Program-made: the position numbers and the translations under genes
Shown here: piece after piece, positions 1 to 64,000 of the stretch
Numbering within the stretch: position 1 is the stretch's first letter
Layout: every line of letters starts with the position of its first letter
Assembly: GCA_963662405.2 (NCBI GenBank)
Contig: CAXXKT010000003.1
Span: 64,001-128,000, forward strand
DNA: 64,000 bases
Source of the DNA: Syntrophales bacterium
GTDB taxonomy: Bacteria > Desulfobacterota > Syntrophia > Syntrophales > UBA2210
Direction of reading: 5' to 3'
The notes under the pieces: model-generated
The model's input: only the letters and a program-made list of their open reading frames with translations
Told to the model about the DNA's origin: nothing
Databases searched by the model: none

Positions 1-2666
1 CGGCCTTGCGTTTCAGCCGGATGTGGTGCGGTGGCATGTGGCGTAACCTTCCCGAAAAACCACTGTTCCGCTACAGTCAATATTGCCGGCAGGGCCAGCA
101 GCGTGATGATGCCGGAGAGCATCATAATCGCGAACAGCATCACGCCCATTGTCTTATAGGGTACCAGCGGCGCCACCGTCAGCGGCAGGAAGCCTATTGC
201 TATTACCATTACGTTCCGGCTTATCGCCCGGGCCGGTTCATCGAACATCTTGTCGATTGCTGCTTTCCACGAACCGGTTTCAGTATATTTGCCGAGACCC
301 CGTTGCAGGAAATGAATTGCAAAATCCACCGCCATGCCCAGTGCCAGAACCCCCAGAACCGCAATCGGCAGATCGTAATTTTTACCAACGATGCCGATGA
401 TGCCGTAGATCATTGCAATGGTGATCGTCAACGGCACCATGCACAGCGCCCCCCAACGGAAAGAACGGAACAGAAAAGACATCATAAAGAAAACCACCAC
501 AAAGCTACCGATCAACGATCTGAGCATCGTCGGGATCAATTTATCTTCCAGTACAAGATTGATGTAATGGAGACCGGCCCAGCGGTGGTTCAGTTCGACC
601 GGAGGCGGAACTTTCCTCAAATAATCATCGACCGCCTTGACGGTGGCTTTTATGGCCTTGCTGTCGCCGGTATTCAACTGCATCCAGACATTGGCATTCA
701 TGTAATCCGGGTCAACCATGTGCCACAGATCATGAGGACGGTGACCCTGTTGAAATTGCAGACAGCACTGGGCAACGCCCAGCAGCGTGTCCGGAATGCG
801 GAAGTTTTCGGGCCTTCCATCAATCATTTCCTGATGGACCTTGCAGACCGCATCCGCAACGGATGTGGTCTTTCCAACCCATCCGCTTTCCTCCATATGG
901 CGCTGCAATGTGGTCACGTACCTCAAAACCTCGGGACGTTTGAATACTTTCAGCTCCTCTTTCTTCACGCCGATGCAGTTTCTCAACTCGTCATACGCAT
1001 AGAAATCGTCATCGGAGGCATTCCCGGACCTTTGATCGATATGATCTTCTATCGAATTCAGAAGGTCTTCATACGTCCGGCTCTTCTCGGCCAGTCCCGG
1101 GATAACCCCCGCAATCTCCTTTGCCAGTTCCGGGGCATTCCTGAATTCCGCTTTTATCTTGTCGGCAGTAATTGCCAGACCCCGGGAAATTTCCTGCACA
1201 TCTTTGTCGTCGAATGTATCAGGTTTTTGACCTTCCAAGATCAAATAGGCCGTATAGGTTCCGTCGAGGTGCTTGTTCAAGGCAATATCGGCTTCACGGA
1301 TGGGGTGCCCTTTCGCAAAGCGTTTGGCATAGTTATCGTTGACCTGGATCTTGGTGGTTCCCCAGATTGCAACGGCAACCACGATTGCCAGAATCCAGAG
1401 AACCGGTTTTGCGTGTTTATAAGTGAGATCCCCAACTGCATGTAACATCTTGGCCATATGGCTCCGGGTATCTTTCCCCCGTTCATACATGCCGAAATTC
1501 TGCAATCTTTTTTCGGGGATCATCATGATATATGCGGGGACGAAAATCACGGTGTAAAGCCAGGCGATCACAACACCGATACTGAGGAAAGCGCCGAAGA
1601 TCTGAGCCGGCGGGATAGGTGTAAATATCAGCGAAGCAAAACCTGCGGCGGTGGTCAACGATGTATAAAAGATGGGAACAAAGAGGGTATCCATAACATC
1701 TCGTATGGTTTCTGTACGCCCTCTTTCTATCGTATAGACATCAAAAAAATCGGACAGGATGTGTATTGAGCTGACGGCGCCGATGCACATCAGAAAAATG
1801 GGGATCATTGAACTCAGGATGTGAATCTGGAATCCGAGGGCGATCATTAAACCCATGGTGGACATGACCGAAACCATCGCAATGATCATCGGCATGATTA
1901 CCAGACGCCATTTACGGAAAAACACCCACAACAGGAAAAAGATAACCGCCATGGCCAGTGGCGATCCGACAGCCATCTGGGAAAACATTTCCACCCCGAT
2001 AGCAACTTCGGCAACCGGCGCACCGGCGATATGATATTCTTCATCGCCGTCCATCTGTTCTATCTTTTTGTTCAATTCATTGCAGATGCGGTAACTCAGG
2101 TGCTTGTCCGTCAACGGCAGGTATATGCACATCACCGTACCATCTTTTGAAAACATCCTGCCCACGAGCATCTGGTTTGAAAATGCTTTTTCCCGAATGG
2201 CTCGGGCCTCCTCTCTGGTATCCGGCGGTTTGGACATGAGCCATTCGAACGTGATCTCTCCGGGCCTTCCCTGGCTCATATGATCTGCCAGCGACGGAGC
2301 AAGCATATCCGCCTCGATGACGCCGGAGAAACGATCGGGATGCTCTTCATCGGGCCAGCGAAGTGTCTTTGCAAATTCGGTCAGTTCATACACGCGCTGT
2401 AACGTCACCGGATTGAAAACGCCGTCCGGATCGTGTTTGTTCACGATTCCCAGCACGACGGTTTCACTGAGGGCGAACTGTCTTTTGCTCTCATTATGAA
2501 ATACGCGGTGGGGATCGTTTTTCGGAATCATGTTTTCAGGATCCGTATCGACCTCTGCCAGCGGGAAGAATGTACACATGGCAATGGTGAACAGCACCAT
2601 TACCAATGTGGCGATTTTGTAATGGTTGATTGAGAAATTGATTAACGCAGTTTTAAAACGTTTCAT
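1..2666 (-). CDS. MMPL/RND-family exporter (3' end runs just off the window)
   Basis: Absent from the ORF track because it has no stop inside the window. Partial manual translation from ATG at 2666: MKRFKTALINFSINHYKIATLVMVLFTIAMCTFFPLAEVDTDPENMIP... Later TM blocks include SSIHILSDFF, YTSLTTAAGFASL and GIITLLALPAIL, typical of MMPL proteins. Confidence 0.85.
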   Translation of the reverse strand, partial: MKRFKTALINFSINHYKIATLVMVLFTIAMCTFFPLAEVDTDPENMIPKNDPHRVFHNESKRQFALSETVVLGIVNKHDPDGVFNPVTLQRVYELTEFAKTLRWPDEEHPDRFSGVIEADMLAPSLADHMSQGRPGEITFEWLMSKPPDTREEARAIREKAFSNQMLVGRMFSKDGTVMCIYLPLTDKHLSYRICNELNKKIEQMDGDEEYHIAGAPVAEVAIGVEMFSQMAVGSPLAMAVIFFLLWVFFRKWRLVIMPMIIAMVSVMSTMGLMIALGFQIHILSSMIPIFLMCIGAVSSIHILSDFFDVYTIERGRTETIRDVMDTLFVPIFYTSLTTAAGFASLIFTPIPPAQIFGAFLSIGVVIAWLYTVIFVPAYIMMIPEKRLQNFGMYERGKDTRSHMAKMLHAVGDLTYKHAKPVLWILAIVVAVAIWGTTKIQVNDNYAKRFAKGHPIREADIALNKHLDGTYTAYLILEGQKPDTFDDKDVQEISRGLAITADKIKAEFRNAPELAKEIAGVIPGLAEKSRTYEDLLNSIEDHIDQRSGNASDDDFYAYDELRNCIGVKKEELKVFKRPEVLRYVTTLQRHMEESGWVGKTTSVADAVCKVHQEMIDGRPENFRIPDTLLGVAQCCLQFQQGHRPHDLWHMVDPDYMNANVWMQLNTGDSKAIKATVKAVDDYLRKVPPPVELNHRWAGLHYINLVLEDKLIPTMLRSLIGSFVVVFFMMSFLFRSFRWGALCMVPLTITIAMIYGIIGIVGKNYDLPIAVLGVLALGMAVDFAIHFLQRGLGKYTETGSWKAAIDKMFDEPARAISRNVMVIAIGFLPLTVAPLVPYKTMGVMLFAIMMLSGIITLLALPAILTVAEQWFFGKVTPHATAPHPAETQG

Positions 2667-2691
2667 ATGTTTTACTCCGGCGCCCATAATA

Positions 2692-2706
2692 GTTAAGCAG
2701 CTTAAC
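2692..2706. promoter_or_regulatory. Palindromic operator GTTAAGCAGCTTAAC (putative MarR site) upstream of the MMPL gene
   Basis: Perfect 7-1-7 inverted repeat 25 bp upstream of the ATG. A near copy (GTACAGGAGCTTAAC) lies at 3210-3224 upstream of the marR gene. Confidence 0.7.
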
Positions 2707-2722
2707 CTTTAAGGCAAAAAAA

Positions 2723-3199
2723 TTATTCCCTTGCCCGATTCGAAAGGCGTTGTTCCATTATACCGCCCAGTGCCTCCAGAAGAACCGACACGGTGGCAAT
2801 CTGTGAAAGGGAAAACGCACCCAGCCGTTCAATCAGATCGGTCATATCCTTTCCATGAAAACGCTCGTGCGCCCTAAATGCCTCCCATCCCAGAGGCGTG
2901 AGAGACAACTCAAATTCTTTGTTGCTTTGGGGGGATTGTTTCTTTAACAAAAATCCTCTCTTCGTCAACTTGGAAACCATCTGAGAGGCGGCGCTTTTTG
3001 TGATGCCGAAATAAGATGCCACCTTTGTCACACTGCTCGGCTCGTTTTCACCTATTGCTTGGATGGTATGAGCTTCCCGAGTCGTTACTTCCTGCCCCTC
3101 GCGGATCGGTATGGGCATTTCCTCGGTACGCGCATACATGTCCGAAACTTTCAAAAATTCCCGAATTGTAGCCTTGATGAGGTCTTCCTTGGTTTCCAT
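2723..3199 (-). CDS. MarR-family transcriptional regulator
   Basis: Winged HTH signature: EAHTIQAIG...SVTKVASYFGITKSAASQMVSKLTKRGFLLKKQSPQSNKEFELSLTPLG. ATG at 3199 preferred over the TTG start. Confidence 0.9.
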   Translation of the reverse strand: METKEDLIKATIREFLKVSDMYARTEEMPIPIREGQEVTTREAHTIQAIGENEPSSVTKVASYFGITKSAASQMVSKLTKRGFLLKKQSPQSNKEFELSLTPLGWEAFRAHERFHGKDMTDLIERLGAFSLSQIATVSVLLEALGGIMEQRLSNRARE

Positions 3200-3200
3200 G

Positions 3201-3235
3201 GACAATATAGTACAGGAGCTTAACTATATTGTCAA
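3201..3235 (-). promoter_or_regulatory. Sigma70-type promoter of marR overlapped by an autoregulatory inverted repeat
   Basis: Minus strand reads TTGACA-17 nt-TACTAT-7 nt-ATG. The inverted repeat GACAATATAGT...ACTATATTGTC spans the promoter. Confidence 0.65.
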
Positions 3236-3327
3236 GAAAAAACAACTGAGTTGTAAGATATTTCTTTCATAAATAATCCCCCTGTTTTCTACCAATAGTA
3301 CTATTCATGTGACCGCTGTCCGTGTGT

Positions 3328-5697
3328 TCATTTATTTTCCCCTCCGAACGGTTTAGTTAACAAGATTAGCGTCGGTGTCATCAGGTAATCGATGATTAGC
3401 GCAGTCATTAAGCCTATCGATGCCAGCAAGCCGATCCGGGCCAAATTTGCTACAAGCGAAAACATGTACATGGCAAATGTTGCAGACAGGATGATGGTCG
3501 TCATGGCCAGGGTTTTCCCAACTGTCTTAAACGAGGCAAGAATCGCCTGTTCATAATTGCCGCGTAGCTCGAATTCATATTTGATATGGTTGATGAAGTG
3601 GATCGTATCGTCCACCGCGATACCTAATAGCATGGGCATCATTGTCATGGTCATCATGTCAAGTGGAGATTTAAGATAGCCCATGTAGCCGCCGAGTACG
3701 ATGAGCGGCGAGATGTTGGGAATCATCCCGATCAAGCCGGTTTTCAGGCTGCCGAAGACAACGATTAGCAAAACACCGATTGTCAACAGCGCCACTGACA
3801 GCGATTTAAGCTCGCCGGTAACGATTTTTTTGTTCAACTCGGCAAACTGTATCGCACTACCGACGATGCTGACCTTCGCGCCGGGAAAACGTTCCCTGGC
3901 GATTCGCCGAATCGTATTTATCTCGTTGACCATTTCATTGGCATCAAAATTCATAATCCGCACCTGGGCGCGCAGCATAGAATAATCTTCATCGATCCAG
4001 CGAAATGTTTTAGTCCCACCGGAAAGTTCATACAAAAACAGGAGTTGAGCAATGAGCGCGCGACTGTCCGGAACCCGGTAATAAGAAGCACTGTCGCTGT
4101 GAAACGTTTGGTTTATATCCTTGAGAATATCCAAAATCGAGAACACCGCCGAGGCGCTTTCATTTTTTTTGGTCAATTCAAAAGTCCCGACGGTATCAAG
4201 CAAGGCATCAAAATTTTTCATAACCACCGGATCTTTAATTGCATCTGCTTCTTCATAATCGATAGTGATATTATATGTGAAATACGATCCAAGCTGAGAA
4301 TGGGCGATTTCGTACAAACGATTCACATAAGGAATTTTAGTGCCCATAAAACGAAAGACATCCATGTTTACACTTATTTTAAAAACACCGGGAATGAGCA
4401 CGAGCAGACAGATGGATGTTATAAACAGGGAAATACCTTTTCGTTTCAAAATCAGGACACCCAATTCCGACATCCAGCGGTCGAAGAAGGATTCTTTTAT
4501 TATTGTATCTACTGCTGCGACCTCGCAATCCTTGCCAAAACTCATCATAACGGGAATCAGAGTGATAACAAACAGGTAATCGGCGAACACCACGGCAGCG
4601 CAGGTAAATCCCAGCCATTGGATTGTCATAATGCCGGCAGAGGCAAATGACATGACAGATCCGATGGTGGTTATCGCAGTGAAAAAAATCGGCCAGCCGG
4701 TTTCTTCCACAGCGGAGATTATCGAAGCTTTGCGTTTCCCTGTTTGTTTGAAAAATCTCTTAAATGCATTAACAATATGGATTGAGTAGCCCACGGAAAG
4801 CGCCATGCCCAGCAGGATCGGCAGAGTCATCATATTGGAATCAACACCAATTCCCAGCAAGCCCATAATGCCAAATACAACAATGATTCCCATAATGGTG
4901 GTAAAGATCGGAACAAAAACCCCGGCAAAGGATCGCAGAAAAATGATTAACAGAATTATCATCACTACAAAGCCTGATAGAACCCGGGTCATTGTTTCTT
5001 TGCCGAAAAAATCCCGCTCTTCGGTTTCAGAGTAAGGCATTCCGGCGGCTTTGAGCGTGTAACGATCACTTTTCCATTTCGGATCAGTCACGATGGAAAT
5101 GGCTGCTTCACCGACCTGGAACATAGGATCTGTATCGGTTACTTTTTTCCATTCTTCTGGTTCAGGGTATTCCAGCAATTCTAGCGATATCCAGGTTTCC
5201 GTGCAATCCTCCGATACCAGCTTGTTAACAACAGATGTCCGTGACAAAATGAGCTTTCGTATCTCTTCGATTTCGGCAGGATCATCGGGGATACCCTCTT
5301 CAAAAGGATTCATGATGCAGATGGCATCTTCAGTCCCAACAGAAATTTCCAGTTCTGTCAGGGAGGTCACTTCATCGGCATACGGGACTTTTTCCAGTAA
5401 TTCATCACCAAGTGCTTTGATGGCTTTCAGTACTTCGGGGTGAAATACATCATTCCCCTGGACAAGGATACCGATAGTATCATTATTGCCAAATTGTTCT
5501 TCGAATTTTTCAGTCGCAATTTCTATAGCTTCTGTATCGTCAAACCAGCTATCACGATCGTTTTTCATTGTTATTTTATTAAGGCCTGTTATTCCAGACG
5601 CTGTCAGGAGAAGCGCGAGAAAAATAAACATCCAGCGATGATTAATTTGAAAAACACCCATTTTTCTAAAAAAACTATTAACTTGTTGAATTTTCAT
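3328..5697 (-). CDS. MMPL/RND-family transporter
   Basis: 789 aa with two repeats of TM cluster plus periplasmic loop; GIAVDDTIHF motif. Confidence 0.9.
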   Translation of the reverse strand: MKIQQVNSFFRKMGVFQINHRWMFIFLALLLTASGITGLNKITMKNDRDSWFDDTEAIEIATEKFEEQFGNNDTIGILVQGNDVFHPEVLKAIKALGDELLEKVPYADEVTSLTELEISVGTEDAICIMNPFEEGIPDDPAEIEEIRKLILSRTSVVNKLVSEDCTETWISLELLEYPEPEEWKKVTDTDPMFQVGEAAISIVTDPKWKSDRYTLKAAGMPYSETEERDFFGKETMTRVLSGFVVMIILLIIFLRSFAGVFVPIFTTIMGIIVVFGIMGLLGIGVDSNMMTLPILLGMALSVGYSIHIVNAFKRFFKQTGKRKASIISAVEETGWPIFFTAITTIGSVMSFASAGIMTIQWLGFTCAAVVFADYLFVITLIPVMMSFGKDCEVAAVDTIIKESFFDRWMSELGVLILKRKGISLFITSICLLVLIPGVFKISVNMDVFRFMGTKIPYVNRLYEIAHSQLGSYFTYNITIDYEEADAIKDPVVMKNFDALLDTVGTFELTKKNESASAVFSILDILKDINQTFHSDSASYYRVPDSRALIAQLLFLYELSGGTKTFRWIDEDYSMLRAQVRIMNFDANEMVNEINTIRRIARERFPGAKVSIVGSAIQFAELNKKIVTGELKSLSVALLTIGVLLIVVFGSLKTGLIGMIPNISPLIVLGGYMGYLKSPLDMMTMTMMPMLLGIAVDDTIHFINHIKYEFELRGNYEQAILASFKTVGKTLAMTTIILSATFAMYMFSLVANLARIGLLASIGLMTALIIDYLMTPTLILLTKPFGGENK

Positions 5698-5880
5698 GCA
5701 CTACTCCTTCACTGTGTTCTGTCTTGCCTTGGAAGTATGGGCTCTCTTTTCCTCGTTTCCACTTTTAAAGAGGAGCGTCAGGACCGGAAAGGGTACGCTA
5801 CGGTTGCTTTTTCGGGCAATGGATGCACGTAGTCGCGGCGCCTCATGCACGAAGGTATGTTCCCGGTCGCTGTTCTCCTT

Positions 5881-7143
5881 TTAAAAACTGTACCGCACCT
5901 TGACCCATGTTTGGGTATTGTCCCGGTATTGTCCGAACGTTCCATTCTCCGGGCCGTAAAAAACATCGGCCCCGGCCAGCAGATGAAAATTGTCCGTCAG
6001 GGCGTATTCTGCTTTCAGGCGGTCGAAAACTGAATCGTCATCCACGCGGTAATAGAACATATTGGAGAGGGTCAGCGTCTGGCGAAGCAGTTTTTTAGAA
6101 ATATTCAGCGTCACCATCGGAGAGTGCTCGGAATCGGACAGAGTCGGTTCGTAATCAAAAATGGTGGCCCCGGTCAATTGGGCAATCACGGTCCAGTCGT
6201 GGCCTGGGTTCCAGTCAACCCCCAAAAGCCATTTAATCGCATCCTTCTTAAGTGGATTGTCGGTGATCCCCTTTGTTTCATAGTGGCACCCCTTGTAATA
6301 GGCCGCTTCTCCCCGAAACACGAACTCGGACCAGGGCCTCGAAAATTCGAGCCCGAAAACGGTGAGACGGTGATGTTCGGGGGCTAGACAGACAAGGGTT
6401 ATCTCCCCGTCGCTTTCGACATGGCGATACCGGGTCGGATAGTCGTTCCAGGTGTAAAAGACCGAGGCCGCGGCATCTATACCGGAAAAGAAAGCAGATA
6501 CCTTCAGGGCGATTTCACTGTTTCCCAGGGATGTAGCGGGTGTGAGCGCCTCTGCCGAAGTGATTTGAACATCTTTGGGCAGATCCGATTGGAGCGCCCA
6601 GGGATTGTCCCCGCTCGGCTGGACAGCCGCTTTAAAAACCGGTATCCAGATCAGCTCCGTGTCGATGTGCTTTCCCAGAAGCCTGAACTTTACGGCATCC
6701 ACCGGCATGCGGATTTCATCCAGATCACGGGTTACGTATTCAATATAATCAGGCGGCGATATGATATCGGTGATCTGGACCCCGTCGGCCTTGCCCCATA
6801 TGATGGTCTGGCGTCCGAGCCTCATATCCCAGCCCTCGGCGGCATATTCCAGCCACGCCTCGTGCCGGTCAAATCCTGTTTCTTCAGAAATTTCCCAGTT
6901 TCTTTCCGCATCCACGGAAACAAAACCGAAAAAATCGCCCAAATCGGCCGAAAGCTTCAGACGTCCCCACTGGCGCGAGGTGAGCGGTTCATGAGGCGAC
7001 GCCACCCGCATCGATTGGATCGTCTCGACCCACCCTGAAAGCGCAAAACGATCGGTCCAACCGGTTCCTTCAGCACCGGCTGCCGGCACGCAGCCGAGCA
7101 TGACTGCTGCCAGCCACATCCAAAAATGCCGTGCTTTCATCAT
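5881..7143 (-). CDS. Outer-membrane beta-barrel protein (DUF1302-like)
   Basis: Signal peptide, LGRQTIIWGKADG motif and C-terminal YSF. Sits between LolA-like and MMPL genes, the usual context for this family. Confidence 0.7.
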   Translation of the reverse strand: MMKARHFWMWLAAVMLGCVPAAGAEGTGWTDRFALSGWVETIQSMRVASPHEPLTSRQWGRLKLSADLGDFFGFVSVDAERNWEISEETGFDRHEAWLEYAAEGWDMRLGRQTIIWGKADGVQITDIISPPDYIEYVTRDLDEIRMPVDAVKFRLLGKHIDTELIWIPVFKAAVQPSGDNPWALQSDLPKDVQITSAEALTPATSLGNSEIALKVSAFFSGIDAAASVFYTWNDYPTRYRHVESDGEITLVCLAPEHHRLTVFGLEFSRPWSEFVFRGEAAYYKGCHYETKGITDNPLKKDAIKWLLGVDWNPGHDWTVIAQLTGATIFDYEPTLSDSEHSPMVTLNISKKLLRQTLTLSNMFYYRVDDDSVFDRLKAEYALTDNFHLLAGADVFYGPENGTFGQYRDNTQTWVKVRYSF

Positions 7144-7940
7144 CAGCGGATACGGCCGCGCTGGATCGCCGAGACCCTGAAGAGGCTGTCTTTGAGGGCG
7201 GTATTATACTGAACGGAGTTGATCTTCAGCACGGTTTTATGGGACCGGGAAATGTTATCCATCTCCGAGTGAAATACCGTCCAAAACCCGCCTGCTTTTT
7301 TAAATGTCAGGGCACGGTAGATTTTCAGCAGGCCGTTCTTGTCGTAATATTCGGACTTTAGCACCAGATGAGCTGTTTTATTGACCCAGATGATCTTGCG
7401 GGTATACATGTCCTTCGGATCAACAGGTATTGATTCAACTTTCCAGCAGGCGTGACCACCCACATTTTCCTCGCCTAGCAGGGTATGCGTATCCTCCTCC
7501 ACGTTGCGGTCACCCATATCGTCATAGGTAAAATCGCTGCCCATGAAATACTCGTTTCTGGAAGAGCCGCTGATGCGGCGGACCTTTTTCAGGGCCGGCA
7601 TATAGAGCCATTTGTCGTCTTCCCGGGCAGGATCATCATATTCCCAGGATAAAAATGCTGTACCTTTCACATCCGCAGGTTTCTCGAATACCATGACCGA
7701 CTTTTTGTCCTTGCCAAAGTCCTTGGAAAAACTCTTAACTTCACGAATCCGCTGCTGGCCGCGCTTGTTGATCAGGGTCATAGTGAGTACGGACCGGCGG
7801 TCATCTCCGTCAGGCCGTTCATCTACTATGGTCATGATCTCCTTGCCGGACATCTCCTGTCCTTGAGCCTGAAGGACCACCGCCAGGAACACAGCCAGTG
7901 TCAAGAATGCTAACTTTAAAGTGCGTATCCGTACCATCAT
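7143..7940 (-). CDS. Outer-membrane lipoprotein-sorting protein (LolA-like)
   Basis: Signal peptide; PADVKGTAFL, WLYMPALKKVRRIS and FMGSDFTYDD motifs. Confidence 0.9.
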   Translation of the reverse strand: MMVRIRTLKLAFLTLAVFLAVVLQAQGQEMSGKEIMTIVDERPDGDDRRSVLTMTLINKRGQQRIREVKSFSKDFGKDKKSVMVFEKPADVKGTAFLSWEYDDPAREDDKWLYMPALKKVRRISGSSRNEYFMGSDFTYDDMGDRNVEEDTHTLLGEENVGGHACWKVESIPVDPKDMYTRKIIWVNKTAHLVLKSEYYDKNGLLKIYRALTFKKAGGFWTVFHSEMDNISRSHKTVLKINSVQYNTALKDSLFRVSAIQRGRIR

Positions 7941-8016
7941 TTTATTCCTTCCCTGTCTAATGGTCTTCCTGTATCTTCCATATTGTTGTCTATCATCGTT
8001 ATTACCTTTCTGCCGG

Positions 8017-8060
8017 GCACCTACACGGCGTTCTCAAAGATGCAGCAAAATTAACTTCCC
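8017..8060. repeat. About 44-bp imperfect direct repeat, second copy at 13985-14028
   Basis: gcacctacacggcgttctcaaagatgcagcaaaatt versus gcacctacacagcaatctcaaagagacagcagaatc. Both copies lie upstream of minus-strand genes. Confidence 0.6.
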
Positions 8061-8084
8061 GATCTATGACATCGCTTCAGCAGG

Positions 8085-8325
8085 ATCGGACATCTTGATA
8101 GTCGGCCAATGTCTTTTGAACCGCTAATGTATCCCCTGTCATTACAATGAGTTCTGGATTGGTTGTAATCAAACAGAGACCTCAAGATTAACTTAACTCC
8201 TTTCTCCAAACCATGTAATGTGCTTTGTCGGGTTTGCCACTGGCCGGTTTGAAGGTATCACTACATTAATGTATCCCCGGTTTGTCAGTAAAAATTGGCC
8301 CGAGTATCCGCCGGGAGATTCCCGC
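8085..8325 (-). pseudogene. Degenerate fragment paralogous to the solute-binding protein at 15629-16651
   Basis: Manual translation: ESPGGYSGQFLLTNRGYINV /frameshift/ DTFKPASGKPDKAHYMV..*..*..LITTNPELIVMTGDTLAVQKTLADY. Intact paralog: EAPGGYADRFLLSKLGCINAGDAFKPDDGKPTKGHYMV...LIAADPDAIVMTGDTFAVQKAMADY. Confidence 0.85.
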
Positions 8326-8407
8326 TGGGAAATTAAAAAGATCGGATTGAGACAAAAAAACATAAACAATCATCGCGAAAGCCCCTATTTCTCCAGGCAC
8401 GAAAGTG

Positions 8408-8875
8408 TCACCTTTTTTTAGATATTTTCGGAATAAGAAACACCAGTATTGCCGCAATAATGACAATAATAATGAGTACCGGTATCGATACGGGAATTCC
8501 GCTCGCATCCGATTTTTCCGCCGGTTGCAGCGAAGCCGCTTCAATATTCTTCGTAAATCCGCTAGGCGGAGCTGGCCCGTCTTTTACTACTCTATGCCCC
8601 GGGCCACCATCGAAAACAAGGTAATAGGGTTCCGTCGGAATCTCTATCTCAATGGTGCTGGACTCGGGAAATTTCTGATGCGACAGGATCGTCCCTTCAA
8701 GTTTGTTTTTGACATAGAGATCAACACCCACAGCCCCTGTGCCGGTAGAAAAATCGCCTTTTACAGTCAATGTTCCATCTTCATTATCCTGCAGCATCAT
8801 CAGCGGTGTATGCGCGAAAGCCGGCACTGCTACGATAAAGAGTATTAATAAAAAAGGAAAAACGGAATTTTTCAT
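8408..8875 (-). CDS. Secreted, C-terminally membrane-anchored protein (HTPL... family; paralog of 39068-39391)
   Basis: Signal peptide AFA|HTPLMMLQDNEDGTLTVKGDFSTG...FDGGPGH, then a C-terminal TM helix and basic tail. Confidence 0.75.
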   Translation of the reverse strand: MKNSVFPFLLILFIVAVPAFAHTPLMMLQDNEDGTLTVKGDFSTGTGAVGVDLYVKNKLEGTILSHQKFPESSTIEIEIPTEPYYLVFDGGPGHRVVKDGPAPPSGFTKNIEAASLQPAEKSDASGIPVSIPVLIIIVIIAAILVFLIPKISKKR

Positions 8876-8889
8876 ACGATCACCAACCC

Positions 8890-9315
8890 TCAATCAAAGG
8901 TCTTTAGCAACTTGAATGACCATATAACAGCCAGAATGCCGGGAACCATCTGCAGAATGAATGTCGTACCGCCGTTCAGGATATCACCCTTTGCAATATG
9001 GACAATGGAATGGAGTCCGTTCAGGAGCATGACCACAAGTGCAAGGATTGTCAGGATTCTCCATCCCGTTTTCCCTTTGATCACAAAAGCCATGAACGCT
9101 GGGGCAATAGTGATTACAGCAAAAACGAACATCATGATCTGGGTCGAAGGTTGCTTCATCATCTCGGCAATTTCAGTAAGCATCTTTGGATCCATTCCAT
9201 GGGCAAGCAAATTGTGTAGAACCGAATGCATAATGTAACCCAAAAAGCTGAGTGTATATAAGCCGCCAATCTCAAGTCTCCTCACATCATTGTAAAATAA
9301 TTTTGAATTGTCCAT
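8890..9315 (-). CDS. Hypothetical 4-TM membrane protein
   Basis: Four hydrophobic segments with several His residues (MHSVLHNLLAH, GLHSIVH); GGAGG RBS. Confidence 0.7.
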   Translation of the reverse strand: MDNSKLFYNDVRRLEIGGLYTLSFLGYIMHSVLHNLLAHGMDPKMLTEIAEMMKQPSTQIMMFVFAVITIAPAFMAFVIKGKTGWRILTILALVVMLLNGLHSIVHIAKGDILNGGTTFILQMVPGILAVIWSFKLLKTFD

Positions 9316-9441
9316 TTCTTCCTCCAAACCACCTAGTGTTTGATGATGCTAACTTTATTTAGCCCTTCTAATCAAAATACATCGCTGATGTCAATAAAAT
9401 AATGTGGCTGTGTTCCTACTTGATAACGGGCGGCATTGATG

Positions 9442-9455
9442 TTAGATTTATCTAA
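9442..9455. promoter_or_regulatory. Putative DtxR-family operator TTAGATTTATCTAA
   Basis: Matches the palindrome upstream of feoA (TTAGATCGATCTAA at 42365). Confidence 0.55.
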
Positions 9456-9691
9456 GAATGATATAAAAAACTAAAAATTGTACGGCGTGTTGCACCAGAA
9501 AATAAAACGATTGTTACACGTCGTGTGAAAATCTGAAATATTTAATGGGAAAGACTGAAAATGAGTCCGAAATTTGAAATATGGAAGACAAGGGTAAACA
9601 ATCTGCCTCAGCCCGAGTCCGATTTTGAGAAATGGTTGTTTGTAAGCATAGCAAGTGTATTGCTTGGAGGCAAATCCGGTTAATTGTTAAT

Positions 9692-10141
9692 TTATCGCCG
9701 CTTGTCCGCCATTTTTTCGATATTGATCAGAAAATCCTCGATGACTGTGATTTTTTCGTCCGTCATACGCTTGAGATATTCATTCAATTCATCGTCGATT
9801 TCTTCATGATATTGCTCGTGGGCATAATAGGCTACCTTGCCTTTATTCGTCAGTTCCGGCACCATCTTCAGGCTGTGCCCCGGGTCCCCCATCTTCTTGA
9901 TCAGGCCCTTTTTTTCCAGTTTGGCGGCGACCTGGGAAACCGCTCCCCTTGTGATACCGGCGGATCGTGCCAGCTCGGAGATATGCACCCCCGGGTTGTT
10001 GCCGATCAGCATGATCATATGGATTTCAGACGGGTGCAGTAGCTCGTCCATACCGTAATGACGGGCTTTTTTTTCGTTCCGGGCGAATTTGTTGAATACC
10101 CGCAGCAGGGTTTCGCCCAATTGTATCACTCGCTTATCCAT
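9692..10141 (-). CDS. MarR-family transcriptional regulator
   Basis: LHPSEIHMIMLIG...ISELARSAGITRGAVSQVAAKLEKKGLI...ELTNKG. Confidence 0.9.
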   Translation of the reverse strand: MDKRVIQLGETLLRVFNKFARNEKKARHYGMDELLHPSEIHMIMLIGNNPGVHISELARSAGITRGAVSQVAAKLEKKGLIKKMGDPGHSLKMVPELTNKGKVAYYAHEQYHEEIDDELNEYLKRMTDEKITVIEDFLINIEKMADKRR

Positions 10142-10171
10142 GTCCTCTGTCTATGATAACTGAAATATATG

Positions 10172-11353
10172 TCAAGTTTTTTCTCCGAGGCCTTGAGTTT
10201 CTACATGATCGGTGCTCACAGGGGTTGCGGCCTTCCAATGTGCGATCAGAAGAATAATCGACGACAGGGCCAACAGGGCCGACAGCAGAAGGAACACCGA
10301 ACTCATGGACCCGTGTATCATCCGTTTGTAGCAATCGAGCAGCAATGGGGAGACGAACTGACCCAGAAAAACACTGCTCATGACAACCGTCATGGCCGAC
10401 ACGTTTCTGCCGGCGGGAAGGTTGCTTACCGCACGGTTTATAATCAAGGGAAAGGCCCATCCTGTTCCGATTCCCGCGGCGGTTATTGACAGAACAAGGG
10501 ATGCTGCTCCCGTGGCGACGGCCAATCCGCCGTACCCGACGGCCATGAACGCCAGCATCACGGCGGGCAGCCATTTGTGCATGATTTTGTCTGCCGATGC
10601 CAGTGAGACTCCGCTGACAAACATGCAAAGGGTGTTAAAGGCGAAGAGCAGTCCCGTCAGACGTGAATCGCCGATACCCCGGCTCTCCACCAGCAGGGAA
10701 AGGTTGGTAACAATGGCAAAGAAAGCGACCATGATAAGAAATCCCACCGTTGCATAACCGTACACCGATGCCGGCAATCCGGGACTCTTGATCTGTTTCT
10801 CCGTTTCCGGGGGAAGATCTTTCAGAAAGATGATTGCCAGTATAAGTACCGGCAGTGCAATGAGATAAACACTGAACATATACCGCCAGCATATCATTAC
10901 CAGGAAGCCGGCTCCGATATTCCCCAGGATTGCACCGAGATTATTGGCGGCGGAGGCCAATCCCATCATGCGTGTCCGTTCCTGCCCCGAGTAGCAGTCC
11001 CCGATAAGGCCCGTCGCCAGGGGGATAATGATTCCCGCCCCGATGCCCAGCAAGATCCTGAATGCGAGCAGGGTTGTCACCGTACCGGTGAATCCCGCTC
11101 CCGCCCCGCCGATAATGTATATAATAAGACCGATGATCAGCATTTTCCTTTTGGATACCTGCAGCCGGGCGATCATCATTCCCGTAATGACGATGACCGG
11201 CACGGCAACCAACGGCGGAAGGGTGACCATCATTTTAATCTGCGTCTCGCCTGCGGCGGGGAAAACCTTGAAAATCTCAGCCAGGCCCGGCGCTACGGCG
11301 GCTCCGGCCATGACGGTCAACAATGAAACCGAAAGCAGTGACAACCGGAACAT
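10172..11353 (-). CDS. MFS transporter
   Basis: About 12 TM helices; FRILLGIGAG and LIGDCYSGQERTRMMG motifs. Confidence 0.9.
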   Translation of the reverse strand: MFRLSLLSVSLLTVMAGAAVAPGLAEIFKVFPAAGETQIKMMVTLPPLVAVPVIVITGMMIARLQVSKRKMLIIGLIIYIIGGAGAGFTGTVTTLLAFRILLGIGAGIIIPLATGLIGDCYSGQERTRMMGLASAANNLGAILGNIGAGFLVMICWRYMFSVYLIALPVLILAIIFLKDLPPETEKQIKSPGLPASVYGYATVGFLIMVAFFAIVTNLSLLVESRGIGDSRLTGLLFAFNTLCMFVSGVSLASADKIMHKWLPAVMLAFMAVGYGGLAVATGAASLVLSITAAGIGTGWAFPLIINRAVSNLPAGRNVSAMTVVMSSVFLGQFVSPLLLDCYKRMIHGSMSSVFLLLSALLALSSIILLIAHWKAATPVSTDHVETQGLGEKT

Positions 11354-11382
11354 TTCATTTCTCCTTACGAGAGGGATTTTGT

Positions 11383-11397
11383 GTATAGCAACTATAC
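11383..11397. promoter_or_regulatory. Palindrome GTATAGCAACTATAC (putative operator of the MFS-marR unit)
   Basis: 6-3-6 inverted repeat just downstream of a minus-strand TTGACA-17-TATTCA promoter. Confidence 0.55.
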
Positions 11398-11633
11398 ATA
11401 AATTGCTGAATACCCTCTCTCGAAGGCTTTGTCAAGAACAATTATTTTCGGTCCTGCTTCCGGGGTGCCGCTCCGCCGGACGTCTTTCGTACGACATAGG
11501 CCCTGGAGCGTCCCGGCAGATTTCCGATGGACGATGACCGAAATTGCAGGCAGTAAATTCGTTTGAAATGAGAGAAATCGAGCAACTTTGCATGATCCGA
11601 TTCGAATACTCTCTTTACGGTTTCCATATCGGG

Positions 11634-12263
11634 TTACCTGTCGTTTGTAAGGCCACAGTCATTTCTTTCCCCGGCCGGCTGCGTACACATGATGTCCAGG
11701 AGACGACCGATGCTGGTATTGTTCTTCCGGGCCAGATCCGCCAGGGATTGATCCGGGGATTGGATGACGATATGGTACCGGGTCAAATGTTCAAGCGATG
11801 TTTCCGGGTTCCATCCCATATACCTGGCGATCTGGGTCGCAGGATAGTCCGCGGCGGTCCCATAGGGAGGGGCCCCGTATTTTTTCATGGATGCCATGCG
11901 GCAGGCCCGGGCCACGTCCAGAAACTGTCCCATAGGCGGAATCTCATAGTATCCCCCGACGCAGACATAGAGTGTCAGGAGTAAAGAGACGGTCAGGGGC
12001 ACGGCGGAATATTTTGAACGCCGCATTGTCACATAGGCCACCAGAGGCCGCCAGTTCAGACAGGTATGGGCCACCATGGCCAGGCAGAAAAGAAGACCGG
12101 AATTGAGGTGCAGGACGCCCCAGTGGTGGCGGGAAAGGCCGAGGAAGGTCCATGGACAGAAATGACCCACCTGGCCGGCGGGTCCGAAGTAAAGAACCAC
12201 ACTGGTAAGCAGCATGACAAGGCCGGAAAAGGCCAGCGTCAGGGATGAAGTTTTTCTAAACAT
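11634..12263 (-). CDS. DUF4405 domain membrane protein
   Basis: LTSVVLYFGP...W..LGLSRHHWGVLHLNSG...AHTCLNW pattern (cytochrome-b-like His-containing TMs). Confidence 0.75.
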   Translation of the reverse strand: MFRKTSSLTLAFSGLVMLLTSVVLYFGPAGQVGHFCPWTFLGLSRHHWGVLHLNSGLLFCLAMVAHTCLNWRPLVAYVTMRRSKYSAVPLTVSLLLTLYVCVGGYYEIPPMGQFLDVARACRMASMKKYGAPPYGTAADYPATQIARYMGWNPETSLEHLTRYHIVIQSPDQSLADLARKNNTSIGRLLDIMCTQPAGERNDCGLTNDR

Positions 12264-12303
12264 TTTAACACCTTATGATATCGCACGCCGTGGGTGGGGA
12301 GAT

Positions 12304-13320
12304 TCACTTCCGCGCAATATCCATGTCCATGGCACCCATGGGGGTGTCTATGGTGCGGGATCGTACCGATCTGAATCCGCACCGGATCATGGAATCGGCA
12401 ACAAACCCCTGATCCAGTGAAAGATCGATGTCCGTCGTGAGTTGATCCGCAAGATGACCCAGCATGGTGTCGGGTTTGGTGCGTTCGTGGGTCATGCCGT
12501 CCTGAAAGCTGATGAAATAACCGCCCGGCTTGACGGCCCTGTAGATTTTATCTATCAGAAAATCCATATTCCCTTTGGCGAAATTGAGTGTTGCACTGGC
12601 CCATATGAGATCGTAATCGGTTCCGATGTCGTCGGCCATATAATCGCCCGGCGCAACGTCAAGCCGATCTTCCATACCGTATTCACGGATAAATTCTCTG
12701 GCGATTTCCACCACGGCCGGTCTGTCAAAAACGATGCCTTTCATGAAAGGATGAGCGTTCACGGTGTAGAGCGCAAACATCCCGTGTCCGCCACCCAGGT
12801 CAAGCATGCGTTGAAACTCTGAAAACCCGGGGAGTTTCGAAATGATACCTGCCACTTTCAGGCCCATACCGCTCGTAACCCAGGCGGCGCTGGCCCGGGT
12901 GACTTTGGCCCAAAGTTCTTGAGAGGCAAGCTCCGTTTGCGCATCCTCTCCGACCGGGCCCTCTTTTACAAGCCTAGTCATGTTTTTAAGTGAATCTACA
13001 TATCTTTCGTTCATCTGGAGCATTTCACCTATGTAGGTAGGCGAACCCTCTCCAAGAAAAGTTTGCGCAATCGGAAGATTGCGGTACAGCCCGTTTTTCT
13101 TCTCGACAAGATCGATCGTCGCCAGTGCATCCAGAAAACGGCGTGTGTTCTCAGGATGGGTATCCATGTCCCGAGCCGCATCTTCGGCAGAACAAAAGTT
13201 CTCCAGCAGGTTGAATATTTTGAGTTCAATGCCTGTCATCATCAATCTTGCTTTTAGGGAACCGGTAAAAAATTGATACAGTTTTCCATAATTCATCGTC
13301 ATCATAGGTAATTCTTTCAT
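12304..13320 (-). CDS. SAM-dependent O-methyltransferase (family 2, with dimerisation domain)
   Basis: N-terminal IELKIF...RFLDAL...GLYRN, then LDLGGGHG, FDRP and VKPGG. Confidence 0.9.
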   Translation of the reverse strand: MKELPMMTMNYGKLYQFFTGSLKARLMMTGIELKIFNLLENFCSAEDAARDMDTHPENTRRFLDALATIDLVEKKNGLYRNLPIAQTFLGEGSPTYIGEMLQMNERYVDSLKNMTRLVKEGPVGEDAQTELASQELWAKVTRASAAWVTSGMGLKVAGIISKLPGFSEFQRMLDLGGGHGMFALYTVNAHPFMKGIVFDRPAVVEIAREFIREYGMEDRLDVAPGDYMADDIGTDYDLIWASATLNFAKGNMDFLIDKIYRAVKPGGYFISFQDGMTHERTKPDTMLGHLADQLTTDIDLSLDQGFVADSMIRCGFRSVRSRTIDTPMGAMDMDIARK

Positions 13321-13970
13321 TTTCGTTTTCTCCCTTTCAGGCAGATCATGTTTGTTTCCTTCTCGATAAGCCGCGATTCCTCGACGATGAATCCACCGTG
13401 CTCCAACATACGGGTAATGTCATCCGGGGTCATGATCCGGTTTTCCCTCGGCGGCAGGCCGAACATTTTCAGGTACCGGATACCCATGGCAATCCGCGAG
13501 CGAAGCGGCATGCCGGAAGAGGTTGCGTCAACCACGACAAGGGATCCGTTGTCTCTGAGGAGCCGGAGGCACTCCTTCAGTGTGTCCGTCGGGGACCGCA
13601 GGATATGGAGGAGATTACCCAGGAATATGCCGTCAAAACTGCCGTCCGGAAACGAGGTGTGGTAGCAATCTTCAAGCAGGACTCTGACATTGTCCGATGC
13701 ACGAAGCCTCGTTCGTGCCAATTCAACCATTGCGGGAGACCCGTCCGTCGCCGTCAGGGATCCGACTTTCTTCCGTGCAATCAGTGATGAAAAAACGCCG
13801 GTTCCGCACCCCATCTCCAGGATATGATCGGTTTCACTGAACTGACCGGACACCCATTCCCCGGTTTCCCGCTGGGTCTCTTCCTCGATGATGTAACCTA
13901 TGGCAGCATCGTATTGCCGGGCCACCTTGCCCCAGTATTCATACTCTTTCTTGTCGTTTGTTATTTTCAT
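13317..13970 (-). CDS. Class I SAM-dependent methyltransferase
   Basis: ILEMGCGTG, DGSPAMVELA, FPDGSFD. Confidence 0.9.
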   Translation of the reverse strand: MKITNDKKEYEYWGKVARQYDAAIGYIIEEETQRETGEWVSGQFSETDHILEMGCGTGVFSSLIARKKVGSLTATDGSPAMVELARTRLRASDNVRVLLEDCYHTSFPDGSFDGIFLGNLLHILRSPTDTLKECLRLLRDNGSLVVVDATSSGMPLRSRIAMGIRYLKMFGLPPRENRIMTPDDITRMLEHGGFIVEESRLIEKETNMICLKGRKRK

Positions 13971-14073
13971 CACCTTTCTGCTAAGCACCTACACAGCAAT
14001 CTCAAAGAGACAGCAGAATCACCCTTTCAGTTTTCGGGACTGTTTCAACAATTATTATATAAATTCAAACACA

Positions 14074-14718
14074 TTAGGACCTAAGCGCTTTTTCTCCATA
14101 ACAGACCTGCAGCAGACCCCTGGCTGACTTGACGTGTATGCCTGAAAATCCGGCTGATCTGAACATGGATGTCATCTCTGTATTGGAATAGGTCTTCAGT
14201 TGAAAGAGCCAGCCAAAGATGATTTTTCCGAGAAGGCTGTTGTCCAAAGTTACCATGGAAAACCTCCCGCCCGGTTTTAACACCCTCCATACCTCGGCAA
14301 GCATGGTCTCGGGGGTCTCAACAAAAAAGAACATGTTCGCGCTGGCACACGCCGTGAATTTTTCGTTCTCCCACGGGAGTTGCTCCGCCTTTCCCTGAAC
14401 GATCTCTAATGTGCCCTCTTCGACATAACGCCGATTGTTCTTTACGGAGAGTTCAACCATGGCGTTGCTGTGGTCAACAGCCGCTCCCGTTTTCACCTTC
14501 GGCATGACCATGCCTAAAAGCCTTCCGCCACCGCACCCTATTTCGCAATAGGCATCCTCTCCATTTAAACAAAGAGTCTCCATGATTTTTTTAAAAGAGA
14601 GGTAGTGCCCTGTGGGATTGGCGTATTTTTTTACCGCCCACCTCCCCTCGGGCCTGCGCGCCGTTTTATCGATAAATCGCTTCCATATTCCAGTAGTTGT
14701 CATGTTACTATCCTTCAC
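14074..14718 (-). CDS. Class I SAM-dependent methyltransferase
   Basis: EIGCGGG, DHSNAMV, RVLKPGG. True start may be ATG at 14703. Confidence 0.9.
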   Translation of the reverse strand: MKDSNMTTTGIWKRFIDKTARRPEGRWAVKKYANPTGHYLSFKKIMETLCLNGEDAYCEIGCGGGRLLGMVMPKVKTGAAVDHSNAMVELSVKNNRRYVEEGTLEIVQGKAEQLPWENEKFTACASANMFFFVETPETMLAEVWRVLKPGGRFSMVTLDNSLLGKIIFGWLFQLKTYSNTEMTSMFRSAGFSGIHVKSARGLLQVCYGEKALRS

Positions 14719-15427
14719 TATCGTATTGTGCGGCGCATGTGGACCTCATGCGAGCCACCCGTTCGTTTACCTTCTTGATCATGAGCCGGTAGAACAAAAG
14801 TTTCAGGGGGCCTGGCCTGTTTTTATATCTGTCGGTCCGGTAATAGTCCGCAGGCTCGTCCCAGACGCCATGATCTGCCACAACCGCACCCATCTGCACG
14901 AATTTTTTCTCTTCAATACTGAAGTCGACGCTCGGTTCCCCGTCGGCGCGGGAGATGGAATATCCTGAGTCCCATCTCTTTTCCTCCAGGGCTTTTCTGC
15001 CGGTCCGGTAGAAGGCGATATCATTGATGAACGAATCGATCCTTCTCCACCGTCCGTCGATTTCGATCTCGACCCAGCTGTGCGATATGAGTGGGGGCAT
15101 CAAGGCGTACCCGATCCCGGTAAAAAGCCCCCGCTGTATCTCTTTCTTGATGAGGGAAAAGTGCATGCGGGCGGGAAGGCCCGCGGCCCTGCACAAGGCG
15201 ACCAGCAGTGCACCCTTGGTGTTGCACTGGCCCATTCCGAGCCGGATGGTATCGGATGCCTTCACCAGATCGCCGTCCTCAGGGAAGCCGAAAAGGATCG
15301 TGTCACGAACGTAGAAGAAGAGACTTTCCAGTTTTTTACAGGCCGATGTCTCGTATCCGGTCAGTCGCCCGGCCGTTTCACGGACTAGGGGATGATCGGC
15401 ATCGGCCAAAGATACAATTACTTTCAT
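14708..15427 (-). CDS. Transglutaminase-like protein
   Basis: Cys-His-Asp triad: GQCNTKGALLVALCRAAGLPAR, HSWVE, WRRID. Confidence 0.85.
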   Translation of the reverse strand: MKVIVSLADADHPLVRETAGRLTGYETSACKKLESLFFYVRDTILFGFPEDGDLVKASDTIRLGMGQCNTKGALLVALCRAAGLPARMHFSLIKKEIQRGLFTGIGYALMPPLISHSWVEIEIDGRWRRIDSFINDIAFYRTGRKALEEKRWDSGYSISRADGEPSVDFSIEEKKFVQMGAVVADHGVWDEPADYYRTDRYKNRPGPLKLLFYRLMIKKVNERVARMRSTCAAQYDSEG

Positions 15428-15628
15428 CGATTATCTCTCCCTTATACACAACTCTCTATACATTCCATATACGGTTCCACAAGATTTTTCGTCCCTTCCT
15501 GGTCACCGGTATAATCAACAGGAGTCGGTCCCCCGCACAGTGCCGGGAGGATCGTCTCCTGTTGAGAAAATATCCTCTCTCTCTTTCTGTGACAAACCCT
15601 TAACACGAGAATTGTCGCATCATAGGGT

Positions 15629-16651
15629 TTACGGTGCCAGCGCCGCCGCCCACTTCTTCAGGAAAACCGGATATTCCAGTACGCTGGAGTCGACATAGCG
15701 GGGTAATGCATAGACGGCCAGGTTCCGAATGGCCTTGACTTTTGCCATTTCCGGATGGGCAGCCCGGTAGTCGGCCATTGCCTTCTGGACCGCGAATGTA
15801 TCGCCGGTCATGACGATCGCGTCGGGATCGGCCGCAATCAGCGGTTTCAGGGATAAAATCCCCTTTTTCTTGGGCACCATGTAATGGCCTTTGGTGGGTT
15901 TGCCGTCGTCCGGTTTGAAGGCGTCGCCCGCATTGATGCACCCCAGTTTTGAAAGCAGGAACCGGTCCGCATACCCGCCGGGGGCCTCGACCCGCAGCAT
16001 CGATTTCCCGGTGGTTGCCTGGTAGATCCCGTTGAAAATGATCACCCGTTTCCCCGTCTTTTCCTTCGGCAATTTCGATTGAGCCGAAGCAAGCTGCTTG
16101 CGGTATCTTTCGATTACTGCTGCGGCCTTATCAGTACGGTCCAGCATCTCGGCGGTTTGGCGTACCGCCTCCTCGAGCCCTTTTGAAAAATCGACGTACT
16201 CAATCGTGACATCCGTGTCACTCATGAGGGGAACGACATTTTCGGGTTTGACCTTCGGCTTATAAATACAGTAGGGATCGCTTTTCTCTATAATCAGCCT
16301 CTTGACACCGAATTTCCTGCATGCCGTGGGAACGGTTTCTTTCTTCACCACAATACAGCGGGGACATCCCAGCATCTGACTTGTCACTTTCAGCTTCTTG
16401 GCCATGGGCCACATACAGCCGCGTACCGACATGGCTTCGGGCAGGACGCCCAGGTTGTAGGCGATATCAACCACCCGATCTCCGATGATGATGACCTTCA
16501 CTTTTTCGGGGGGGGGCGCCTTCATCGACGCCTCGACCCCTCCGGCTTGAAAGAGTGAGACAACTATGAAAAAAACAGCCAGGGCCGTTACAACCGCCCG
16601 CTGAACGTTGGTTGCATGTAATTTCTCTTTGTACTTCATGGTTTCCTCCAT
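15629..16651 (-). CDS. Periplasmic substrate-binding protein (Fe-complex/cobalamin class), Cys-rich, with no adjacent permease or ATPase
   Basis: Signal/TM segment, two-lobe layout, LIAADPDAIV and VKAIRNLAVYALP. Confidence 0.7.
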   Translation of the reverse strand: MEETMKYKEKLHATNVQRAVVTALAVFFIVVSLFQAGGVEASMKAPPPEKVKVIIIGDRVVDIAYNLGVLPEAMSVRGCMWPMAKKLKVTSQMLGCPRCIVVKKETVPTACRKFGVKRLIIEKSDPYCIYKPKVKPENVVPLMSDTDVTIEYVDFSKGLEEAVRQTAEMLDRTDKAAAVIERYRKQLASAQSKLPKEKTGKRVIIFNGIYQATTGKSMLRVEAPGGYADRFLLSKLGCINAGDAFKPDDGKPTKGHYMVPKKKGILSLKPLIAADPDAIVMTGDTFAVQKAMADYRAAHPEMAKVKAIRNLAVYALPRYVDSSVLEYPVFLKKWAAALAP

Positions 16652-16665
16652 TGTCTGTCGGTTTG

Positions 16666-17652
16666 TCAGAATTTCATCGCCAGCTTGGCCACGATACGAT
16701 AATCTTCGGACAGCTGGGTCCCGTTTAGGTCGCGGTAGACCGGTATGGGGGTACAGAGACCGACGTGGATCCCCTTCTTCAGTTTAAAATGCACCCCCGG
16801 CGTCAGATAAACGACGTGCCCTCCCGTGTCGTCCTGCGTTTCCCCGGCTAATGTTCCCTTTTCCTTGATCTCCCCGTTACATTCGAGCTGCAGGTCGAGC
16901 AGTTTGGAAACGGCATAGGCGTAACCGACGTTGTATTTGAACACGTCGGGTTTTTCACAGTCCATTTCCCCCACTTCACCTTCGGTCGTCATCTGATACA
17001 TGAGGTGACTCGAAAACCAGTGACGCCCCATAACCTTATGGGCCCCCAGTTCCACAACGGGGTCCCAGGAGCCGGAACCGGTCTGCAGAAAACCGGGGGT
17101 ATTGCCGGACGTGTCCTCCTCATCCGTGCAGCCGGTGGGGAATTTCACGCCTGCGCCGATGGCCAGGTTACACGGGTCCTTTGCCTTCTGAGACCAGATC
17201 CGGTATCGACTGATGAGCCTGATATCACCGATGCCCGAGTGGTCGTCCGAGAAATTTTTATTCCAGGATTGCCGGTGCATCCCCTTGTCGAGAAAGGGAA
17301 CGATCAGCTTGGCATCGATGCGGTCGGTGATTCCGGCGCGCAGCGTCATCTGGAGCTGGCGCAGGGATTTCTCGTCGCACTGCTTCCCCGGTTTTTGGCC
17401 TTTGACGGGCCGTGTAAAATCGACTTTGTCATTGCCGTCGTACAACTGGTCCTGATCGTAAAAAATGGATTTGAATATGATGCCGTATTGCCCTTTCTGA
17501 TACACGCCGCCGTTACTGGAGTTGACCACGCCAACGGGTCGGGGTCCTTTGGCGGTCTTTGTCTTCTCACCCGCTCCCGCCGGAACGGCGAGCAGGACGA
17601 CCAGACCTGCCAGCAATAAACACTTCAGTTTCTTTCGTCTCCGTACGTTCAT
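16666..17652 (-). CDS. Outer-membrane channel (MetA-pathway/phenol-degradation 'transporter' family)
   Basis: SGIGDIRL, GVKFPTG, LQTGSGSWD, LTPG and terminal F. Confidence 0.75.
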   Translation of the reverse strand: MNVRRRKKLKCLLLAGLVVLLAVPAGAGEKTKTAKGPRPVGVVNSSNGGVYQKGQYGIIFKSIFYDQDQLYDGNDKVDFTRPVKGQKPGKQCDEKSLRQLQMTLRAGITDRIDAKLIVPFLDKGMHRQSWNKNFSDDHSGIGDIRLISRYRIWSQKAKDPCNLAIGAGVKFPTGCTDEEDTSGNTPGFLQTGSGSWDPVVELGAHKVMGRHWFSSHLMYQMTTEGEVGEMDCEKPDVFKYNVGYAYAVSKLLDLQLECNGEIKEKGTLAGETQDDTGGHVVYLTPGVHFKLKKGIHVGLCTPIPVYRDLNGTQLSEDYRIVAKLAMKF

Positions 17653-17910
17653 GGATCATCTGCTCTGCATTTCACTCCTTCTCCTTCAATATTATAATTA
17701 ATCAATGCAGCGGGCCTTGCGTGATGACAAAACCCGTTGCGCCTTCACTTGTCTCCGTGTGTTTCGGAACCTGTACGCTGTGGTCGCCTCTTTGAATTCT
17801 CATGAGGGGTTCTGTGTTGTACGGCGGGCGCTCCCGGCACACATGTGCCGCCACAATGTCTGGATCCCAATAGGACGTCTCAACGTCCGTCACGAGATCT
17901 TCAGTGATCG

Positions 17911-18312
17911 CTAATCAACCTGTGACGTAATGTGACGGAGATTTCCTTTTATGTAGAGCGCGACCGCTTCATCAATATTCTTGATATCGGTCGCGATGGC
18001 CCTGATGCCGGAGAGGGTAAAGTGATCGTATGCCCCGGTCCCGATCCTGTTCACGATGAGGGTCTTACAGTCTTTGAATACATCGAGTATCGTCATATGT
18101 CTCTTTACGGCTTCGGCGCCGTATCCATGTCTGCCCCTCTCATCCGTCTGGGGGTGCGACTCATCACCCGCAAATTGACCGTGCCCGGGTTTTTCCCTGA
18201 CCTCCCGGTCGGTGATCTGCCCGTTCATCACGGTCGCCACGAGGATGTACGCGTTTCCACCGAAGTGCTCCGCGATTTGCGTCTTGTCGTCGGTTGCAAC
18301 TGCAATTTTCAT
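17911..18312 (-). CDS. NifB/NifX-family FeMo-cofactor/metallocluster-binding protein
   Basis: MKIAVATDD...AEHFG...DCKTLIVNRIGTGA, with a His-rich loop. Confidence 0.85.
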   Translation of the reverse strand: MKIAVATDDKTQIAEHFGGNAYILVATVMNGQITDREVREKPGHGQFAGDESHPQTDERGRHGYGAEAVKRHMTILDVFKDCKTLIVNRIGTGAYDHFTLSGIRAIATDIKNIDEAVALYIKGNLRHITSQVD

Positions 18313-18482
18313 CTTTGATTGTCTCCCTTTCTTTGAGTAGTTTTATCGTGTTCCGTGGGGGGACTGGTTTCTCCCTCCATGCGCTCATCACCATTCTTTG
18401 GATGCGGGGCTTCCCCGTACACGGGGGTAGCCGCTGCTCTGAAAAAACAATTGTTCTTCCTCTCTTTTTTTGTTTTGGCTGT

Positions 18483-18521
18483 GGCATGTTCAGAGGGGGG
18501 GTACATGCCTCTGAACATGCC
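18483..18521. repeat. 14-bp perfect inverted repeat (GGCATGTTCAGAGG/CCTCTGAACATGCC) within a cluster of hairpins
   Basis: Read directly from the sequence. Further hairpins near 18353-18383, 18404-18434 and 18566-18610. Confidence 0.75.
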
Positions 18522-18672
18522 GGACCGGAATCATACACATGATCCCAACCATACAGCCGGATTAAGAAGAGGACGGGCTCTCGAGGATATCCGCGAGAGG
18601 ACCTCTTTCTGGGACCGATCAGCATGTCGCAGGCCAGCCATCATTATTCGCATAGCTCGGTCGCACCCTCCG

Positions 18673-20211
18673 TCATCGTCTTTTGAAGAGCCCTTTCCGG
18701 TACAAATAGTCGTAGGTTCCGGACAGGGTTGCCAGTAAGAGCACGAGTCCTCCTATCTGGACGATCCACCAGTAATGGTGAACGAATCCTCGAAACAGCT
18801 TGCCGTTGTGCACCCTCAGCAGAAAGCCCCAGAGACTGACACGGCCGTTTCGGGCAACCTTTGCCGGCATGGAAACGACACCGGTGTTTATCCCTTCGAA
18901 AGGAACAATTCCCTGCCGGTAGCCGACCCAGAAAACAGGCGTTTCATTCCGTACGGCCGCGGCGGTAATACGATTGTTCCTGTGATTTCCGATCGGATCC
19001 GTTATGACATTGCTGCTGCGGTCCCACGTGTAGAGACCTTCCGCGAAGGACCCGATAAGCAATTGTTTCTTTTTCAACCGTTTCAGGACAGTGACGTACT
19101 GGATCGGCACTGCTGCGGGGACTTGTTCGAACATCCCCGGGCCTTCGGCCGGTCCTTCGAAGAACCCGTTTAGGGTCGTCAGCAGGAGCCTGTTGTCTTC
19201 CGGCAGATAGACCGCCTTGAAGAGTGATTCATGCCATGGATCGGCCCAGGGGAAGGCGGTTAAAAGAGATGCCGGAATCGAATATCCCCTGAGAGCGGAG
19301 GAGACGGGTTTCCAGATGAGCATGCCGGTAAGGGTTATGACGATAATAAAGCAGGCACTGTATATGCCGACCTTCACGTGGTGTGTGTAAAGGCATTTGA
19401 GATACCTGCTTTTCCCCTGGGGTGAGGATTTTACGCGTCTCCTCGGCGCATACCACAGATAAAGGCCCGAAAGGGACAGGAAGATGACGGCACCGCCGAT
19501 GAGGTCGACGAAGAGTCGCCCCGGCAGGCCAAGGAGCGAACCGCTGTGGAGTTGCAAAAGAAAACGGAAGAGAGACATTCGATACTTCTGCGGTGACGGA
19601 AGCGCGAGATCGTGCGGTCGGAAGACCGGGTGCGGTAAAGCTGCCGCTGCCGTATAACAGCCCGATGGGGTAAAGGCGAAGATCCGGTTCCCTACACGGA
19701 CCAGATCGACGACATGTTCATTCCGCAATTCCCTCCCTTGTGCCCGATGCCACACGGGGTCATCCAGGTCGCAGAAATACAGACCCGACCGCGTCCCGGC
19801 AAAGAGGCGCCGCCCGGTATTGCCCTCGGAGAGAAGGAGACAGTGGGTATCGAAGTAATATGCCTGATCGGGGAACCCGTCCGTCAAGGCAGTAAAATGT
19901 CTTCCCCCGTCGGAACTCATCCACACCCCTTCCTTACCGCCCACATAGACCGTTGCCGGTTCCACCGCGGAGAAGACCACATCACGCAGGGCCATCCGAT
20001 TCCAGTTCTCATAGGTATATCGCTGCGGGAACAGGTGTACCGGAAGCGAGACACGGCCGATCAGTGCCGGGTGGTTCAACAGAACGCCGCTTACCCCCAT
20101 GATCAGACCGTAGAGCAGGATCACAAGCCCTGCGTACCGGTGAACACGGCGCGAACAGCGGAATATGTATTTTCCCCATGACATAAAACCCGTACCTCTG
20201 TACCGCATCAT
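18673..20211 (-). CDS. PepSY-associated TM-helix protein (iron-regulated membrane reductase-like)
   Basis: RRVHRYAG...SGVLLNH, LQLHSG...SGLYLW, HVKVG and LRVHNG TM-His motifs. Confidence 0.85.
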   Translation of the reverse strand: MMRYRGTGFMSWGKYIFRCSRRVHRYAGLVILLYGLIMGVSGVLLNHPALIGRVSLPVHLFPQRYTYENWNRMALRDVVFSAVEPATVYVGGKEGVWMSSDGGRHFTALTDGFPDQAYYFDTHCLLLSEGNTGRRLFAGTRSGLYFCDLDDPVWHRAQGRELRNEHVVDLVRVGNRIFAFTPSGCYTAAAALPHPVFRPHDLALPSPQKYRMSLFRFLLQLHSGSLLGLPGRLFVDLIGGAVIFLSLSGLYLWYAPRRRVKSSPQGKSRYLKCLYTHHVKVGIYSACFIIVITLTGMLIWKPVSSALRGYSIPASLLTAFPWADPWHESLFKAVYLPEDNRLLLTTLNGFFEGPAEGPGMFEQVPAAVPIQYVTVLKRLKKKQLLIGSFAEGLYTWDRSSNVITDPIGNHRNNRITAAAVRNETPVFWVGYRQGIVPFEGINTGVVSMPAKVARNGRVSLWGFLLRVHNGKLFRGFVHHYWWIVQIGGLVLLLATLSGTYDYLYRKGLFKRR

Positions 20212-20291
20212 TTCTTTCCGCTATTCCTGCCGGAAATCTCCACGATGCTTTCGCCTCCGGCGATCAGCGGGCGAACCGTTGGTGTATGTCG

Positions 20292-23200
20292 TTACCGGCC
20301 TCGTTTCATTCCCTTCCACAACCCCCGTCCGATAACGGCGACAATTCCGATAACGATCAGTACCGCAATGAGCGATGCCCCCGACGAGGATATCTCGGTC
20401 GCCTTTTCCTCGGTCTTTTCCTTCATCTCGTATCCCTTGACCTCTTCCACCTTCTTCGCTCCGGTCTCTTTCGCCGCTTCATCGGGTGCCACCCGTTTCT
20501 GTGCGGTGTCCTGTGCGGTTTCCTTGACCCACTCCGGCGTGGTGACATCGAGACCGGTAGTTAGTTTGACCTGCTGTTGGAATTTGAGCATGGTGGCGGG
20601 AGAGACCAGCCCCGGGACGGAGAGGATATTGGCCGCGAACTGGTTCAGGGCGATGTTGTTGCAGGTGTGCTCGCAGCAGGCCATCCCCTTGTCCGCTACC
20701 GATTCCACATACTCGATGGCGAGATTCTGCATCATCTGGGTGTCGAATTTCTGATACCCTTTCCGATCCACCTCCATGATCCTTGCGGTAATGGACTGGA
20801 AGGCATGCGGGCTGTTCTTTTCAAAAAATTTCTTGAGATCCATGTTGTATTTGTCGTTGACATAGACTTCGCTAACCTGCTGCCAGACCTCCTGACTGAC
20901 CTCCTTGGGGGTGGTCACCTGCCAGCCCCAGAGGTTTTCGACAAAATCGGCCATCTTGTGGGCCCCGGAATAGCCGTGCTCTTTCATGCCGGTAATCCAT
21001 TTGGGGTTCAGGTAACGTCCGCGGGTCTCGAGGCCCATGAATCTTCCCAGATCGACCGCCCTGCCCGGCGCGGATGGATCCCTGTTGTCGGAGACAACGA
21101 GCTCGGGATCCTGGCCGGAGAGATTTCGGACCGCCATGGCCATGCCGCCCATGTATTGGAAGTAATCGTCGTTATCCAAGACGCCGATGAGATTGGAGGA
21201 ACGGCTGTGGACCACCATGTCGGCGCCCTTGAGCGATTCGACAAAGACCTCGCGCGACGCCTTGCCCCATACCCTGCGGCCGTAGGCATAGCTCACCCGA
21301 TCGAGATAGAGATCCACGAGTTTTTTCTCGTCCTCCCAGGTGCCCGAAGCCGATATGGCATCGTCCAAGCCCGTGCCGTAGCCCTGGTTGGGGGCGCCGA
21401 ATATGCGATAGCGGGCCATCTCCCCGGCCTCGCCAGGGGCGACGCCCTTTTCCACAAACAACTTTTGCATCTCAAGGGTGTGCAGCCGGGCGAAGTTTTC
21501 GTATTTCCCCTTTTCTTCGGCGATTGCCAGTTGAACGGCATCGTCGATCAGACCGATCTGCAGGGGGAACACATCGCGATACAGACCAGATGCATTGACC
21601 AGGATATCGATCCTGGGCCGTTTGAGTTCGGTCTCGGGGATCAGTTCGACACCCTTGACAATCCCCCGGCCATCCCATATCGGTCTCGCCCCCAGGAGGG
21701 CCAGGGCCTTCGATTCCATAACGCCGTGGTGCCGCAAGGTTTCCGTGGCCCAGAGGATCAGGGCCACCTTGTCCGGATACCGGCCGTGCTTTTTCTGATA
21801 GTCGGCAACCAGATCGTCTGCCATTTGTTTCCCGACCTTCCAGGCCACCTTGGTGGGGACCCGCTGCGGATCGAAGCCGTAGAAGTTTTTCCCCGTCGGC
21901 AGGGCGTCCGGGGCACGGATCGGATCGTTCCCCGGCCCCGGCTCGATGAACTCGCCGTTCAGGGCACGGATAATATTTGTGATTTCACGGTCGACCCGGA
22001 TCAGATTGGCGGCGTACTCCGCAGCCAGCGCCCCGGCCTTCCGGAGTTCAGTCTTTACGGTCTGCGGGCATGTCTGGTATTTTTGACCAAACATACGTCT
22101 GGCGGCATCGCCGGGGGCAATCTGTTCCAAGACGATCTTATTGACAAAATCCATGGACAGCGTTTCTATCTTATCAAGCACATCACAGTACTTGTGGGCA
22201 TTGGCCTTCGCCTTCAAGTAGTCTTCACCGATAACCCGGCCGATGATCACGCCCAGGGCCGGGATGTCACTCTCTACCCCCAGCATGGCATTAACCGTGC
22301 TGGCCAATCCCTCTCCCTCCAAGGGGTTACCCAGGATGTGCAGGCCGTAGGGGATATTCAGGTACTCAAGTTCGTGGATATAATCATGCAGCTTTCTCTG
22401 GAATTCCTCGAAGGGCATGTCATCGATTTTGACGCCCAGGTCCTTTCCAATGCCCAGTTCCCGACTCAGCTTGATCACCTCCTGCCTGTAGCCTTCGGCC
22501 ACTTTCGGGGTGACATCCTTGGTTTCCATGTAGAGGTGGATATTGTTGTGCAACACGGAATATTCTTTATAAAGACCGCTTTTCTTCAAGGCCGGAATCA
22601 TATGGCTGATAATCACCGCGGAACCACGGCGTTTAGCCTGGGTGCCTTCACCCACGTTGTCCATGATATAGGGGTTGATGTTGGGGATATCCTGGATGAG
22701 CACATCGGGTGAGCAGGTCTTGGACAGCCCCACCTGTTTTCCGGGTGTCCATTCCAGGGTGCCGTGGGTGCCGAAATGAACAACCGCGTTGACCTGGAAT
22801 GCTTCCTTGAGCCATAGGTAAAAGGCCAGGTATTGATGATGCGGCGGCAGGGTCAGGTCATGATAGAGCCGGCCAGCTTCCTGGAGCCAGCCCCTGGCCG
22901 GCTGGGGGCCGATGAAGATATTGCCCAGTAGGACCCCCGGAAGAACCAGGAACTGCTCACCTTGCGGATTTTTCCAGCTCATGATGGTAGTCTCTTCCAC
23001 CGGACCCCACTTTGAAACCACCTGATTTTGAAATTCCCGGGGAAGTTCGGTAAACCATCGGTTGTAGTCGGCCACCGGCACCAGCGTGATCACGCCCGAC
23101 CTGACCAGTTTTTCCATCTCCCCCGGCGCCCAGGTGCCGATATTGCGCCCCTGGCGCAGGACCAGATCTTGCAGGATATCCTTTGAAAAGCCTTCGGTTT

Positions 23201-24467
23201 TCTCGAACCGGTATTCCGCCTTTTCGAGTCCTTCCAGCAGGACCTGCAGGCTGGCGAAGATGTCAAGGTATGCAGCGGAGATGTTGTGCTTGCCGGGGGG
23301 ATTGTTGTAGTAGATAACCGCTATTTTTTTGTCCGCGTTGGGCGTGCTTCGAAGTCCGAGCCATCCCTTGATCCGGGAGGAGAGTTTGGCGATTCGCTCT
23401 TCATCGGGGATCCGTTCGGTGACCTCGATGCCCGTCTTTTTATCCCTGTAGGTGCGGCTGCCGCCAATCACCAGCGGTTCGATCAGCCCGCAGAGTTCGG
23501 GCATGAAAATCTGAGAGGCCAACTGGAACGGCTCAATTCCCTGGGGGCTTTCCGCCCACTTTTGAAGGTCGCTGTAGAGGGTGACGGCCCGGATGACCGG
23601 CACATCCATTCCTTTCAGCAGCTCCTGGGATTTTTCCTTGGGGTGGGAAAACATGAGCGAGACGATAAGTTCCACTTCGGGCTTTTCTGTCATCAAGTAC
23701 TTTTCCATCAGCATGTCGGCCGGATACCCGATGGCGCAAATCACGTTGAACCCGTCTTGCTCGAGCCTGCGGATCAACGCCTCCTGGATCTTGCTGTCCC
23801 CAGTCTTGATGAGATTGTAGGAGAGGATTCCCACCCAGGGGCCCTGTTTCTGATGCCCGGATGACGCATACCAGGCCTTGTAACCGGTAAGGCTTGCAAG
23901 CACCTTTGAATCAGGCGCATCGGGATGAAAAATGCCTTCGGGGGGTTGCGCGACAGGCTCTATAATTTTTGCCTGCGAAAGGCCACCGAAGCGGTTCAGC
24001 AGATAGCCGATCAGCCGTTTCATGTTCTCTACGCCGTTGTACTCCCAATAGGCCTGTATATCCGGGTGGGCGTCGAAGCTTACATTGTAAAATCCCTGAC
24101 TGGCAAAAATAGCCGCCCCCCCGATACCGATCACCCTGGCGCCGTTTTGCTTGGCGGTTGTTATCCGGGGTTCGATGTCCTGCATGGTTTGGTAATCCTT
24201 ATGGTACAAAAAGATGACATCCTGGTTGACAAGATCCTGTTCATTGCGCTTATCCAGAAGCGCCTCTTCGCTGTAAACCGTTATCTTGACCATGGGGACC
24301 AGATTCGGGTGTTCCTGCTTGAATCCGGAAATCCCTTCCGCCAACACCTTGGTGTGGGTGTCGGGTACCGAGAAAGTGAGGCGAAATGGTTGTCCTGCAA
24401 AGGCGTCGACCGCACCGAAAAGCAAAATCAAGACAACTGAGAGTACACCGCATATGCCGTGTCGCAT
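20292..24467 (-). CDS. cobN: CobN/Mg-chelatase H-like protein with signal peptide and C-terminal membrane anchor (HmuS-like)
   Basis: YYNNPPGK, PPHHQYLAFY, HFGTHGTLEW, GEGTQAKRR, LPTGKNF, LDNDD and NPKWI...HGYSG motifs; CCEHTC near the C-terminus. The symbol denotes the family only. Confidence 0.92.
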   Translation of the reverse strand: MRHGICGVLSVVLILLFGAVDAFAGQPFRLTFSVPDTHTKVLAEGISGFKQEHPNLVPMVKITVYSEEALLDKRNEQDLVNQDVIFLYHKDYQTMQDIEPRITTAKQNGARVIGIGGAAIFASQGFYNVSFDAHPDIQAYWEYNGVENMKRLIGYLLNRFGGLSQAKIIEPVAQPPEGIFHPDAPDSKVLASLTGYKAWYASSGHQKQGPWVGILSYNLIKTGDSKIQEALIRRLEQDGFNVICAIGYPADMLMEKYLMTEKPEVELIVSLMFSHPKEKSQELLKGMDVPVIRAVTLYSDLQKWAESPQGIEPFQLASQIFMPELCGLIEPLVIGGSRTYRDKKTGIEVTERIPDEERIAKLSSRIKGWLGLRSTPNADKKIAVIYYNNPPGKHNISAAYLDIFASLQVLLEGLEKAEYRFEKTEGFSKDILQDLVLRQGRNIGTWAPGEMEKLVRSGVITLVPVADYNRWFTELPREFQNQVVSKWGPVEETTIMSWKNPQGEQFLVLPGVLLGNIFIGPQPARGWLQEAGRLYHDLTLPPHHQYLAFYLWLKEAFQVNAVVHFGTHGTLEWTPGKQVGLSKTCSPDVLIQDIPNINPYIMDNVGEGTQAKRRGSAVIISHMIPALKKSGLYKEYSVLHNNIHLYMETKDVTPKVAEGYRQEVIKLSRELGIGKDLGVKIDDMPFEEFQRKLHDYIHELEYLNIPYGLHILGNPLEGEGLASTVNAMLGVESDIPALGVIIGRVIGEDYLKAKANAHKYCDVLDKIETLSMDFVNKIVLEQIAPGDAARRMFGQKYQTCPQTVKTELRKAGALAAEYAANLIRVDREITNIIRALNGEFIEPGPGNDPIRAPDALPTGKNFYGFDPQRVPTKVAWKVGKQMADDLVADYQKKHGRYPDKVALILWATETLRHHGVMESKALALLGARPIWDGRGIVKGVELIPETELKRPRIDILVNASGLYRDVFPLQIGLIDDAVQLAIAEEKGKYENFARLHTLEMQKLFVEKGVAPGEAGEMARYRIFGAPNQGYGTGLDDAISASGTWEDEKKLVDLYLDRVSYAYGRRVWGKASREVFVESLKGADMVVHSRSSNLIGVLDNDDYFQYMGGMAMAVRNLSGQDPELVVSDNRDPSAPGRAVDLGRFMGLETRGRYLNPKWITGMKEHGYSGAHKMADFVENLWGWQVTTPKEVSQEVWQQVSEVYVNDKYNMDLKKFFEKNSPHAFQSITARIMEVDRKGYQKFDTQMMQNLAIEYVESVADKGMACCEHTCNNIALNQFAANILSVPGLVSPATMLKFQQQVKLTTGLDVTTPEWVKETAQDTAQKRVAPDEAAKETGAKKVEEVKGYEMKEKTEEKATEISSSGASLIAVLIVIGIVAVIGRGLWKGMKRGR

Positions 24468-24468
24468 C

Positions 24469-24831
24469 CTACCGTTCCTCCTCTCCTTCGGGTATATAGA
24501 CCACCTTGCCGTCCTGGAGCCGGTAGGCCGTTCCCAGTCTCGTTCCCTGCCCCTGGGCCATCTCCTTTGTCAGTTTCTGGACCTTGATCTCTTTTCCTTT
24601 TTTGCTGATAATCTCCATCTTTCCCGGTTGATTGGGATTCTTGATCATGGTCAGTTCATCGGCGGAGAATATCTCGTGAATGTGGTAGGCGCTGACCATG
24701 GCCACCAGCAGGCCGACGGCAAAGACCATGGCGACATCGAACAGATTTGCCACACCGCTCATGGGATCGTCCTGATGTATGGGACTTTTCCTGCGGCGGT
24801 TCTTTCGTTTATCTCTTCGCGTAAGTTTCAT
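24469..24831 (-). CDS. DUF2149 protein (HmuV-like)
   Basis: DDPMSGVANLFDVAMVFAVGL...G.RLGTAYRLQDGKVVYIPE. Confidence 0.9.
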   Translation of the reverse strand: MKLTRRDKRKNRRRKSPIHQDDPMSGVANLFDVAMVFAVGLLVAMVSAYHIHEIFSADELTMIKNPNQPGKMEIISKKGKEIKVQKLTKEMAQGQGTRLGTAYRLQDGKVVYIPEGEEER

Positions 24832-24839
24832 GTGTATCC

Positions 24840-25562
24840 TCAGTTCATTGAGAGCTCGATAATATTTTGTCCTTCCTCTTGTCCTGAAGGGGACACATCA
24901 TTTTCGATATGTCCCATGATCAGATCGACGATGTACTCCATGTTTTGCATATCTTCGCCGTACCAGCGCTCTCTGACGACCGAGATGATGTAGGCGAGTA
25001 CCCCCACCGCCAGTCCCGCTACCGTCGTTCCGAAGGCGAGGATCAGACAGTTCGCCATCTGTTCCAGGTCCCCCTGCGACAGCGAGAGGAGCGCCGGCCC
25101 CATGGGGATGAGGGTCCCCATCAGTCCCAGCATCGGTCCGACCCTGATCATGATCCGTGTTTTTTCCAGTGTTGCGTGGGTGTCATTTTCATATGACTGC
25201 AGGATCTTTTCCGTCCGTACGTCGAGATTGCTGATCCCCCTGGCGATCTGGCGGGACAGGTCTCTGAAGAAGTTCTCCACTGTCAGGGGGAGGGACGAAA
25301 GGCCTTCCGTGTACTGTGCAATGCGCTCTGCGGCCCCGTCGGCGCGCGACTGTAACAGGTCGCGGGCGACCTCCTCGGCGAGTCTTTCGCTTTTTTCATC
25401 CGCCGCATGAACCTGCTTTCGGCGAAACACGGCTTCCGAGGCGAAACCTCCCAGGACGAAGAGGGCCGCAACGACCAGTAACAGCAACACCACTATTACC
25501 GGGTAGAGGAGGGCGTTCATGATCAGATAGAGCCCTGCCTGCATGACATCCAAGACGTTCAT
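24840..25562 (-). CDS. MotA/TolQ/ExbB proton-channel protein (HmuU-like)
   Basis: GPMLGLMGTLIPMGPAL...LAFGTTVAGL; start MNVLD chosen from RBS. Confidence 0.9.
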   Translation of the reverse strand: MNVLDVMQAGLYLIMNALLYPVIVVLLLLVVAALFVLGGFASEAVFRRKQVHAADEKSERLAEEVARDLLQSRADGAAERIAQYTEGLSSLPLTVENFFRDLSRQIARGISNLDVRTEKILQSYENDTHATLEKTRIMIRVGPMLGLMGTLIPMGPALLSLSQGDLEQMANCLILAFGTTVAGLAVGVLAYIISVVRERWYGEDMQNMEYIVDLIMGHIENDVSPSGQEEGQNIIELSMN

Positions 25563-25567
25563 TTTTC

Positions 25568-26320
25568 TCACACCTCGTTTCTGATTTGTTTGCTGCGTGC
25601 AGTTTCCCTGCGGTTCTTTATAAAGCCCAGGCAAAAGATGAGGCCCCCGGTACAGAGCAGGATGACCGAATCTCTCAGAGACACCGCTGCGGCGGCGGAG
25701 ATCCCTCTCACCGCGAGGAGTGCCTTGGCCTTCGAATAAACGGGGACGACGACGATGGCCACGGCAAAATAGAGACCAACCATGGTCATGAAAAAGCCGA
25801 GGAGGACCGGTCCCCGTGTTCTCTCCGTGTCACGTCTCATCCGGTGCCGGGCAACCAGGGCGGCACCGGCAATCCCCGCCGTGAAAAGAACCGCCATTCC
25901 CCCCCCGACCTGCAGGGGATCCATACCGGTGAGGGCCACGCAGATGGAACAGCTCAGGAGCATGGCGGAAAGGCACACAGGACAGGGGAGCATCAGGAGA
26001 TATCCGGCCCTCGATCTCCCCTGGGGGTACTCGTAAAAGGCGGATTTCATGGTATATAATCCCCATGCCATCAGGCCGAGAGAGAGAAAGAAATGAACCA
26101 TGACTCCGTGAAACATGAATTTCTGAAAGAACTGAAAATAATCGAGGGGGTTGGCAATCCTGATGCCAACCCCCAACAGGAAGGCGATGACACCGTACAG
26201 CAGGGCAAGCGCGACAATGCCGGATGTCCTGATATTCATGGAACCGGCCACCATGCCGGCCTTGCCGGCGAATATCAGTACGGTGAAAACAATCCCGAGG
26301 GCCCAAAAGTACGTAATCAT
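25568..26320 (-). CDS. DUF2162-type predicted membrane transporter (HmuT-like)
   Basis: About 7 TMs, LPCPVC motif and LGFFMTMVGLYF. Confidence 0.8.
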   Translation of the reverse strand: MITYFWALGIVFTVLIFAGKAGMVAGSMNIRTSGIVALALLYGVIAFLLGVGIRIANPLDYFQFFQKFMFHGVMVHFFLSLGLMAWGLYTMKSAFYEYPQGRSRAGYLLMLPCPVCLSAMLLSCSICVALTGMDPLQVGGGMAVLFTAGIAGAALVARHRMRRDTERTRGPVLLGFFMTMVGLYFAVAIVVVPVYSKAKALLAVRGISAAAAVSLRDSVILLCTGGLIFCLGFIKNRRETARSKQIRNEV

Positions 26321-26329
26321 CGCTGCTCC

Positions 26330-28393
26330 TTAAAAGGTGTATTTCACACCGGCCATGAAGGATGCCGGCGGATTGTTGGTCGTGTAGTATTCCTTGTAAT
26401 CCTCGTCGGTGAGATTGTTCACTTCACCGAACACCTCAAGCCCTTCACGGATCTCACGGGAGATCTTCAGACCGACCACCTGATAGGCATCGAGTTTTTT
26501 CGAGTCCGTATTTTCCAGATCTCCATAGCGTTCGCCCACGTTGGTGAGAAAGACACCCAGGGTAAAGAGATCCGGGTTATCGTACGTAACGCCGATCTTG
26601 GTCATGTGACGGGGGGTATAGGAAAGATAATTCCCCTCGACGGTTCGATCTTCCTCGTACTCCTCAATCGTTGATACGTTGTAGGTATGATTGATGAATG
26701 TCGACCACTGATTACTGATTTTGTATTCGAGATTGGCCTCGACACCGTAGATCTCAACCCTCCCCAGGTTGATCGTCTGGATGACCGCCATCCCGTCATC
26801 CGGTGAAAACCATGAAGGAACTTCCGATGCCGCGAGTGTCTTCTCTCCCAGAAAATCCTTGATACTGCTCTGGTAGAAGGTCATGCTCACGCACAGCTTT
26901 TTGTGGGGGGTGGCATCGAATCCGACGTCGTACGACCATTCCATCCGCTCCGGCTCCAGATCCGGGTTCGCCAGATCGAACCGGGTGGAACCGTGAGGTC
27001 CGGATTTATAGAGGTCATAGAGGGAGGGTGCCTTGAACCCCGTACCGAAAGATGCCCGGAACTTGATCGCCGGATTGAGCTTGTAGCTCACGCCTATCTT
27101 GGGTGAAAGGGCCTGGTCGGTGTTGTCGGGATAGATAATGGTTCGTGCCGTCGATGTCGTCGAATCGTAGAAGTCGCCATCATGGTTCTTCCAGTAATCG
27201 TAGCGCAGACCGGCATTGACGATGAGCCGATTCCCCAGAAAACCGATCTCGTCGTTGACGAACAGTGCATAGAGATCCTGCTCTCCGCTGAAATTGCGGT
27301 CACCCGTGCTGTATGCATATTCGCATGTGCATTTCGCCCATTTCAGATCACTCCCCGCCGTGAGTTTGTGGCCGGCGAGCTCGGTGCTGACCTGGAACAT
27401 GACGCCGTATTCATCCTTGGGGATAGTCGAATCGTAATAGTAGGTGTCGAATTTGCCCGACGTGGAGTTATACGTGTCGGCGTTTGATTCGTATCCCTCG
27501 TCGTAGTAGTAGGCCTTGACATTAAAGTCGGTCTTTTTCCCCAGGGGGACCCCCCAGCTGAGCATGTATTCGTCGGTCTTCTGCTCGCCGTCATACTGGG
27601 TTGTCGTGGCGCTCAGAGAGTCTTCCAGGAGGTGTGCGTAGTCCAGACGCAGGATCGATTCCCCCAGCCATATGTCCCCTCCGATGGAGATGTTGGTCAG
27701 TTCATTCTCGGGTTTCTTGTAATAGTTCTTCCACGATGAACCCTCGTAGTACTCGTACCCCTGTGTCCGTTTATGTTCAACCGAGGCACGAACGCTGTAG
27801 TCGTCGGTCCCGGCATTCACGCTGGCACTCCCCATATAGGTATCAAAGGAGCCGCCCTGCATGGTGACGGTCCCGGAGACCCCCTCCTTGGGATGTTTGG
27901 TGATGATATTGATCACACCGCCCATGGCGCTGGAACCGTAGAGGGCGGACGAGGCCCCCCGCACGATCTCGATCCGTTCGATATTCTCCAGTGATAACGT
28001 GTTCCAGAGCGTGACCGAACTGCCGTATGTCCTGTTGATGGGGATGCCGTCCTTGAGCACCAGAACCCTGCCGCTGTCTCCCGTCCCGCGCATGTACACG
28101 GTGGTATGACTGGTCGTGTTGCACAGTCCCTTGTTGCGACGGACCTGCAGACCCACGGCCTCATTCAGGACCTCGTCCACCGTCGAGACAGGCATCTTCT
28201 CAATCTCTTCAGCCGTTATAACGGTAACACTGACCGGGAGATCCTCCACGGCGGTTTCGGTCCGCGTAGCGGTGACCACGGTTTTCTGCATCTCCACCGA
28301 TGGAGGGCTGCTCTCGGCCGCGGATGCTTGAACCGCGGGAACAAACCAAAAAACTGTGAGGAACAGGGCCAATTTGAAACGAAGCTTTTTCAC
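26330..28393 (-). CDS. TonB-dependent outer-membrane receptor
   Basis: TonB box VVTATRTE; plug-domain IERIEIVRGASSALYGSSAMGGVINIIT; NPDLEPE; terminal F. Confidence 0.95.
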   Translation of the reverse strand: MKKLRFKLALFLTVFWFVPAVQASAAESSPPSVEMQKTVVTATRTETAVEDLPVSVTVITAEEIEKMPVSTVDEVLNEAVGLQVRRNKGLCNTTSHTTVYMRGTGDSGRVLVLKDGIPINRTYGSSVTLWNTLSLENIERIEIVRGASSALYGSSAMGGVINIITKHPKEGVSGTVTMQGGSFDTYMGSASVNAGTDDYSVRASVEHKRTQGYEYYEGSSWKNYYKKPENELTNISIGGDIWLGESILRLDYAHLLEDSLSATTTQYDGEQKTDEYMLSWGVPLGKKTDFNVKAYYYDEGYESNADTYNSTSGKFDTYYYDSTIPKDEYGVMFQVSTELAGHKLTAGSDLKWAKCTCEYAYSTGDRNFSGEQDLYALFVNDEIGFLGNRLIVNAGLRYDYWKNHDGDFYDSTTSTARTIIYPDNTDQALSPKIGVSYKLNPAIKFRASFGTGFKAPSLYDLYKSGPHGSTRFDLANPDLEPERMEWSYDVGFDATPHKKLCVSMTFYQSSIKDFLGEKTLAASEVPSWFSPDDGMAVIQTINLGRVEIYGVEANLEYKISNQWSTFINHTYNVSTIEEYEEDRTVEGNYLSYTPRHMTKIGVTYDNPDLFTLGVFLTNVGERYGDLENTDSKKLDAYQVVGLKISREIREGLEVFGEVNNLTDEDYKEYYTTNNPPASFMAGVKYTF

Positions 28394-28595
28394 CAGTATT
28401 TCTCCTTTCTGGGAATATTCTCATTGACGCGCCCCTCTCGATTCCGGTAAAAAATACAAGAGGGAGTCCTCTCGAACGAAAGAGGGGGCGTGCCTTTTCC
28501 GGGACAGGCGGGCGTGATCTTGCCGGACCACCCGCCGTCCCACCTTTCATGTACTCACCATCCGCTCAGACCGTACGCAGGTCCTTCACATCCCG

Positions 28596-29414
28596 TCACG
28601 GCTTGACCTCAAAGGTCAGCGTTGCCTGGTAGCTGTACTGGTCCGCCATCTGGAGATCGGGATAGGGGAGCTTGTGGTTGACGAATATCATCCATATTCC
28701 CGGCTGGAGGAGCCTGATCTTGGCAACCCCGTTGTGGTATGCGGAGGCCCAGGCGGTGTAGGCGAATACGTCCGTCTCATTGCTAAACCCCATGTACGTG
28801 GCATATACCATCACCGATTCATCGAGGGGTTTCCCGTTGTGGAGTACCTGCAGCGGGAGTATGTCGTTGGTCCGCAGTGCACCGGGATCCTTCAGGGGCA
28901 CGATCTCAAGGCCGTGGCCGAGCACTGTGGAAAACCCCTTTCCTCTCGCCGTTCCGTCAACATTGACGACGGCCTTACAGAAATTTTGCGAATATCTGAT
29001 GCTTCCCTTGATCGTTTCGCCCTTCAACTCTTTCTTCGATTTGAATTGATACCCCTTGTCGGTAAAACCCCCGAAGTTCCCTTTACTCTCCATGACGACA
29101 AGGTAAGTCCCTCCCGCGAGGTCTTCTTTCGATTCAAACTGAACCTGGGAATATTCCCCCTTGCCCAAGACACGAGGGCCTGTTTTCCCCTCTCCTCCAT
29201 CGGGCCCCAGGGTATACAGTCTTGCCATCTTATCGTTGGCAAAAAAACTGTGTCCCATGGGGTAGTTGTGCCCGTAGGCGATGTGGAACCTGATCGATTC
29301 ACTTGCCTTGGGGGTGTACTTGTTCGCATTGATCCACGGATGGCACGCATGGGCGGCGGTGGACAATAAAAAGACCACGCCGACGGCAGCCATCCCCCAT
29401 GTCAGTTTCTTCAT
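28596..29414 (-). CDS. DUF4198 (NikM-like) periplasmic protein
   Basis: Signal peptide AHA|CHPWI, IAYGH, LEIVPLKDP and YQATLTFEV. Confidence 0.85.
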   Translation of the reverse strand: MKKLTWGMAAVGVVFLLSTAAHACHPWINANKYTPKASESIRFHIAYGHNYPMGHSFFANDKMARLYTLGPDGGEGKTGPRVLGKGEYSQVQFESKEDLAGGTYLVVMESKGNFGGFTDKGYQFKSKKELKGETIKGSIRYSQNFCKAVVNVDGTARGKGFSTVLGHGLEIVPLKDPGALRTNDILPLQVLHNGKPLDESVMVYATYMGFSNETDVFAYTAWASAYHNGVAKIRLLQPGIWMIFVNHKLPYPDLQMADQYSYQATLTFEVKP

Positions 29415-29436
29415 ACTCGTTCTCCTCTCTATTGTT

Positions 29437-30696
29437 TTAATGGAACACCCTTGTGATTTTTTGTGCCGTTCTTTGCTTCTCCCCGGTCCGCTCCTCGATC
29501 TGAGCCAGCGCCCTCCGGGCCGCATCCCGCTGCCCAGTGAAACGGGATGCTTGGGTCAATGCCTCCTTCGCTTCGCGCCACCGGTGCAGTTTCAGCGCAC
29601 AGTACCCCAGGTACAGTGCCGCACTTCCGTTTTCCGGCATTAGGTGGAGACAGTGCTGAAAGGCGTCGTAAGCATTCCGGTATTCTTCGCGGTTATACTC
29701 AACGCTCCCCAGCAGGTGCCACAGGTGGGCGGAGGATTGCTTCTCGATCGCCCGGATCAATACTTCCGCGGCTTTGTCCGATCGATGTGCGGCGAGGTAG
29801 GTCGATACAACCCGCTCATAATCGTCAAAGGAGGAATCCCACTGCAGTATCCGTTCGTACTGAACCGCCGCTTTCAAGGGGACACCGCCAAGCCGGTACA
29901 GGTTGCCCAGTCTGAGCACGTCCTCACGCCCCGCCTCCGTCAGATTAAGATACAACTCGTATGCGGCGGCCGCCTTGTCATAGACCCGATCCTCGATGTA
30001 GAGCTGTGTCATCCGTTTCAACCAGCGCGGGTGGTCTCCGCCCCGCGCAAGAAGCTGTCTGAGTACCGTCATTGCATCTTCGTGTTTTCCCAGTTTTCCA
30101 TACACGTCGAGAAGGGCTTCGCACCAATCGGTTCGTATCTCTTTCACATCGGTAGAGCAGATCCGTTCGAGACAGGAGAGTGCCTCTTCGGGCCTGCCGT
30201 CTCTGATACGGCAGACGGCGGTCTGATAGAGCAGATCCGGTTTTTCCTCCGCCGTCAGGATATATGCCTTGTGAAACGAGTCTCCGGCCTTTCCGAATTG
30301 TTTCAGGTCGTAGGCAACCTTTCCCCTGTTGAGCCAGAGGTCGGCATCGGCGTCGTACCGGGCAATCGCCTCCTCGTAATAGGACAGGGCTTCATTCCTC
30401 CGACCGGCCAGGGCCGAGGCGTTACCCAGGGTAAAGAAGATCAGATAATGGGTCTTATCCCGCTTCCCGGATAGAAAATGCAGCAGCATCTCCTGGACCT
30501 CGGTGTATTTTTGGGCCGTCATGGCCTGACGTGCCTGGGTCAGGATCCATTGTTCCGAAGGGGTCGGGGACGAACCCGCGAACGATATGACCGGTGAAGG
30601 CATCAGTATCGCTGACAGGCAGATCACCAGAGCCGCCGCGAAGGGTTTTGCCATGCCACACCATGCATATCGGGAGAAGGGGCGCTGACGGTTCAT
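29437..30696 (-). CDS. Tetratricopeptide-repeat protein (TtpD-like partner of TonB system)
   Basis: Multiple TPR helical repeats, directly downstream of tonB. Confidence 0.85.
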   Translation of the reverse strand: MNRQRPFSRYAWCGMAKPFAAALVICLSAILMPSPVISFAGSSPTPSEQWILTQARQAMTAQKYTEVQEMLLHFLSGKRDKTHYLIFFTLGNASALAGRRNEALSYYEEAIARYDADADLWLNRGKVAYDLKQFGKAGDSFHKAYILTAEEKPDLLYQTAVCRIRDGRPEEALSCLERICSTDVKEIRTDWCEALLDVYGKLGKHEDAMTVLRQLLARGGDHPRWLKRMTQLYIEDRVYDKAAAAYELYLNLTEAGREDVLRLGNLYRLGGVPLKAAVQYERILQWDSSFDDYERVVSTYLAAHRSDKAAEVLIRAIEKQSSAHLWHLLGSVEYNREEYRNAYDAFQHCLHLMPENGSAALYLGYCALKLHRWREAKEALTQASRFTGQRDAARRALAQIEERTGEKQRTAQKITRVFH

Positions 30697-31406
30697 CCGG
30701 CATCCTCCAGACGAAAAACGATACTGGTCGTTACCCGTGTGGTGACGGGCCGTCCGCGCAGAAGGCCCGGCTCGAAACGCCAGGTGGTGAGTGCCTCAAG
30801 GACATTCCTGTCGAACACGCCAGGTGGATCTGCTCCCATAATCTTTATGTTCCGAACCGCCCCGTTGGTATCCACCAGAAATGTGACATTGACCTCTCCG
30901 GAGATGTTGAGCCGCCTGGCGCGGTATGGGTATGCCGGCGGTGTTTTGGCGATAGTCACAGGGACATGATCCACCTCGGTTTCGTTGTAGACTGCCCTCT
31001 CGCGGACCGTGACATTGTTCGGTCGGTCGCTGTCTGGGAACGGGAGACTCGGACTGGCGATGGGACGAGGGGTGATGTCGATATGAACCGTTTCGACGGG
31101 GAGATGCGGGAGCGTCGCCCCCTTGCTACGCAACGGTATCACCAGATCTTCAGGGACGGTCATTTCTTGTCTTTCCGGGGGCCGAACCACATCGCGGGGC
31201 TTTTCAGGTGTCGGGAGAGGGGATTCCTCGGGGAAAGAGATCGTATCAATGAATCGGAAACCTTCTGCCACGTCATTCCCGAGAGGTGTCGGTGTCTTCT
31301 GCGCCATCATAAAATAGGGCAGCACAATAAAAAGCAGTGCATTAATCAGTAAGGCGATACCCGAAATCGAAAGGTTCTGTCGGTATGATCGTTCCATCGT
31401 GATCAT
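30693..31406 (-). CDS. tonB: Energy transducer TonB
   Basis: N-terminal TM, Pro-rich linker, YPYRARR...GEV.V.F.V..G and WRFEPG. Confidence 0.92.
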   Translation of the reverse strand: MITMERSYRQNLSISGIALLINALLFIVLPYFMMAQKTPTPLGNDVAEGFRFIDTISFPEESPLPTPEKPRDVVRPPERQEMTVPEDLVIPLRSKGATLPHLPVETVHIDITPRPIASPSLPFPDSDRPNNVTVRERAVYNETEVDHVPVTIAKTPPAYPYRARRLNISGEVNVTFLVDTNGAVRNIKIMGADPPGVFDRNVLEALTTWRFEPGLLRGRPVTTRVTTSIVFRLEDAG

Positions 31407-31822
31407 CGGCCCTCCGGCCGCTTAGCGGCGATACTGACATCGGAGGAGCCGGCCAAGCGACACTGATCCATAACATCAATAACCACACCGGTGTGACTGT
31501 CACGATCAGCAATAATGACGGTTTCTCCCTCTGGGTTTTCGGCCAGTTCCTTTTCGACATAGGCGCGTACCATGCGGATATCGATCTGTTTCTTGTTCAT
31601 GAAGATCTGTCTGTTGTCGTCGATGGCAATGAAAATCGCTCCTTTCTCCCTGATCTCCGCCGTTTCTGCCATCGGTCGTTGCACATCAACGCCGGCCTCC
31701 CGGACAAAACTGGTCGTGACCATGAAAAAGATCAGGAGGAGAAAAACCAGGTCGATCAACGGCGCCATGTTGATCTCGTCACTGTACTGGGCGCTTTTGA
31801 GGGATTTGCGTGTACGAATCAT
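31403..31822 (-). CDS. exbD: Biopolymer transporter ExbD
   Basis: INMAPLIDLVFLLLIFFMVT; start overlaps the exbB stop (TGATG). Confidence 0.95.
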   Translation of the reverse strand: MIRTRKSLKSAQYSDEINMAPLIDLVFLLLIFFMVTTSFVREAGVDVQRPMAETAEIREKGAIFIAIDDNRQIFMNKKQIDIRMVRAYVEKELAENPEGETVIIADRDSHTGVVIDVMDQCRLAGSSDVSIAAKRPEGR

Positions 31823-32415
31823 CAGAGGCACCTCTGCACGGCCAGAATGGTTTCATCCAGGCGGTTGTCCAGTTTACTGGCATGTTGCTGTATCAGGCGG
31901 GCCATAAAAAGACCCGGGATGCCGACCAAAAGCCCGCTCTGTGTGGTTATCAGTGCTTCGGAGATACCCGCCGCCAGTGCTTTTGCATTGGCTGTCCCGA
32001 AAGAGGTGATTACGTCGAACGTGTCGATCATGCCGTTGACCGTTCCAAACAATCCCAACAACGGTGCCGCTGCCGCGAGGGCGGTCAGGACTTCCAGCGA
32101 GTACCACAGACGGTTTCTTTGAAGCAGTGCGTAATGGTCCAGGATATGCCGGTCCAGTTTTGTCTCACCCCGGATATGGAGAACAAACGCCCGCAGCATC
32201 GGTGTGCACAAATTGGTGGCCATGACGGACGGGAGGTGGTGCTTGTTCAGTTCCACCTGGATATCTTTTGTGTCGGCGCCGATCTTTCCCAGACGATGGA
32301 AAAAAACGAGCCGTTCGATAATCAATCCCCATGCCAGAAGAGAAACGATAATGATAAACACCATAACCGGACCGCCTGCCCGGAGGTATGCTATCGAGGT
32401 GTATACTACTTCCAT
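31822..32415 (-). CDS. exbB: ExbB (MotA/TolQ/ExbB)
   Basis: APLLGLFGTVNGMI...GISEALITT. Confidence 0.92.
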   Translation of the reverse strand: MEVVYTSIAYLRAGGPVMVFIIIVSLLAWGLIIERLVFFHRLGKIGADTKDIQVELNKHHLPSVMATNLCTPMLRAFVLHIRGETKLDRHILDHYALLQRNRLWYSLEVLTALAAAAPLLGLFGTVNGMIDTFDVITSFGTANAKALAAGISEALITTQSGLLVGIPGLFMARLIQQHASKLDNRLDETILAVQRCL

Positions 32416-32463
32416 GTCGTATGTTTCTTCACTTTCTACCGGTTCATTCCCATGAACCTTTTC

Positions 32464-33903
32464 TTAGCTGGCGATTACCCGGGAAGGCTGCGGATCGGCT
32501 TGCCCATTGATGGTGCTTTCTCTGCAGATAATGTTGCTCAGAGTCAGCGCCTTCTCCTCCATGTCTCCCGCGATATGCTCAATTCTACGTCGCAGAAACG
32601 CATGCGCCAGCATCACGGGAATGGCCACGGCAAGCCCCAGCATCGTGGTTATAAGCGCTTCTGAAATCCCGCCTGCCATCAAACGGGGATTGCCTGTTCC
32701 ATAGAGACTGATGACTTGAAAGGTCGTAATCATACCGGTCACCGTTCCGAGCAATCCCAGGAGCGGCGAAACGGCCGCCATCACACTCAGGAGGGGGAGG
32801 AACCGTTCCAGGCGCGGCAACTCTTTGAGAATCGCCTCATTGAGTATGTTCTCAAGGGTCTCACGGGATTTATGAATTGCCCCGAGACCGGCTTTCAGGA
32901 CATTTGAGACGGGGCTGTCTTTCTCCTTTGAAAGGATCCTGTGACAGCGTTCCCATTCTTCCTGAATGGCCATCTTGTTGACCCGTCCCATAAGGCGATC
33001 GGTGTTTGCATGCACTTTATGCAGGAAGATCAGACGCTCGCAGATCAGGAGAAAGGCGACCACTCCGATGGCCAGTATCGGCCAGATCAGGATGCCACCT
33101 TTCTTAAGCTTTGTCAGAAACGTGGAATGCTGTGCCACATGTTCCAACGCCGGGCCGATCGACGGATCAATGTAGACCGTATCGGACTCGCCGGTTATAT
33201 ACCGTTGTATTCCATGTCGCATCCGCCAAGGGAGTTGACCTCCCAGTGCGACAAATCGCCGATTTGTTTTGTCATACCGCAAGAAACCGACGTCACCGCC
33301 GTCCTGGTACACCGTGCAAAACGGGCCGACGGTCAGTATGCTCCCTGTCCTTTCAACCCCGTCCCGGCCGACGAAGGTACCCTCAAACCGTTCCACTTCC
33401 CCGGTCAGCCTCATTTCTTCAAAGAAGAGGTCGGCGAGGGCCTTTATGTCATCAATTCCGGGAAACCGGTGAGGATCCATGATCGATTCCAATGTACCCA
33501 GACGCTCCGGCCAGCGAGCGGTGAACTGGGAACGCTCAAGAATCGCATGCAGATCCCGGGAGACCTGGTGCACGACAGCGGCATACTCGTCAATCTGTTC
33601 CTGTTTTTCGCTTCGACGAAGGGTGAGCTCCTCTTCGTTCTGAATCAGGAGCGACAACTCCTTTTCTTTGTGGTTTACCCGATCCTGCAGTTCTTGTACC
33701 CGCGATTGCATATCCGAGATGGCCTGCTGCAGGGCGGTCTGATCCTGAAGTATCTGTTCTCGACGGAGCTTGGCTTCCGAAAGGGCGGCTTCATAAGCTG
33801 CCTGTGCCTTTTGGGATGCGGCCCGCATATCCATTGCCGATCCGGTGCCGGCACGGAACACGATCGTGCCGAAGATGATACAGAATACGATGGCTCGTCT
33901 CAT
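32464..33903 (-). CDS. Long MotA/TolQ/ExbB protein with N-terminal coiled coil (TtpC-like)
   Basis: Signal peptide, coiled coil, and C-terminal SPLLGLLGTVTGMI...GGISEALITT. Confidence 0.88.
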   Translation of the reverse strand: MRRAIVFCIIFGTIVFRAGTGSAMDMRAASQKAQAAYEAALSEAKLRREQILQDQTALQQAISDMQSRVQELQDRVNHKEKELSLLIQNEEELTLRRSEKQEQIDEYAAVVHQVSRDLHAILERSQFTARWPERLGTLESIMDPHRFPGIDDIKALADLFFEEMRLTGEVERFEGTFVGRDGVERTGSILTVGPFCTVYQDGGDVGFLRYDKTNRRFVALGGQLPWRMRHGIQRYITGESDTVYIDPSIGPALEHVAQHSTFLTKLKKGGILIWPILAIGVVAFLLICERLIFLHKVHANTDRLMGRVNKMAIQEEWERCHRILSKEKDSPVSNVLKAGLGAIHKSRETLENILNEAILKELPRLERFLPLLSVMAAVSPLLGLLGTVTGMITTFQVISLYGTGNPRLMAGGISEALITTMLGLAVAIPVMLAHAFLRRRIEHIAGDMEEKALTLSNIICRESTINGQADPQPSRVIAS

Positions 33904-34712
33904 GGGATCGCAATCCTTCCCAGGGGGAGCGAAACCGTTTCTAAGGGGTGCCGATGCAGGGCCATTTCAAAGACCTGATTAATATCTCTGCCATACCGGG
34001 TGGGAAGTGGTCCCCACCGTTCAGTCGCCCGGTTATACCACCCGATGCGTTCGCCATCCGGAGCCTTGTAGAAGAGTGATAGTCGACCAATATTCACCAC
34101 ATCCGCCGCGATAATCGTGCCGGACGTGTTGATGATCTGTGCTGATACCAGAAGATCACGGCCATATTTTGTTTCTACCTGTAACGCCTCAAGGGTACGA
34201 CGGCACTTCTCGGCCAGGGACGTGTCCAAACGGGGTAACAGGTTATTCAATTCCTTCACGCGACGCTGGCGTTCCACCGTACAAAAGGGCAGATCGTTTG
34301 CCACGAAGGAGGAAAGTCGTTCGCTGATTGTTTCCAGAGTGCATTGCATTTCCTCCTGCACCCGTTTCATCTCGATAATCGAGCGTTTCTTTTCTGCCAT
34401 CGTCTTTCGATGCACCTTCAAGTCATTCGTGAGGATCGTGTCGCGGTTTTCAAGCTGTTCGATCATGTCCTCCAGCATCTGGTATCGTTCCCTCAATCTG
34501 GCCCGCTGGCCCGCCCACCGGTTTTCCGATTTCTGGATCTCTCTGTGGACATTGATTTCCTTGACGATCGTTTCATGAACATCCAATGGATGCTCGGCAG
34601 CCCCGGTACAGATCGGTAAAAACAATAGGAAGACAATAATGCCGAAGCCTGAAGCCGCCGCGGTTTTCCCATCAATACCCATAAAATTCCCCAGTTCTTT
34701 TCGTATCATCAT
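33900..34712 (-). CDS. DUF3450 protein (TtpB-like)
   Basis: DLPF...ER..R, EKCRRTLEALQVE.KYG and IGRLSLFY; start codon uncertain. Confidence 0.85.
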   Translation of the reverse strand: MMIRKELGNFMGIDGKTAAASGFGIIVFLLFLPICTGAAEHPLDVHETIVKEINVHREIQKSENRWAGQRARLRERYQMLEDMIEQLENRDTILTNDLKVHRKTMAEKKRSIIEMKRVQEEMQCTLETISERLSSFVANDLPFCTVERQRRVKELNNLLPRLDTSLAEKCRRTLEALQVETKYGRDLLVSAQIINTSGTIIAADVVNIGRLSLFYKAPDGERIGWYNRATERWGPLPTRYGRDINQVFEMALHRHPLETVSLPLGRIAIP

Positions 34713-34909
34713 TTGCAAATCCCCTGTGGCGGGATGAAAGATTTCACGGAATCCGGTTTCTTCTCCCCGGTGAGTCAGCACTGGTTTGATTGCCACCGCA
34801 CGGACCACATCGAACCGGCCCCGGTGGCTATCGGGTTATGGGCCAACCTCGATGTCCCGGCAGAACCACGGACCCCCACCAAGCCGCAGAGATCATCCGT
34901 TCCTCTTGT

Positions 34910-34993
34910 CTATACGACGAACGCCACCAATGCGTTTATTATCATGGCTGATATACTGCCGATGAATACCACCCATTCGATTGAATCAAGCAT
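34910..34993 (-). CDS. Small 27-aa single-TM peptide MLDSIEWVVFIGSISAMIINALVAFVV
   Basis: Below the ORF-track cutoff; GAGGAAAGGA RBS and a fully hydrophobic helix; lies downstream of a candidate DtxR box. Confidence 0.5.
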   Translation of the reverse strand: MLDSIEWVVFIGSISAMIINALVAFVV

Positions 34994-35050
34994 GACGTTA
35001 TCCTTTCCTCTCCAGGGGTAGGGAGTTGAACGTCACCATATCCTCGGAAA

Positions 35051-35070
35051 AAGTTTTGTCCGCCTAACTT
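35051..35070. promoter_or_regulatory. Putative DtxR-family operator AAGTTTTGTCCGCCTAACTT
   Basis: AAGTT/AACTT arms with an internal CCTAA half-site; same geometry as 43341-43362. Confidence 0.45.
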
Positions 35071-35083
35071 GCATGTGAAAAAA

Positions 35084-35326
35084 TTAATCGGTTAATATAT
35101 ATGTTTCGCCATACGATCCCCTGATGCTGCACCGGCAACCCAGGACCCTTCTCATGGGCGCGCTGTCCTCATGCCGTTGTTTCAGTTCCACTCGCAGCCT
35201 GCCGAGACTGACAAGGGTATCCAGCGCCTCTTTCACCCGTTTCCTGTCGGCCTGCAGCTTGAAGGCCAATTCAAGGACGTTGAATCGATTCTTTTCCCTG
35301 AATACTTCCAATATCTTATCCGCCAT
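35084..35326 (-). CDS. FeoC-like winged-helix protein
   Basis: 80 aa from MADKILEVF; wHTH with C-terminal GCRC; GGGAGG RBS; feo context. Confidence 0.65.
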   Translation of the reverse strand: MADKILEVFREKNRFNVLELAFKLQADRKRVKEALDTLVSLGRLRVELKQRHEDSAPMRRVLGCRCSIRGSYGETYILTD

Positions 35327-35390
35327 AACGTACCTCCCGGTCCCGGGGAGTCGAGAAAACCGCTTCCCGATCCCGCTTAATCGTGTGTGA

Positions 35391-36707
35391 TCATGTAACG
35401 GCAACCGTATCGCTTGCTCCCTCTGGCCGGGCAACAACCCGCATCAACGATTGCGTGATGCTGGTCAGACTCGAGTTCGGGAGCATCCAATAGGGTTTCT
35501 CTCTCTTTTTACAGATCTTTTTGACGCTCAAACAGGCGTTGTGACTGTTGACGTCAACAGGACACAACACGACGTCCGACTGTCTGACCTTTTCTTCCAG
35601 CACGTTTTCGCCGCCACGCATATACCCGTCGTGATAGGCGAATACCCCCCCCTTGTGTTCAATGAGGTCGCGGTAGAGGTTCTTCATCTTTGTGATGCCG
35701 CCGACGATGAGGATTCTCTTTTTGCACAGATCGAAGGCGGGACAACTCTCATCGCACTCCTGATAGATGGCGAAGAACTGTTGAATGGTGTCATGAAATT
35801 CCCGTGTCAGATGATCGTTTTTCTCCCTCAGGTCAAACGCTTCCAGTTGCATCGTGTCCCGTTCATCTTCCAGGGAGGCGATCGACGCCTCGCCGGTCTT
35901 TACCCGTTCTTCGCTGTTCACCAACTGTTCACGGAGCGAGGCGTTCTCAGCCGCAAGCCGTTCGATTTGTGCACGTGAGGAATCACCCGTCAGCTGCGCG
36001 GTTAAATCGCTGCTTTCGAGAATTGCGGCGCGGTACTTGTTTTCCATGATCGTGAGGTTCTTCTCAAGGACGTACAGGTTCTTCATCATCTCTTTCCTAG
36101 TCTTTTTTTCTCTCCTCAACGTATCCTTCAACTGGGTGTTTTCTTCTTTGATCCTGACAGCTTCCTGCAAAGAACTCCTGATCTCGCCCCCATTGATGTG
36201 GGAGAGCATGTGCACGTCACCGAACAGTCGGGCCAGCATGGCATCGGAAAAGTGCTTGTTGGTCACGGCCACCCAGTACAGTCCGCAGATCTTCCCCTCT
36301 GCGAGCCTTTTGTTCCAGATCGGCAGGAATACCCGTTCATCACAGCCCGAGAATTCTCGTATTTCCTCGCGATATTTGTGATTCAGGAGGGTATTCATCC
36401 GCCGTGAGATACGGTTTTCACTCTTGGCCTGTGAAATCATTACACAGTGTATCTCATAAGGGGTGTACCGCCCGGGGTCACACTTCTCCTTGGCCAGGAT
36501 CTTTTTCTGCTCGGAGAGTGTCAGACAGGTCCCGATGGTTGCGCAGTAGTAAAAGTCATTGATCTGCCAGATCGCTCTCCTCTTTTCCTGTCGTCGGAGC
36601 ATTATATCCATCGGATCATTCCCGACGGGCGGCACCGTGACGCCGGCGGTATTCATGATCTTTGGGCCGTTCATCCTGTCATGTGTGTATGTTTCCATCG
36701 GATTCAT
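35391..36707 (-). CDS. DUF2325 domain protein
   Basis: N-terminal IW...C..IGTCL, WVAVT and FGDVHMLSH; coiled coil; C-terminal ILIVGG...HDG...CPVDVNSHNAC. Confidence 0.88.
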   Translation of the reverse strand: MNPMETYTHDRMNGPKIMNTAGVTVPPVGNDPMDIMLRRQEKRRAIWQINDFYYCATIGTCLTLSEQKKILAKEKCDPGRYTPYEIHCVMISQAKSENRISRRMNTLLNHKYREEIREFSGCDERVFLPIWNKRLAEGKICGLYWVAVTNKHFSDAMLARLFGDVHMLSHINGGEIRSSLQEAVRIKEENTQLKDTLRREKKTRKEMMKNLYVLEKNLTIMENKYRAAILESSDLTAQLTGDSSRAQIERLAAENASLREQLVNSEERVKTGEASIASLEDERDTMQLEAFDLREKNDHLTREFHDTIQQFFAIYQECDESCPAFDLCKKRILIVGGITKMKNLYRDLIEHKGGVFAYHDGYMRGGENVLEEKVRQSDVVLCPVDVNSHNACLSVKKICKKREKPYWMLPNSSLTSITQSLMRVVARPEGASDTVAVT

Positions 36708-36909
36708 CTCCTCCCGATCGGTTCCCGACTGAAGGGCACGTGCATGTACCGTACCGTTTCACAGTATGGTGAGATCAGGATTGCTGCCGTTCCCGTATGG
36801 GCAGTCAGGACGCGGCAAGAAAGCGCCAGTAATGATTTGATCTTTGTGTCATCGAAAACCGATCATCTCCTTGCCTGAAGTCCTGTACTGCCAATTCATC
36901 TCCCATTAA

Positions 36910-38046
36910 TCAGAACTCGAATGCCAGTTTGGCGAACACTTCATCCACAGCGTCCTGCACGCTGCTTCCACTCTCTTTTTCGTAGTTGCTCCTGCGATAC
37001 TCGACCATGAGCGTCGCGACGAAGGGATCACGTTCGAAGAGGGTATAATTGGCACCCACGGAGTACCGGTTTTCCAGGTGTTCATCCTGATCGCCGTCCA
37101 TGTCGTCATCGAATGCCTCGTAGCGCACCGCTATCTCCAGAGGATCCAAGGCCTGGCAGGCGACTGCGGCAAACCATGCGGATTCTTCATGCTCCTTGCC
37201 GGTCGCCGCGTTCTTTTCTCTGCTGAGCGCCGCGATATATTCGGCATCAAAGGTCAGGATGCCGACCTGATATTCGAGTGAAGCCCCCGCCGTTTCGTTC
37301 CGATCACCCTGTCCCGGCTCCGAGTCGAAGGAGGCGCTGAGGCTCAACCCCTCGATGGGTGCGAGCGAGACATTGAAGATATAGGAACCGACATCGTCCG
37401 TCGGGTCGGGGTTGGGGGCCCGTTCCCAGCCGTATCCCGCTTCCGATACCCTGTCGGCAAGGACCTCTCCCTTGTACACCGTGGCCGATATGTCGAACCC
37501 CCAGAGATCGGGCGTGAAGCCGATGGTTGCCCCTGTCTTGGCGATTTCATAACAATCCTGCGTGATGGGGTCGTTGATGAGATGGCTGTTGAAGACGCCG
37601 AAGGGCTGTCCCCTCTTCCCGCCGACGAAGTACAGCGGGAATGCCTCGTTCTGTATGGTGATCGTCACCTCGTCCCAGAACACCCGGTCGTCATCGCCGT
37701 CGAGGGCCTCCCCTTTGAGAATAAAGGTGCCGGTGACCCACTCGTGGAATTGGACCTCGGCACCCAGCTCGGCCGTTCCGATATCGAGATCCGATGTAGA
37801 ATCACTGTCCCGGGCGGTCATGTCGCTCGGGTCGGTATAAGAATAATCCAGCTCGATGGCGCCGCTGAAGGTGATATGATCGTCCAGCGTCTCCAGCAGC
37901 CCCGCTCCCGCCTGTTTCTGTGCGTCTATCTTCTCTTCCAGTTCTTCAATCCGATCATACAGGTCCTCTATATCCGCATCGCCTGCGTATGCGCCAGGGG
38001 TGATTATGAACATGAGGATGAATGCCGCGATAAGTAGTCTTTTCAT
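36910..38046 (-). CDS. LbtU-family siderophore/iron porin
   Basis: Signal peptide and coiled coil; FSGAIELD, PFGVFNSHLINDP; acidic barrel with terminal EF. Confidence 0.75.
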   Translation of the reverse strand: MKRLLIAAFILMFIITPGAYAGDADIEDLYDRIEELEEKIDAQKQAGAGLLETLDDHITFSGAIELDYSYTDPSDMTARDSDSTSDLDIGTAELGAEVQFHEWVTGTFILKGEALDGDDDRVFWDEVTITIQNEAFPLYFVGGKRGQPFGVFNSHLINDPITQDCYEIAKTGATIGFTPDLWGFDISATVYKGEVLADRVSEAGYGWERAPNPDPTDDVGSYIFNVSLAPIEGLSLSASFDSEPGQGDRNETAGASLEYQVGILTFDAEYIAALSREKNAATGKEHEESAWFAAVACQALDPLEIAVRYEAFDDDMDGDQDEHLENRYSVGANYTLFERDPFVATLMVEYRRSNYEKESGSSVQDAVDEVFAKLAFEF

Positions 38047-38224
38047 GTAGTTGTGCTCCTCTTTTCGATTGTTCCCATTGACATTCCGGAAAAATCGTCC
38101 TATGAAATAGAAAGCCCGTGAAGGCGCAACTCCCCACCGGGAGGTGCTGCCTTCGAAGGTCCGTGGAGGGTCAGCAAGGGGGGGGGCGCCAAACCGTTTC
38201 CCCCTTGCTGACCCTTCTTCATTA

Positions 38225-39043
38225 TTACATGTCGAGCGCCTGGACCCAGATAACGGCATCCTGTGAAAGCTCCTTGCCGTTGTGTGTCAGATCTCCGCCG
38301 GCGCCCAGGGCGGCGAATCCCCACCATCCCGCCTTCGGGATACCGAACACGAAGACGCCGTCGTTATCCGCCTTGATGGTCTGGGTGATCATGGCGTCAT
38401 GGGGCGCCTCGACCGCAGCCTTTTTCGCGAAGGCGTTTCCCACCACCGCGTGGTTCAGGTATTCCACCTCGATCTCGGCGCCGGGGACCGGTTTCCCGTG
38501 GCAGGTCACCACACCCCGAAAGACATTACCGACCCACAGGGCGTACGGCTTGTCGAGCGGGATGATCTCGACGGGGAGCGGATCGCCCACCGGGCTGTCC
38601 CAGTCCGTCGGTGCACCGGCCACGTTGAGGATCACCTTGGTGCAGTGCTGGATGTAGATATCCTCCGACCCCTCATAGTAGGGGGCGGGGACGAAATAGT
38701 AGACATAATCTCCCATTCCCCGGAGGCGTACATCGGCCTCGTAGGCCTTTCCCTCGTTTGTCAGGCTGGTGAAGGTGATCGGCTTCAGGGTATTGAGCAG
38801 ATCCTTTTTCTTTTCCTTGTGCACCACACCGAAGGCGACCGGAGAGTGAATCTCTCCCTTTTCGTCCTTCCCCATATCCATGGTGTGACCCGCCTCAAAA
38901 GGGTGCGTAAACACCAGCTTGAGGGTCAGTTTTTTCGAGGCCGGGACGCTGTCGGGGGCGTAAATCATCTGGAAGTGTGCCCCTGCCGGGGCACTTAGCG
39001 CGAACACCAGCAGTGCGGATAATCCTAGTATGATCTTTTTCAT
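38225..39043 (-). CDS. DUF4198 (NikM-like) periplasmic protein
   Basis: AGA|HFQMIY, FTHPF, EIIPLDKPY and GWWGFAAL. Confidence 0.9.
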   Translation of the reverse strand: MKKIILGLSALLVFALSAPAGAHFQMIYAPDSVPASKKLTLKLVFTHPFEAGHTMDMGKDEKGEIHSPVAFGVVHKEKKKDLLNTLKPITFTSLTNEGKAYEADVRLRGMGDYVYYFVPAPYYEGSEDIYIQHCTKVILNVAGAPTDWDSPVGDPLPVEIIPLDKPYALWVGNVFRGVVTCHGKPVPGAEIEVEYLNHAVVGNAFAKKAAVEAPHDAMITQTIKADNDGVFVFGIPKAGWWGFAALGAGGDLTHNGKELSQDAVIWVQALDM

Positions 39044-39067
39044 CTTCTTCTCCTTATTGTTGTATTT

Positions 39068-39391
39068 TCATTCGGTAATATCTTCGCCCTTGACCTCGAC
39101 GGCATGGCCGGGTCCCGCGTCGAAGATCACGGTATAGGAACCCGAGGGTTTATCAAAAGTGAACTCACTGCAGTCGTCCATCTTTCCCTTTGTGAGCTCC
39201 GTCCCGTTTGCATCATTCACCGTCATGCTGACGCCGGCCCCCGACGAACCGTCGGAAAACCCGCCCTCGCAGGTTACCGTTCCGTCTCCGTTGTCATAAC
39301 AGGAACAGAGGGGCGTGTGCGCCTGTGCGGCCGTAACCAGAAACGCCATCATCACGACTATTCCACACGAACAGATAATCCATCGCTTCAT
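39068..39391 (-). CDS. Small secreted protein (HTPLCSC family)
   Basis: AQA|HTPLCSCYDNGDGTVTCEGGFSDGS...FDAGPGH; GGAGG RBS. Confidence 0.8.
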   Translation of the reverse strand: MKRWIICSCGIVVMMAFLVTAAQAHTPLCSCYDNGDGTVTCEGGFSDGSSGAGVSMTVNDANGTELTKGKMDDCSEFTFDKPSGSYTVIFDAGPGHAVEVKGEDITE

Positions 39392-39501
39392 CTTTTCACC
39401 TCCCTTCTCTTTGCTTTTTGTTTTTGTACCCCCTGTCACGATTCGCGGTGAAGCGCGAGGGGAATGGAACACGTTGAAAAACAAACACCATGTGTGAAAT
39501 A

Positions 39502-41334
39502 TTACGCATATTCATCCAACTCATCCCTGTTCTTGATAAAACCGAGGGCAACGGTAACGGCAAGGGCGCACACATAAAAGAGAGCCATTGCCTGCAACCC
39601 GCTGAGACCCAGGAGGCTCCCGCCGGTAAAGACGGCGGTGGCGGCCAGAGAGCCCAGAACAATGGGATAGACCGTTGCGAAGAGGGCCCACTTCGTACTC
39701 CCCGATTCCAGCCTCACCATGAGAAGGGTGGGGATGCAGGGGGGGTACATGGTCATGAAGAGTATCAGCGCCAGGGCATGGAGGGGGGTCCACCCCTTCT
39801 CCTTTTCCTTCATCCGGTCTTCGAGGGCCTTTTCTCCCTCTCCCAGGTCCGCCTGGTAGATGCTTCCCAGGGTCGCCACACTGTTCTCCTTGGCGGCGAA
39901 GGCGCTAATGAGGGCGATATTGACGCGCCAGTTGAAGCCCGCGTATTGAGTCACGGGCTCCATGGCGCGACCCACACGGCCCATGGCGCTGCCGATAATC
40001 GTCTCGTCCTTGATGTCCCGCCGGATACCGCTCCGTTCCCGGTGCAGGCTCTTGTATGCCGTGTTGACCTTCAGGGCGTCCCCGTCTTTGACGTTTGTGC
40101 CGCCCTCCGTGTACCTGCCCCGTTTGACGATCTTGAAGAAGTCATCATTTCGTGCCCGGAATTTCTCGTCCACGACCGCCTTCTTATCCGCACCTGTGGC
40201 GCCCATCTTCGCCTGTTTGTAGTCGTCATAGTAGTTGGCGAAGGCGACCAACCCCGACCCGGCGAGAAGCTTCGCATAGGGGTTCGTGTCCCCGATTTTT
40301 TTGAAGAAGGACGCGATATGTCGGTCTGCCTGCTCACCGAAATAGGCCTCCCGGTCCGCACCGATTCCGGGAAAGGTCATGAGGAGATAGATAATCAGGA
40401 CCACGATCATGACGATGGTGATGATCTTCTTGACGAAAAGCCAGGTCCGTTCCAGACAGCGGCGCAGGACCCCCTGCACCGTGGGCAGGTGATAGGCCGG
40501 CATCTCCAGGACAAAGGGGGCCGTTTCCACCCCCCTGAGCAGGGTCATGTTCAGGATCTTCGCTACGGCGAGTGCCGTAATAATGGTGATCGTGGAGATG
40601 AAAAACATGACAATCCCCTTGTGGGCGGCAAAGAACATCCCCACCAGGAGGATGTAGAGAGGGATCTTGGCCATGCAGTTCATGAGCGGACAGATCAGCA
40701 TGGTCGCCAGCTTCGCCTTTTCGTCCTTGATGATACGGCAGGCCATGACCCCCGGGATCGCGCACCCCCCGACGAAGATGCCGCTCAGTATCATGGGGAG
40801 GGCGGATTGCCCGTGGAGACCGAAATACCGGAAGATACGATCAAGGAGAAACGATACCCGGGCCATATACCCCGAGTCTTCCATAATCGCGATGAGGGCG
40901 AACAAGATCAGGAAGATGGGGATATAATTGAAGACCGCCATGATTCCGTCGATGACCCCCAGCGGTATGGTCCTGAGGAGGGGATCGAAGACAAATCCCG
41001 GGGAGGGGAGGGCGGATGCGATCAGATCCCTCGCAGCGGCAAGGAGGGGCCAGGTATACGCGGTGATCTTGTATCCTTGGACGATCGCGAGTTCATAGAA
41101 GAGATAGATGACCATGAGGAGGATCACCGGTCCGAAGAATCGGTGACAAACAACCTGGTCGATCCGGTCGGTAACCGTCCGGTGCATCTCCTTCTCCCTC
41201 CTGACGGTGAGCCCTATAATCTTTTCAGCGGTTTCGTAACGCCTGAGCGCAACGATCTTTTCCGGTTTTGTCTTATGCCCTGAAGAAAACTGTTCCCGCG
41301 CGGTTTCGGCGTGGGTGAGAATATCCATTGCCAT
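39502..41334 (-). CDS. feoB: FeoB C-terminal (membrane) portion, separate from the GTPase portion
   Basis: MEDSGYMAR, GCAIPGVMACR, PLMNCMAK, FVLEMPAYHLP, FAAKE and YPPCI. Confidence 0.85.
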   Translation of the reverse strand: MAMDILTHAETAREQFSSGHKTKPEKIVALRRYETAEKIIGLTVRREKEMHRTVTDRIDQVVCHRFFGPVILLMVIYLFYELAIVQGYKITAYTWPLLAAARDLIASALPSPGFVFDPLLRTIPLGVIDGIMAVFNYIPIFLILFALIAIMEDSGYMARVSFLLDRIFRYFGLHGQSALPMILSGIFVGGCAIPGVMACRIIKDEKAKLATMLICPLMNCMAKIPLYILLVGMFFAAHKGIVMFFISTITIITALAVAKILNMTLLRGVETAPFVLEMPAYHLPTVQGVLRRCLERTWLFVKKIITIVMIVVLIIYLLMTFPGIGADREAYFGEQADRHIASFFKKIGDTNPYAKLLAGSGLVAFANYYDDYKQAKMGATGADKKAVVDEKFRARNDDFFKIVKRGRYTEGGTNVKDGDALKVNTAYKSLHRERSGIRRDIKDETIIGSAMGRVGRAMEPVTQYAGFNWRVNIALISAFAAKENSVATLGSIYQADLGEGEKALEDRMKEKEKGWTPLHALALILFMTMYPPCIPTLLMVRLESGSTKWALFATVYPIVLGSLAATAVFTGGSLLGLSGLQAMALFYVCALAVTVALGFIKNRDELDEYA

Positions 41335-41335
41335 G

Positions 41336-42067
41336 CTACTCTTCCTCAACTTTCCGAACGAGGCTGCGCGCCTCGCTGTCGTTCTCCATCAGTTTTACCG
41401 CCAGCCATCGGGCCGGATACCGGGAAGAGATATGCTGATCTTCCCGGATCCTCTTCTCCAGAGGGGCGAGGAGTGATTCCATATCCTTTCCGTAATCGAT
41501 CCGAAAGGACCCGTCTTTCTGCGGGACCCCCGCGCAGGGGCCGCAGCCCACACATCCCCTGCCTTGATGACCATCCCGGTACGTGTTCAGGATCGCCTCC
41601 TTGATCTCCGCGCCGCCTCTGCTCTTCTTCCCCACGGTGGGGATGACCGGAACGCACAGCAACTCGCTCAGTTTTCGTGTGTCGATGGCGAGGCCGCGGT
41701 CCTTCGCCACATCCATCATGTTCAGGGCGACCACCAGGGGAATCCCCATCTCCCCGAGTTGAAAGGTCAGATAGAGGTTGCGCTCCAGATTCGCGGCATC
41801 CACGATGTTGAGGACGACGGCGGGTCGTTCGTGGAGGAGAAAATCGCGGGCGACCTTTTCCTCCTGGCTGTACGAGGTCAGGCTGTAGGTGCCCGGAAGA
41901 TCGACCAGCACCACCGTATCCCCCTGGTAGGCATAGCGCCCGATCTTTTTTTCCACGGTCACACCGGGATAGTTGGCCACATGCTGACGCGCGCCGGTCA
42001 GCATATTGAAGATCGTTGATTTGCCGGAATTGGGCTGGCCGGCCACCGCCACGGTTATCTCGCTCAT
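41336..42067 (-). CDS. feoB: FeoB N-terminal GTPase portion (ends in TAG; continuation is in another frame)
   Basis: GQPNSGKS, NYPGVTVE, DLPG and NMMD G-motifs; Cys insert GCVGCGPC. Confidence 0.85.
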   Translation of the reverse strand: MSEITVAVAGQPNSGKSTIFNMLTGARQHVANYPGVTVEKKIGRYAYQGDTVVLVDLPGTYSLTSYSQEEKVARDFLLHERPAVVLNIVDAANLERNLYLTFQLGEMGIPLVVALNMMDVAKDRGLAIDTRKLSELLCVPVIPTVGKKSRGGAEIKEAILNTYRDGHQGRGCVGCGPCAGVPQKDGSFRIDYGKDMESLLAPLEKRIREDQHISSRYPARWLAVKLMENDSEARSLVRKVEEE

Positions 42068-42288
42068 GGTTTTTTCACCTCCACACCCCTGGCCTCGCTG
42101 TGCCGGATACTGACATGATATCCCCGCAACTGAAGGTCGACGGGATCAACCAGGGGGGCGTTGCACACAACCTTCACCGTGGTTCCCGGCATGAACCCCA
42201 TATCCATCAGGCGCTGTCCCGTCGCGCCGTCCACATGCACATCCACGATGCGGCATTCATCCCCGGGTTTCATATCGTCCAATGTCAT
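42064..42288 (-). CDS. feoA: Ferrous iron transport protein FeoA
   Basis: RLMDMGFMPG...APLVDP...SIRHSEA. Confidence 0.93.
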   Translation of the reverse strand: MTLDDMKPGDECRIVDVHVDGATGQRLMDMGFMPGTTVKVVCNAPLVDPVDLQLRGYHVSIRHSEARGVEVKKP

Positions 42289-42343
42289 ACTGGTGTCCTC
42301 CTGTAAAAATGAACGGGTATCAAAGATAACCGTCCCGTTGAAT

Positions 42344-42380
42344 TGTTAGCACAACCATATAATATTAGATCGATCTAACA
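42344..42380. promoter_or_regulatory. Conserved upstream module with perfect palindrome TTAGATCGATCTAA (42365-42378), putative DtxR operator
   Basis: The module recurs at 42721-42757 upstream of the other feoA. Confidence 0.7.
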
Positions 42381-42447
42381 ATATGACCAAAAAAATTACC
42401 CCCGGATATGCCGCACGCATACACCGGGTGTCCATCGTTCGGCTCTG

Positions 42448-42693
42448 TCAGAACCGTCCATTGTCCGAGACCATGATCCTTTGAGCCATGCCCGCACCAA
42501 TGGCCAGGCGCGCCTCTTTGACGCCGAGAATAAAAGGGCCCGGAGCGCCGCGTCGTATCACCTCAATCTCCGATCCCGGTCCCAGTCCCATACTGGTCAA
42601 TCGTTCCTGCATCCCCCGTCCGCCGGCGAGGGACAGGATTTTGACTCGTTTCCCCAACGCCGCCATGGGCAGCGGTATGATGTTCGCTTCCAT
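42448..42693 (-). CDS. feoA: Ferrous iron transport protein FeoA (second copy)
   Basis: RLTSMGLGPG...GP...RLAIGAGMAQRI. Confidence 0.93.
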   Translation of the reverse strand: MEANIIPLPMAALGKRVKILSLAGGRGMQERLTSMGLGPGSEIEVIRRGAPGPFILGVKEARLAIGAGMAQRIMVSDNGRF

Positions 42694-42720
42694 ATGTGAT
42701 CACCACGCTCCTTTATATTA

Positions 42721-42757
42721 TGTTAGAACAAGAACATAATATTAGATCTGTCAAACA
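42721..42757. promoter_or_regulatory. Second copy of the feoA upstream module (TTAGATCTGTCAAA)
   Basis: tgttagaacaagaacataatattagatctgtcaaaca versus tgttagcacaaccatataatattagatcgatctaaca. Confidence 0.65.
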
Positions 42758-42773
42758 TTACGTTCAAAAAAAA

Positions 42774-43301
42774 TCATTCTCCCTTATCTTCGAGTTTCTT
42801 TACTTCCGCGTCGAATTTCTCTTCAAAGACCCTCATCTGTTGCAGGCAAAGAGCCTCATCGCGGCCATGTTTCTGGTACTGATCGAACCTGCGGAGCCAG
42901 TCGGAACCGCTTCGAGGACAGGTCTCGATGAACTCGACGAATTTTACCAATTTCTCCATCGTCACGGGGCTGACCGTATGTTCCATCTTGCAGGCATCTT
43001 CTTCCGCTGTCGCTGGCTCAATGATCAGTATATCGGTCAAAAATTTCTTCAGGACGGTATGACGGTTATACACGTCCTCGGCGATCTTCCTGCCCTTTCG
43101 GGTCAACGCCACGTATTCGTACTTTTCGTGGTTGACCAGATTTTTTCCCTTCAGGTTTTCCAGCATGCTCGTGACCGTGGGCATCTTGACGTGCATCCTG
43201 GCGGCGATATCCTTCACCCTGACATGTTTCTTCTCCCTGTCGAGCTTGAGGATACTTTCGAGATAATCCTCCATGATCGCGCTGAGCTCACTGTTTTCCA
43301 T
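42774..43301 (-). CDS. DtxR/MntR-family metal-dependent repressor
   Basis: MEDYLESI...VRVKDIA...PTVTSML...RH..LKKFL...EEDACKMEH. Confidence 0.95.
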   Translation of the reverse strand: MENSELSAIMEDYLESILKLDREKKHVRVKDIAARMHVKMPTVTSMLENLKGKNLVNHEKYEYVALTRKGRKIAEDVYNRHTVLKKFLTDILIIEPATAEEDACKMEHTVSPVTMEKLVKFVEFIETCPRSGSDWLRRFDQYQKHGRDEALCLQQMRVFEEKFDAEVKKLEDKGE

Positions 43302-43340
43302 GATGTCACCTCGTAACCCCGAACTTCCGCCTCCACTTTG

Positions 43341-43362
43341 CAAGTTAGATCAACTGAACTTG
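43341..43362. promoter_or_regulatory. Putative autoregulatory operator CAAGTTAGATCAACTGAACTTG
   Basis: Inverted repeat containing the TTAGATC half-site, 40 bp upstream of the dtxR ATG. Confidence 0.55.
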
Positions 43363-43697
43363 GTGAGGTATATCTATTTATTCCGATGCTGTCAATGTTT
43401 TTTTCAGAAAAGTGTCGTAATGCGAGAAAAAGGGTATCATTATATACTGTTAGTCTTTTGGCTGATAGCGCGGCGACGTCCGACCAGTCATCTTCGTCCC
43501 CGTCCGGGACGTTCGTTCCGCTTCACACTTTTCCTTCGAAACCGTGGTCAACCGCACGGAGGGGATTATCCACCGGAAAGATCAAACTACCAGTTCGGAA
43601 ACGATCCCAATGGATGTGTCATCACGATGAAAGAGGGTTTACGCTCGGGCCAATTTGCGGTATAGAACGGCAGATTCACGGAAACGACGGGGTCTTT

Positions 43698-44999
43698 ATG
43701 GCGGTCATAGGAACTATTGAGGGCAAATTCACCCGGAGGAACGGTTGCAGATGTTGTTCCTTCTTGCTGTATGTCGTGATGGTTGGCGTGCTGGTGGGGC
43801 TGACCGGGAATTTCTCACATGCAACCTTCTTTTCTGCCGCGCGTCCCGGTTCCTCCGAAGTCGGGAATATCGCACGAGGGGCGATCCCGGAACCGATCCT
43901 CACGTTCACCCGTACCATCAAGGCCGGTGATACCCTCAGCGCTATTTTTGACAGGTATCATATCAGTACGCGTGTTCTGCTTCAGCTTCTCTCGGCGGAC
44001 GAATCGATTCTCGCCCTGGATGTCTTGCGTCCCGGTCACCGATTGACCTTTACGCTCGATCAGGAAAATCGCAGTCTGGTGAGTATGAAACTGCTCATAC
44101 ATCCCGGAAAGAGTGTCATATACAAGCGTGTTGACGATTGCACCTTTGAATACGAAGAGGTCATTACTCCCGGTACGTGGGAAGAGGAACTCCTTGACGG
44201 TACCATATCCAGTAGCTTCTATCAGTCCGCGCGGAGCGCCGGGCTGACCGATCACGAAACCGGCACCATTATCGAACTCTTCCGTGACCAGATTCAATTT
44301 ACCCGTCGTATCCGTGTCGGTGACCGTTTTCAGGTCATTCGCAGCCGTCAGTTTATCGACGGTGTCTTCACCGGTCAGAGTCGTATCGAGGGGGTTCGTA
44401 TTTTCCGTGGCTCGCGTGTCTATAGTGTTTTTCTCTTTGATGACGGAAACTACTATGACAGTGAGGGGGACAGCTTGGAACGCGCCTTACGGCGGTATCC
44501 CATGGCAGGTCATTACCGGGTCTCTTCGCGCTTCAACCCGGCGCGTCGCCACCCGATCACGAACCGTATCGTACCGCATTACGGCGTGGATTTCGCCATG
44601 CCTTCAGGGACATCGGTTCTCTCTATCGGTGATGGTGTCGTTACCCGTATTCACAAGCATCCGTTTGCCGGCATCTACCTCGAGATCCGGCACGGCAGTC
44701 ATTATGCCTCCCGCTATCTGCACCTGAGCCGGGTCTTGGTGAGGCGCGGACAGACGGTGAAGCGTGGCGACCGGATCGCATTGTCCGGAAGTACGGGTCG
44801 CTCTACTGCGCCGCACCTGCATTATGAACTCCATATCGGGGGTCGTCCGGTGAACCCATTAACCGCAAAAATCCCGACCCGGGTGGCTGTTCCCGGCACA
44901 AGGCGTGAGGCGTTCAACCGTCGGGTTGCGGAGCTGGTGGCGACCATGGAGCAATCGTCGCGGAAACTCGCCCTGCGTCATACGAAGGATCGTTCCTGA
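43698..44999 (+). CDS. mepM: M23-family murein DD-endopeptidase (MepM/YebA-like)
   Basis: LysM/OapA-like GDTLS, HYGVDF, YLHLS and TGRSTAPHLHYE; start uncertain. Confidence 0.88.
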   Translation: MAVIGTIEGKFTRRNGCRCCSFLLYVVMVGVLVGLTGNFSHATFFSAARPGSSEVGNIARGAIPEPILTFTRTIKAGDTLSAIFDRYHISTRVLLQLLSADESILALDVLRPGHRLTFTLDQENRSLVSMKLLIHPGKSVIYKRVDDCTFEYEEVITPGTWEEELLDGTISSSFYQSARSAGLTDHETGTIIELFRDQIQFTRRIRVGDRFQVIRSRQFIDGVFTGQSRIEGVRIFRGSRVYSVFLFDDGNYYDSEGDSLERALRRYPMAGHYRVSSRFNPARRHPITNRIVPHYGVDFAMPSGTSVLSIGDGVVTRIHKHPFAGIYLEIRHGSHYASRYLHLSRVLVRRGQTVKRGDRIALSGSTGRSTAPHLHYELHIGGRPVNPLTAKIPTRVAVPGTRREAFNRRVAELVATMEQSSRKLALRHTKDRS

Positions 45000-45336
45000 A
45001 TGCGATCTTTGCCCTGAAAAAGTATGAAAATGGTCGTATATAAACCCCGGTTGTTTCTTACAAAAAAGCGTATGCCGCGTATCATCCGATAATCTCGTAT
45101 TCTGATACAGGAGGGGAGATATTTCATGTCGTTGTATCGATTGTCCTGTTGACCGGTAGTTCCGTGATACGCGGGTATATCTCAGTGAGTGGTCAGTCGC
45201 CGCCGCAGACCGATCGTGACCCGAGCGTTATCGGTTCCGGCAGGGGCGAACTCTCGGCGGCGATTCCGCAAGCTTGACCGTGGCCTCGACCGGTTTCTGA
45301 AAACCGCGGGTGGAAAAGAGAGGGGAAGCGCTCTTA

Positions 45337-46059
45337 TTAAATGACTTTGCCGAGGAAGCTCTTGGTCCGGTCGTGTTTTGGGTTGGTGAAGATCTCCTCC
45401 GGCGTATCCTCTTCGATGATTACCCCTTCATCCATGAAGATGACCCGATCGGCCACCTCGCGGGCAAACCCCATCTCGTGGGTGACGACCACCATCGTCA
45501 TGCCCTCTTTCCCCAGTTGTTTCATCACCTCGAGGACCTCACCCACCAGCTCCGGGTCCAGGGCGCTCGTCGGCTCGTCGAAGAGGAGCACCTTGGGCCG
45601 TAACGCCAGGGACCGCGCGATGGCGACGCGCTGCTTCTGGCCGCCGCTGAGGTGGTCCGGATAGGTCGACGCCTTGTCCTCCAGCCCCACCTTGGTCAGG
45701 AGTTCCATCCCCAGTTTCTTCGCTTCCTTATGCCTCATCTTCCGGACCTTGATCGGCCCGATCGTGACGTTCTCAAGGGCGGTCATGTGGGGGAAGAGGT
45801 TGAACTGCTGAAAGACCATCCCCGCCTCGGTGCGGACAAAATTCAGGTCCGTTTTCTTGTCCATGACGTCCTGCCCGTCGACGATAACCGTCCCCGATGT
45901 GACCTTCTCGAGGCGGTTGATGCAGCGAAGGAGGGTACTCTTCCCGGAACCGCTCGGTCCCATGATGACCGTCACGTCCCCCACCGCTATGTCGAGATCG
46001 ATCCCTTTCAGGACCTCGAGATCCCCGAAACTCTTGTGCAGATTCTTGATTTGTATCAT
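45337..46059 (-). CDS. glnQ: Polar amino-acid (glutamine) ABC transporter ATP-binding subunit
   Basis: [27 protein letters not shown]. Confidence 0.92.
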
Positions 46060-46727
46060 GCCCGGATCTCCAGCCTTCGTTCCATCAGGTTGAGGACCTT
46101 GGCGATGGACATGGTCACGATGAAGTACATCACGGCCACCGTGAGCCAGATTTCGAAGGCCCTGAAATTAGACGCGATGATCTCCTGCCCCGTGCGGGTC
46201 AGTTCTCCGACCCCGACCACCACCAGGAGAGAGGTATCCTTGAGGCTGATGATGAACTGGTTTCCCAGGGGAGGAATCATGCGCCGGAAGGCCTGCGGCC
46301 AGATAATGTAGAGGAGGGTCTGCAGGTGCGACAGGCCTATGGAGCGCCCGGCCTCGGTCTGCCCCCGGTCGATGGACTGGAAGGCTCCCCGGACGATCTC
46401 GGCGATGTAGGCGCCCGAATTGATCCCGATAGCCGTGATACCCGCTATCATCGGCGCGACCCGCATGTCGAGGGCGAGCGGGAGCCCGAAGTAGATGAAC
46501 ATCACCTGGACCATGATCGGCGTTCCCCTGATGCTCTCCACATAGATCCCACCTATTTTCCGGACAAGGACGTTCCGGGAGATCTTCATCAGTCCCGTAA
46601 CGGTCCCCAGAAAAAAGCCCGCGAGCAGGCCGAAGAGGGTAATTAAAAGGGTAAGCTTCAACCCGGTGAGTAAAAAGGGGATAGACTCCCAAATGACTTG
46701 GAAATTAAAATCGAATCCGGTTCCCAT
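46056..46727 (-). CDS. glnP: Polar amino-acid (glutamine) ABC transporter permease
   Basis: [14 protein letters not shown]...GQTEAG, SLKDTSL. Confidence 0.92.
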
Positions 46728-46759
46728 GGCGATAATTCCTTTGTTGGAGATGGCCCTTT

Positions 46760-46792
46760 ATAAAGGGACCTCCCGGTGAGAGGCCCCTTTAT
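46760..46792. terminator. Stem-loop between glnH and glnP (attenuating or mRNA-stabilising)
   Basis: ATAAAGGG-ACCTC...GAGG-CCCCTTTAT imperfect inverted repeat. Confidence 0.5.
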
Positions 46793-46892
46793 GCATATGG
46801 TGGAAGATAGCGGAGGAAAAGAAGGGTGGTCAATGAGATTACATAATCTTTTTTCTCGTTGTTGCTTGACATGTACCCTGCGTGATCGCCAT

Positions 46893-47633
46893 CTATTGGG
46901 GGGTTACCCCGAACCATTTTTTGTACAGCTTGGCGTATGATCCGTCTTCTATGAACTTGAGCAGTGCGACATTGACCTTGTCCCGCAGGTCGCTTCCCTG
47001 TGGAAACGCGATGCCGTACGATTGTCCCTGATAGAGGGGGCCCACCGTCTTGACCTTTCCTTTGCCCTGATTCTTGGCATAGTAGAGAAGGGGAGGCGAG
47101 TCGAAAAACACGGCATCCACACCGCCGGAGATGAGTTCCATGAAGAGGTTGTCCGTATTGGGGAGGAGTTTCACTTCCTTTGTGGGGACTGATTTCAGAA
47201 AGTCTACGCTGGTGGTTCCCAGCTTCGTGGCGACCACCTTGCCCTCCAGGTCTTCTATCACCTTGATATCTTTGTTGTCGGCCTTCACGAGCATGATGAG
47301 TCCCGAATCGTAATAGGGGTGGGAAAAGTCGACGACCTTTTCACGGTCGGATTTGATGGTGATTCCCGCGATGGCCGCATCGATGTTTTTCGACTGAAGG
47401 CCGGGAATAATCCCGTTGAAATCCATAGTCTGCCATTTGAAATCGATGCCGATCTCCTTGGCGATCGCCTCGAACAGCTCCACGTCGAACCCGGTCAGTT
47501 CCCCGTTGACCTTGAATTCGAACGGCATAAAGTTGGCATCGACCCCTACGATCAGGTCTTTTGCCCCCGCCATGCCTGTAACGCATACCAAAAGCATGAA
47601 AACAGTCACTGCAGTTGTAAAGATCTTCTTCAT
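46893..47633 (-). CDS. glnH: Glutamine-type ABC substrate-binding protein
   Basis: Signal peptide, FMPFEF, GFDVEL, DFSHPYYDSG, YGIAFP and KKWFG. Confidence 0.9.
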   Translation of the reverse strand: MKKIFTTAVTVFMLLVCVTGMAGAKDLIVGVDANFMPFEFKVNGELTGFDVELFEAIAKEIGIDFKWQTMDFNGIIPGLQSKNIDAAIAGITIKSDREKVVDFSHPYYDSGLIMLVKADNKDIKVIEDLEGKVVATKLGTTSVDFLKSVPTKEVKLLPNTDNLFMELISGGVDAVFFDSPPLLYYAKNQGKGKVKTVGPLYQGQSYGIAFPQGSDLRDKVNVALLKFIEDGSYAKLYKKWFGVTPQ

Positions 47634-47864
47634 GTTATCCTCCAATTCCGGTTGGTGGTTCATAAACCCGTTCCCCGTACCATACAGGCAACAACATGTA
47701 CCCAATCCTTAACAAGATCAGCCAAAGAAGTCAAATTTTCGACTGATAGCTCAGTAATAACGGTTATTTTAAAGGCACCAGAGGGGCCGTTGCCCCCCTT
47801 TTACCTGTTGACGGGCGTCAAAAATTGTGCAAGATTGCCACCGTAAAAGGAGGGAAACACGACT

Positions 47865-48845
47865 ATGATCGAAGAAATTCTTCCCAATCTCTACCGCGCG
47901 GAGATTCCCCTTCCCCGCAGTCCGCTGAAGTGGCTGAACAGCTATATCGTCAGGGGGGAAGACCGGTTCCTGATCATCGACACGGGTTTTAATCGTGAAG
48001 AATGTCTGAGCGCGATGAACGACGCCATCCGGGAGATCGGTGTCGATCTGGAGAGGACCGATTTTTTCATTACCCACCTCCACGTGGATCACATGGGGCT
48101 GGTGAGTACGCTTGCCTCGGACAAGGCCACGGTCTATTTCAATGAGGTGGAGGCGAGGCATTTCGCCGACCAGGGGGCGGGGGAGGGACACTGGCATGAG
48201 ATCCTGGACGTCTACATCGAAAATGGGTTCGAGGCCGCGGGCGCTCGTACCTCTCTGAACAGCCACCCGGCGCACAAGTACGGTCCCGACCGGCAGATCG
48301 CCTTCACCTGTGTGAACGACGGCGACACGATAGACATGGGCGATTTCCACTTCCGGTGCGTGGCAACCCCCGGCCATTCCCCGGGACACATGTGCCTGTA
48401 CGAGGCGGACAAGAAGATCCTGGTCGCCGGCGACCATGTTCTCTTCGATATCACGCCCAACATTGCCTACTGGGTGGAGATGGAAGACGCCCTGGGCGAC
48501 TACCTGGCCAGTCTTGAGAAGGTCGACGCCCTCGATGTGGAACTCGTCCTGACGGGGCACCGCCGTTTGGTGCACGATCTTCACGGAAGAGTGAGAGAAC
48601 TCCAGGAACACCACCGGGCCCGGCTGCAGGAAGTCCTGGCTGCCCTGAAGGACGGAGAGAAGAACATCCTCCAGATCGCCCCTCACATCAACTGGGACAT
48701 CACCGCCGAGACATGGGAGGAATTTCCGGCACCGCAGAAGTGGTTCGCCTTCGGGGAAACTATGGCTCACGTCAAGTGCCTTGAAATAAAGGGAGAAATA
48801 CAAGGCAACAAGCGCAACGGCACGATAACCTATTCTCTGGCCTGA
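47865..48845 (+). CDS. MBL-fold metallo-hydrolase
   Basis: THLHVDHMG, TPGHSPGH, GDH. Confidence 0.92.
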   Translation: MIEEILPNLYRAEIPLPRSPLKWLNSYIVRGEDRFLIIDTGFNREECLSAMNDAIREIGVDLERTDFFITHLHVDHMGLVSTLASDKATVYFNEVEARHFADQGAGEGHWHEILDVYIENGFEAAGARTSLNSHPAHKYGPDRQIAFTCVNDGDTIDMGDFHFRCVATPGHSPGHMCLYEADKKILVAGDHVLFDITPNIAYWVEMEDALGDYLASLEKVDALDVELVLTGHRRLVHDLHGRVRELQEHHRARLQEVLAALKDGEKNILQIAPHINWDITAETWEEFPAPQKWFAFGETMAHVKCLEIKGEIQGNKRNGTITYSLA

Positions 48846-48876
48846 CCGCTTCTGCCCGCTCGACAGGAGAAAAATC

Positions 48877-49617
48877 ATGAGAAGAACATTCACGTCCATT
48901 TTTCTTGTTGTCGTCGTATCATTTTTCTGCATGATCCCTGCCGCGGACGCGGGCAGGGAGGTCATCTATGCCTTTGATGCGGATTATCCCCCCCATACCT
49001 CTGTGAAGGACGGCGTGCCCGTCGGCTTCGACATCGAGGTCCTGCAGGCGATCGTCAGGGGAAAGGATGTAAAGGTTACATACCGCCCGATGCAGTGGGC
49101 CGATGCCCAGGAGGCGTTGAAAAAGGGAACGGTCCATATGACCTCGGGGATGGCGAAGACGCCGGAACGGGAAAAGCTGTTCTGCTTTCCCGACCTGCCG
49201 GTGAGTGACTTCAGGACCACGCTCTTTTCAACGGAAAGGGGAGGGGTCCGGTCGCTGCATGACGCGCGCGATGCATCAAAGACCGTCGCCACCCAGCGCG
49301 GATCGCTCTATCAGAGGCTCCTGGAGAAAGAAGGGATACGGCCGACCCTCTACGAAACGGAGGCCGATGCCCTGATCTCCTTGGCGGAAGGGAAGGCAGA
49401 CGCCTTCGCGGGCTCCGAAAAGACCGCCTGGTACAATATGACCCGCCATGGTCTTTCCGGCATATTCCCGGTGGGGACTCCCCTCATGGCATCCTCGGTC
49501 TATTATGTCATCCGGAAAGGGGACCCCGGGCTCCTGTCGGTGATCAACGAAGGACTGCGCGCGATCATTGCCGACGGTACCTACGACACCCTCTACCACG
49601 AGTGGTTTGGAAAGTAG
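48877..49617 (+). CDS. Family-3 extracellular solute-binding protein
   Basis: DYPP, GFDIE, DGTYDTLYHEWFG. Confidence 0.88.
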   Translation: MRRTFTSIFLVVVVSFFCMIPAADAGREVIYAFDADYPPHTSVKDGVPVGFDIEVLQAIVRGKDVKVTYRPMQWADAQEALKKGTVHMTSGMAKTPEREKLFCFPDLPVSDFRTTLFSTERGGVRSLHDARDASKTVATQRGSLYQRLLEKEGIRPTLYETEADALISLAEGKADAFAGSEKTAWYNMTRHGLSGIFPVGTPLMASSVYYVIRKGDPGLLSVINEGLRAIIADGTYDTLYHEWFGK

Positions 49618-49628
49618 AAAAATCTGCC

Positions 49629-50738
49629 ATGCGCATATCACGAATATCCTGTCTGTCGATCGTTCTGGTATTTCTGGTCCTTGTCATCTCAGGTCAGACC
49701 GTGGCCGGGGAAAAAGCAACCTTCTCCATGCAAAAAGACGGACAGATTACCGTGGGCGGCTTATCCTTTGGATCCCTTGAGCAGTATTTTCAGTCGGATT
49801 ACTTTCAAGTCACCGGGAAACGGTGCGGAACGAAAGTTCCGCTCTATGAGGACCCCGCCCGGAGGAAACTGTTTGGTGTTGATGCCGACTGCACCCTGAA
49901 TTGTACCGTGATAAAGCCGGAATACTGGCCCGGCATAATCCTCACCATTCCCGTGGTGGTGCACATCATTCACAAGGTCGACGGAACCGGTAACATTGAC
50001 GATGACCGCGTGCAGCGGCAGATCGATGTCCTCAACGAGGACTTCGCGGCCGTGGCGGGGACCCTCGGCTCGGAGGGATTCAACACCCGTATCCGGTTCA
50101 CCCTCGCGGGGATCACCCGGACCGCCAATGACACCTGGTTCAACGACAACGACGAAACCGGCTACAAGACCGCCCTGGGATGGGACCAGGATCGCTACTG
50201 CAACATCTACGTCAACTCGGCCGCCGGTTATCTCGGCTATACCTATCTCCCGCAGGAAGAGGCGGGCACGGTGCTGGACGGGATCGTCGTCCTCTACGAG
50301 GCCTTCGGCGGGAGGGACGACGGTTTTGACCCCTATGATCAGGGCCGTACCGCAACCCACGAGATGGGCCACTATCTGGGGCTCCTGCACACCTTCGAGG
50401 GGTACGCCTGTCTTAACAGTTACACGGAAGGGGATCTCATCGTTGACACGCCATCGGAGAGCCACGAGCACTACAGCTGCAATGTACAGACCTACACCTG
50501 CGGGACGCCGGACCCGCTCCACAACTACATGAACTACACCGACGACATCTGCATGAATCAGTTCACCCGTGAACAGGCCAACCGCATGGTCTGCTCACTC
50601 CTCAACTACCGTTCCGACCTGGCAACGGCATCACCCGCCCTTATCCCCACACTCTCCGAATATGGGATGATCCTCCTCATGCTGCTTCTGACCATTGGAG
50701 CCGTGTGGAGATTCAGACGAGCCCAAAAACAGCGGTAA
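49629..50738 (+). CDS. M43 (ulilysin/pappalysin-like) zinc metalloprotease with IPTL-CTERM sorting signal
   Basis: RCGT Cys-switch, HEMGHYLGLLHTF, NYMNY Met-turn, and C-terminal IPTLSEYG-TM-RFRR. Confidence 0.92.
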   Translation: MRISRISCLSIVLVFLVLVISGQTVAGEKATFSMQKDGQITVGGLSFGSLEQYFQSDYFQVTGKRCGTKVPLYEDPARRKLFGVDADCTLNCTVIKPEYWPGIILTIPVVVHIIHKVDGTGNIDDDRVQRQIDVLNEDFAAVAGTLGSEGFNTRIRFTLAGITRTANDTWFNDNDETGYKTALGWDQDRYCNIYVNSAAGYLGYTYLPQEEAGTVLDGIVVLYEAFGGRDDGFDPYDQGRTATHEMGHYLGLLHTFEGYACLNSYTEGDLIVDTPSESHEHYSCNVQTYTCGTPDPLHNYMNYTDDICMNQFTREQANRMVCSLLNYRSDLATASPALIPTLSEYGMILLMLLLTIGAVWRFRRAQKQR

Positions 50739-50870
50739 CGCCCTTTTTATTCTTTCCGGATCGTGCTTGAAAATTCTCCGTAATATTTTACAATAGTTCT
50801 GCATGGCGGGTTGTGTCCGCCGGTACTGTTACTCAAGAGTAAAAAGGGGGGGAAAGAGCGGAAACTCCAG

Positions 50871-51017
50871 ATGACCAATTGCCTGGGGAACAAGTGCAGT
50901 GATTCGACGGGATTCATGGCCACCTGTTGCTGGGATCTGCGCTACAGGATATGCAAGAAGATCTCCGGCGACCACATCGAAATCAGAGACAATGACTACG
51001 GATTCTGCAAGCAATAG
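50871..51017 (+). CDS. Small Cys-rich hypothetical protein (48 aa)
   Basis: MTNCLGNKCSDSTGFMATCCWDLRYRICKK...GFCKQ contains six Cys; the RBS is weak. Confidence 0.4.
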   Translation: MTNCLGNKCSDSTGFMATCCWDLRYRICKKISGDHIEIRDNDYGFCKQ

Positions 51018-51032
51018 AATAAGCGATGCAAT

Positions 51033-51212
51033 GGGGGCCAGGCCCCAGCGTTCGACATTTGTTGAGACCTGACTCCCTGAATAACCTTATCCTCTATTTA
51101 AACTTGTCGAATTAAATGAAGGGCCGTGCCTTTTTGATCAGGGGAGTGGCCAGGCCTCAACAATCAACGGGTGTAAGTGGCTCCGGATTGTCAACTGTTG
51201 AGACCTGACCCT
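51033..51212. repeat. Two degenerate inverted-repeat pairs of a GGTCAGGTCTCAACA-type REP-like family
   Basis: TGTTGAGACCTGAC at 51060 and 51196; imperfect complements GGCCAGGCCCCAGCG (51036) and GGCCAGGCCTCAACA (51148). Confidence 0.6.
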
Positions 51213-51221
51213 CCTTAACGT

Positions 51222-51560
51222 TCACGCGAAGACATCGATCAGCGATTTTTTCATCTCCCCGTCGGTCTCGATGACCGTGATATTGGCGCTGTGGGCGTGT
51301 TGTGTCGTAATGAGATTGACCAGTTCCACCGGGAGATTGACATTCGACGATTCGGTCCCGTCGGGCTGTGTCGTGCCGGGGGTGTCCTCCTCGGTGATCG
51401 TCACCGAGACGCCGGGGACTTCACCGGTCTGAAAGAGGGCCCGGCTTGCCTTGAACTCATCCGTGTTGATATTCGCGATGTTGTTGGCTGTCACGTCCGC
51501 TTTTTTTTCAAGGGTCTTGAGGGCGGATACGGCAATCTGCGCGGCGGGAGCCTCTAACAT
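51222..51560 (-). CDS. Small flagellar basal-body rod-like protein (FlgC-like)
   Basis: TANNIANINT..FK and SNVNLPVELVNLI..Q...ANI.VI motifs. Confidence 0.8.
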   Translation of the reverse strand: MLEAPAAQIAVSALKTLEKKADVTANNIANINTDEFKASRALFQTGEVPGVSVTITEEDTPGTTQPDGTESSNVNLPVELVNLITTQHAHSANITVIETDGEMKKSLIDVFA

Positions 51561-51622
51561 CTTCCTTCTCCTATAAAAAGTCAATTCATGGAGAGCCTGT
51601 CAAACAGGCCCATGGTTAAAAT

Positions 51623-52735
51623 TTAAACGGCCAAAGCATAACACCTCGCAACCTTACTCATCTCTACATATTTCGGGTCTGGCAGCATTTTCGATGGATC
51701 AAACGGCTCCCCCTTCTTCAAGATGGCATATACAATAGTGCTCATCTTTCGCGCCGTCGCTATTACGCTCTTCCCGGTTCCCTTGTTCTCTTTCATGGCT
51801 TTGTATTTGTACATAAGCCAATATCCATCGGTTTTATTCCGAAGCCGTAGCATCCCCATTACCATTTGCACAAAAGCCGTCCTCAGTTCCACGGGGCCTC
51901 GCTTGGTAATATGACCATGGCGAATGGTCTTGTTGGAGTTTTGAACCCATGGTACCAAACCGGCATGAGCAGCATACTGCTTGGCGCTCTCATATCGGTT
52001 GATGTCATCGGTATAAGCCCGAATCGTCGCTGCTGTTATTATTCCAACGCCAGGAATCGTTTGCAACAGAGCAACATCCTCGTCTTCAGAAACAAGATCA
52101 GATAATACGCGCTCAAGTCCTTTGACCTCGGATGCAATTTGGTCTATTGTACCAAGAAGCGGTTTTACCGCTCGGGCAGCGTTTCCGTAACTCCTATGGT
52201 CCGCGAGACCGTCAAGGATTCGCTGCCTTTCTTTTTTGCTCTGCAGCTGTCCCCGCCGACTCTCTATCCCATATCCAAGCAATAAACCGTGTATCTGGTT
52301 TTTCAAGGATACCAAAGCTTTCACCAGAACAGAACGTGACTTGAGAAGCCTTCGAATGTCCTCGCTTTCCTGCGAACAAAGAATGGACTCGGGAAGCATA
52401 TCTTTCTCAAGAAACTCAGCCAATGTGCGGGAATCATGCTTGTCAGTCTTTTTTACTGACTCATTTACAACCTTGAATTTCAAGGTGTTCACTATCTTGA
52501 CCTCAATCCCCGCCTTCAAAAACCGGTTGCGAAAGTGTCGGGTGTTCCCTGTTGATTCCACCGCTGCCGTGACCTCGTAACCGCCCTCATTCCAGTTGGA
52601 CACCTTCATGATAAATGCCCGGTAACCTCGATCAGTCGTCGGGTAGATGCCCGACTCCTGAACACTCCGATCTTCACTCAAACAACAAACGGTAAACTGC
52701 GTCTTGTGAAGGTCAACCCCGATACTCATCTTCAT
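51623..52735 (-). CDS. IS110-family transposase/recombinase (DEDD RuvC-like plus Tnp20 domain)
   Basis: IGVDLHK, VESTG, KTDKHD, LQTIPGVG and GLVP...S...ITKRG..LR. Confidence 0.95.
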   Translation of the reverse strand: MKMSIGVDLHKTQFTVCCLSEDRSVQESGIYPTTDRGYRAFIMKVSNWNEGGYEVTAAVESTGNTRHFRNRFLKAGIEVKIVNTLKFKVVNESVKKTDKHDSRTLAEFLEKDMLPESILCSQESEDIRRLLKSRSVLVKALVSLKNQIHGLLLGYGIESRRGQLQSKKERQRILDGLADHRSYGNAARAVKPLLGTIDQIASEVKGLERVLSDLVSEDEDVALLQTIPGVGIITAATIRAYTDDINRYESAKQYAAHAGLVPWVQNSNKTIRHGHITKRGPVELRTAFVQMVMGMLRLRNKTDGYWLMYKYKAMKENKGTGKSVIATARKMSTIVYAILKKGEPFDPSKMLPDPKYVEMSKVARCYALAV

Positions 52736-52764
52736 AGAACGCCTCCTCACATCTTGGACAGCGC

Positions 52765-52935
52765 CTGTCAGGTGAATTGGTCCCAATCTCCTATTCGATC
52801 TCGAAGATCATTGAATGTTGCGGCTACAGCTCTTCATTCTCCTTTGCGGTCTCGAAGACCAGTAAACATGTCGAACAGTAGCCTTGCTGCCCAAAACTAT
52901 AAAGTTTCAAACAGTGTATCCCAATTCACAGCTCA
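52765..52935 (-). ncRNA. Predicted IS110 bridge RNA
   Basis: Enclosing stem GTGAATTGG/CCAATTCAC. Two internal loops are capped by the near-identical hairpins GGTC-TTCGA-GACC and GATC-TTCGA-GATC, flanked by segments matching the reconstructed target and donor. Confidence 0.75.
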
Positions 52936-52958
52936 TGAAGACTTTTTATCATTCCTCC

Positions 52959-52995
52959 TTAAATAGGGACAGCGCCCAATTATCGACTTGACCCC
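52959..52995. repeat. Single copy of the TAAATAGGGACAGCGCCCA repeat abutting the IS110 end, followed by GACTTGACCCC
   Basis: Matches the arms at 55858 and 56927. Confidence 0.8.
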
Positions 52996-53005
52996 TTATG
53001 GGCAT

Positions 53006-54280
53006 TCACGCGAAGGTATTCAGCAGGGAACCGAGCAGTGATTGCTGCAGCAGGTCTGCCGAAGCGGTATAAATGGAATCGGCGAACTCCGTGTTGATGG
53101 CTTCGGCTTCCGTGGCGTAATTGAGCGGTGAATTGGTCGCTATCTGCGAGGTGTAGTTGCTTACCTGAACGGCGAGCCCGTCGAACCCGGCGAACAGCTC
53201 TTCAACCGCTGACGGGTCCTCACTGATCGCCTCGGCCAGCAGCTCTTCGTCGACCACCAGTGTCCCGTCTTCATCCACCGTGATCCCGATCGATGCAAGC
53301 TCGTCCTCATGATCCTCGATAAAGGAGGTCACCGTGGCGAGGACCTCGTTCGCGATGTAATCGCTGTTTTCCTCCAGGTTACCGATGAATGAATTCAGTC
53401 CCGAAACGAGACCGGTGACGGCGTCCCGGAACTCTTCCTCATCGGGGGCAACCGTCAGGACCGCTTCGCCCGTCCCCTCCAGGGTGGCCGTGATCATTCC
53501 CTCGTCGAGATAGACCGTATTGGAACTCGATGTCTTATCCACGCCGTCGACGCTGTACGTGGCGTCCCGGGCGGCGGTGGATACGGCGGCTGCGCCCGTC
53601 GCTGTGACGGCGTTTCCCGATACATCAGCGATCGAAAAGGCACTCGCCGCGCCGGTCTCGTCGGCAGTGACGGTCAGATTTACCGTCCCCTCTTCGCTCC
53701 CGTCGGTGACCGCGGCGCTCACCCCGATATCCGCGTCGTTGATGGCGGTGGCGATCTTCTGGAGGACCTCTTCGTTGGTGTCCCCCTCCTCGACCGTCAC
53801 GCTCAGATCGTGTTCTTCCCCGCCGACCGTCACCGCAAAGGTGTTCGTTCCCGTATCGACGGTGCCGGCGGCATCCTCGTCCAGCTCCAGCCCGGTGTTC
53901 TCCTGGGCCGCGGCCACCTGGGTCACGGAAATGCTGTACGTGGCCTCGGTCGCCCCCGAATCGGCGGAGAAGGCGTCCGCGGCCTCGGCCGTCACCACGT
54001 CGCTATCCGACGAAGAGGCCGTCCGGTCATGGAAAACGGAGGTATAGTCGTCGCGGGTCAGTTTCTGCGCCTTCGCGGCGAGGGATGACACATTGCCGTA
54101 CAGCTCGCTGAGGGCCTCCCGGGACTCTTTGCTGAATGCCTGTTCATCGAACTGATCCTGCAGGTTTCCGAGGGCCGAGGTGAAGACACCCATCACCAGA
54201 TTGCTGGCGCTGCTCACCCCCAGAGGAGAGAGCAGACTGGTCATCGTCATGTAATTATTGTAGGAACCGGTTATCTGCAT
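53006..54280 (-). CDS. FliD-like (flagellar cap) protein, highly acidic
   Basis: TASSSDSDVVTA, YSISVTQVAAAQ, ARDATYSVDG...SSSNTV and LASIGITVDEDGTLVVDEELL motifs; lacks the canonical FliD termini. Confidence 0.75.
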   Translation of the reverse strand: MQITGSYNNYMTMTSLLSPLGVSSASNLVMGVFTSALGNLQDQFDEQAFSKESREALSELYGNVSSLAAKAQKLTRDDYTSVFHDRTASSSDSDVVTAEAADAFSADSGATEATYSISVTQVAAAQENTGLELDEDAAGTVDTGTNTFAVTVGGEEHDLSVTVEEGDTNEEVLQKIATAINDADIGVSAAVTDGSEEGTVNLTVTADETGAASAFSIADVSGNAVTATGAAAVSTAARDATYSVDGVDKTSSSNTVYLDEGMITATLEGTGEAVLTVAPDEEEFRDAVTGLVSGLNSFIGNLEENSDYIANEVLATVTSFIEDHEDELASIGITVDEDGTLVVDEELLAEAISEDPSAVEELFAGFDGLAVQVSNYTSQIATNSPLNYATEAEAINTEFADSIYTASADLLQQSLLGSLLNTFA

Positions 54281-54343
54281 GGCTGCATCCCCTTCAGGCA
54301 ATAAAAAATCCGCCTCCCCAAGACAGAAAGACGGACATACGTG

Positions 54344-54430
54344 GTGCAGCCCCGCTACCCTATCCCCACCGTGGAGACGTAGGTCGGTGGCTTTGCGTCC
54401 CTGCCTTTCAGAAGGTTTGCCCTTTTACTC
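54344..54430 (-). promoter_or_regulatory. Cyclic di-GMP-I (GEMM) riboswitch
   Basis: Minus strand: GGCAAACC-ttct-GAAA-ggcag-GGACGCAAAGCC-accgac-CTAC...GGTAGCGGGGCTGC. It is followed by a hairpin plus U-tract (54303-54333). Confidence 0.9.
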
Positions 54431-54597
54431 TTTTGACGGTTTATCGGCAGAATGGCCGAAAAACTTGAGTGATTTTGCAAAAAAAGTTCGAAAAATCCGA
54501 TTGCAATCGGTAGTTGACTGAAATATAAAGATGTTTTTCCGGTTTGTGCAATCAAATTTTTTGCTGTTATGGTAGTGCGAAACATGAGGAGGCCGCC

Positions 54598-55884
54598 ATG
54601 GCGCATCACACGGTGCGATCGGGATATCAAAACCTCGTGGAGCGTCTGAACCGGTTCCCCCAGGGGGCCCCCCCGTCGGAGCTCCTCTACCGGATCCTGG
54701 AGATGCTCTTTTCGGAGAAGGAGGCCCGGTTCGTCTCCCTCCTCCCCATCAAGCCCTTTACCGCGAAGACGGCGGCGAGGCGGTGGAAGACCTCCCTCGC
54801 GGAGGCGCGGACCCTCCTCGACACCCTTTCCGGCAGAGGCATTCTCCTCGACATCGAGGAAGACGGCGAGTCCGTCTACGTTCTCCCCCCGCCCATGGCG
54901 GGCTTCTTCGAGTTTTCCATGATGCGGATCAGGACCGACGTCAACCAGAAGGTCCTGGCCGAACTCTTCTACCAGTATCTCAATGTGGAGGAAGACTTCA
55001 TCAGGGACCTCTTCAGGGGAGAGGAGACACAGCCCGGCCGTGTCTTTGTCAACGAAGAGGCCCTTTCCGCGGAGCTGTCGCTCCATGTCCTCGATTATGA
55101 ACGCGCCACGGAGGTCGTCAGAACGGCGAGCCACATCGGTGTCGGGATCTGTTACTGCCGGCACAAGATGGAGCATCTGGGGCGGGCCTGCGACGCCCCG
55201 CAGGACATCTGCATGACCTTCAACAACACGGCCGAGTCACTCACCAAACACGGCGTCGTGCGGGAGGTGGGCGTCGACGAGTGCCTTGATCTCCTCGACC
55301 AGGCCCGGGAACACAACCTGGTCCAGTTCGGCGAGAACGTCCGCGAACGGGTGAACTTCATTTGTAACTGCTGCAAGTGCTGCTGTGAGGCGATGATCGC
55401 CGCTCAAAAATTCGGCTTTCTCAACCCCGTTCATACCACCAATTACCTCCCCAGGATCGCGGCTGATGCCTGCACCGGGTGCGGAAAATGCGTCGACGTC
55501 TGTCCCGTCGGTGCCATCGAACTGGTCTCAGAAACGGGTAATGGGAAGAGAAAGAAAAAGACGGCGAGACTCAACAGGGACACCTGCCTCGGCTGCGGCG
55601 TGTGCGTCAAAGCCTGCCCCGTCGACGCCATCGAGCTGACCGCCCGGGAAGAGCGGGTCATCACCCCCGTCAACTCCACACACAAGGCCGTCCTCATGGC
55701 CATCGAACGGGGGAACCTCCCGGACCTCATCTTCGACAACCGGGCCCACTGGAACCACCGTGCCATGGCGGCCATCCTGGGCGCGATTCTCAGACTCCCG
55801 CCGGTCAAACAGGCCCTGGCCGGCAGACAGCTCCGCTCACGCTACCTGGAATACATCTTAAATAGGGACAGCGCCCATTTTTAA
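54598..55884 (+). CDS. 4Fe-4S dicluster-binding protein
   Basis: CYCR, CNCCKCCC and two CxxCxxCxxxCP motifs; GGAGG RBS. The last codons are supplied by the repeat at 55858. Confidence 0.9.
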   Translation: MAHHTVRSGYQNLVERLNRFPQGAPPSELLYRILEMLFSEKEARFVSLLPIKPFTAKTAARRWKTSLAEARTLLDTLSGRGILLDIEEDGESVYVLPPPMAGFFEFSMMRIRTDVNQKVLAELFYQYLNVEEDFIRDLFRGEETQPGRVFVNEEALSAELSLHVLDYERATEVVRTASHIGVGICYCRHKMEHLGRACDAPQDICMTFNNTAESLTKHGVVREVGVDECLDLLDQAREHNLVQFGENVRERVNFICNCCKCCCEAMIAAQKFGFLNPVHTTNYLPRIAADACTGCGKCVDVCPVGAIELVSETGNGKRKKKTARLNRDTCLGCGVCVKACPVDAIELTAREERVITPVNSTHKAVLMAIERGNLPDLIFDNRAHWNHRAMAAILGAILRLPPVKQALAGRQLRSRYLEYILNRDSAHF

Positions 55885-55938
55885 AATAAATCAACCTCTA
55901 TTCAGGTAGTTACAAAAATGGGCGCTGTCCCTATTTAA
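55858..55938. repeat. REPIN/MITE-like element: 25-bp perfect inverted repeat with a 31-bp AT-rich spacer
   Basis: TTAAATAGGGACAGCGCCCATTTTT ... AAAAATGGGCGCTGTCCCTATTTAA. Confidence 0.9.
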
Positions 55939-55943
55939 AGCCC

Positions 55944-56831
55944 TCACAGCAGACCGGTACTGAAATACCGTTCCGCCCGGTCCGGGAGGACCGTAGCGAT
56001 GGTCCAGTCCGGGTGTTCCCTGGCGATCTGCCGTGCCGTCCAGACGTTTGCCCCGGACGATGTGCCGCAGAGGAGGGAATTGCTCAACCCCAGTTCGCGT
56101 GTCGTTTCGATGGCATCTTCATCCGTGATTTCGATGATCCGGTCGATTAGGGAGACATCAAGAATATCGGGCACAAATCCGTCCCCGATACCCTGAATCT
56201 GATGCAGCCCCGGTTCATGACCGAGGAGGGCCGACACGTTTTTGGGTTCTACAGCCACGATCGTGACGTCCGGGTTGTTTTTCTTCAGAAACGAGCCGAC
56301 ACCCTGGATCGTGCCGCCGCTGCCGATGCCGGAGACAAAGGCGTCGACCTTGTTGCCCGCCTGCCTCCATAATTCCGGTGCCGTGTATTCGTAATGGGCC
56401 GTTGCGTTATGGGGATTTTTGAACTGCTGCGGCATAAAGGCATCATACTCCGCGACCAGTTCCTCGGCCTTCTGGACCGCGCCGACGATGTTTTCACGAT
56501 CCGGCGTCAGGATAAGATGCCCGCCCAGAAAGGTGATGATATTTTTCCTCTCCTCACTCATCCCTTCAGGCATGACGATATACACGTCGTATCCCTTGGC
56601 AACGCCCACCAGTGTTATCCCGATCCCCGTATTACCCGATGTGGGCTCGACGATCTTCATTCCCGGCTTCAAGGTGCCGTCCCATTCCGCCGCCTCGATC
56701 ATGGCCAGGGCCACGCGATCTTTGATGCTGCCTCCCGGATTGAGGAATTCAGCCTTGGCGATAATATTTTCATTCCTGAGCTGAACCAGGGGGGTATTCC
56801 CGATCAGGTCGATGATGTCACATGCTTTCAT
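55944..56831 (-). CDS. cysK: Cysteine synthase (O-acetylserine sulfhydrylase)
   Basis: NPGGSIKDR PLP lysine, EPTSGNTG, HQIQGIG, ERYFST. Confidence 0.93.
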   Translation of the reverse strand: MKACDIIDLIGNTPLVQLRNENIIAKAEFLNPGGSIKDRVALAMIEAAEWDGTLKPGMKIVEPTSGNTGIGITLVGVAKGYDVYIVMPEGMSEERKNIITFLGGHLILTPDRENIVGAVQKAEELVAEYDAFMPQQFKNPHNATAHYEYTAPELWRQAGNKVDAFVSGIGSGGTIQGVGSFLKKNNPDVTIVAVEPKNVSALLGHEPGLHQIQGIGDGFVPDILDVSLIDRIIEITDEDAIETTRELGLSNSLLCGTSSGANVWTARQIAREHPDWTIATVLPDRAERYFSTGLL

Positions 56832-56910
56832 AATGATTTAGAATCCCTTGTGAATGAAGTCGTTTCGGTGAAGTCTATTACCCCTCATCACTCAATTTTA
56901 CCAGCGAAAA

Positions 56911-57022
56911 TTTTAATAGGAATTTTAATAGGGACAGCGCCCATTTTTCGCCTACCACACAAAACGGCTCTTTATTTAATCATTTATAAAAATGGGCGCT
57001 GTCCCTATTTACTCCTATTTAC
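56911..57022. repeat. Second REPIN/MITE-like element with short tandem duplications at both outer ends
   Basis: AATAGGGACAGCGCCCATTTTT (56927-56948) and its complement (56988-57009). TTTTAATAGG is doubled on the left and CCTATTTAC on the right. Confidence 0.88.
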
Positions 57023-58701
57023 CGTGTCAGGTGCCGGTATTTGATCCGGTGGGGCTGATCGGCGTCTTTGCCGAGCCGCTTCTTCCGATCGGCCTCGTAG
57101 TCGGAATAGTTCCCCTCGAACCAGACGACGGAGCCGTCCCCCTCGAAGGCGAGGATGTGCGTGGCGATCCGGTCGAGGAACCAGCGGTCGTGGCTGATGA
57201 CGACGGCGCACCCCCCGAACTCCTCCAGCGCCTCCTCGAGGGCCCGCATCGTGTTCACATCCAGGTCGTTGGTCGGTTCGTCCAGGAGGAGGACATTGGC
57301 CCCCTCTTTCAGCATGCAGGCGAGGTGGACGCGGTTGCGCTCCCCCCCGGAGAGCATGCCCACCTTCTTCTGCTGATCCTGCCCGGCGAAGTTGAACCGC
57401 CCCACGTAGGCCCGCGAGTTCATCTCACGCTGCCCCAGCCTGATCAGATCGTTCCCCCCGGTGATCACCTCCCAGACGGACTTGTTCGGATCGAGCGTGT
57501 CCCGTTCCTGATCCACGTACGCGAGCGCCACCGTCTCGCCCACCCGGATCGTCCCCGCGTCGGGGGTTTCCTTCCCGGTGATCATCTTGAAGAGGGTCGT
57601 CTTCCCCGCGCCGTTCGGCCCGATGATCCCGACGATCCCCCCCGGCGGCAGGGCGAAGGTCATCCCCTCGAAGATGAGCCGGTCGCCGAAGGCCTTGCTC
57701 ACCCCCTCCGCCTCGATCACGGTCTTGCCGAGACGGGGCCCCGGCGGGATGTAGATCTCCAGGTCCTGCGCCTGCTTCTCGTAGCTCTGGTTCATGAGGG
57801 ATTCGTAGGCGTTGATACGGGCCTTCCCCTTCGCCTGGCGCCCCTTCGGCGACATGCTGATCCATTCCAGCTCCCGCTGCAGGGTCTTCTGCCGTTCCGT
57901 CTCCCTCTTCTCCTCCTGCTGGAGCCGCTGCTGTTTCTGCGCGAGCCAGGACGAGTAGTTCCCCTTCCAGGGGATCCCCGCTCCCCGGTCTAGCTCCAGG
58001 ATCCAGCCGGCCACATTATCCAGGAAATACCGGTCGTGGGTGACGGCGATCACCGTCCCCTCGTACTGCTGAAGGTGGCGTTCGAGCCAGGCCACCGTCT
58101 CGGCATCCAGGTGATTCGTCGGTTCGTCGAGGAGCAGGATGTCCGGCTTCTGCAGCAGGAGACGGCACAGGGCGACGCGCCGCTTCTCGCCGCCGGAGAT
58201 CACCCTGATCGGCGTATCCCCCGGAGGACAGCGCAGGGCGTCCATCGCCATCTCCAGGCGGGAATCGATATCCCACAGATCGAGATTGTCGATCTTCTCC
58301 TGCAGCTCGCCCTGCCGCTCTATGAGGGCGTTCATCTCGTCGTCGGACAGGGGCTCGGCGAACCGTTCGCTGATCTCGTTATACTCCTTCACCAGTGCCA
58401 CCGAATCCCGCATCCCCTCCTCGACCACCTCCTGCACGGTCTTGTCGGGATCGAGGAGCGGTTCCTGTTCCAGAAAGCCCAGCGTGTACCCCTGCGAGAG
58501 GACGGCATTTCCGTTGTATTCGTCGTCGACGCCGGCCATGACGCGCAGGAGCGAGCTTTTGCCGGACCCGTTGAGCCCCAGGACGCCGATCTTGGCGCCG
58601 TAGAAATAGGAGAGGGATATATCCTTCAAGACCTGCTTGTTCCCGTGGAACTTGCTGACCCTCATCATGGTATAGATAATCTTTTTCGCGTCATCGCTCA
58701 T
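57019..58701 (-). CDS. ettA: Energy-dependent translational throttle protein EttA (ABC-F)
   Basis: ISLSYFYGAKIGVLGLNGSGKS, two ABC domains, C-terminal PHRIKYR. Confidence 0.97.
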   Translation of the reverse strand: MSDDAKKIIYTMMRVSKFHGNKQVLKDISLSYFYGAKIGVLGLNGSGKSSLLRVMAGVDDEYNGNAVLSQGYTLGFLEQEPLLDPDKTVQEVVEEGMRDSVALVKEYNEISERFAEPLSDDEMNALIERQGELQEKIDNLDLWDIDSRLEMAMDALRCPPGDTPIRVISGGEKRRVALCRLLLQKPDILLLDEPTNHLDAETVAWLERHLQQYEGTVIAVTHDRYFLDNVAGWILELDRGAGIPWKGNYSSWLAQKQQRLQQEEKRETERQKTLQRELEWISMSPKGRQAKGKARINAYESLMNQSYEKQAQDLEIYIPPGPRLGKTVIEAEGVSKAFGDRLIFEGMTFALPPGGIVGIIGPNGAGKTTLFKMITGKETPDAGTIRVGETVALAYVDQERDTLDPNKSVWEVITGGNDLIRLGQREMNSRAYVGRFNFAGQDQQKKVGMLSGGERNRVHLACMLKEGANVLLLDEPTNDLDVNTMRALEEALEEFGGCAVVISHDRWFLDRIATHILAFEGDGSVVWFEGNYSDYEADRKKRLGKDADQPHRIKYRHLTR

Positions 58702-58822
58702 GGCATATCCCTCTTATGTTTTGAAATTTTCCGGCATTTCCTTCTGCCGACGGCTTCTCTATCAGTTTGTCCCGGACTGCACAACAGGAAAACATGAACT
58801 CTACAGGCACCGACCAACCGCC

Positions 58823-59056
58823 TCATTCGATCTCGATCACGGCGCCGCAATCCTCGCACCGGTACCGGACCTTTCCCCGGTCCGGCGCTTCGACCTCGTC
58901 GAAGTCATAGTGCCTTACGCCCCGTACCTCATAACACTCCGGGCAATACCCGTCGCCCAACTCATCGGCGTCGATGGTCAGATGACAGTGACGGCACCGC
59001 AGGACGGTATTCTTCCCCTGCAGCAAAATCAGGTTCGGGTGCCTGCATGCATCCAT
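58823..59056 (-). CDS. Small zinc-ribbon protein
   Basis: 77 aa with CRHC, CPEC and CEDC motifs. Confidence 0.7.
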   Translation of the reverse strand: MDACRHPNLILLQGKNTVLRCRHCHLTIDADELGDGYCPECYEVRGVRHYDFDEVEAPDRGKVRYRCEDCGAVIEIE

Positions 59057-59072
59057 ACGATATTTCTTTCCC

Positions 59073-59306
59073 TCAGTTCTCCGACGAACCGGACGCGGGA
59101 CCGACCGCCCTGACCCGGCGGCCACCGCAGGCGACCGTCTGCCCGTCCCGTATCTTGGAGCGCTTCCGGTATTCCACGGTCCCGTCAACGCTGACCAGCC
59201 CCTCTTCGATCGCCAACTTCGCCCTGCCGCCTGTATCACAGAGACCGGATGCCTTCAACAACCGGTTCAGCTCGATATGATCACCTGAGAATGTAAATGT
59301 TTCCAT
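59073..59306 (-). CDS. S4-domain RNA-binding protein (YbcJ/YaaA-like)
   Basis: IELNRLLKASGLCDTGGRAKLAIEEGLVSVDGTVEYRKRSKI. Confidence 0.9.
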   Translation of the reverse strand: METFTFSGDHIELNRLLKASGLCDTGGRAKLAIEEGLVSVDGTVEYRKRSKIRDGQTVACGGRRVRAVGPASGSSEN

Positions 59307-59694
59307 TACTTTTTGCCGCTCCTCAGGGCGGTATATACCATATCGGGACGATCTATGAGAAGGGTGGAGACATGGAAAACAGTCAGATCTTGAAACTCGG
59401 CCGCTTCAGGTTGGATGGGTTACAAAAACAAAGGTTGATATGAAATGCTTGTTATTGTTGTTGTCTGGTGAGTGAACAAATTCGGTCATGCTAACTGAAA
59501 TATATCTTACCTTTGCTGCGAATAGAGGAGAAAGCAACAGTCAATGAACTGGAGTTGTGCTTGACCTTTCAGTTTTAAAAAAATTTCTTGACAATACAGC
59601 ACCATGAAGTTAGGGAATTTCTGTTTTGATCTTTATCTGTTTTATTTGCTTGTGGACAGCTATAACCATGGGGGAGGATTATGGTCTGATCATC

Positions 59695-59732
59695 AAAGCC
59701 CTGTTTCTTTGAAAAGAGATGGGGCTTTTTTT
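59695..59732 (+). terminator. Rho-independent terminator
   Basis: AAAGCCC...GGGCTTTTTTT hairpin followed by a U-tract. Confidence 0.7.
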
Positions 59733-59988
59733 GTGCACGGTTTAGCAAGGGAGATGCGATATAAATTATTTGCCAAATGATTTCAAGTGAATAATTTTTA
59801 ACAATTTAATCGGAATCTACACTCGTTAAGAAGCAAATAAAAGGTTGATTGTGGAATACCATGAATCTTTATCCGCCTTCCCTTTGCAAACGATCAAAAA
59901 GATTAAATCCCGTTAATGGGTAAAAGATATCTATAGCTAGTTTCACAGTTTTGTTTTCTTATACAAAAATTGATCTGAGGTTTTGTAA

Positions 59989-61325
59989 GTGGTAAAATCT
60001 GAATATAAACAATATGATTCAGAATTGGCAGATAAAATAGGAGACCGATCACTTATATGGATCGGGGCACGTGGGTGCGACATCTTGCCACTTTTGCACA
60101 TGCCACAATTGAAAACTGTTTTTTCAATTATTTCTCCAATGCGAGCATTTGGTGTGCAGGATTTGTGCTACGAATCACTTACCCAAAAACGTGTTGATCT
60201 TGATTCATATTCTATAGATTATGACAATTCAAATGAAGCGGGAGAAATTCGCAAACAGCTTTTTGATGCGCTTAATCACAATTGCGTTGCAGTTCCCTAT
60301 CGCCCACTTCGTTTTTTTGCTTCAATATACTATCCCCGGACAAAATTTGTTGAATATCTCGGATTATTTCATCAAATGCAAACAGCATTTGAGCACAAAA
60401 TATGGGTTGAAACAGAATTAAATAATATGGGATTAATGTTATCCCTTGGTTATATAAAACAAATATGGATAACCCACGTGCTTTGATTGGTGAATACCTT
60501 AATAGCGGATCACTGGTTGTTCGCCTAAACCGGTCAACCGGTGGAAATGGGTTGTTTCTCATTAATGATTTAAATGAGTTCGATTCACTTTGGAATAAAC
60601 TTGTCATGCATGAGGAAGGTTACTTTTCTGTTGCCCCATATTATTATCCCAGCACGCCAATAAATTTAAACTGTACTGTATTTCATGATGGGAACGTTGC
60701 TTTACACGGGGCGTCTGTTCAGATTATTGGGGACCCATTACTAACGAATTTGAAATTTGGTTTTTGTGGAAATGACTACGGAAAAATTAAAGACATTGAA
60801 CCTAATATGCTGGACCGTATAGAGCAGATGGCTCGCAAAACTGGTCTTTGGCTTGCATCGGTTGGATATCGAGGGAGTTTTGGTATCGATGCACTGTTGG
60901 TGGGGAGTGAAGTATATCTAACAGAAATTAATCCTCGTTTTCAGGGTTCTTCATCTTTAGCTGCACAGTTTGACAGAGATGCTGGTCGCCCTGACGTCTT
61001 CCAAACTCATATGGGTTCATTCTTTGGATTGAAAGTGCCTAAACAATATTCTCTACGAGAGATTGTTGTTGCTCAGCCAAACATTTCACAAATAATATCG
61101 CACAATATATCTAATGGGATCGAACATGTTGAAAATGATATTGGATTTTGTGATTCCGTTAATTGTAAATTAAGCACCCTGCCGGATAAAAATATTGACA
61201 TACAGCCAAATGGAGTCCGTTTTAAGATGACTATTAATGAAAGTGTTGCCGATGAAAACGGCAGATTGTTGGAAAGAGTAATCCCATATCTCACGTTTGT
61301 AATGAAAAATATCATTGTCTCATAA
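59989..61325 (+). pseudogene. ATP-grasp-fold protein split by a single frameshift near 60430 (ORFs 59989-60486 and 60465-61325)
   Basis: The C-terminal part carries GYRGSFGIDAL...YLTEINPRFQGSS. Adding one base at ATGGG^ATT gives ...ELNNMG-INVIPWLYKTNMDNP, joining both ORFs. A sequencing error is possible. Confidence 0.7.
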
Positions 61326-63117
61326 TGACAGAGAGAGGTATGAAATGAACACATGTACACCAGATCAAATCATTAAAAGTCTAAAAAAGGGTGCATTCAC
61401 TCCTTTTATTGGTGCCGGTGCATCCGGACTCAGGGAAAATGCACAGCCGGATGAGTATCATTGCATGGGGCTTATGCGCTCCTATCGAAATTCTACTACA
61501 TATTTCAGATATGGCAAGTTACTATCTTCGGGTCTTGCACCTTCACAAATAGAATATCTTAAAATACTTATAAATGTTGACGCGGATAAATCTATGTCTT
61601 TATTTGAATTATGTAAAGGGATGGCAGATAAACTGTATGAAGGTCAATTGTTGAAATTTCAGAAAATGCTCCTTTCGGTAATTATTAATCTGACAAATAC
61701 AGCAGGAAAACGATTTGCAGATGGTTCGTTGATTTCAATTAGCGAAGATAATAATTATATAACAATGATGCCTGATGAACAAAAAGAACTTGTTGAACCA
61801 TTTGTTAAGCTAATAAAGATTACAGAAGAACTATCAAGTGTTGACGAGACAGTGTGCTGTGAAAACTGTAAAGAAGGTTCAAAGCAAAAAGAGTGTCTTT
61901 TTGTTTTAAGAGATCACTTCCGTCCGAAATACATTACGTATCGCTTAAAGTTGTTAGCAAATTTTCTGCTAACAGCGGGTCAAAGAAAAGAAATACAATC
62001 ATTTAAAATAAAAAGTGACCTTATCAAATCAATACTTGAAGATCGCCAAAAGCATAACGGTTGCTTTTTCTTGAGTGAACTTGAATGGCTCAAACAATTG
62101 CTATGGCATAGTATTCGTTTTGATGATCCGCAATTACCATCAACACGTGAATTAATGTTCCAAATGACAATTGAGACCATAGATGGATTGCCAATGATAG
62201 GTGAGTTGCCGCAGGTCGCGGAACGGACGGATGTAACGGGAGGACAAGGATCGGGATATAGCGAGGAATGTAGTATCAAAGTTATTCAACGATGTTTTGA
62301 TTATTGTAATAAAAAAACCAAATTAAACTCACCTAAATTTTATCAAATTATGGCAGCTCTGCTCAATGAACAATATAAAGCGGTAAGAGATAATAAATAT
62401 CCCGAAATCGTTTCTGGAATGCACTCACTGACGGTTAATGGAAGAAAACCAATCATTGCTTTTACGACAAACTATGATAATAACTTAGAAAATGCACTTT
62501 GCAACCTAGGCTGTAACTACCATGTTGTGTATCCGGTAAGGCGATTACAAAATGTTCAGGAAAATCTCAAAAAAGAAGAAACTGATATATCTTGGCATGT
62601 CGCCACTTTCCATATTGATAATAATGATGCTGTCTCACAAGGTGATCCAGAAATAATTGATCAAGAAGATCTTATAGGGGCATTTATTGATCGTGACCTG
62701 ATTGGCCCGATTATTGTCAAGCTTCATGGCGCGCCATTTATGCCATTAAGAGATAACCTCTTTAAGCATTTTGTTTTATTGTCAGAAAGTAATTATCTCA
62801 CTTCTCTTGTTTCAAACAATGCACTGGATGTTCCTCAAATATTTTTAAAAAAAGCGAGATTTTACAACCAAAACATCGAATGTAAACACCATTTGTGGTT
62901 TTTCGGATATTCTATATCAGATTGGAATATACGAATTGCCTTATATAAACAGTTGCGTGATCGTAAAAGAAACGAAGAACACAGGCGTGCAATAACACAC
63001 GGTTCAAATTATTATAAAATTGCATTGTTTAGCAAACTTGATATTGATTATGAAGAAAAAGAACTGTCTGAATCTATGGAAGATATAAGCGTAATGCTTG
63101 GGGAAGCATTTAAGTGA
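61315..63117 (+). CDS. SIR2-like (SIR2_2) domain protein
   Basis: PFIGAGAS, about 350-aa insert, then TTNYD, KLHG and FFGYSISDWNIR. Start is TTG 61315 or ATG 61345. Confidence 0.88.
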   Translation: MSHNDRERYEMNTCTPDQIIKSLKKGAFTPFIGAGASGLRENAQPDEYHCMGLMRSYRNSTTYFRYGKLLSSGLAPSQIEYLKILINVDADKSMSLFELCKGMADKLYEGQLLKFQKMLLSVIINLTNTAGKRFADGSLISISEDNNYITMMPDEQKELVEPFVKLIKITEELSSVDETVCCENCKEGSKQKECLFVLRDHFRPKYITYRLKLLANFLLTAGQRKEIQSFKIKSDLIKSILEDRQKHNGCFFLSELEWLKQLLWHSIRFDDPQLPSTRELMFQMTIETIDGLPMIGELPQVAERTDVTGGQGSGYSEECSIKVIQRCFDYCNKKTKLNSPKFYQIMAALLNEQYKAVRDNKYPEIVSGMHSLTVNGRKPIIAFTTNYDNNLENALCNLGCNYHVVYPVRRLQNVQENLKKEETDISWHVATFHIDNNDAVSQGDPEIIDQEDLIGAFIDRDLIGPIIVKLHGAPFMPLRDNLFKHFVLLSESNYLTSLVSNNALDVPQIFLKKARFYNQNIECKHHLWFFGYSISDWNIRIALYKQLRDRKRNEEHRRAITHGSNYYKIALFSKLDIDYEEKELSESMEDISVMLGEAFK

Positions 63118-63147
63118 TATACAAAAAAAATATATGTGGGGATAGTA

Positions 63148-64000
63148 ATGGAAAATGAAATCATAAACCCTTTTGTAGGTGCCATACCTTATGATGAGAG
63201 TCATAGCAAGTATTTCTATGGTAGAACTGCCGATATTAGGAGAGTTTATGGAGATGCAAGTATACAAAGGCTATCAATACTAGCCGGTGGCAGTGCTTGC
63301 GGTAAAACTTCTTTCCTTCAAGCGGGCTTGATTCCTGCAGTGAAACAATTGCGCTTACAAAGTGGGAAAAATGCGCAACCACCTGTAATACTTATACGTG
63401 ATTGGGCGAAGTGGCGTATTGGATTAAAACCGTTTTCATCCTTGGATGAATTTAAAAACCAATTTATGGGACTGTTAGAAATTGCTGTAACGGATATGGA
63501 TGAGATTTCGATTAGCGGCCAATCAGCGGAGGATTTGTACAATGAACTAAAAATAAAAGGTGTCATGCAAGTACTATTAGGGTTGAGTGAGGCTTTTAAT
63601 GGACTATATGTCATATTTGATCAGTTGGAAGAGCTTTTTGTTTCACATACATTTGCAACCGAGACAGTTTGTGATTTCTTGGCAGAACTTTACTATCTTG
63701 ATGATCGGATAAAAATTATTGTTTCATTACGACAGGAATATGTTCATGAATTGCGTACGCTTGAAAAAACTATTGGCTCTATCATGCAACGTACATGTTT
63801 TTTGCCACCACTAAAACGAGAGCAGAATTCAACGGCCTCAATAATGGTTGCCATTAAAGGTATCTTTAACTCTGTTAATATCAATATTGATGATTCGGTC
63901 ATATATGAAGTTGCAGACCGCTGTAGGCTATATACAAAGATAGAGGGTGACCGTAGATATGGTGGAGAAATCAATTTGCTTCAAATCCAGGCATTTTATT
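63148..64000 (+). CDS. nSTAND1-type NTPase (partial; runs off the window)
   Basis: Absent from the ORF track. Manual translation: MENEIINPFVGAIPYDESHSKYFYGR...GGSACGKTSFLQAGLIP...VIFDQLEELF...SLRQEY. Confidence 0.85.
   Translation, partial: MENEIINPFVGAIPYDESHSKYFYGRTADIRRVYGDASIQRLSILAGGSACGKTSFLQAGLIPAVKQLRLQSGKNAQPPVILIRDWAKWRIGLKPFSSLDEFKNQFMGLLEIAVTDMDEISISGQSAEDLYNELKIKGVMQVLLGLSEAFNGLYVIFDQLEELFVSHTFATETVCDFLAELYYLDDRIKIIVSLRQEYVHELRTLEKTIGSIMQRTCFLPPLKREQNSTASIMVAIKGIFNSVNINIDDSVIYEVADRCRLYTKIEGDRRYGGEINLLQIQAFY

Follow-up and report, generated by a model that had tools for sequence, protein, structure and literature searches.

HmuS and its operon, hmuYRSTUV, are described from Bacteroidota (PDB 9d26/9p4s; PMC12583661, PMC13227078, PMC10100974). 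Following the definition of Nath et al. (2025), HmuS yields protoporphyrin IX and Fe(II) from haem in an NADH-dependent reaction (PMC12583661). The protein of B. thetaiotaomicron (9d26) dechelates haem without ATP, His538 being essential, and with NADH the purified soluble form converts haem in the absence of a motor (PMC12583661); a motor is therefore not needed for the chemistry there. The BtuS family of CobN-like proteins goes back to Rodionov et al. (2003), as cited in PMC6460266, and is also named for Methanosarcina barkeri (PMC10846266). For a cobN-exbBD-tonB cluster on plasmid pSZ77 of Geobacter (Trichlorobacter) lovleyi, the authors reported that CobS/CobT were lacking and described the role as unknown (PMC3403914).

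The window, i.e. the whole stretch of 64,000 nucleotides analysed here from an anaerobic Syntrophales bacterium (GCA_963662405.2 CAXXKT010000003.1:64001-128000), harbors a module that resembles these systems. The reading preferred here, drawn from sequence comparison, analogy and modelling, is given nearly an even chance. It holds that an exported, membrane-tethered CobN-like enzyme of the BtuS type likely obtains haem or a related iron tetrapyrrole via the adjacent receptor and likely strips the iron in the periplasm for FeoAB, with MotA/DUF2149 possibly pulling on the tail strand in place of the ATP motor normally needed by such chelatases.

The five-gene unit and its surroundings

Profile searches placed five ORFs on the minus strand in the order receptor, DUF2162, MotA/ExbB-like, DUF2149, and CobN-like (Table 1), with intergenic gaps of 9, 5, 8, and 1 nt, bearing out the tightly coupled run of the original prediction. 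The identical order was found again in many unrelated genomes and is therefore not due to chance. It is shared with the pSZ77 cluster, which differs in being controlled by a B12 riboswitch, in lying among cobalamin genes, and in belonging to a sister clade. The unit was thus already known outside Bacteroidetes (Geobacter lovleyi, 2012) and is common in Desulfobacterota and methanogens; its occurrence there, highlighted in the original prediction, is neither rare nor unreported.

Like the hmu operon, the unit encodes together a TonB-dependent receptor, an ExbB-like subunit (HmuU), and DUF2149 (HmuV), and FeoAB is implicated in both systems. It differs in gene order, in the lack of HmuY, and in harboring DUF2162 with its CPxC motif where hmu has HmuT. 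The claim that the same families form both operons holds for the receptor, the CobN-like protein, MotA, and DUF2149, but could not be extended to DUF2162, which is not detectably HmuT (profile-profile probability 2.5%, from a shallow HmuT profile of 3 sequences). Three genes at the HmuT position gave no Pfam match, and the two sequences inspected contain no CPxC. HmuY (PF14064), not recognized by the first reading either, is absent from the whole host genome, with the control search matching in B. thetaiotaomicron.

Table 1. Features of the module and its neighborhood (positions counted from the first nucleotide of the window).
Feature	Position	Strand	Remarks
PepSY-associated TM protein	18673..20211	-	80 nt downstream of cobN-like gene
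BtuS-type CobN-like protein, 1391 aa	20292..24467	-	CobN-Mg_chel (PF02514), 1152 bits
VKGYEM strand of CobN-like protein, residues 1343-1348	20424..20441	-	candidate DUF2149-dimer grip
CCEHTC motif of CobN-like protein, residues 1264-1269	20661..20678	-	
DUF2149 (HmuV-like)	24469..24831	-	E 3e-33; one TM helix and small beta-rich periplasmic domain
MotA/ExbB/TolQ-like channel subunit (HmuU-like)	24840..25562	-	MotA_ExbB (PF01618 over cut-off), E 1e-10
DUF2162 inner-membrane protein	25568..26320	-	E 7e-36; CPVC at 113-116
TonB-dependent outer-membrane receptor, 687 aa	26330..28393	-	PF00593 and PF07715
Terminator-like hairpin in 202-nt gap upstream of receptor gene	28457..28474	-	
DUF4198 exported protein, accessory	28596..29414	-	likewise next to the module in L127 and L133, both sub-branch loci
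Separate complete TonB system: DUF3450, two ExbB-type genes, ExbD, TonB, TPR	29437..34808	-	
Iron-uptake block: feoA x2, split feoB, DUF4198, LbtU-family porin, DUF2325, FeoC-like small protein	35084..42694	-	upstream, same strand as module
Palindromic TTAG-N6-CTAA box before feoA2	42365..42378	.	candidate DtxR-type operator
DtxR/IdeR-family metal-dependent repressor	42774..43343	-	

The receptor passed the cut-off of no NCBIfam family, TonB-hemin scoring best (237 bits vs 207 for B12). It clusters with receptors from the same CobN sub-branch (5-member clade, SH-aLRT 99), apart from HmuR and from the host's B12-riboswitch receptor. The gap ahead of its gene yielded no Rfam match and folds no better than shuffles (z -1.1). 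No TonB is encoded within the five-gene module; the neighboring TonB-ExbBD set could energize the receptor, and thereby the import of the chelate, without the MotA/DUF2149 pair. The receptor families are observed, and an iron chelate is the putative substrate.

The CPxC of DUF2162 (C113/C116, nt 25973-25984) is invariant (56/56 sequences), and the protein is predicted as a membrane helix bundle (pLDDT 87), a candidate relay for electrons or metal. In the loci examined, DUF2162 occurs near the CobN-like gene only where a CCEHTC-type Cys motif is present, a link that is not significant after kinship correction (4 pairs to 0, p 0.125). From this co-occurrence, it may be speculated that the CPxC hands reducing power or metal on via CCEHTC.

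Placement and residues of the CobN-like protein

A Kyte-Doolittle scan revealed hydrophobic peaks at residues 5-23 (with A-F-A at 22-24) and 1362-1380, the latter followed by a basic tail. The protein is thus likely exported and membrane-tethered (signal peptide 1-24, C-terminal TM 1362-1380), in line with the extracytoplasmic location originally proposed, and carries CCEHTC at 1264. Its best solved relative is HmuS 9d26 (523 bits, about 30% identity; ChlH 469, CobN 462 bits). In an LG+G4 quick tree of 32 rows, the protein nests in a 24-row membrane-anchored branch with HmuS/BtuS and archaeal anchored forms (SH-aLRT 98), separate from soluble CobN and BchH. AU tests rejected both a single clade with operonic HmuS (p-AU 0.00012, with a long branch leading to the three HmuS rows) and a grouping with soluble CobN (p-AU 5.6e-6). 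Nor does the protein reach the threshold of any of the 9 CobN/BchH equivalogs (highest score 1070 bits, against a required 1619). On its sequence, it is assigned to the membrane-anchored BtuS-type branch, with hydrophobic segments at both ends, MotA-like and DUF2149 genes alongside, and no CobST/ChlID. The phylogeny against HmuS, BtuS, CobN, and BchH that had been proposed as a check hence retains the hmu-like kinship at the level of the anchored BtuS/HmuS branch, whereas an HmuS orthologue is contradicted by tree and residues alike.

As in HmuS, the class I chelatase homologue is exported, membrane-anchored, and devoid of an AAA+ partner, and the essential central histidine is kept: HFGTHG, an instance of the superfamily-wide HFG(T/A)HG motif, lies at 564-569, and its His568 (HmuS His538) is found in 24/24 sub-branch proteins. 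All four HmuS-specific features tested, Met79, His254, His1209, and the Met-rich insert, are missing. The site of HmuS LSLDHxxEFMGG/His1209 reads LDNDDYFQYMGG with Asp1101, an Asp in 24/24 sub-branch proteins that represents the CobN state at the position of one of HmuS's two central-cation histidines. In domain IV, 97 aa with 3 Met, matching soluble CobN in length, stand where three HmuS have a Met-rich insertion of 129-318 aa and 7-31 Met. The column of HmuS Met79 (head domain) is occupied by Lys90, with His89 next to it, and that of His254 (HGR, neck) by Phe273, with His275 two residues on; His89 and His275 are thus one and two columns, respectively, away from the HmuS haem-ligand columns. 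His89 is present in 23/24 sub-branch proteins (one gap) and His275 in 24/24, and the pair is sub-branch specific. Judged by this conservation, the sub-branch has its own His89/His275 pair, newly noted here. The pair and the separate clade set the protein apart from HmuS, as do the haem-synthesis genes of its host. From the BtuS family at large, the sub-branch differs in its rarity (2/401 sampled Desulfobacterales-order genomes), its head/neck residues, and the lack of the sister modules' B12 riboswitch.

In the preferred reading, His89 and His275 would hold the tetrapyrrole at the head/neck cleft, replacing HmuS Met79/His254, with geometry and binding suggested by position. The metal would then be released at the His568 central site, by analogy to the chemistry of HmuS.

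The MotA/DUF2149 pair and the tail strand

Transmembrane threonine and aspartate residues have an established functional role in motors of the ExbBD/TolQR/MotAB type. The MotA-like protein carries GLMGT at 146 and FGTT at 177, matching motifs of the window's own ExbB, although the two-threonine pattern fits only 65/109 MotA-like proteins. In a direct comparison with the ExbD encoded in the window, the TM helix of DUF2149 carries NLFD (Asp32); N29, L30, F31, and D32 are invariant in 82 sequences, and NLxD is found in 108/109. In the literature, HmuU and HmuV are viewed as energizing the outer-membrane receptor. The pair resembles ExbB-ExbD and the TonB D-box (PMC10907165) in combining an ExbB-like subunit with a single-TM partner bearing a conserved TM Asp, and in a short strand beside the membrane anchor as the proposed grip. 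Unlike in TonB, the anchor of the CobN-like protein is C-terminal, giving the opposite polarity, and the motor would act on an enzyme instead of an outer-membrane receptor. In the searches made here, the periplasmic domain of DUF2149, in a low-confidence model (pLDDT 65, pTM 0.27), matched ExbD neither in sequence nor in fold (best Z 3.7, to generic helices).

A conserved VxGxxM strand (VKGYEM) lies 13 residues ahead of the anchor, and this strand-plus-TM tail is family-wide. Among the tail-profile matches of at least 200 aa, 53/54 are CobN; the tail is not a widely swapped module. Complex prediction of two copies of DUF2149(50-120) with CobN 1322-1362, along the lines originally suggested, scored 0.39 (best control 0.01), graded as weak support for an interface at VKGYEM. 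This mark was reached by 116/157 solved complexes and 2/215 mismatches, with only 18 of the solved complexes, and both mismatches, scoring no higher than 0.60. Between runs, at least 83% of the contacts are shared, and the partner pLDDT is at least 51. Binding of the strand to DUF2149, which would be gripped as ExbD grips TonB's D-box, is thus weakly predicted.

DUF2149 and MotA adjoin tail-anchored CobN in 10/19 archaeal loci, and a receptor in 0/19; that the motor genes are retained in archaea in the absence of a receptor argues for an enzyme-linked role. Together with the complex score, this lends new, weak support to the powering by proton motive force that had been suggested and is plausible. 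A further-reaching model, which we consider rather unlikely, regards MotA/DUF2149 as a dedicated ion-driven motor with the enzyme as its load: a DUF2149 dimer would grip VxGxxM and drive the chelatase cycle, replacing the AAA+ ATPase in an ATP-free compartment of bacteria and archaea, and the new bis-histidine site would retune the sub-branch from corrinoids to iron tetrapyrroles.

Regulation, host, and alternative readings

The iron context originally described is present in the window, with dtxR, feoAAB, and TTAG-N6-CTAA boxes. A one-mismatch copy of the box precedes feoA1 (42742), and a further exact copy lies at 9442; the 2 exact matches compare with 0.27 expected, 2 being reached by 2/100 shuffles. 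The box also precedes feoA in loci L021 and L135, and in L067 it lies next to dtxR. The module's own leader contains none. With the nearest exact box some 14 kb further upstream and a terminator-like hairpin in front of the receptor gene, co-regulation with feo is putative; judged by its context, the operon may be under iron control. Other sub-branch loci show a similar setting: G733 comprises box, flavodoxin, second cobN, module, and then FecI/FecR/receptor, L135 has the box and feoA after cobN, and G383 a flavodoxin-domain gene downstream. The PepSY-TM protein, proposed as the system's reductase, was not found next to the module elsewhere in the sub-branch; among the loci compared for this gene, a single further match came from L061, a locus outside the sub-branch. 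It is not a conserved component of the system.

An RNA-family scan detected no cobalamin riboswitch within the window. It covered 12 sub-branch loci, 8 of which have too little upstream DNA to judge regulation; the four informative ones (window, G733, L129, L134) contain none. Outside the sub-branch, 12/22 module loci carry such a riboswitch 15-224 nt before the receptor. Control of most sister modules by B12 riboswitches suggests that the branch as a whole deals with corrinoids or cobalt. Riboswitch-controlled sister loci L021 and L067 are also near dtxR/feo-type genes, so this neighborhood is not exclusive to the sub-branch.

The host genome (100% complete, 1.76% contamination) encodes a single CobN homologue. 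The lack of an AAA+ chelatase partner, noted at first for the window, extends to the whole genome: ChlI/D-type proteins and CobS gave no match over cut-off, and CobT no match at all. CbiK, CbiC, and CbiX gave no match either. Five cobalamin riboswitches are located outside the window, and a separate corrinoid-salvage riboswitch operon comprises a receptor, BtuF-CbiZ, and a class I/II aminotransferase. Due to the presence of hemA and ahbD, imported haem would serve as iron source.

Automatic names ('cobaltochelatase CobN') and Pfam PF02514 suggest the ordinary cytoplasmic enzyme of aerobic B12 synthesis. CobNST and ChlHID/BchHID indeed share the PF02514 fold and the HxG[TK]HG motif, and CobN the Asp-type central motif, and a MoxR-like AAA+/vWA pair lies elsewhere on the contig, far under the chelatase cut-off. 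The canonical enzymes, however, are soluble, cytoplasmic, and driven by ATP via AAA+ partners missing here. With a signal peptide and TM anchor, rejected grouping with soluble CobN, 0/9 equivalogs passed, and no CobS, CobT, or CbiC in the genome, this assignment is largely refuted and scarcely credible; a cytoplasmic protein clustering with canonical CobN, alongside CobST, was named at the outset as the counter-case, and none of these was found. Salvage of corrinoid or cobalt is the alternative that deserves most attention, albeit unlikely. The module would import a corrinoid or cobalt tetrapyrrole and remove or exchange cobalt, as the B12-switched sisters probably do, the iron genes being mere neighbors on a metal-uptake island. 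This agrees with the sisters' riboswitches directly before the receptor, the position of the T. lovleyi module between B12 gene clusters (PMC3403914), a family member (P0339) fused to BtuF-like and CbiZ domains, the CobN-like central motif, and a host that must salvage corrinoids because corrin-ring genes are missing. It fits poorly with the host's existing salvage operon, with the lack of a riboswitch in the window and three other informative sub-branch loci despite five elsewhere in the host, with the recurrent flavodoxin, feoA, and FecIR of the sub-branch, and with its distinct His pair and own receptor clade.

Improbable, too, is the forward direction, with metal being inserted into scavenged tetrapyrroles in the periplasm, or the recovery of nickel from F430-type compounds, with the motor supplying energy as ATP does in CobNST. 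Insertion by class I chelatases depends on mechanical energy (PMC7689651), HmuS dechelation needing none, so that insertion would explain the retained motor. The CobN-like active-site motif, a related Runella module located among hyp genes and accompanied by a NicO/DsbD_2-like partner, the host's NiFe hydrogenase, and the many homologues from methanogens point the same way. Yet annotated sub-branch loci show no recurrent nickel-specific gene and a context of iron starvation, periplasmic insertion has no evident use in a host with cytoplasmic haem synthesis genes, and nothing specific to F430, once listed among the possible substrates, was found. A device for capture and hand-over, in which the CobN-like protein traps the intact chelate and the motor pulls the tail to pass the cargo to DUF2162 for import, is distinctly unlikely, though less so than metal insertion. 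The missing His1209 and the helix-bundle nature of DUF2162 speak for such a device, as does a head/neck in HmuS that is similar to periplasmic binding proteins (PMC12583661). In archaeal locus L083, the gene directly upstream of motA-DUF2149 encodes not a CobN but a class III periplasmic binding protein that ends in this tail and is the best non-CobN tail match among 9,266 C-termini (E 1.2e-4). L083 is, however, a single case, the tail profile finding almost only CobN; HmuS is a proven enzyme, and strong conservation extends over the entire catalytic body, including HFGTHG and the Asp motif of the CobN type.

Module composition and identity of the chelatase

The locus is a genuine BtuS-type periplasmic module that works like the Hmu system yet stands outside the HmuS family. 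All five genes are intact and separated by gaps of 9, 5, 8, and 1 nt, in agreement with the tightly coupled run of the original prediction. Hydropathy places hydrophobic segments at residues 5-23 and 1362-1380 of the CobN-like protein, as expected for the proposed signal peptide and C-terminal anchor; together with an A-F-A cleavage-type motif and a basic C-terminus, they suggest that the body of the protein is located outside the cytoplasm.

Genes of the module (window coordinates)
Gene	Position	Strand
TonB-dependent receptor	26330-28393	minus
DUF2162	25568-26320	minus
MotA_ExbB	24840-25562	minus
DUF2149	24469-24831	minus
CobN-like	20292-24467	minus

The whole host genome (3.8 Mb, 100% complete, 3 contigs) encodes a single CobN homologue. 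ChlI/D and CobS gave nothing above the cut-off, and CobT, CbiK, CbiC, CbiX, and HmuY were not found in it, so that the lack of an AAA+ partner and of a HmuY-like hemophore holds genome-wide. The host also harbors a NiFe hydrogenase, hemA, and ahbD; with neither CbiK nor CbiX detected, no sirohydrochlorin ferrochelatase is assigned among these families.

The CobN-like protein passes none of nine CobN/BchH equivalogs. Its closest solved relative is HmuS, and plasmid-borne HmuS proteins are about 30% identical to it. In two trees (120-row FastTree; 32-row IQ-TREE subset), it clusters not with soluble CobN and BchH but in a membrane-anchored branch that also holds HmuS, archaeal forms, and a large number of bacterial ones; within this branch, its sub-branch forms a group of its own (SH-aLRT 100). 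AU tests, run without a mixture model and with HmuS as a long branch, reject a grouping of the sub-branch with soluble CobN (p 5.6e-6) or HmuS (p 0.00012). Canonical CobN is thus ruled out by equivalogs and phylogeny, and the supposed hmu kinship persists as a shared anchored branch, not as orthology. The HmuS features listed in PMC12583661 agree with this: His538, a superfamily residue, is kept as His568, whereas Met79, His254, and His1209 are replaced by Lys, Phe, and Asp, respectively, and the Met-rich insertion is absent. The placement matches the BtuS family, described as a third type of CobN with a proposed role in salvaging metalloporphyrins (PMC6460266).

Among 24 aligned sub-branch proteins (48-86% identical), His89 is present in 23 and His275 in all. 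Both adjoin the two haem-ligand columns of HmuS, a region in which most sister proteins carry Met but lack His; the pair is likely a bis-His site providing candidate haem ligands. A soluble, anchorless CobN/BchH-like clade from archaea and Desulfobacterota (comparison loci L085, L087, L083, L076, L078, and L091) shows an LDH motif that puts His at the position of HmuS His1209.

Metal context and candidate substrates

Outside the sub-branch, an Rfam scan detected a cobalamin riboswitch in 12 of 22 module loci at 15-224 nt upstream of the receptor and in one more at 1.1 kb. None was found in the 12 sub-branch loci, of which only four (the window, G733, L129, and L134) extend far enough upstream to be informative. 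The host carries five such riboswitches, none inside the window; two stand at the start of a separate salvage operon encoding a receptor and BtuF-CbiZ, and one lies before metE. The 202-nt leader of the module gave no Rfam match up to E 5 and a folding z of -1.1, and a sigma-70 promoter scan returned fewer sites than in shuffles.

Iron genes recur in the neighbourhood of the sub-branch. In the window, upstream of the module and on the same strand, lie dtxR, two feoA genes, feoB, an LbtU porin gene, and a FeoC-like gene. The palindrome TTAG-N6-CTAA, a candidate DtxR-type operator, occurs in two exact copies in the window (0.27 expected) and also before feoA in two comparison loci (L021 and L135). 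In genome G733, the order is palindrome, flavodoxin, second cobN, module, and FecI/FecR. Flavodoxin, FeoAB, FecIR, and DtxR are markers of iron starvation. Salvage of iron from an imported tetrapyrrole is the best reading, if a tentative one. Against it count the 14 kb between palindrome and receptor, a terminator-like hairpin in the leader, and two B12-switched sister loci that also adjoin dtxR/feo-type genes. The receptor clusters in a tree with other receptors from its sub-branch, separately from HmuR and from the B12 receptor of the host, and passes no substrate-specific family cut-off. Corrinoid salvage, to which part of the family is linked by a natural 1948-aa fusion (P0339) that joins a periplasmic binding domain and CbiZ to a tail-anchored CobN-like domain, appears rather unlikely for this locus. 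Capture of the ligand without catalysis is unlikely, and metal insertion or a nickel substrate still less likely. A nickel-linked version of the module is suggested by a Runella plasmid (L010:1977-12694), on which it is found with hyp genes of hydrogenase maturation and a NicO/DsbD_2-like gene takes the place of DUF2162.

Motor pair, chelatase tail and DUF2162

In published work, HmuU and HmuV serve to energise the receptor, with TonB encoded at an unlinked site (PMC10100974; PMC12583661, legend of Fig. 1). The window harbors a separate complete TonB-ExbBD set, archaeal loci with an anchored CobN include DUF2149 and MotA in 10 of 19 cases and a receptor in none, and a VxGxxM strand is conserved in the chelatases a short distance ahead of the anchor, all of which argues for a load other than the receptor. 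In its position beside the membrane anchor, the strand resembles the TonB D-box, which is captured by an ExbD dimer (PMC10907165). NLxD is kept in 108 of 109 DUF2149 homologues; the MotA-like protein shares two motifs with the window's ExbB, a pattern fitted by only 65 of 109 homologues. A fold search with DUF2149 yielded no informative match, and no solved relative of the MotA-like protein was found by sequence. The tail profile matches 113/118 anchored and 7/58 other CobNs, a partly circular result as 87 tails built the profile.

A complex of two DUF2149 periplasmic domains with CobN residues 1322-1362 was predicted at 0.39 versus 0.01 for the best control (contact agreement at least 83%, partner pLDDT at least 51). 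The prediction mark was reached by 116/157 solved complexes and 2/215 mismatches, but at 0.60 or below by only 18 solved complexes and by both mismatches; the model thus hints that a DUF2149 dimer may bind the tail strand. A single natural swap fits this motor-grip reading: in Ca. Methanolliviera (L083:6488-9096), a periplasmic-binding protein with a chelatase-type tail directly precedes motA-DUF2149. A second non-CobN protein bearing the tail (L077:414-2330) has no Pfam match. The tail is not a widely swapped module: among the best 150 matches from 1.84 billion proteins, 53 of the 54 with at least 200 aa are CobN-like (the 96 shorter ones lie outside this classification), and the exception is a repeat protein aligned only at the spacer. 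Soluble HmuS turns over without a motor (PMC12583661), and it appears doubtful that the MotA/DUF2149 pair drives the chelatase.

All 56 DUF2162 homologues contain CPxC, and the protein is confidently predicted to form a bundle of membrane helices. A Foldseek search returned nothing at E 0.001 or better, the ESM Atlas nothing usable, and the best VIA-align hit (Z 9.1, rmsd 4.3, 149 aligned), half of an MFS transporter, is within helical-bundle noise; a CcdA/DsbD or NicO-like fold is thus unsupported. The assumed equivalence to HmuT is not supported by profile comparison, which detects no relation. In 60 anchored proteins with full flanks, DUF2162 and the C-terminal Cys motif co-occur in 27, both are missing in 22, and 11 have the motif only, so that DUF2162 is found exclusively (27/27) beside CobNs keeping the motif; corrected for kinship, four informative independent pairs to none (p 0.125) are insufficient to support the link. 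Speculatively, DUF2162 could act as a thiol or metal relay carrying cytoplasmic reductant to the enzyme, which would fit the NADH dependence of HmuS. PepSY-TM, the reductase originally envisaged, is not conserved beside the module and is discarded as a core part.

Distribution and further features of the window

The module is widespread and occurs, in the same or permuted order, in Desulfobacterota, Brocadiae, Acidobacteriota, Proteobacteria, Cytophagia, a firmicute, and, as anticipated, methanogens. Among 77 full-length CobN-like proteins with full flanks, DUF2149 is nearby in 50/60 with a called C-terminal TM and in 8/17 without, the latter eight being mostly anchored-branch proteins below the hydropathy threshold used. 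The occurrence of the module outside Bacteroidetes is confirmed but not new: Wagner et al. 2012 described the cluster in G. lovleyi, without CobS/CobT and with an unknown role (PMC3403914), and Mesle et al. operons similar to hmu, with B12 riboswitches and homologues of HmuS and HmuV, from Proteobacteria and Methanomicrobia (PMC10100974). Two deltaproteobacterial MAGs (L066:7592-24410 and L065) show 2-4 tandem CobN-like paralogues behind a single DUF2162-motA-DUF2149 set.

The sub-branch of the window is rare; its cultured carriers include Desulfosarcina ovata and D. variabilis. CobN homologues are absent from 7/7 same-genus genomes, and close matches to the sub-branch number two among 400 phylum genomes and 2/401 and 1/251 in order-level samples (one genome shared among these samples), which suggests lateral gain. 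New are the His89/His275 iron-context sub-branch and the concrete, testable motor-grip strand, not the kind of module. The titles and abstracts searched, subscription journals excepted, revealed nothing on the sub-branch, DUF2162 function, or a motor-chelatase contact; the sequence-cluster datasets of PMC12583661 may already include sub-branch proteins.

HmuS is a proven dechelatase, most bacterial and archaeal superfamily members cannot be annotated, and the archaeal role is unclear (PMC12583661). The locus offers a testable handle on this gap in two ways. It represents a sub-branch with candidate haem ligands of its own and an iron instead of a B12 context, in an anaerobe with haem-synthesis genes; if true, tetrapyrrole iron would be recycled via the module in anaerobic sediment and digester communities. 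Moreover, a six-residue strand and a candidate partner domain are named, a peptide-testable case of an ExbBD-like motor driving an enzyme; if true, such a load would be novel for motors of this class and explain their retention in outer-membrane-less archaea.

Within the window, feoB (39502-42067) is divided between a 243-aa GTPase ORF and a membrane ORF with a 14-nt overlap, through either a frameshift or a natural split. Between feoB and DUF4198 lies an unlisted small exported ORF (39043-39502; start MKRWII, containing AHTPL); a protein with a similar AHTPL start (8408-8893) follows the second TTAG-N6-CTAA copy (9442), and Pfam gives no match for this protein or for that at 8890-9327. The downstream run at 11634-17652 encodes NifX-like, MetA-pathway beta-barrel, and transglutaminase-like proteins, a class III periplasmic binding protein with Cys motifs, DUF4405, and three methyltransferases; homologues of its O-methyltransferase are encoded close to the G733 sub-branch locus (L212). 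A c-di-GMP-I riboswitch (54341-54430) lies upstream of a FliD-domain gene (53006-54301). GC drops to 36-37% at 60001-64000, possibly a defence island with ATP-grasp and SIR2-like domain genes, and an IS110 transposase is encoded at 51623-52786.

Follow-up and report, generated by a model that had tools for sequence, protein, structure and literature searches.

IS900 and IS901 of Mycobacterium avium insert into translation-initiation regions. The part of PMC8141618 that gives the IS900 target motif has it as CATGNNNNNNTCTCCTT, which reads as a Shine-Dalgarno (SD) sequence, a spacer and an ATG on the other strand. The IS900 transposase gene lies antisense to the host gene, and a complementary-strand open reading frame, hed, is said to use host signals. 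For IS621, the cited sections of PMC11208160 and PMC11208158 describe a two-domain recombinase and an RNA encoded upstream of it, with hairpin-closed loops that read first the target and then the donor; both strands of each loop serve as guides and overlap at a CT core. The target of IS621 is a fixed 14-nt REP site. In the IS1111 group (ISEc11, ISPa11, ISKpn4), whose guide is called a seekRNA, the subterminal repeats leave 7 bp outside at the left end and 3 bp at the right, the top-strand complement stands 5' of the bottom-strand match and the guide RNA is encoded downstream of the recombinase, according to the sections of PMC11187229 cited here. Our literature search found no paper linking bridge or seek RNAs to ribosome-binding sites or to IS900 targeting; the natural targets tabulated in the supplement of PMC11208160 may contain such elements.

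We analyzed a 64,000-nucleotide window from a Syntrophales bacterium (contig CAXXKT010000003.1, positions 64,001 to 128,000), which carries an intact IS110-family element at 51568..52959, AGGAG at both ends included. This and all features below are on the minus strand of the window. Upstream lies a FliD-like gene running in the same direction as the element (53006..54301; FliD_N and FliD_C domains), and downstream a gene for a 112-aa FlgC-like flagellar rod protein (51222..51560; Pfam Flg_bb_rod and Flg_bbr_C), whose SD sequence is the target. As the first-pass annotation of this DNA had stated, AGGAG flanks the element on the left (52955..52959) and on the right (51568..51572), and excision in silico yields ..ctattta AGGAG aaggaag ATG, the ribosome-binding site of the flgC-like gene. 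Two same-genus genomes lack the insertion at the orthologous fliD-flgC junction, which there reads GAGGAG, 8 nt, ATG.

The ends of the element carry subterminal inverted repeats of 10 nt that are 100% complementary. The left repeat, ATAAAAAGTC (52940..52949), has 7 bp (AGGAATG) outside it, and the right repeat, GACTTTTTAT (51573..51582), has 3 bp (AGG). Applied here, the 7/3 rule of the IS1111 group places the boundary at AGG|AG, in agreement with the exchange point mapped on variant junctions of relatives, which is bounded by positions 2 and 4 of the 5-mer. In left junctions of relatives, positions 1-2 track the target (TGGAG, CGGAG, AAGAG, TAGAG), and two relatives, L012 and L078, combine a right junction AGGGG with a left junction AGGAG; the loop-1 guide of L078 is likewise AGGGG. 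On this basis the unit that moves most probably spans 51570-52956 (1387 bp), from AG+GAATG to TATAGG. In the left 5-mer, AGG (52957-52959) would then be target-derived and AG (52955-52956; CT on the other strand) the core, while in the right 5-mer AGG (51570-51572) would belong to the element and AG (51568-51569) would be the core or the target copy, so that both parts jointly appear to rebuild the SD sequence of the downstream gene.

The non-coding ends measure 219 nt on the left and 50 nt on the right, and the right end, TATAGGAG, is conserved in relatives. A terminator scan of the right end found none. A consensus promoter scan over the ends that form the circle junction found none by rule; one 9-of-12 site lies within the left end. 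Read by eye, TTGACT at 51579-51584 could serve as the -35 box if the joined circle ends form a promoter, TTGACT-17 nt-TAAAAA.

The recombinase gene (51623..52735, 370 aa) has its own SD sequence, GAGGAGG, at 52742-52748. Its product matches the N-terminal RuvC-like DEDD domain PF01548 over residues 5-155 (profile 1-153 of 155, E=8e-19, 68.4 bits where 29 is the cut-off), the C-terminal Tnp domain PF02371 over residues 222-302 (E=3e-20), and the NCBIfam model NF033542, 'IS110 family RNA-guided transposase', over residues 5-344 (228.9 bits against a cut-off of 140). These are the same two domains as in IS621. The proteins are distant, however: IS621 aligns in the C-terminal domain only, at about 1e-18, and so does ISCro4 at about the same value. 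The Ser of ..VQNSNK.., presumably the catalytic one, lines up with that in the ..YESGS.. segment of ISCro4.

With the IS110 family the element shares its DEDD and Tnp domains, site- and orientation-specific insertion, the lack of a site-variable duplication and a predicted two-loop guide RNA complementary to both strands. Within the family the locus combines traits of two groups. Its guide RNA lies upstream of the recombinase, as in the strict IS110 group (IS621-like); it departs from that group in its strand order and in its repeats, which are 10-bp perfect here and 9 bp in a Lentisphaeria subclade of relatives, compared with 2-3 bp in the strict group. Subterminal repeats of 7-17 bp with 7/3 bp outside and the 5' position of the top-strand complement are shared with the IS1111 group, which differs in its downstream guide RNA; here 50 nt follow the stop codon.

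The upstream non-coding end contains a predicted bridge-RNA region (52772..52929) in which 52921-52929 and 52772-52780 pair as a long-range stem around a 5' hairpin and two internal loops, loop 1 and loop 2. Each loop is closed by one of the twin TTCGA-capped hairpins reported in the first-pass annotation. The distal hairpin of loop 1, GGTC-TTCGA-GACC (52848..52860), is paired in 96.7% of alignment cells, with compensatory changes at 2/5 pairs; that of loop 2, GATC-TTCGA-GATC (52797..52809), is paired in 100% of cells, and at its alignment columns 163/174, 14 sequences have GC and 10 have AU. Over 24 relatives, the three core helices are 97-100% paired and the covariation score was reached by 0/500 shuffles. 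These compensatory changes bear out the two-loop fold that had been proposed from a single sequence. An Rfam scan of 51400-53100 (E<=1) found no family, the sole hit being a chance match to isrD below threshold.

The strands of loop 2 match the predicted circle junction, as had been suggested. The 5' strand, CATTC (52813..52817), is the reverse complement of GAATG (52950-52954) at the start of the left end, and the 3' strand, ATAGGAG (52788..52794), equals the right end plus the core. The variable middle base of CATTC co-varies with the left end in four of six variants (L034, L059, L031 and, by wobble, L046) and does not in L058 and L062; this strand reaches the core only with a 1-nt offset. 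ATAGGAG is retained in 32 of 34 bridge-RNA types, and the frameshifted copies L077 and L081 have a 1-nt insertion there. In the Lentisphaeria subclade, inspection by eye did not identify the 5' guide of loop 2.

The host genome holds nine copies of the element, eight of them identical and one with a single mismatch, a near-identity that suggests recent activity. All nine have AGGAG at both ends and a left flank that ends in A before it (..A|AGGAG). In eight of the nine, an ATG follows the right AGGAG after 5-9 nt, and seven precede ORFs of 71-239 codons, five of which contain Pfam domains (rod protein, SIMPL, DUF6680, nitroreductase, OMP barrel). The sites of the remaining two copies (L004 and L009) have no recognizable gene start. 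For comparison, an ATG follows 28.4% of the 917 AAAGGAG sites in this genome, versus 8/9 occupied sites (P=2.8e-4).

The same pattern was found among 77 related loci from other genomes, whose elements are kin rather than independent samples. An ATG stands 4-10 nt from 49 of 56 right junctions in this set, and 45 of 56 are followed by an ORF that spans 60 codons or more or extends to the end of the locus. In a second genome, G041, all 12 occupied TWTAGGAG sites have an ATG, compared with 79 of 200 sites of that type overall (P=8.4e-6), and the spacer is 6 nt at 12/15 occupied and 22/67 unoccupied sites (P=0.001). In both genomes, the SD motif by itself would predict far fewer occupied gene-start sites than are observed. 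Relatives in several bacterial phyla, with several of the phylum labels resting on short metagenome contigs, show the same targeting, with identical target and orientation at nine sites in the host genome and more than 50 foreign sites. Enrichment for AGGAG and gene starts across copies and homologues thus extends the earlier claim of SD targeting from one insertion to the whole clade. Regeneration of the SD sequence likewise holds at the sequence level: AGGAG, 4-10 nt and ATG occur in order at 57/65 right junctions, and solo right-end remnants stand before ATGs in one same-genus genome.

Loop 1 carries sequences that match both halves of such a site. Its 3' strand, AAAGGAG (52839..52845), has the sequence of the SD sense strand and hence would pair with the antisense strand of the target. 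Its 5' strand, CATGTTTACT (52861..52870), includes CAT+GTTTA, forms the complement of the right-flank sense strand at the start codon and the bases preceding it, and ends in CT, the core. Both strands had been noted before. The 8/8 match to AAGGAGAA reported for loop 1 is correct for the present copy; over the nine copies, however, conservation of the target is limited to (A)A-AGGAG, with variation at the next two bases.

The 3' strand agrees with the left flank at position -1 in 59/63 cases, at position -2 in 44/63 and over the 5-mer in 60-63/63. Position -1 of this guide changes among A, T and G in step with the target. Across 30 bridge-RNA types, 1.92 of 3 positions match, against 1.22 (sd 0.125) for shuffled guide labels, and 0/10000 shuffles were as high. 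This covariation of the non-coding end with its targets strongly supports RNA reading of the upstream part of the SD sequence.

The signal in the 5' strand is modest. In fixed register, no pairing with the right flank survives multiple testing across types; the best single position, RF+1, was equaled in 19/5000 shuffles. A register that sets the guide CT on the core was rejected: it is the best one in the host genome (P=3.5e-4 over all sites, 0.008 over SD-type sites) but gives P=0.14 in G041, where the best register is instead shifted by +1. Since fixed registers fail across types and genomes, we anchored the comparison on the ATG. Anchored in this way, 22 types match at 2.40 of 5 positions against 1.97 (sd 0.16) for shuffled labels (45/10000 as high), and occupied sites agree more closely with CAT and the 5 nt that follow it than unoccupied SD-type sites do, with P=0.003 for the host genome and P=1.6e-4 for G041. 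This fit is confounded by A/T-richness, as occupied flanks are the more A/T-rich. That the fit holds when anchored on the ATG and not in fixed register suggests a flexible spacer of 5-9 nt between the SD sequence and the ATG. The proposal that a second guide reads the start codon is therefore supported only in an ATG-anchored form, which beats controls in these three tests, whereas the contiguous target AAGGAG-AAACATG does not (P=0.13 in the host genome).

Could the link to gene starts instead reflect survivorship? The bridge RNA might read only a 7-nt SD-like motif, with insertions inside genes being lost because they disrupt them and those at SD sequences being nearly neutral because the site is restored. 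The SD half is indeed the only strongly co-varying guide, the other strand is weak in fixed-register tests, two of the nine copies lie away from gene starts, and A/T-richer flanks would fit intergenic DNA generally. We nevertheless consider this explanation unlikely. Copies that are identical or one base apart have had little time for selection, and in G041 the element occupies 0 of ~121 motif sites without an ATG versus 12/79 with one. Moreover, comparison within SD-type sites already shows the better 5'-strand fit and the preference for a 6-nt spacer at occupied sites, and the type-specific 5'-strand signal survives label shuffling.

A second concern is how AGGAG itself is recognized. The motif is nearly invariant in both loops, at both ends and in all targets, so covariation is uninformative for these five bases, and the recombinase protein could read them as an extended core, with the RNA adding only the 2-3 bases upstream. 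Such a division of labor has a precedent in the IS621 core, which is partly protein-read according to the cited part of PMC11208158. Three elements vary within AGGAG: L059 (guide GAGAG, target TAGAG) and L078 (guide and right junction AGGGG) follow the RNA, whereas L084 does not. In addition, both IS621 guides pair across the core in the cited sections of PMC11208160 and PMC11208158. We judge protein reading improbable. A third reading, in which a cut-and-paste transposase left the AGGAG pair as a conventional 5-bp target-site duplication and the folds are incidental, is suggested by the identical 5-mers around the present copy and is refuted by the comparative data, leaving it a negligible probability: a duplication would vary by site, yet the same 5-mer flanks all copies and all relatives from other phyla, the two 5-mers are unequal in L012, L036, L059 and L078, the protein is an IS110-family DEDD recombinase, and stems and guides co-vary.

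We therefore return to bridge-RNA reading of both halves of the site. Judged from sequence comparison, the locus is very probably an active IS110-family element whose two-loop bridge RNA reads the translation-initiation region as a two-part target. The RNA would be made from the upstream non-coding end and bound by the recombinase. In loop 1, AAAGGAG would pair with the antisense strand of the SD sequence, and the 5' strand (CAT followed by U-rich sequence ending in CU) with the start codon and preceding bases on the sense strand, across a spacer that varies from 5 to 9 nt. Loop 2 would read the joined ends of the element in like manner, ATAGGAG corresponding to the right end and CATTC to the left. 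Strand exchange is predicted to occur inside AGGAG, at the AG core (CT on the other strand). The element would enter in the direction of the gene, and its right end, ..TATAGG, would together with the core rebuild the SD sequence at the original distance from the ATG. Host read-through could then transcribe the element while the downstream gene is still expressed, as in the 'safe harbour' strategy suggested earlier.

The recombinase ORF itself contains a box that resembles the reverse complement of the target loop. This 22-nt box (52197..52218, codons about 172-181) is 82% complementary to the loop-1 hairpin plus 3' guide and is present in one subclade of relatives. At its variable bases, 41 of 60 positions agree with the guide, compared with 33.9 (sd 2.7) in label shuffles (169/20000 as high); judged by duplex energy, loop 1 pairs no more strongly with the box of its own element than with those of other elements (2598/20000). 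A fuller model, which we offer only tentatively, describes a lineage in at least three phyla that may read SD sequence and start codon across a flexible 5-9 nt spacer, ride operons in the sense direction, supply a replacement SD sequence and set recombinase levels through a co-varying, reverse-complement copy of the target loop within the ORF that pairs with or mimics the bridge RNA.

Compared with the described systems, the target CAT-N-CT-CCTTT (opposite strand) is of the same form as the published IS900 motif, on which the likeness rests. In contrast to IS900, the recombinase gene here is in sense with the host gene and the SD sequence is rebuilt, and the 10-bp subterminal repeat sets the ends apart from those of IS900 and IS901. 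Relative to IS621, the strand matches come in the opposite order and would be IS621-like only if the site were read on the opposite strand; the cargo is therefore inverted relative to the recombination site. As a result of this inversion with respect to the IS900/IS621-type target layout, the element and the host gene point the same way. Finally, the fixed REP site of IS621 is replaced by an SD sequence and an ATG with a flexible spacer, which, if the two-part reading is true, a rigid IS621-type loop would not allow.

SD targeting by a bridge RNA would extend a habit already known from mycobacterial IS900, and would offer an explanation for IS900-type SD/ATG targeting, reportedly an observation from the 1990s. 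One target geometry could thereby carry cargo in either direction. A natural guide that is short and degenerate and tolerates a flexible spacer would also bear on off-target rules for bridge recombinases. The solo right-end remnants suggest that some host genes now use an element-derived SD sequence. To our knowledge, no short conserved motif is more widespread in bacterial genomes than the SD sequence. With its guide RNA directed at this motif, an element would find thousands of near-neutral insertion sites in nearly every host, and this abundance may explain the presence of the clade in several phyla.

The element (window 51568–52959, minus strand) carries AGGAG at either end, and a perfect 10-nt subterminal inverted repeat (52940–52949 and 51573–51582) lies just inside these copies. 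Its 370-aa recombinase ORF (51623–52735, minus strand), with 219 nt of non-coding sequence ahead of it and 50 nt after it, contains the DEDD RuvC-like and Tnp domains of IS110 recombinases and scored 228.9 bits against the NCBI 'IS110 family RNA-guided transposase' model (cut-off 140). Alignment with IS621 and ISCro4, whose structures are solved, was limited to the C-terminal domain (~1e-18). The motifs and hairpins listed in the first-pass annotation, which had proposed a bridge RNA programmed for insertion into Shine-Dalgarno (SD) sequences, were all found where it had placed them. An 8-codon mini-ORF (52926–52952, minus strand; ATGATAAAAAGT..TGA) was also observed, whose ATG lies 1 nt past the upstream SD copy after insertion. 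This ATG is kept in all relatives, but it shares bases with the inverted repeat and with a TG-N-TAAAAA box similar to an extended −10, so any of these features may account for its conservation.

The 3.8-Mb genome holds nine copies of the element, of which eight are identical and the ninth has one mismatch; solo ends are absent. All nine left flanks have A before AGGAG, and eight have AA. An ATG follows AGGAG by 5–9 nt in eight of the nine right flanks, and seven of these ATGs start ORFs of 71–239 codons, five of which have Pfam domains (a FlgC-like rod protein at the window copy, SIMPL, DUF6680, a nitroreductase and an outer-membrane barrel). Two copies, L004 and L009, have no recognisable gene start. 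The orientation of the element is always that of the gene. Among the 917 AAAGGAG sites in this genome, 28.4% have an ATG within 4–10 nt and 22.5% have such an ATG opening an ORF of 60 codons or more; the corresponding values for occupied sites were 8/9 (P=2.8e-4) and 7/9 (P=6.8e-4), indicating an excess of gene starts beyond that expected from the motif alone. The fliD-flgC junction without the insertion, present in two genomes of the same genus, reads GAGGAG, 8 nt, ATG.

A scan of one genome per species recovered 77 related loci with 91% to 31% protein identity in 39 assemblies, counted by accession prefix. Long contigs assign such loci to Desulfobacterales, Spirochaetia and Lentisphaeria; labels of other phyla are based on short metagenome contigs. 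All complete left junctions read ..GGAG followed by the left end, and all right ends read ..TTGACTTTTTAT-AGGAG, or ..TTTATCAT-AGGAG in a Lentisphaeria subclade. An ATG was present at 4–10 nt in 49 of 56 right junctions, most commonly after a 6-nt spacer, and at 45 of 56 an ORF ran for 60 codons or more or reached the end of the locus. Right junctions missing an ATG include decayed or 5'-truncated copies, a right end duplicated in tandem (L048) and, at L033, a run of purines whose ATG comes further downstream. With AGGAG and a nearby ATG at 8/9 copies in its own genome and at most of these foreign junctions, the proposal that the element is aimed at SD sites is borne out, and insertion at SD/ATG sites is a habit of the whole clade. 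Two Lentisphaeria copies, L071 and L074, are 5'-truncated, and the right 5-mer of L074 is GGGAG.

A Spirochaete chromosome (G041) with 15 copies of an element targeting TWTAGGAG provided a further comparison. This chromosome has 230 TWTAGGAG sites, 82 with an ATG at 4–9 nt; after removal of element-internal copies, 79 of 200 pre-insertion sites belong to this ATG class, as do 12/12 occupied TWTAGGAG-type sites (P=8.4e-6). The 6-nt spacer was found at 12/15 occupied versus 22/67 unoccupied sites (P=0.001). The same pattern reversed occurs 609 times, so TWTAGGAG is under-represented here. Five of the 15 insertions (L018, L019, L024, L025 and L028) adjoin the end of a ~100-bp repeat, which ends ..GCATCCATGC.GGAA..TTTTTATAGGAG in their left flanks and, at L018, begins with a copy of the element's left inverted repeat. 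The repeat looks like a miniature derivative whose end would mimic the donor right end and draw new insertions.

Comparison of 24 different main-clade left ends supports a folded structure for the predicted bridge RNA. Three core helices, the loop-1 outer stem and two distal hairpins, are paired in 97–100% of cells with compensatory changes, and the whole-structure covariation score was reached by 0/500 shuffles. The outermost stem and 5' hairpin also co-vary, blurred by alignment shifts. No Rfam family matched the bridge-RNA region. The 3' arm of the 5' hairpin (52884–52891, GGGCAG) can pair with its own upstream arm, with double changes in 8/11 pairs, or with 52760–52766 (CTGTCC), after loop 2 and just ahead of the recombinase SD, with 6–8 double changes (RNAalifold columns 75–80 with 215–220). 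These alternative pairings may constitute a structural switch.

The first-pass annotation had suggested examining covariation between the non-coding end and its targets, and this comparison (63 left junctions, 30 bridge-RNA types) gave a clear signal for one strand of the target loop. The 3' strand of loop 1 is identical in sequence to the sense strand of the SD. It matches the left-junction 5-mer in 60–63 of 63 cases and the left flank in 59/63, 44/63 and 24/63 at positions −1, −2 and −3, respectively, and where A is replaced by T or G at guide position −1, the target base switches with it. Across these three positions we observed 1.92 matches versus 1.22 (sd 0.125) when guide labels were shuffled among types, with 0/10000 shuffles as high; the elements compared in the guide statistics are kin to one another. 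In the donor loop, the 3' strand of loop 2, ATAGGAG, corresponds to the right end plus core and is unchanged in 32/34 types. In 4/6 variant elements, one of them by wobble, N of the loop-2 5' strand (CAT-N-C) pairs with N of left-end G-N-ATG.

The 5' strand of loop 1 required a different reading. A contiguous target, AAGGAG-AAACATG, had been proposed, but this register gave P=0.13 in the element's own genome; over the set of types, fixed registers on the right flank gave weak signals, and the best one differed between two genomes. The idea that this guide reads the start codon held when CAT was paired to ATG, allowing the spacer to vary, and the five guide bases after CAT were compared with the five bases preceding ATG. 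The fit over 22 types was 2.40 of 5 versus 1.97 (sd 0.16) for shuffled labels (45/10000 as high), with composition adding to the signal, since U is frequent in the guide and A/T in the occupied flanks. Occupied sites also fit better than unoccupied ones, both in the element's own genome (2.50 versus 1.47 for 457 unoccupied SD-type sites, P=0.003) and in G041 (3.07 versus 1.84, P=1.6e-4). Start-codon anchoring of the 5' strand yielded concordant signals in these comparisons.

A 22-nt box within the recombinase ORF (52197–52218, codons about 172–181) is the reverse complement of 52840–52861, the loop-1 hairpin and its 3' guide, at 82%, and is shared by a subclade of relatives. The five variable bases of the box gave 41/60 guide matches versus 33.9 (sd 2.7) for shuffled labels (169/20000 as high), and in some relatives the third position of a Leu codon (CTT, CTC, CTG) varies in step with guide position −1 (A, G, U). 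Duplex energies of the box with loop 1 did not tell own pairs from cross pairs. The box could pair in antisense with the bridge RNA, serve as an internal pseudo-target or act as a protein-binding mimic.

Relative to element direction, the order of strand matches is reversed compared with IS621. Read on the opposite strand, the target becomes CAT-N5-CT-CCTTT, exactly the IS621 format, in which CATGTTTA + CT forms the 5' strand and the complement of CT + CCTTT forms the 3' strand. Variant junctions place the exchange point between positions 2 and 4 of AGGAG, in accord with the rule described for IS1111-type ends, whose left repeat lies 7 bp and right repeat 3 bp from the element boundary (PMC11187229). 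IS1111 elements are likewise described with reversed strand-match order, and with the RNA downstream of the gene (PMC11187229); the present element thus has an upstream RNA together with ends and a guide order of IS1111 type. SD/ATG targeting in the IS110 family is itself an old observation, given that the IS900 target motif is reported as CATGNNNNNNTCTCCTT (PMC8141618) and that insertion between SD and start codon is ascribed to IS900 and IS901 (PMC2942039). The IS900 transposase is described as antisense to the host gene. The present element differs from IS900 and IS901 in inserting in the gene's own direction, rebuilding the SD, having subterminal repeats and readable RNA guides, and being spread across phyla. 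Among the papers covered by our literature search, none was found to tie a bridge or seek RNA to RBS targeting. Overall, the SD-targeting reading is supported, but two points needed amendment: the second guide is better read as anchored on the ATG across a spacer of variable length, and the geometry is that given above.

In the mechanism we propose, the element would probably be transcribed via host-operon read-through or a circle-junction promoter, and its bridge RNA would be loaded onto the recombinase. Loop 2 would grip the joined ends and loop 1 the SD–ATG region, and strand exchange at the AG/CT core would leave the element between target AAAGG and a rebuilt TATAGG-AG-spacer-ATG. Two preprints argue for copy-out transposition, which would fit the nine near-identical copies.

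Solo right-end remnants with no element attached were found in a genome of the same genus (G003; L097 and L101, 39 nt, 93–95% identity, then 6 nt and ATG) and in one of the same family (G016; L096, 97 nt, 77% identity, then 4 nt and ATG). In addition, L095 (G033:C115) is a 404-bp internally deleted mini-element at an SD site (..tatgaa AGGAG upstream; 7 nt, then ATG downstream). It retains the RNA region, its left end with both RNA loops and four codons being fused to the last part of the recombinase and the right end, and it would need recombinase in trans. The remnants and L095 suggest that the rebuilt SD persists. Since the solo remnants stand directly ahead of ATGs, some host genes may now use an SD of element origin.
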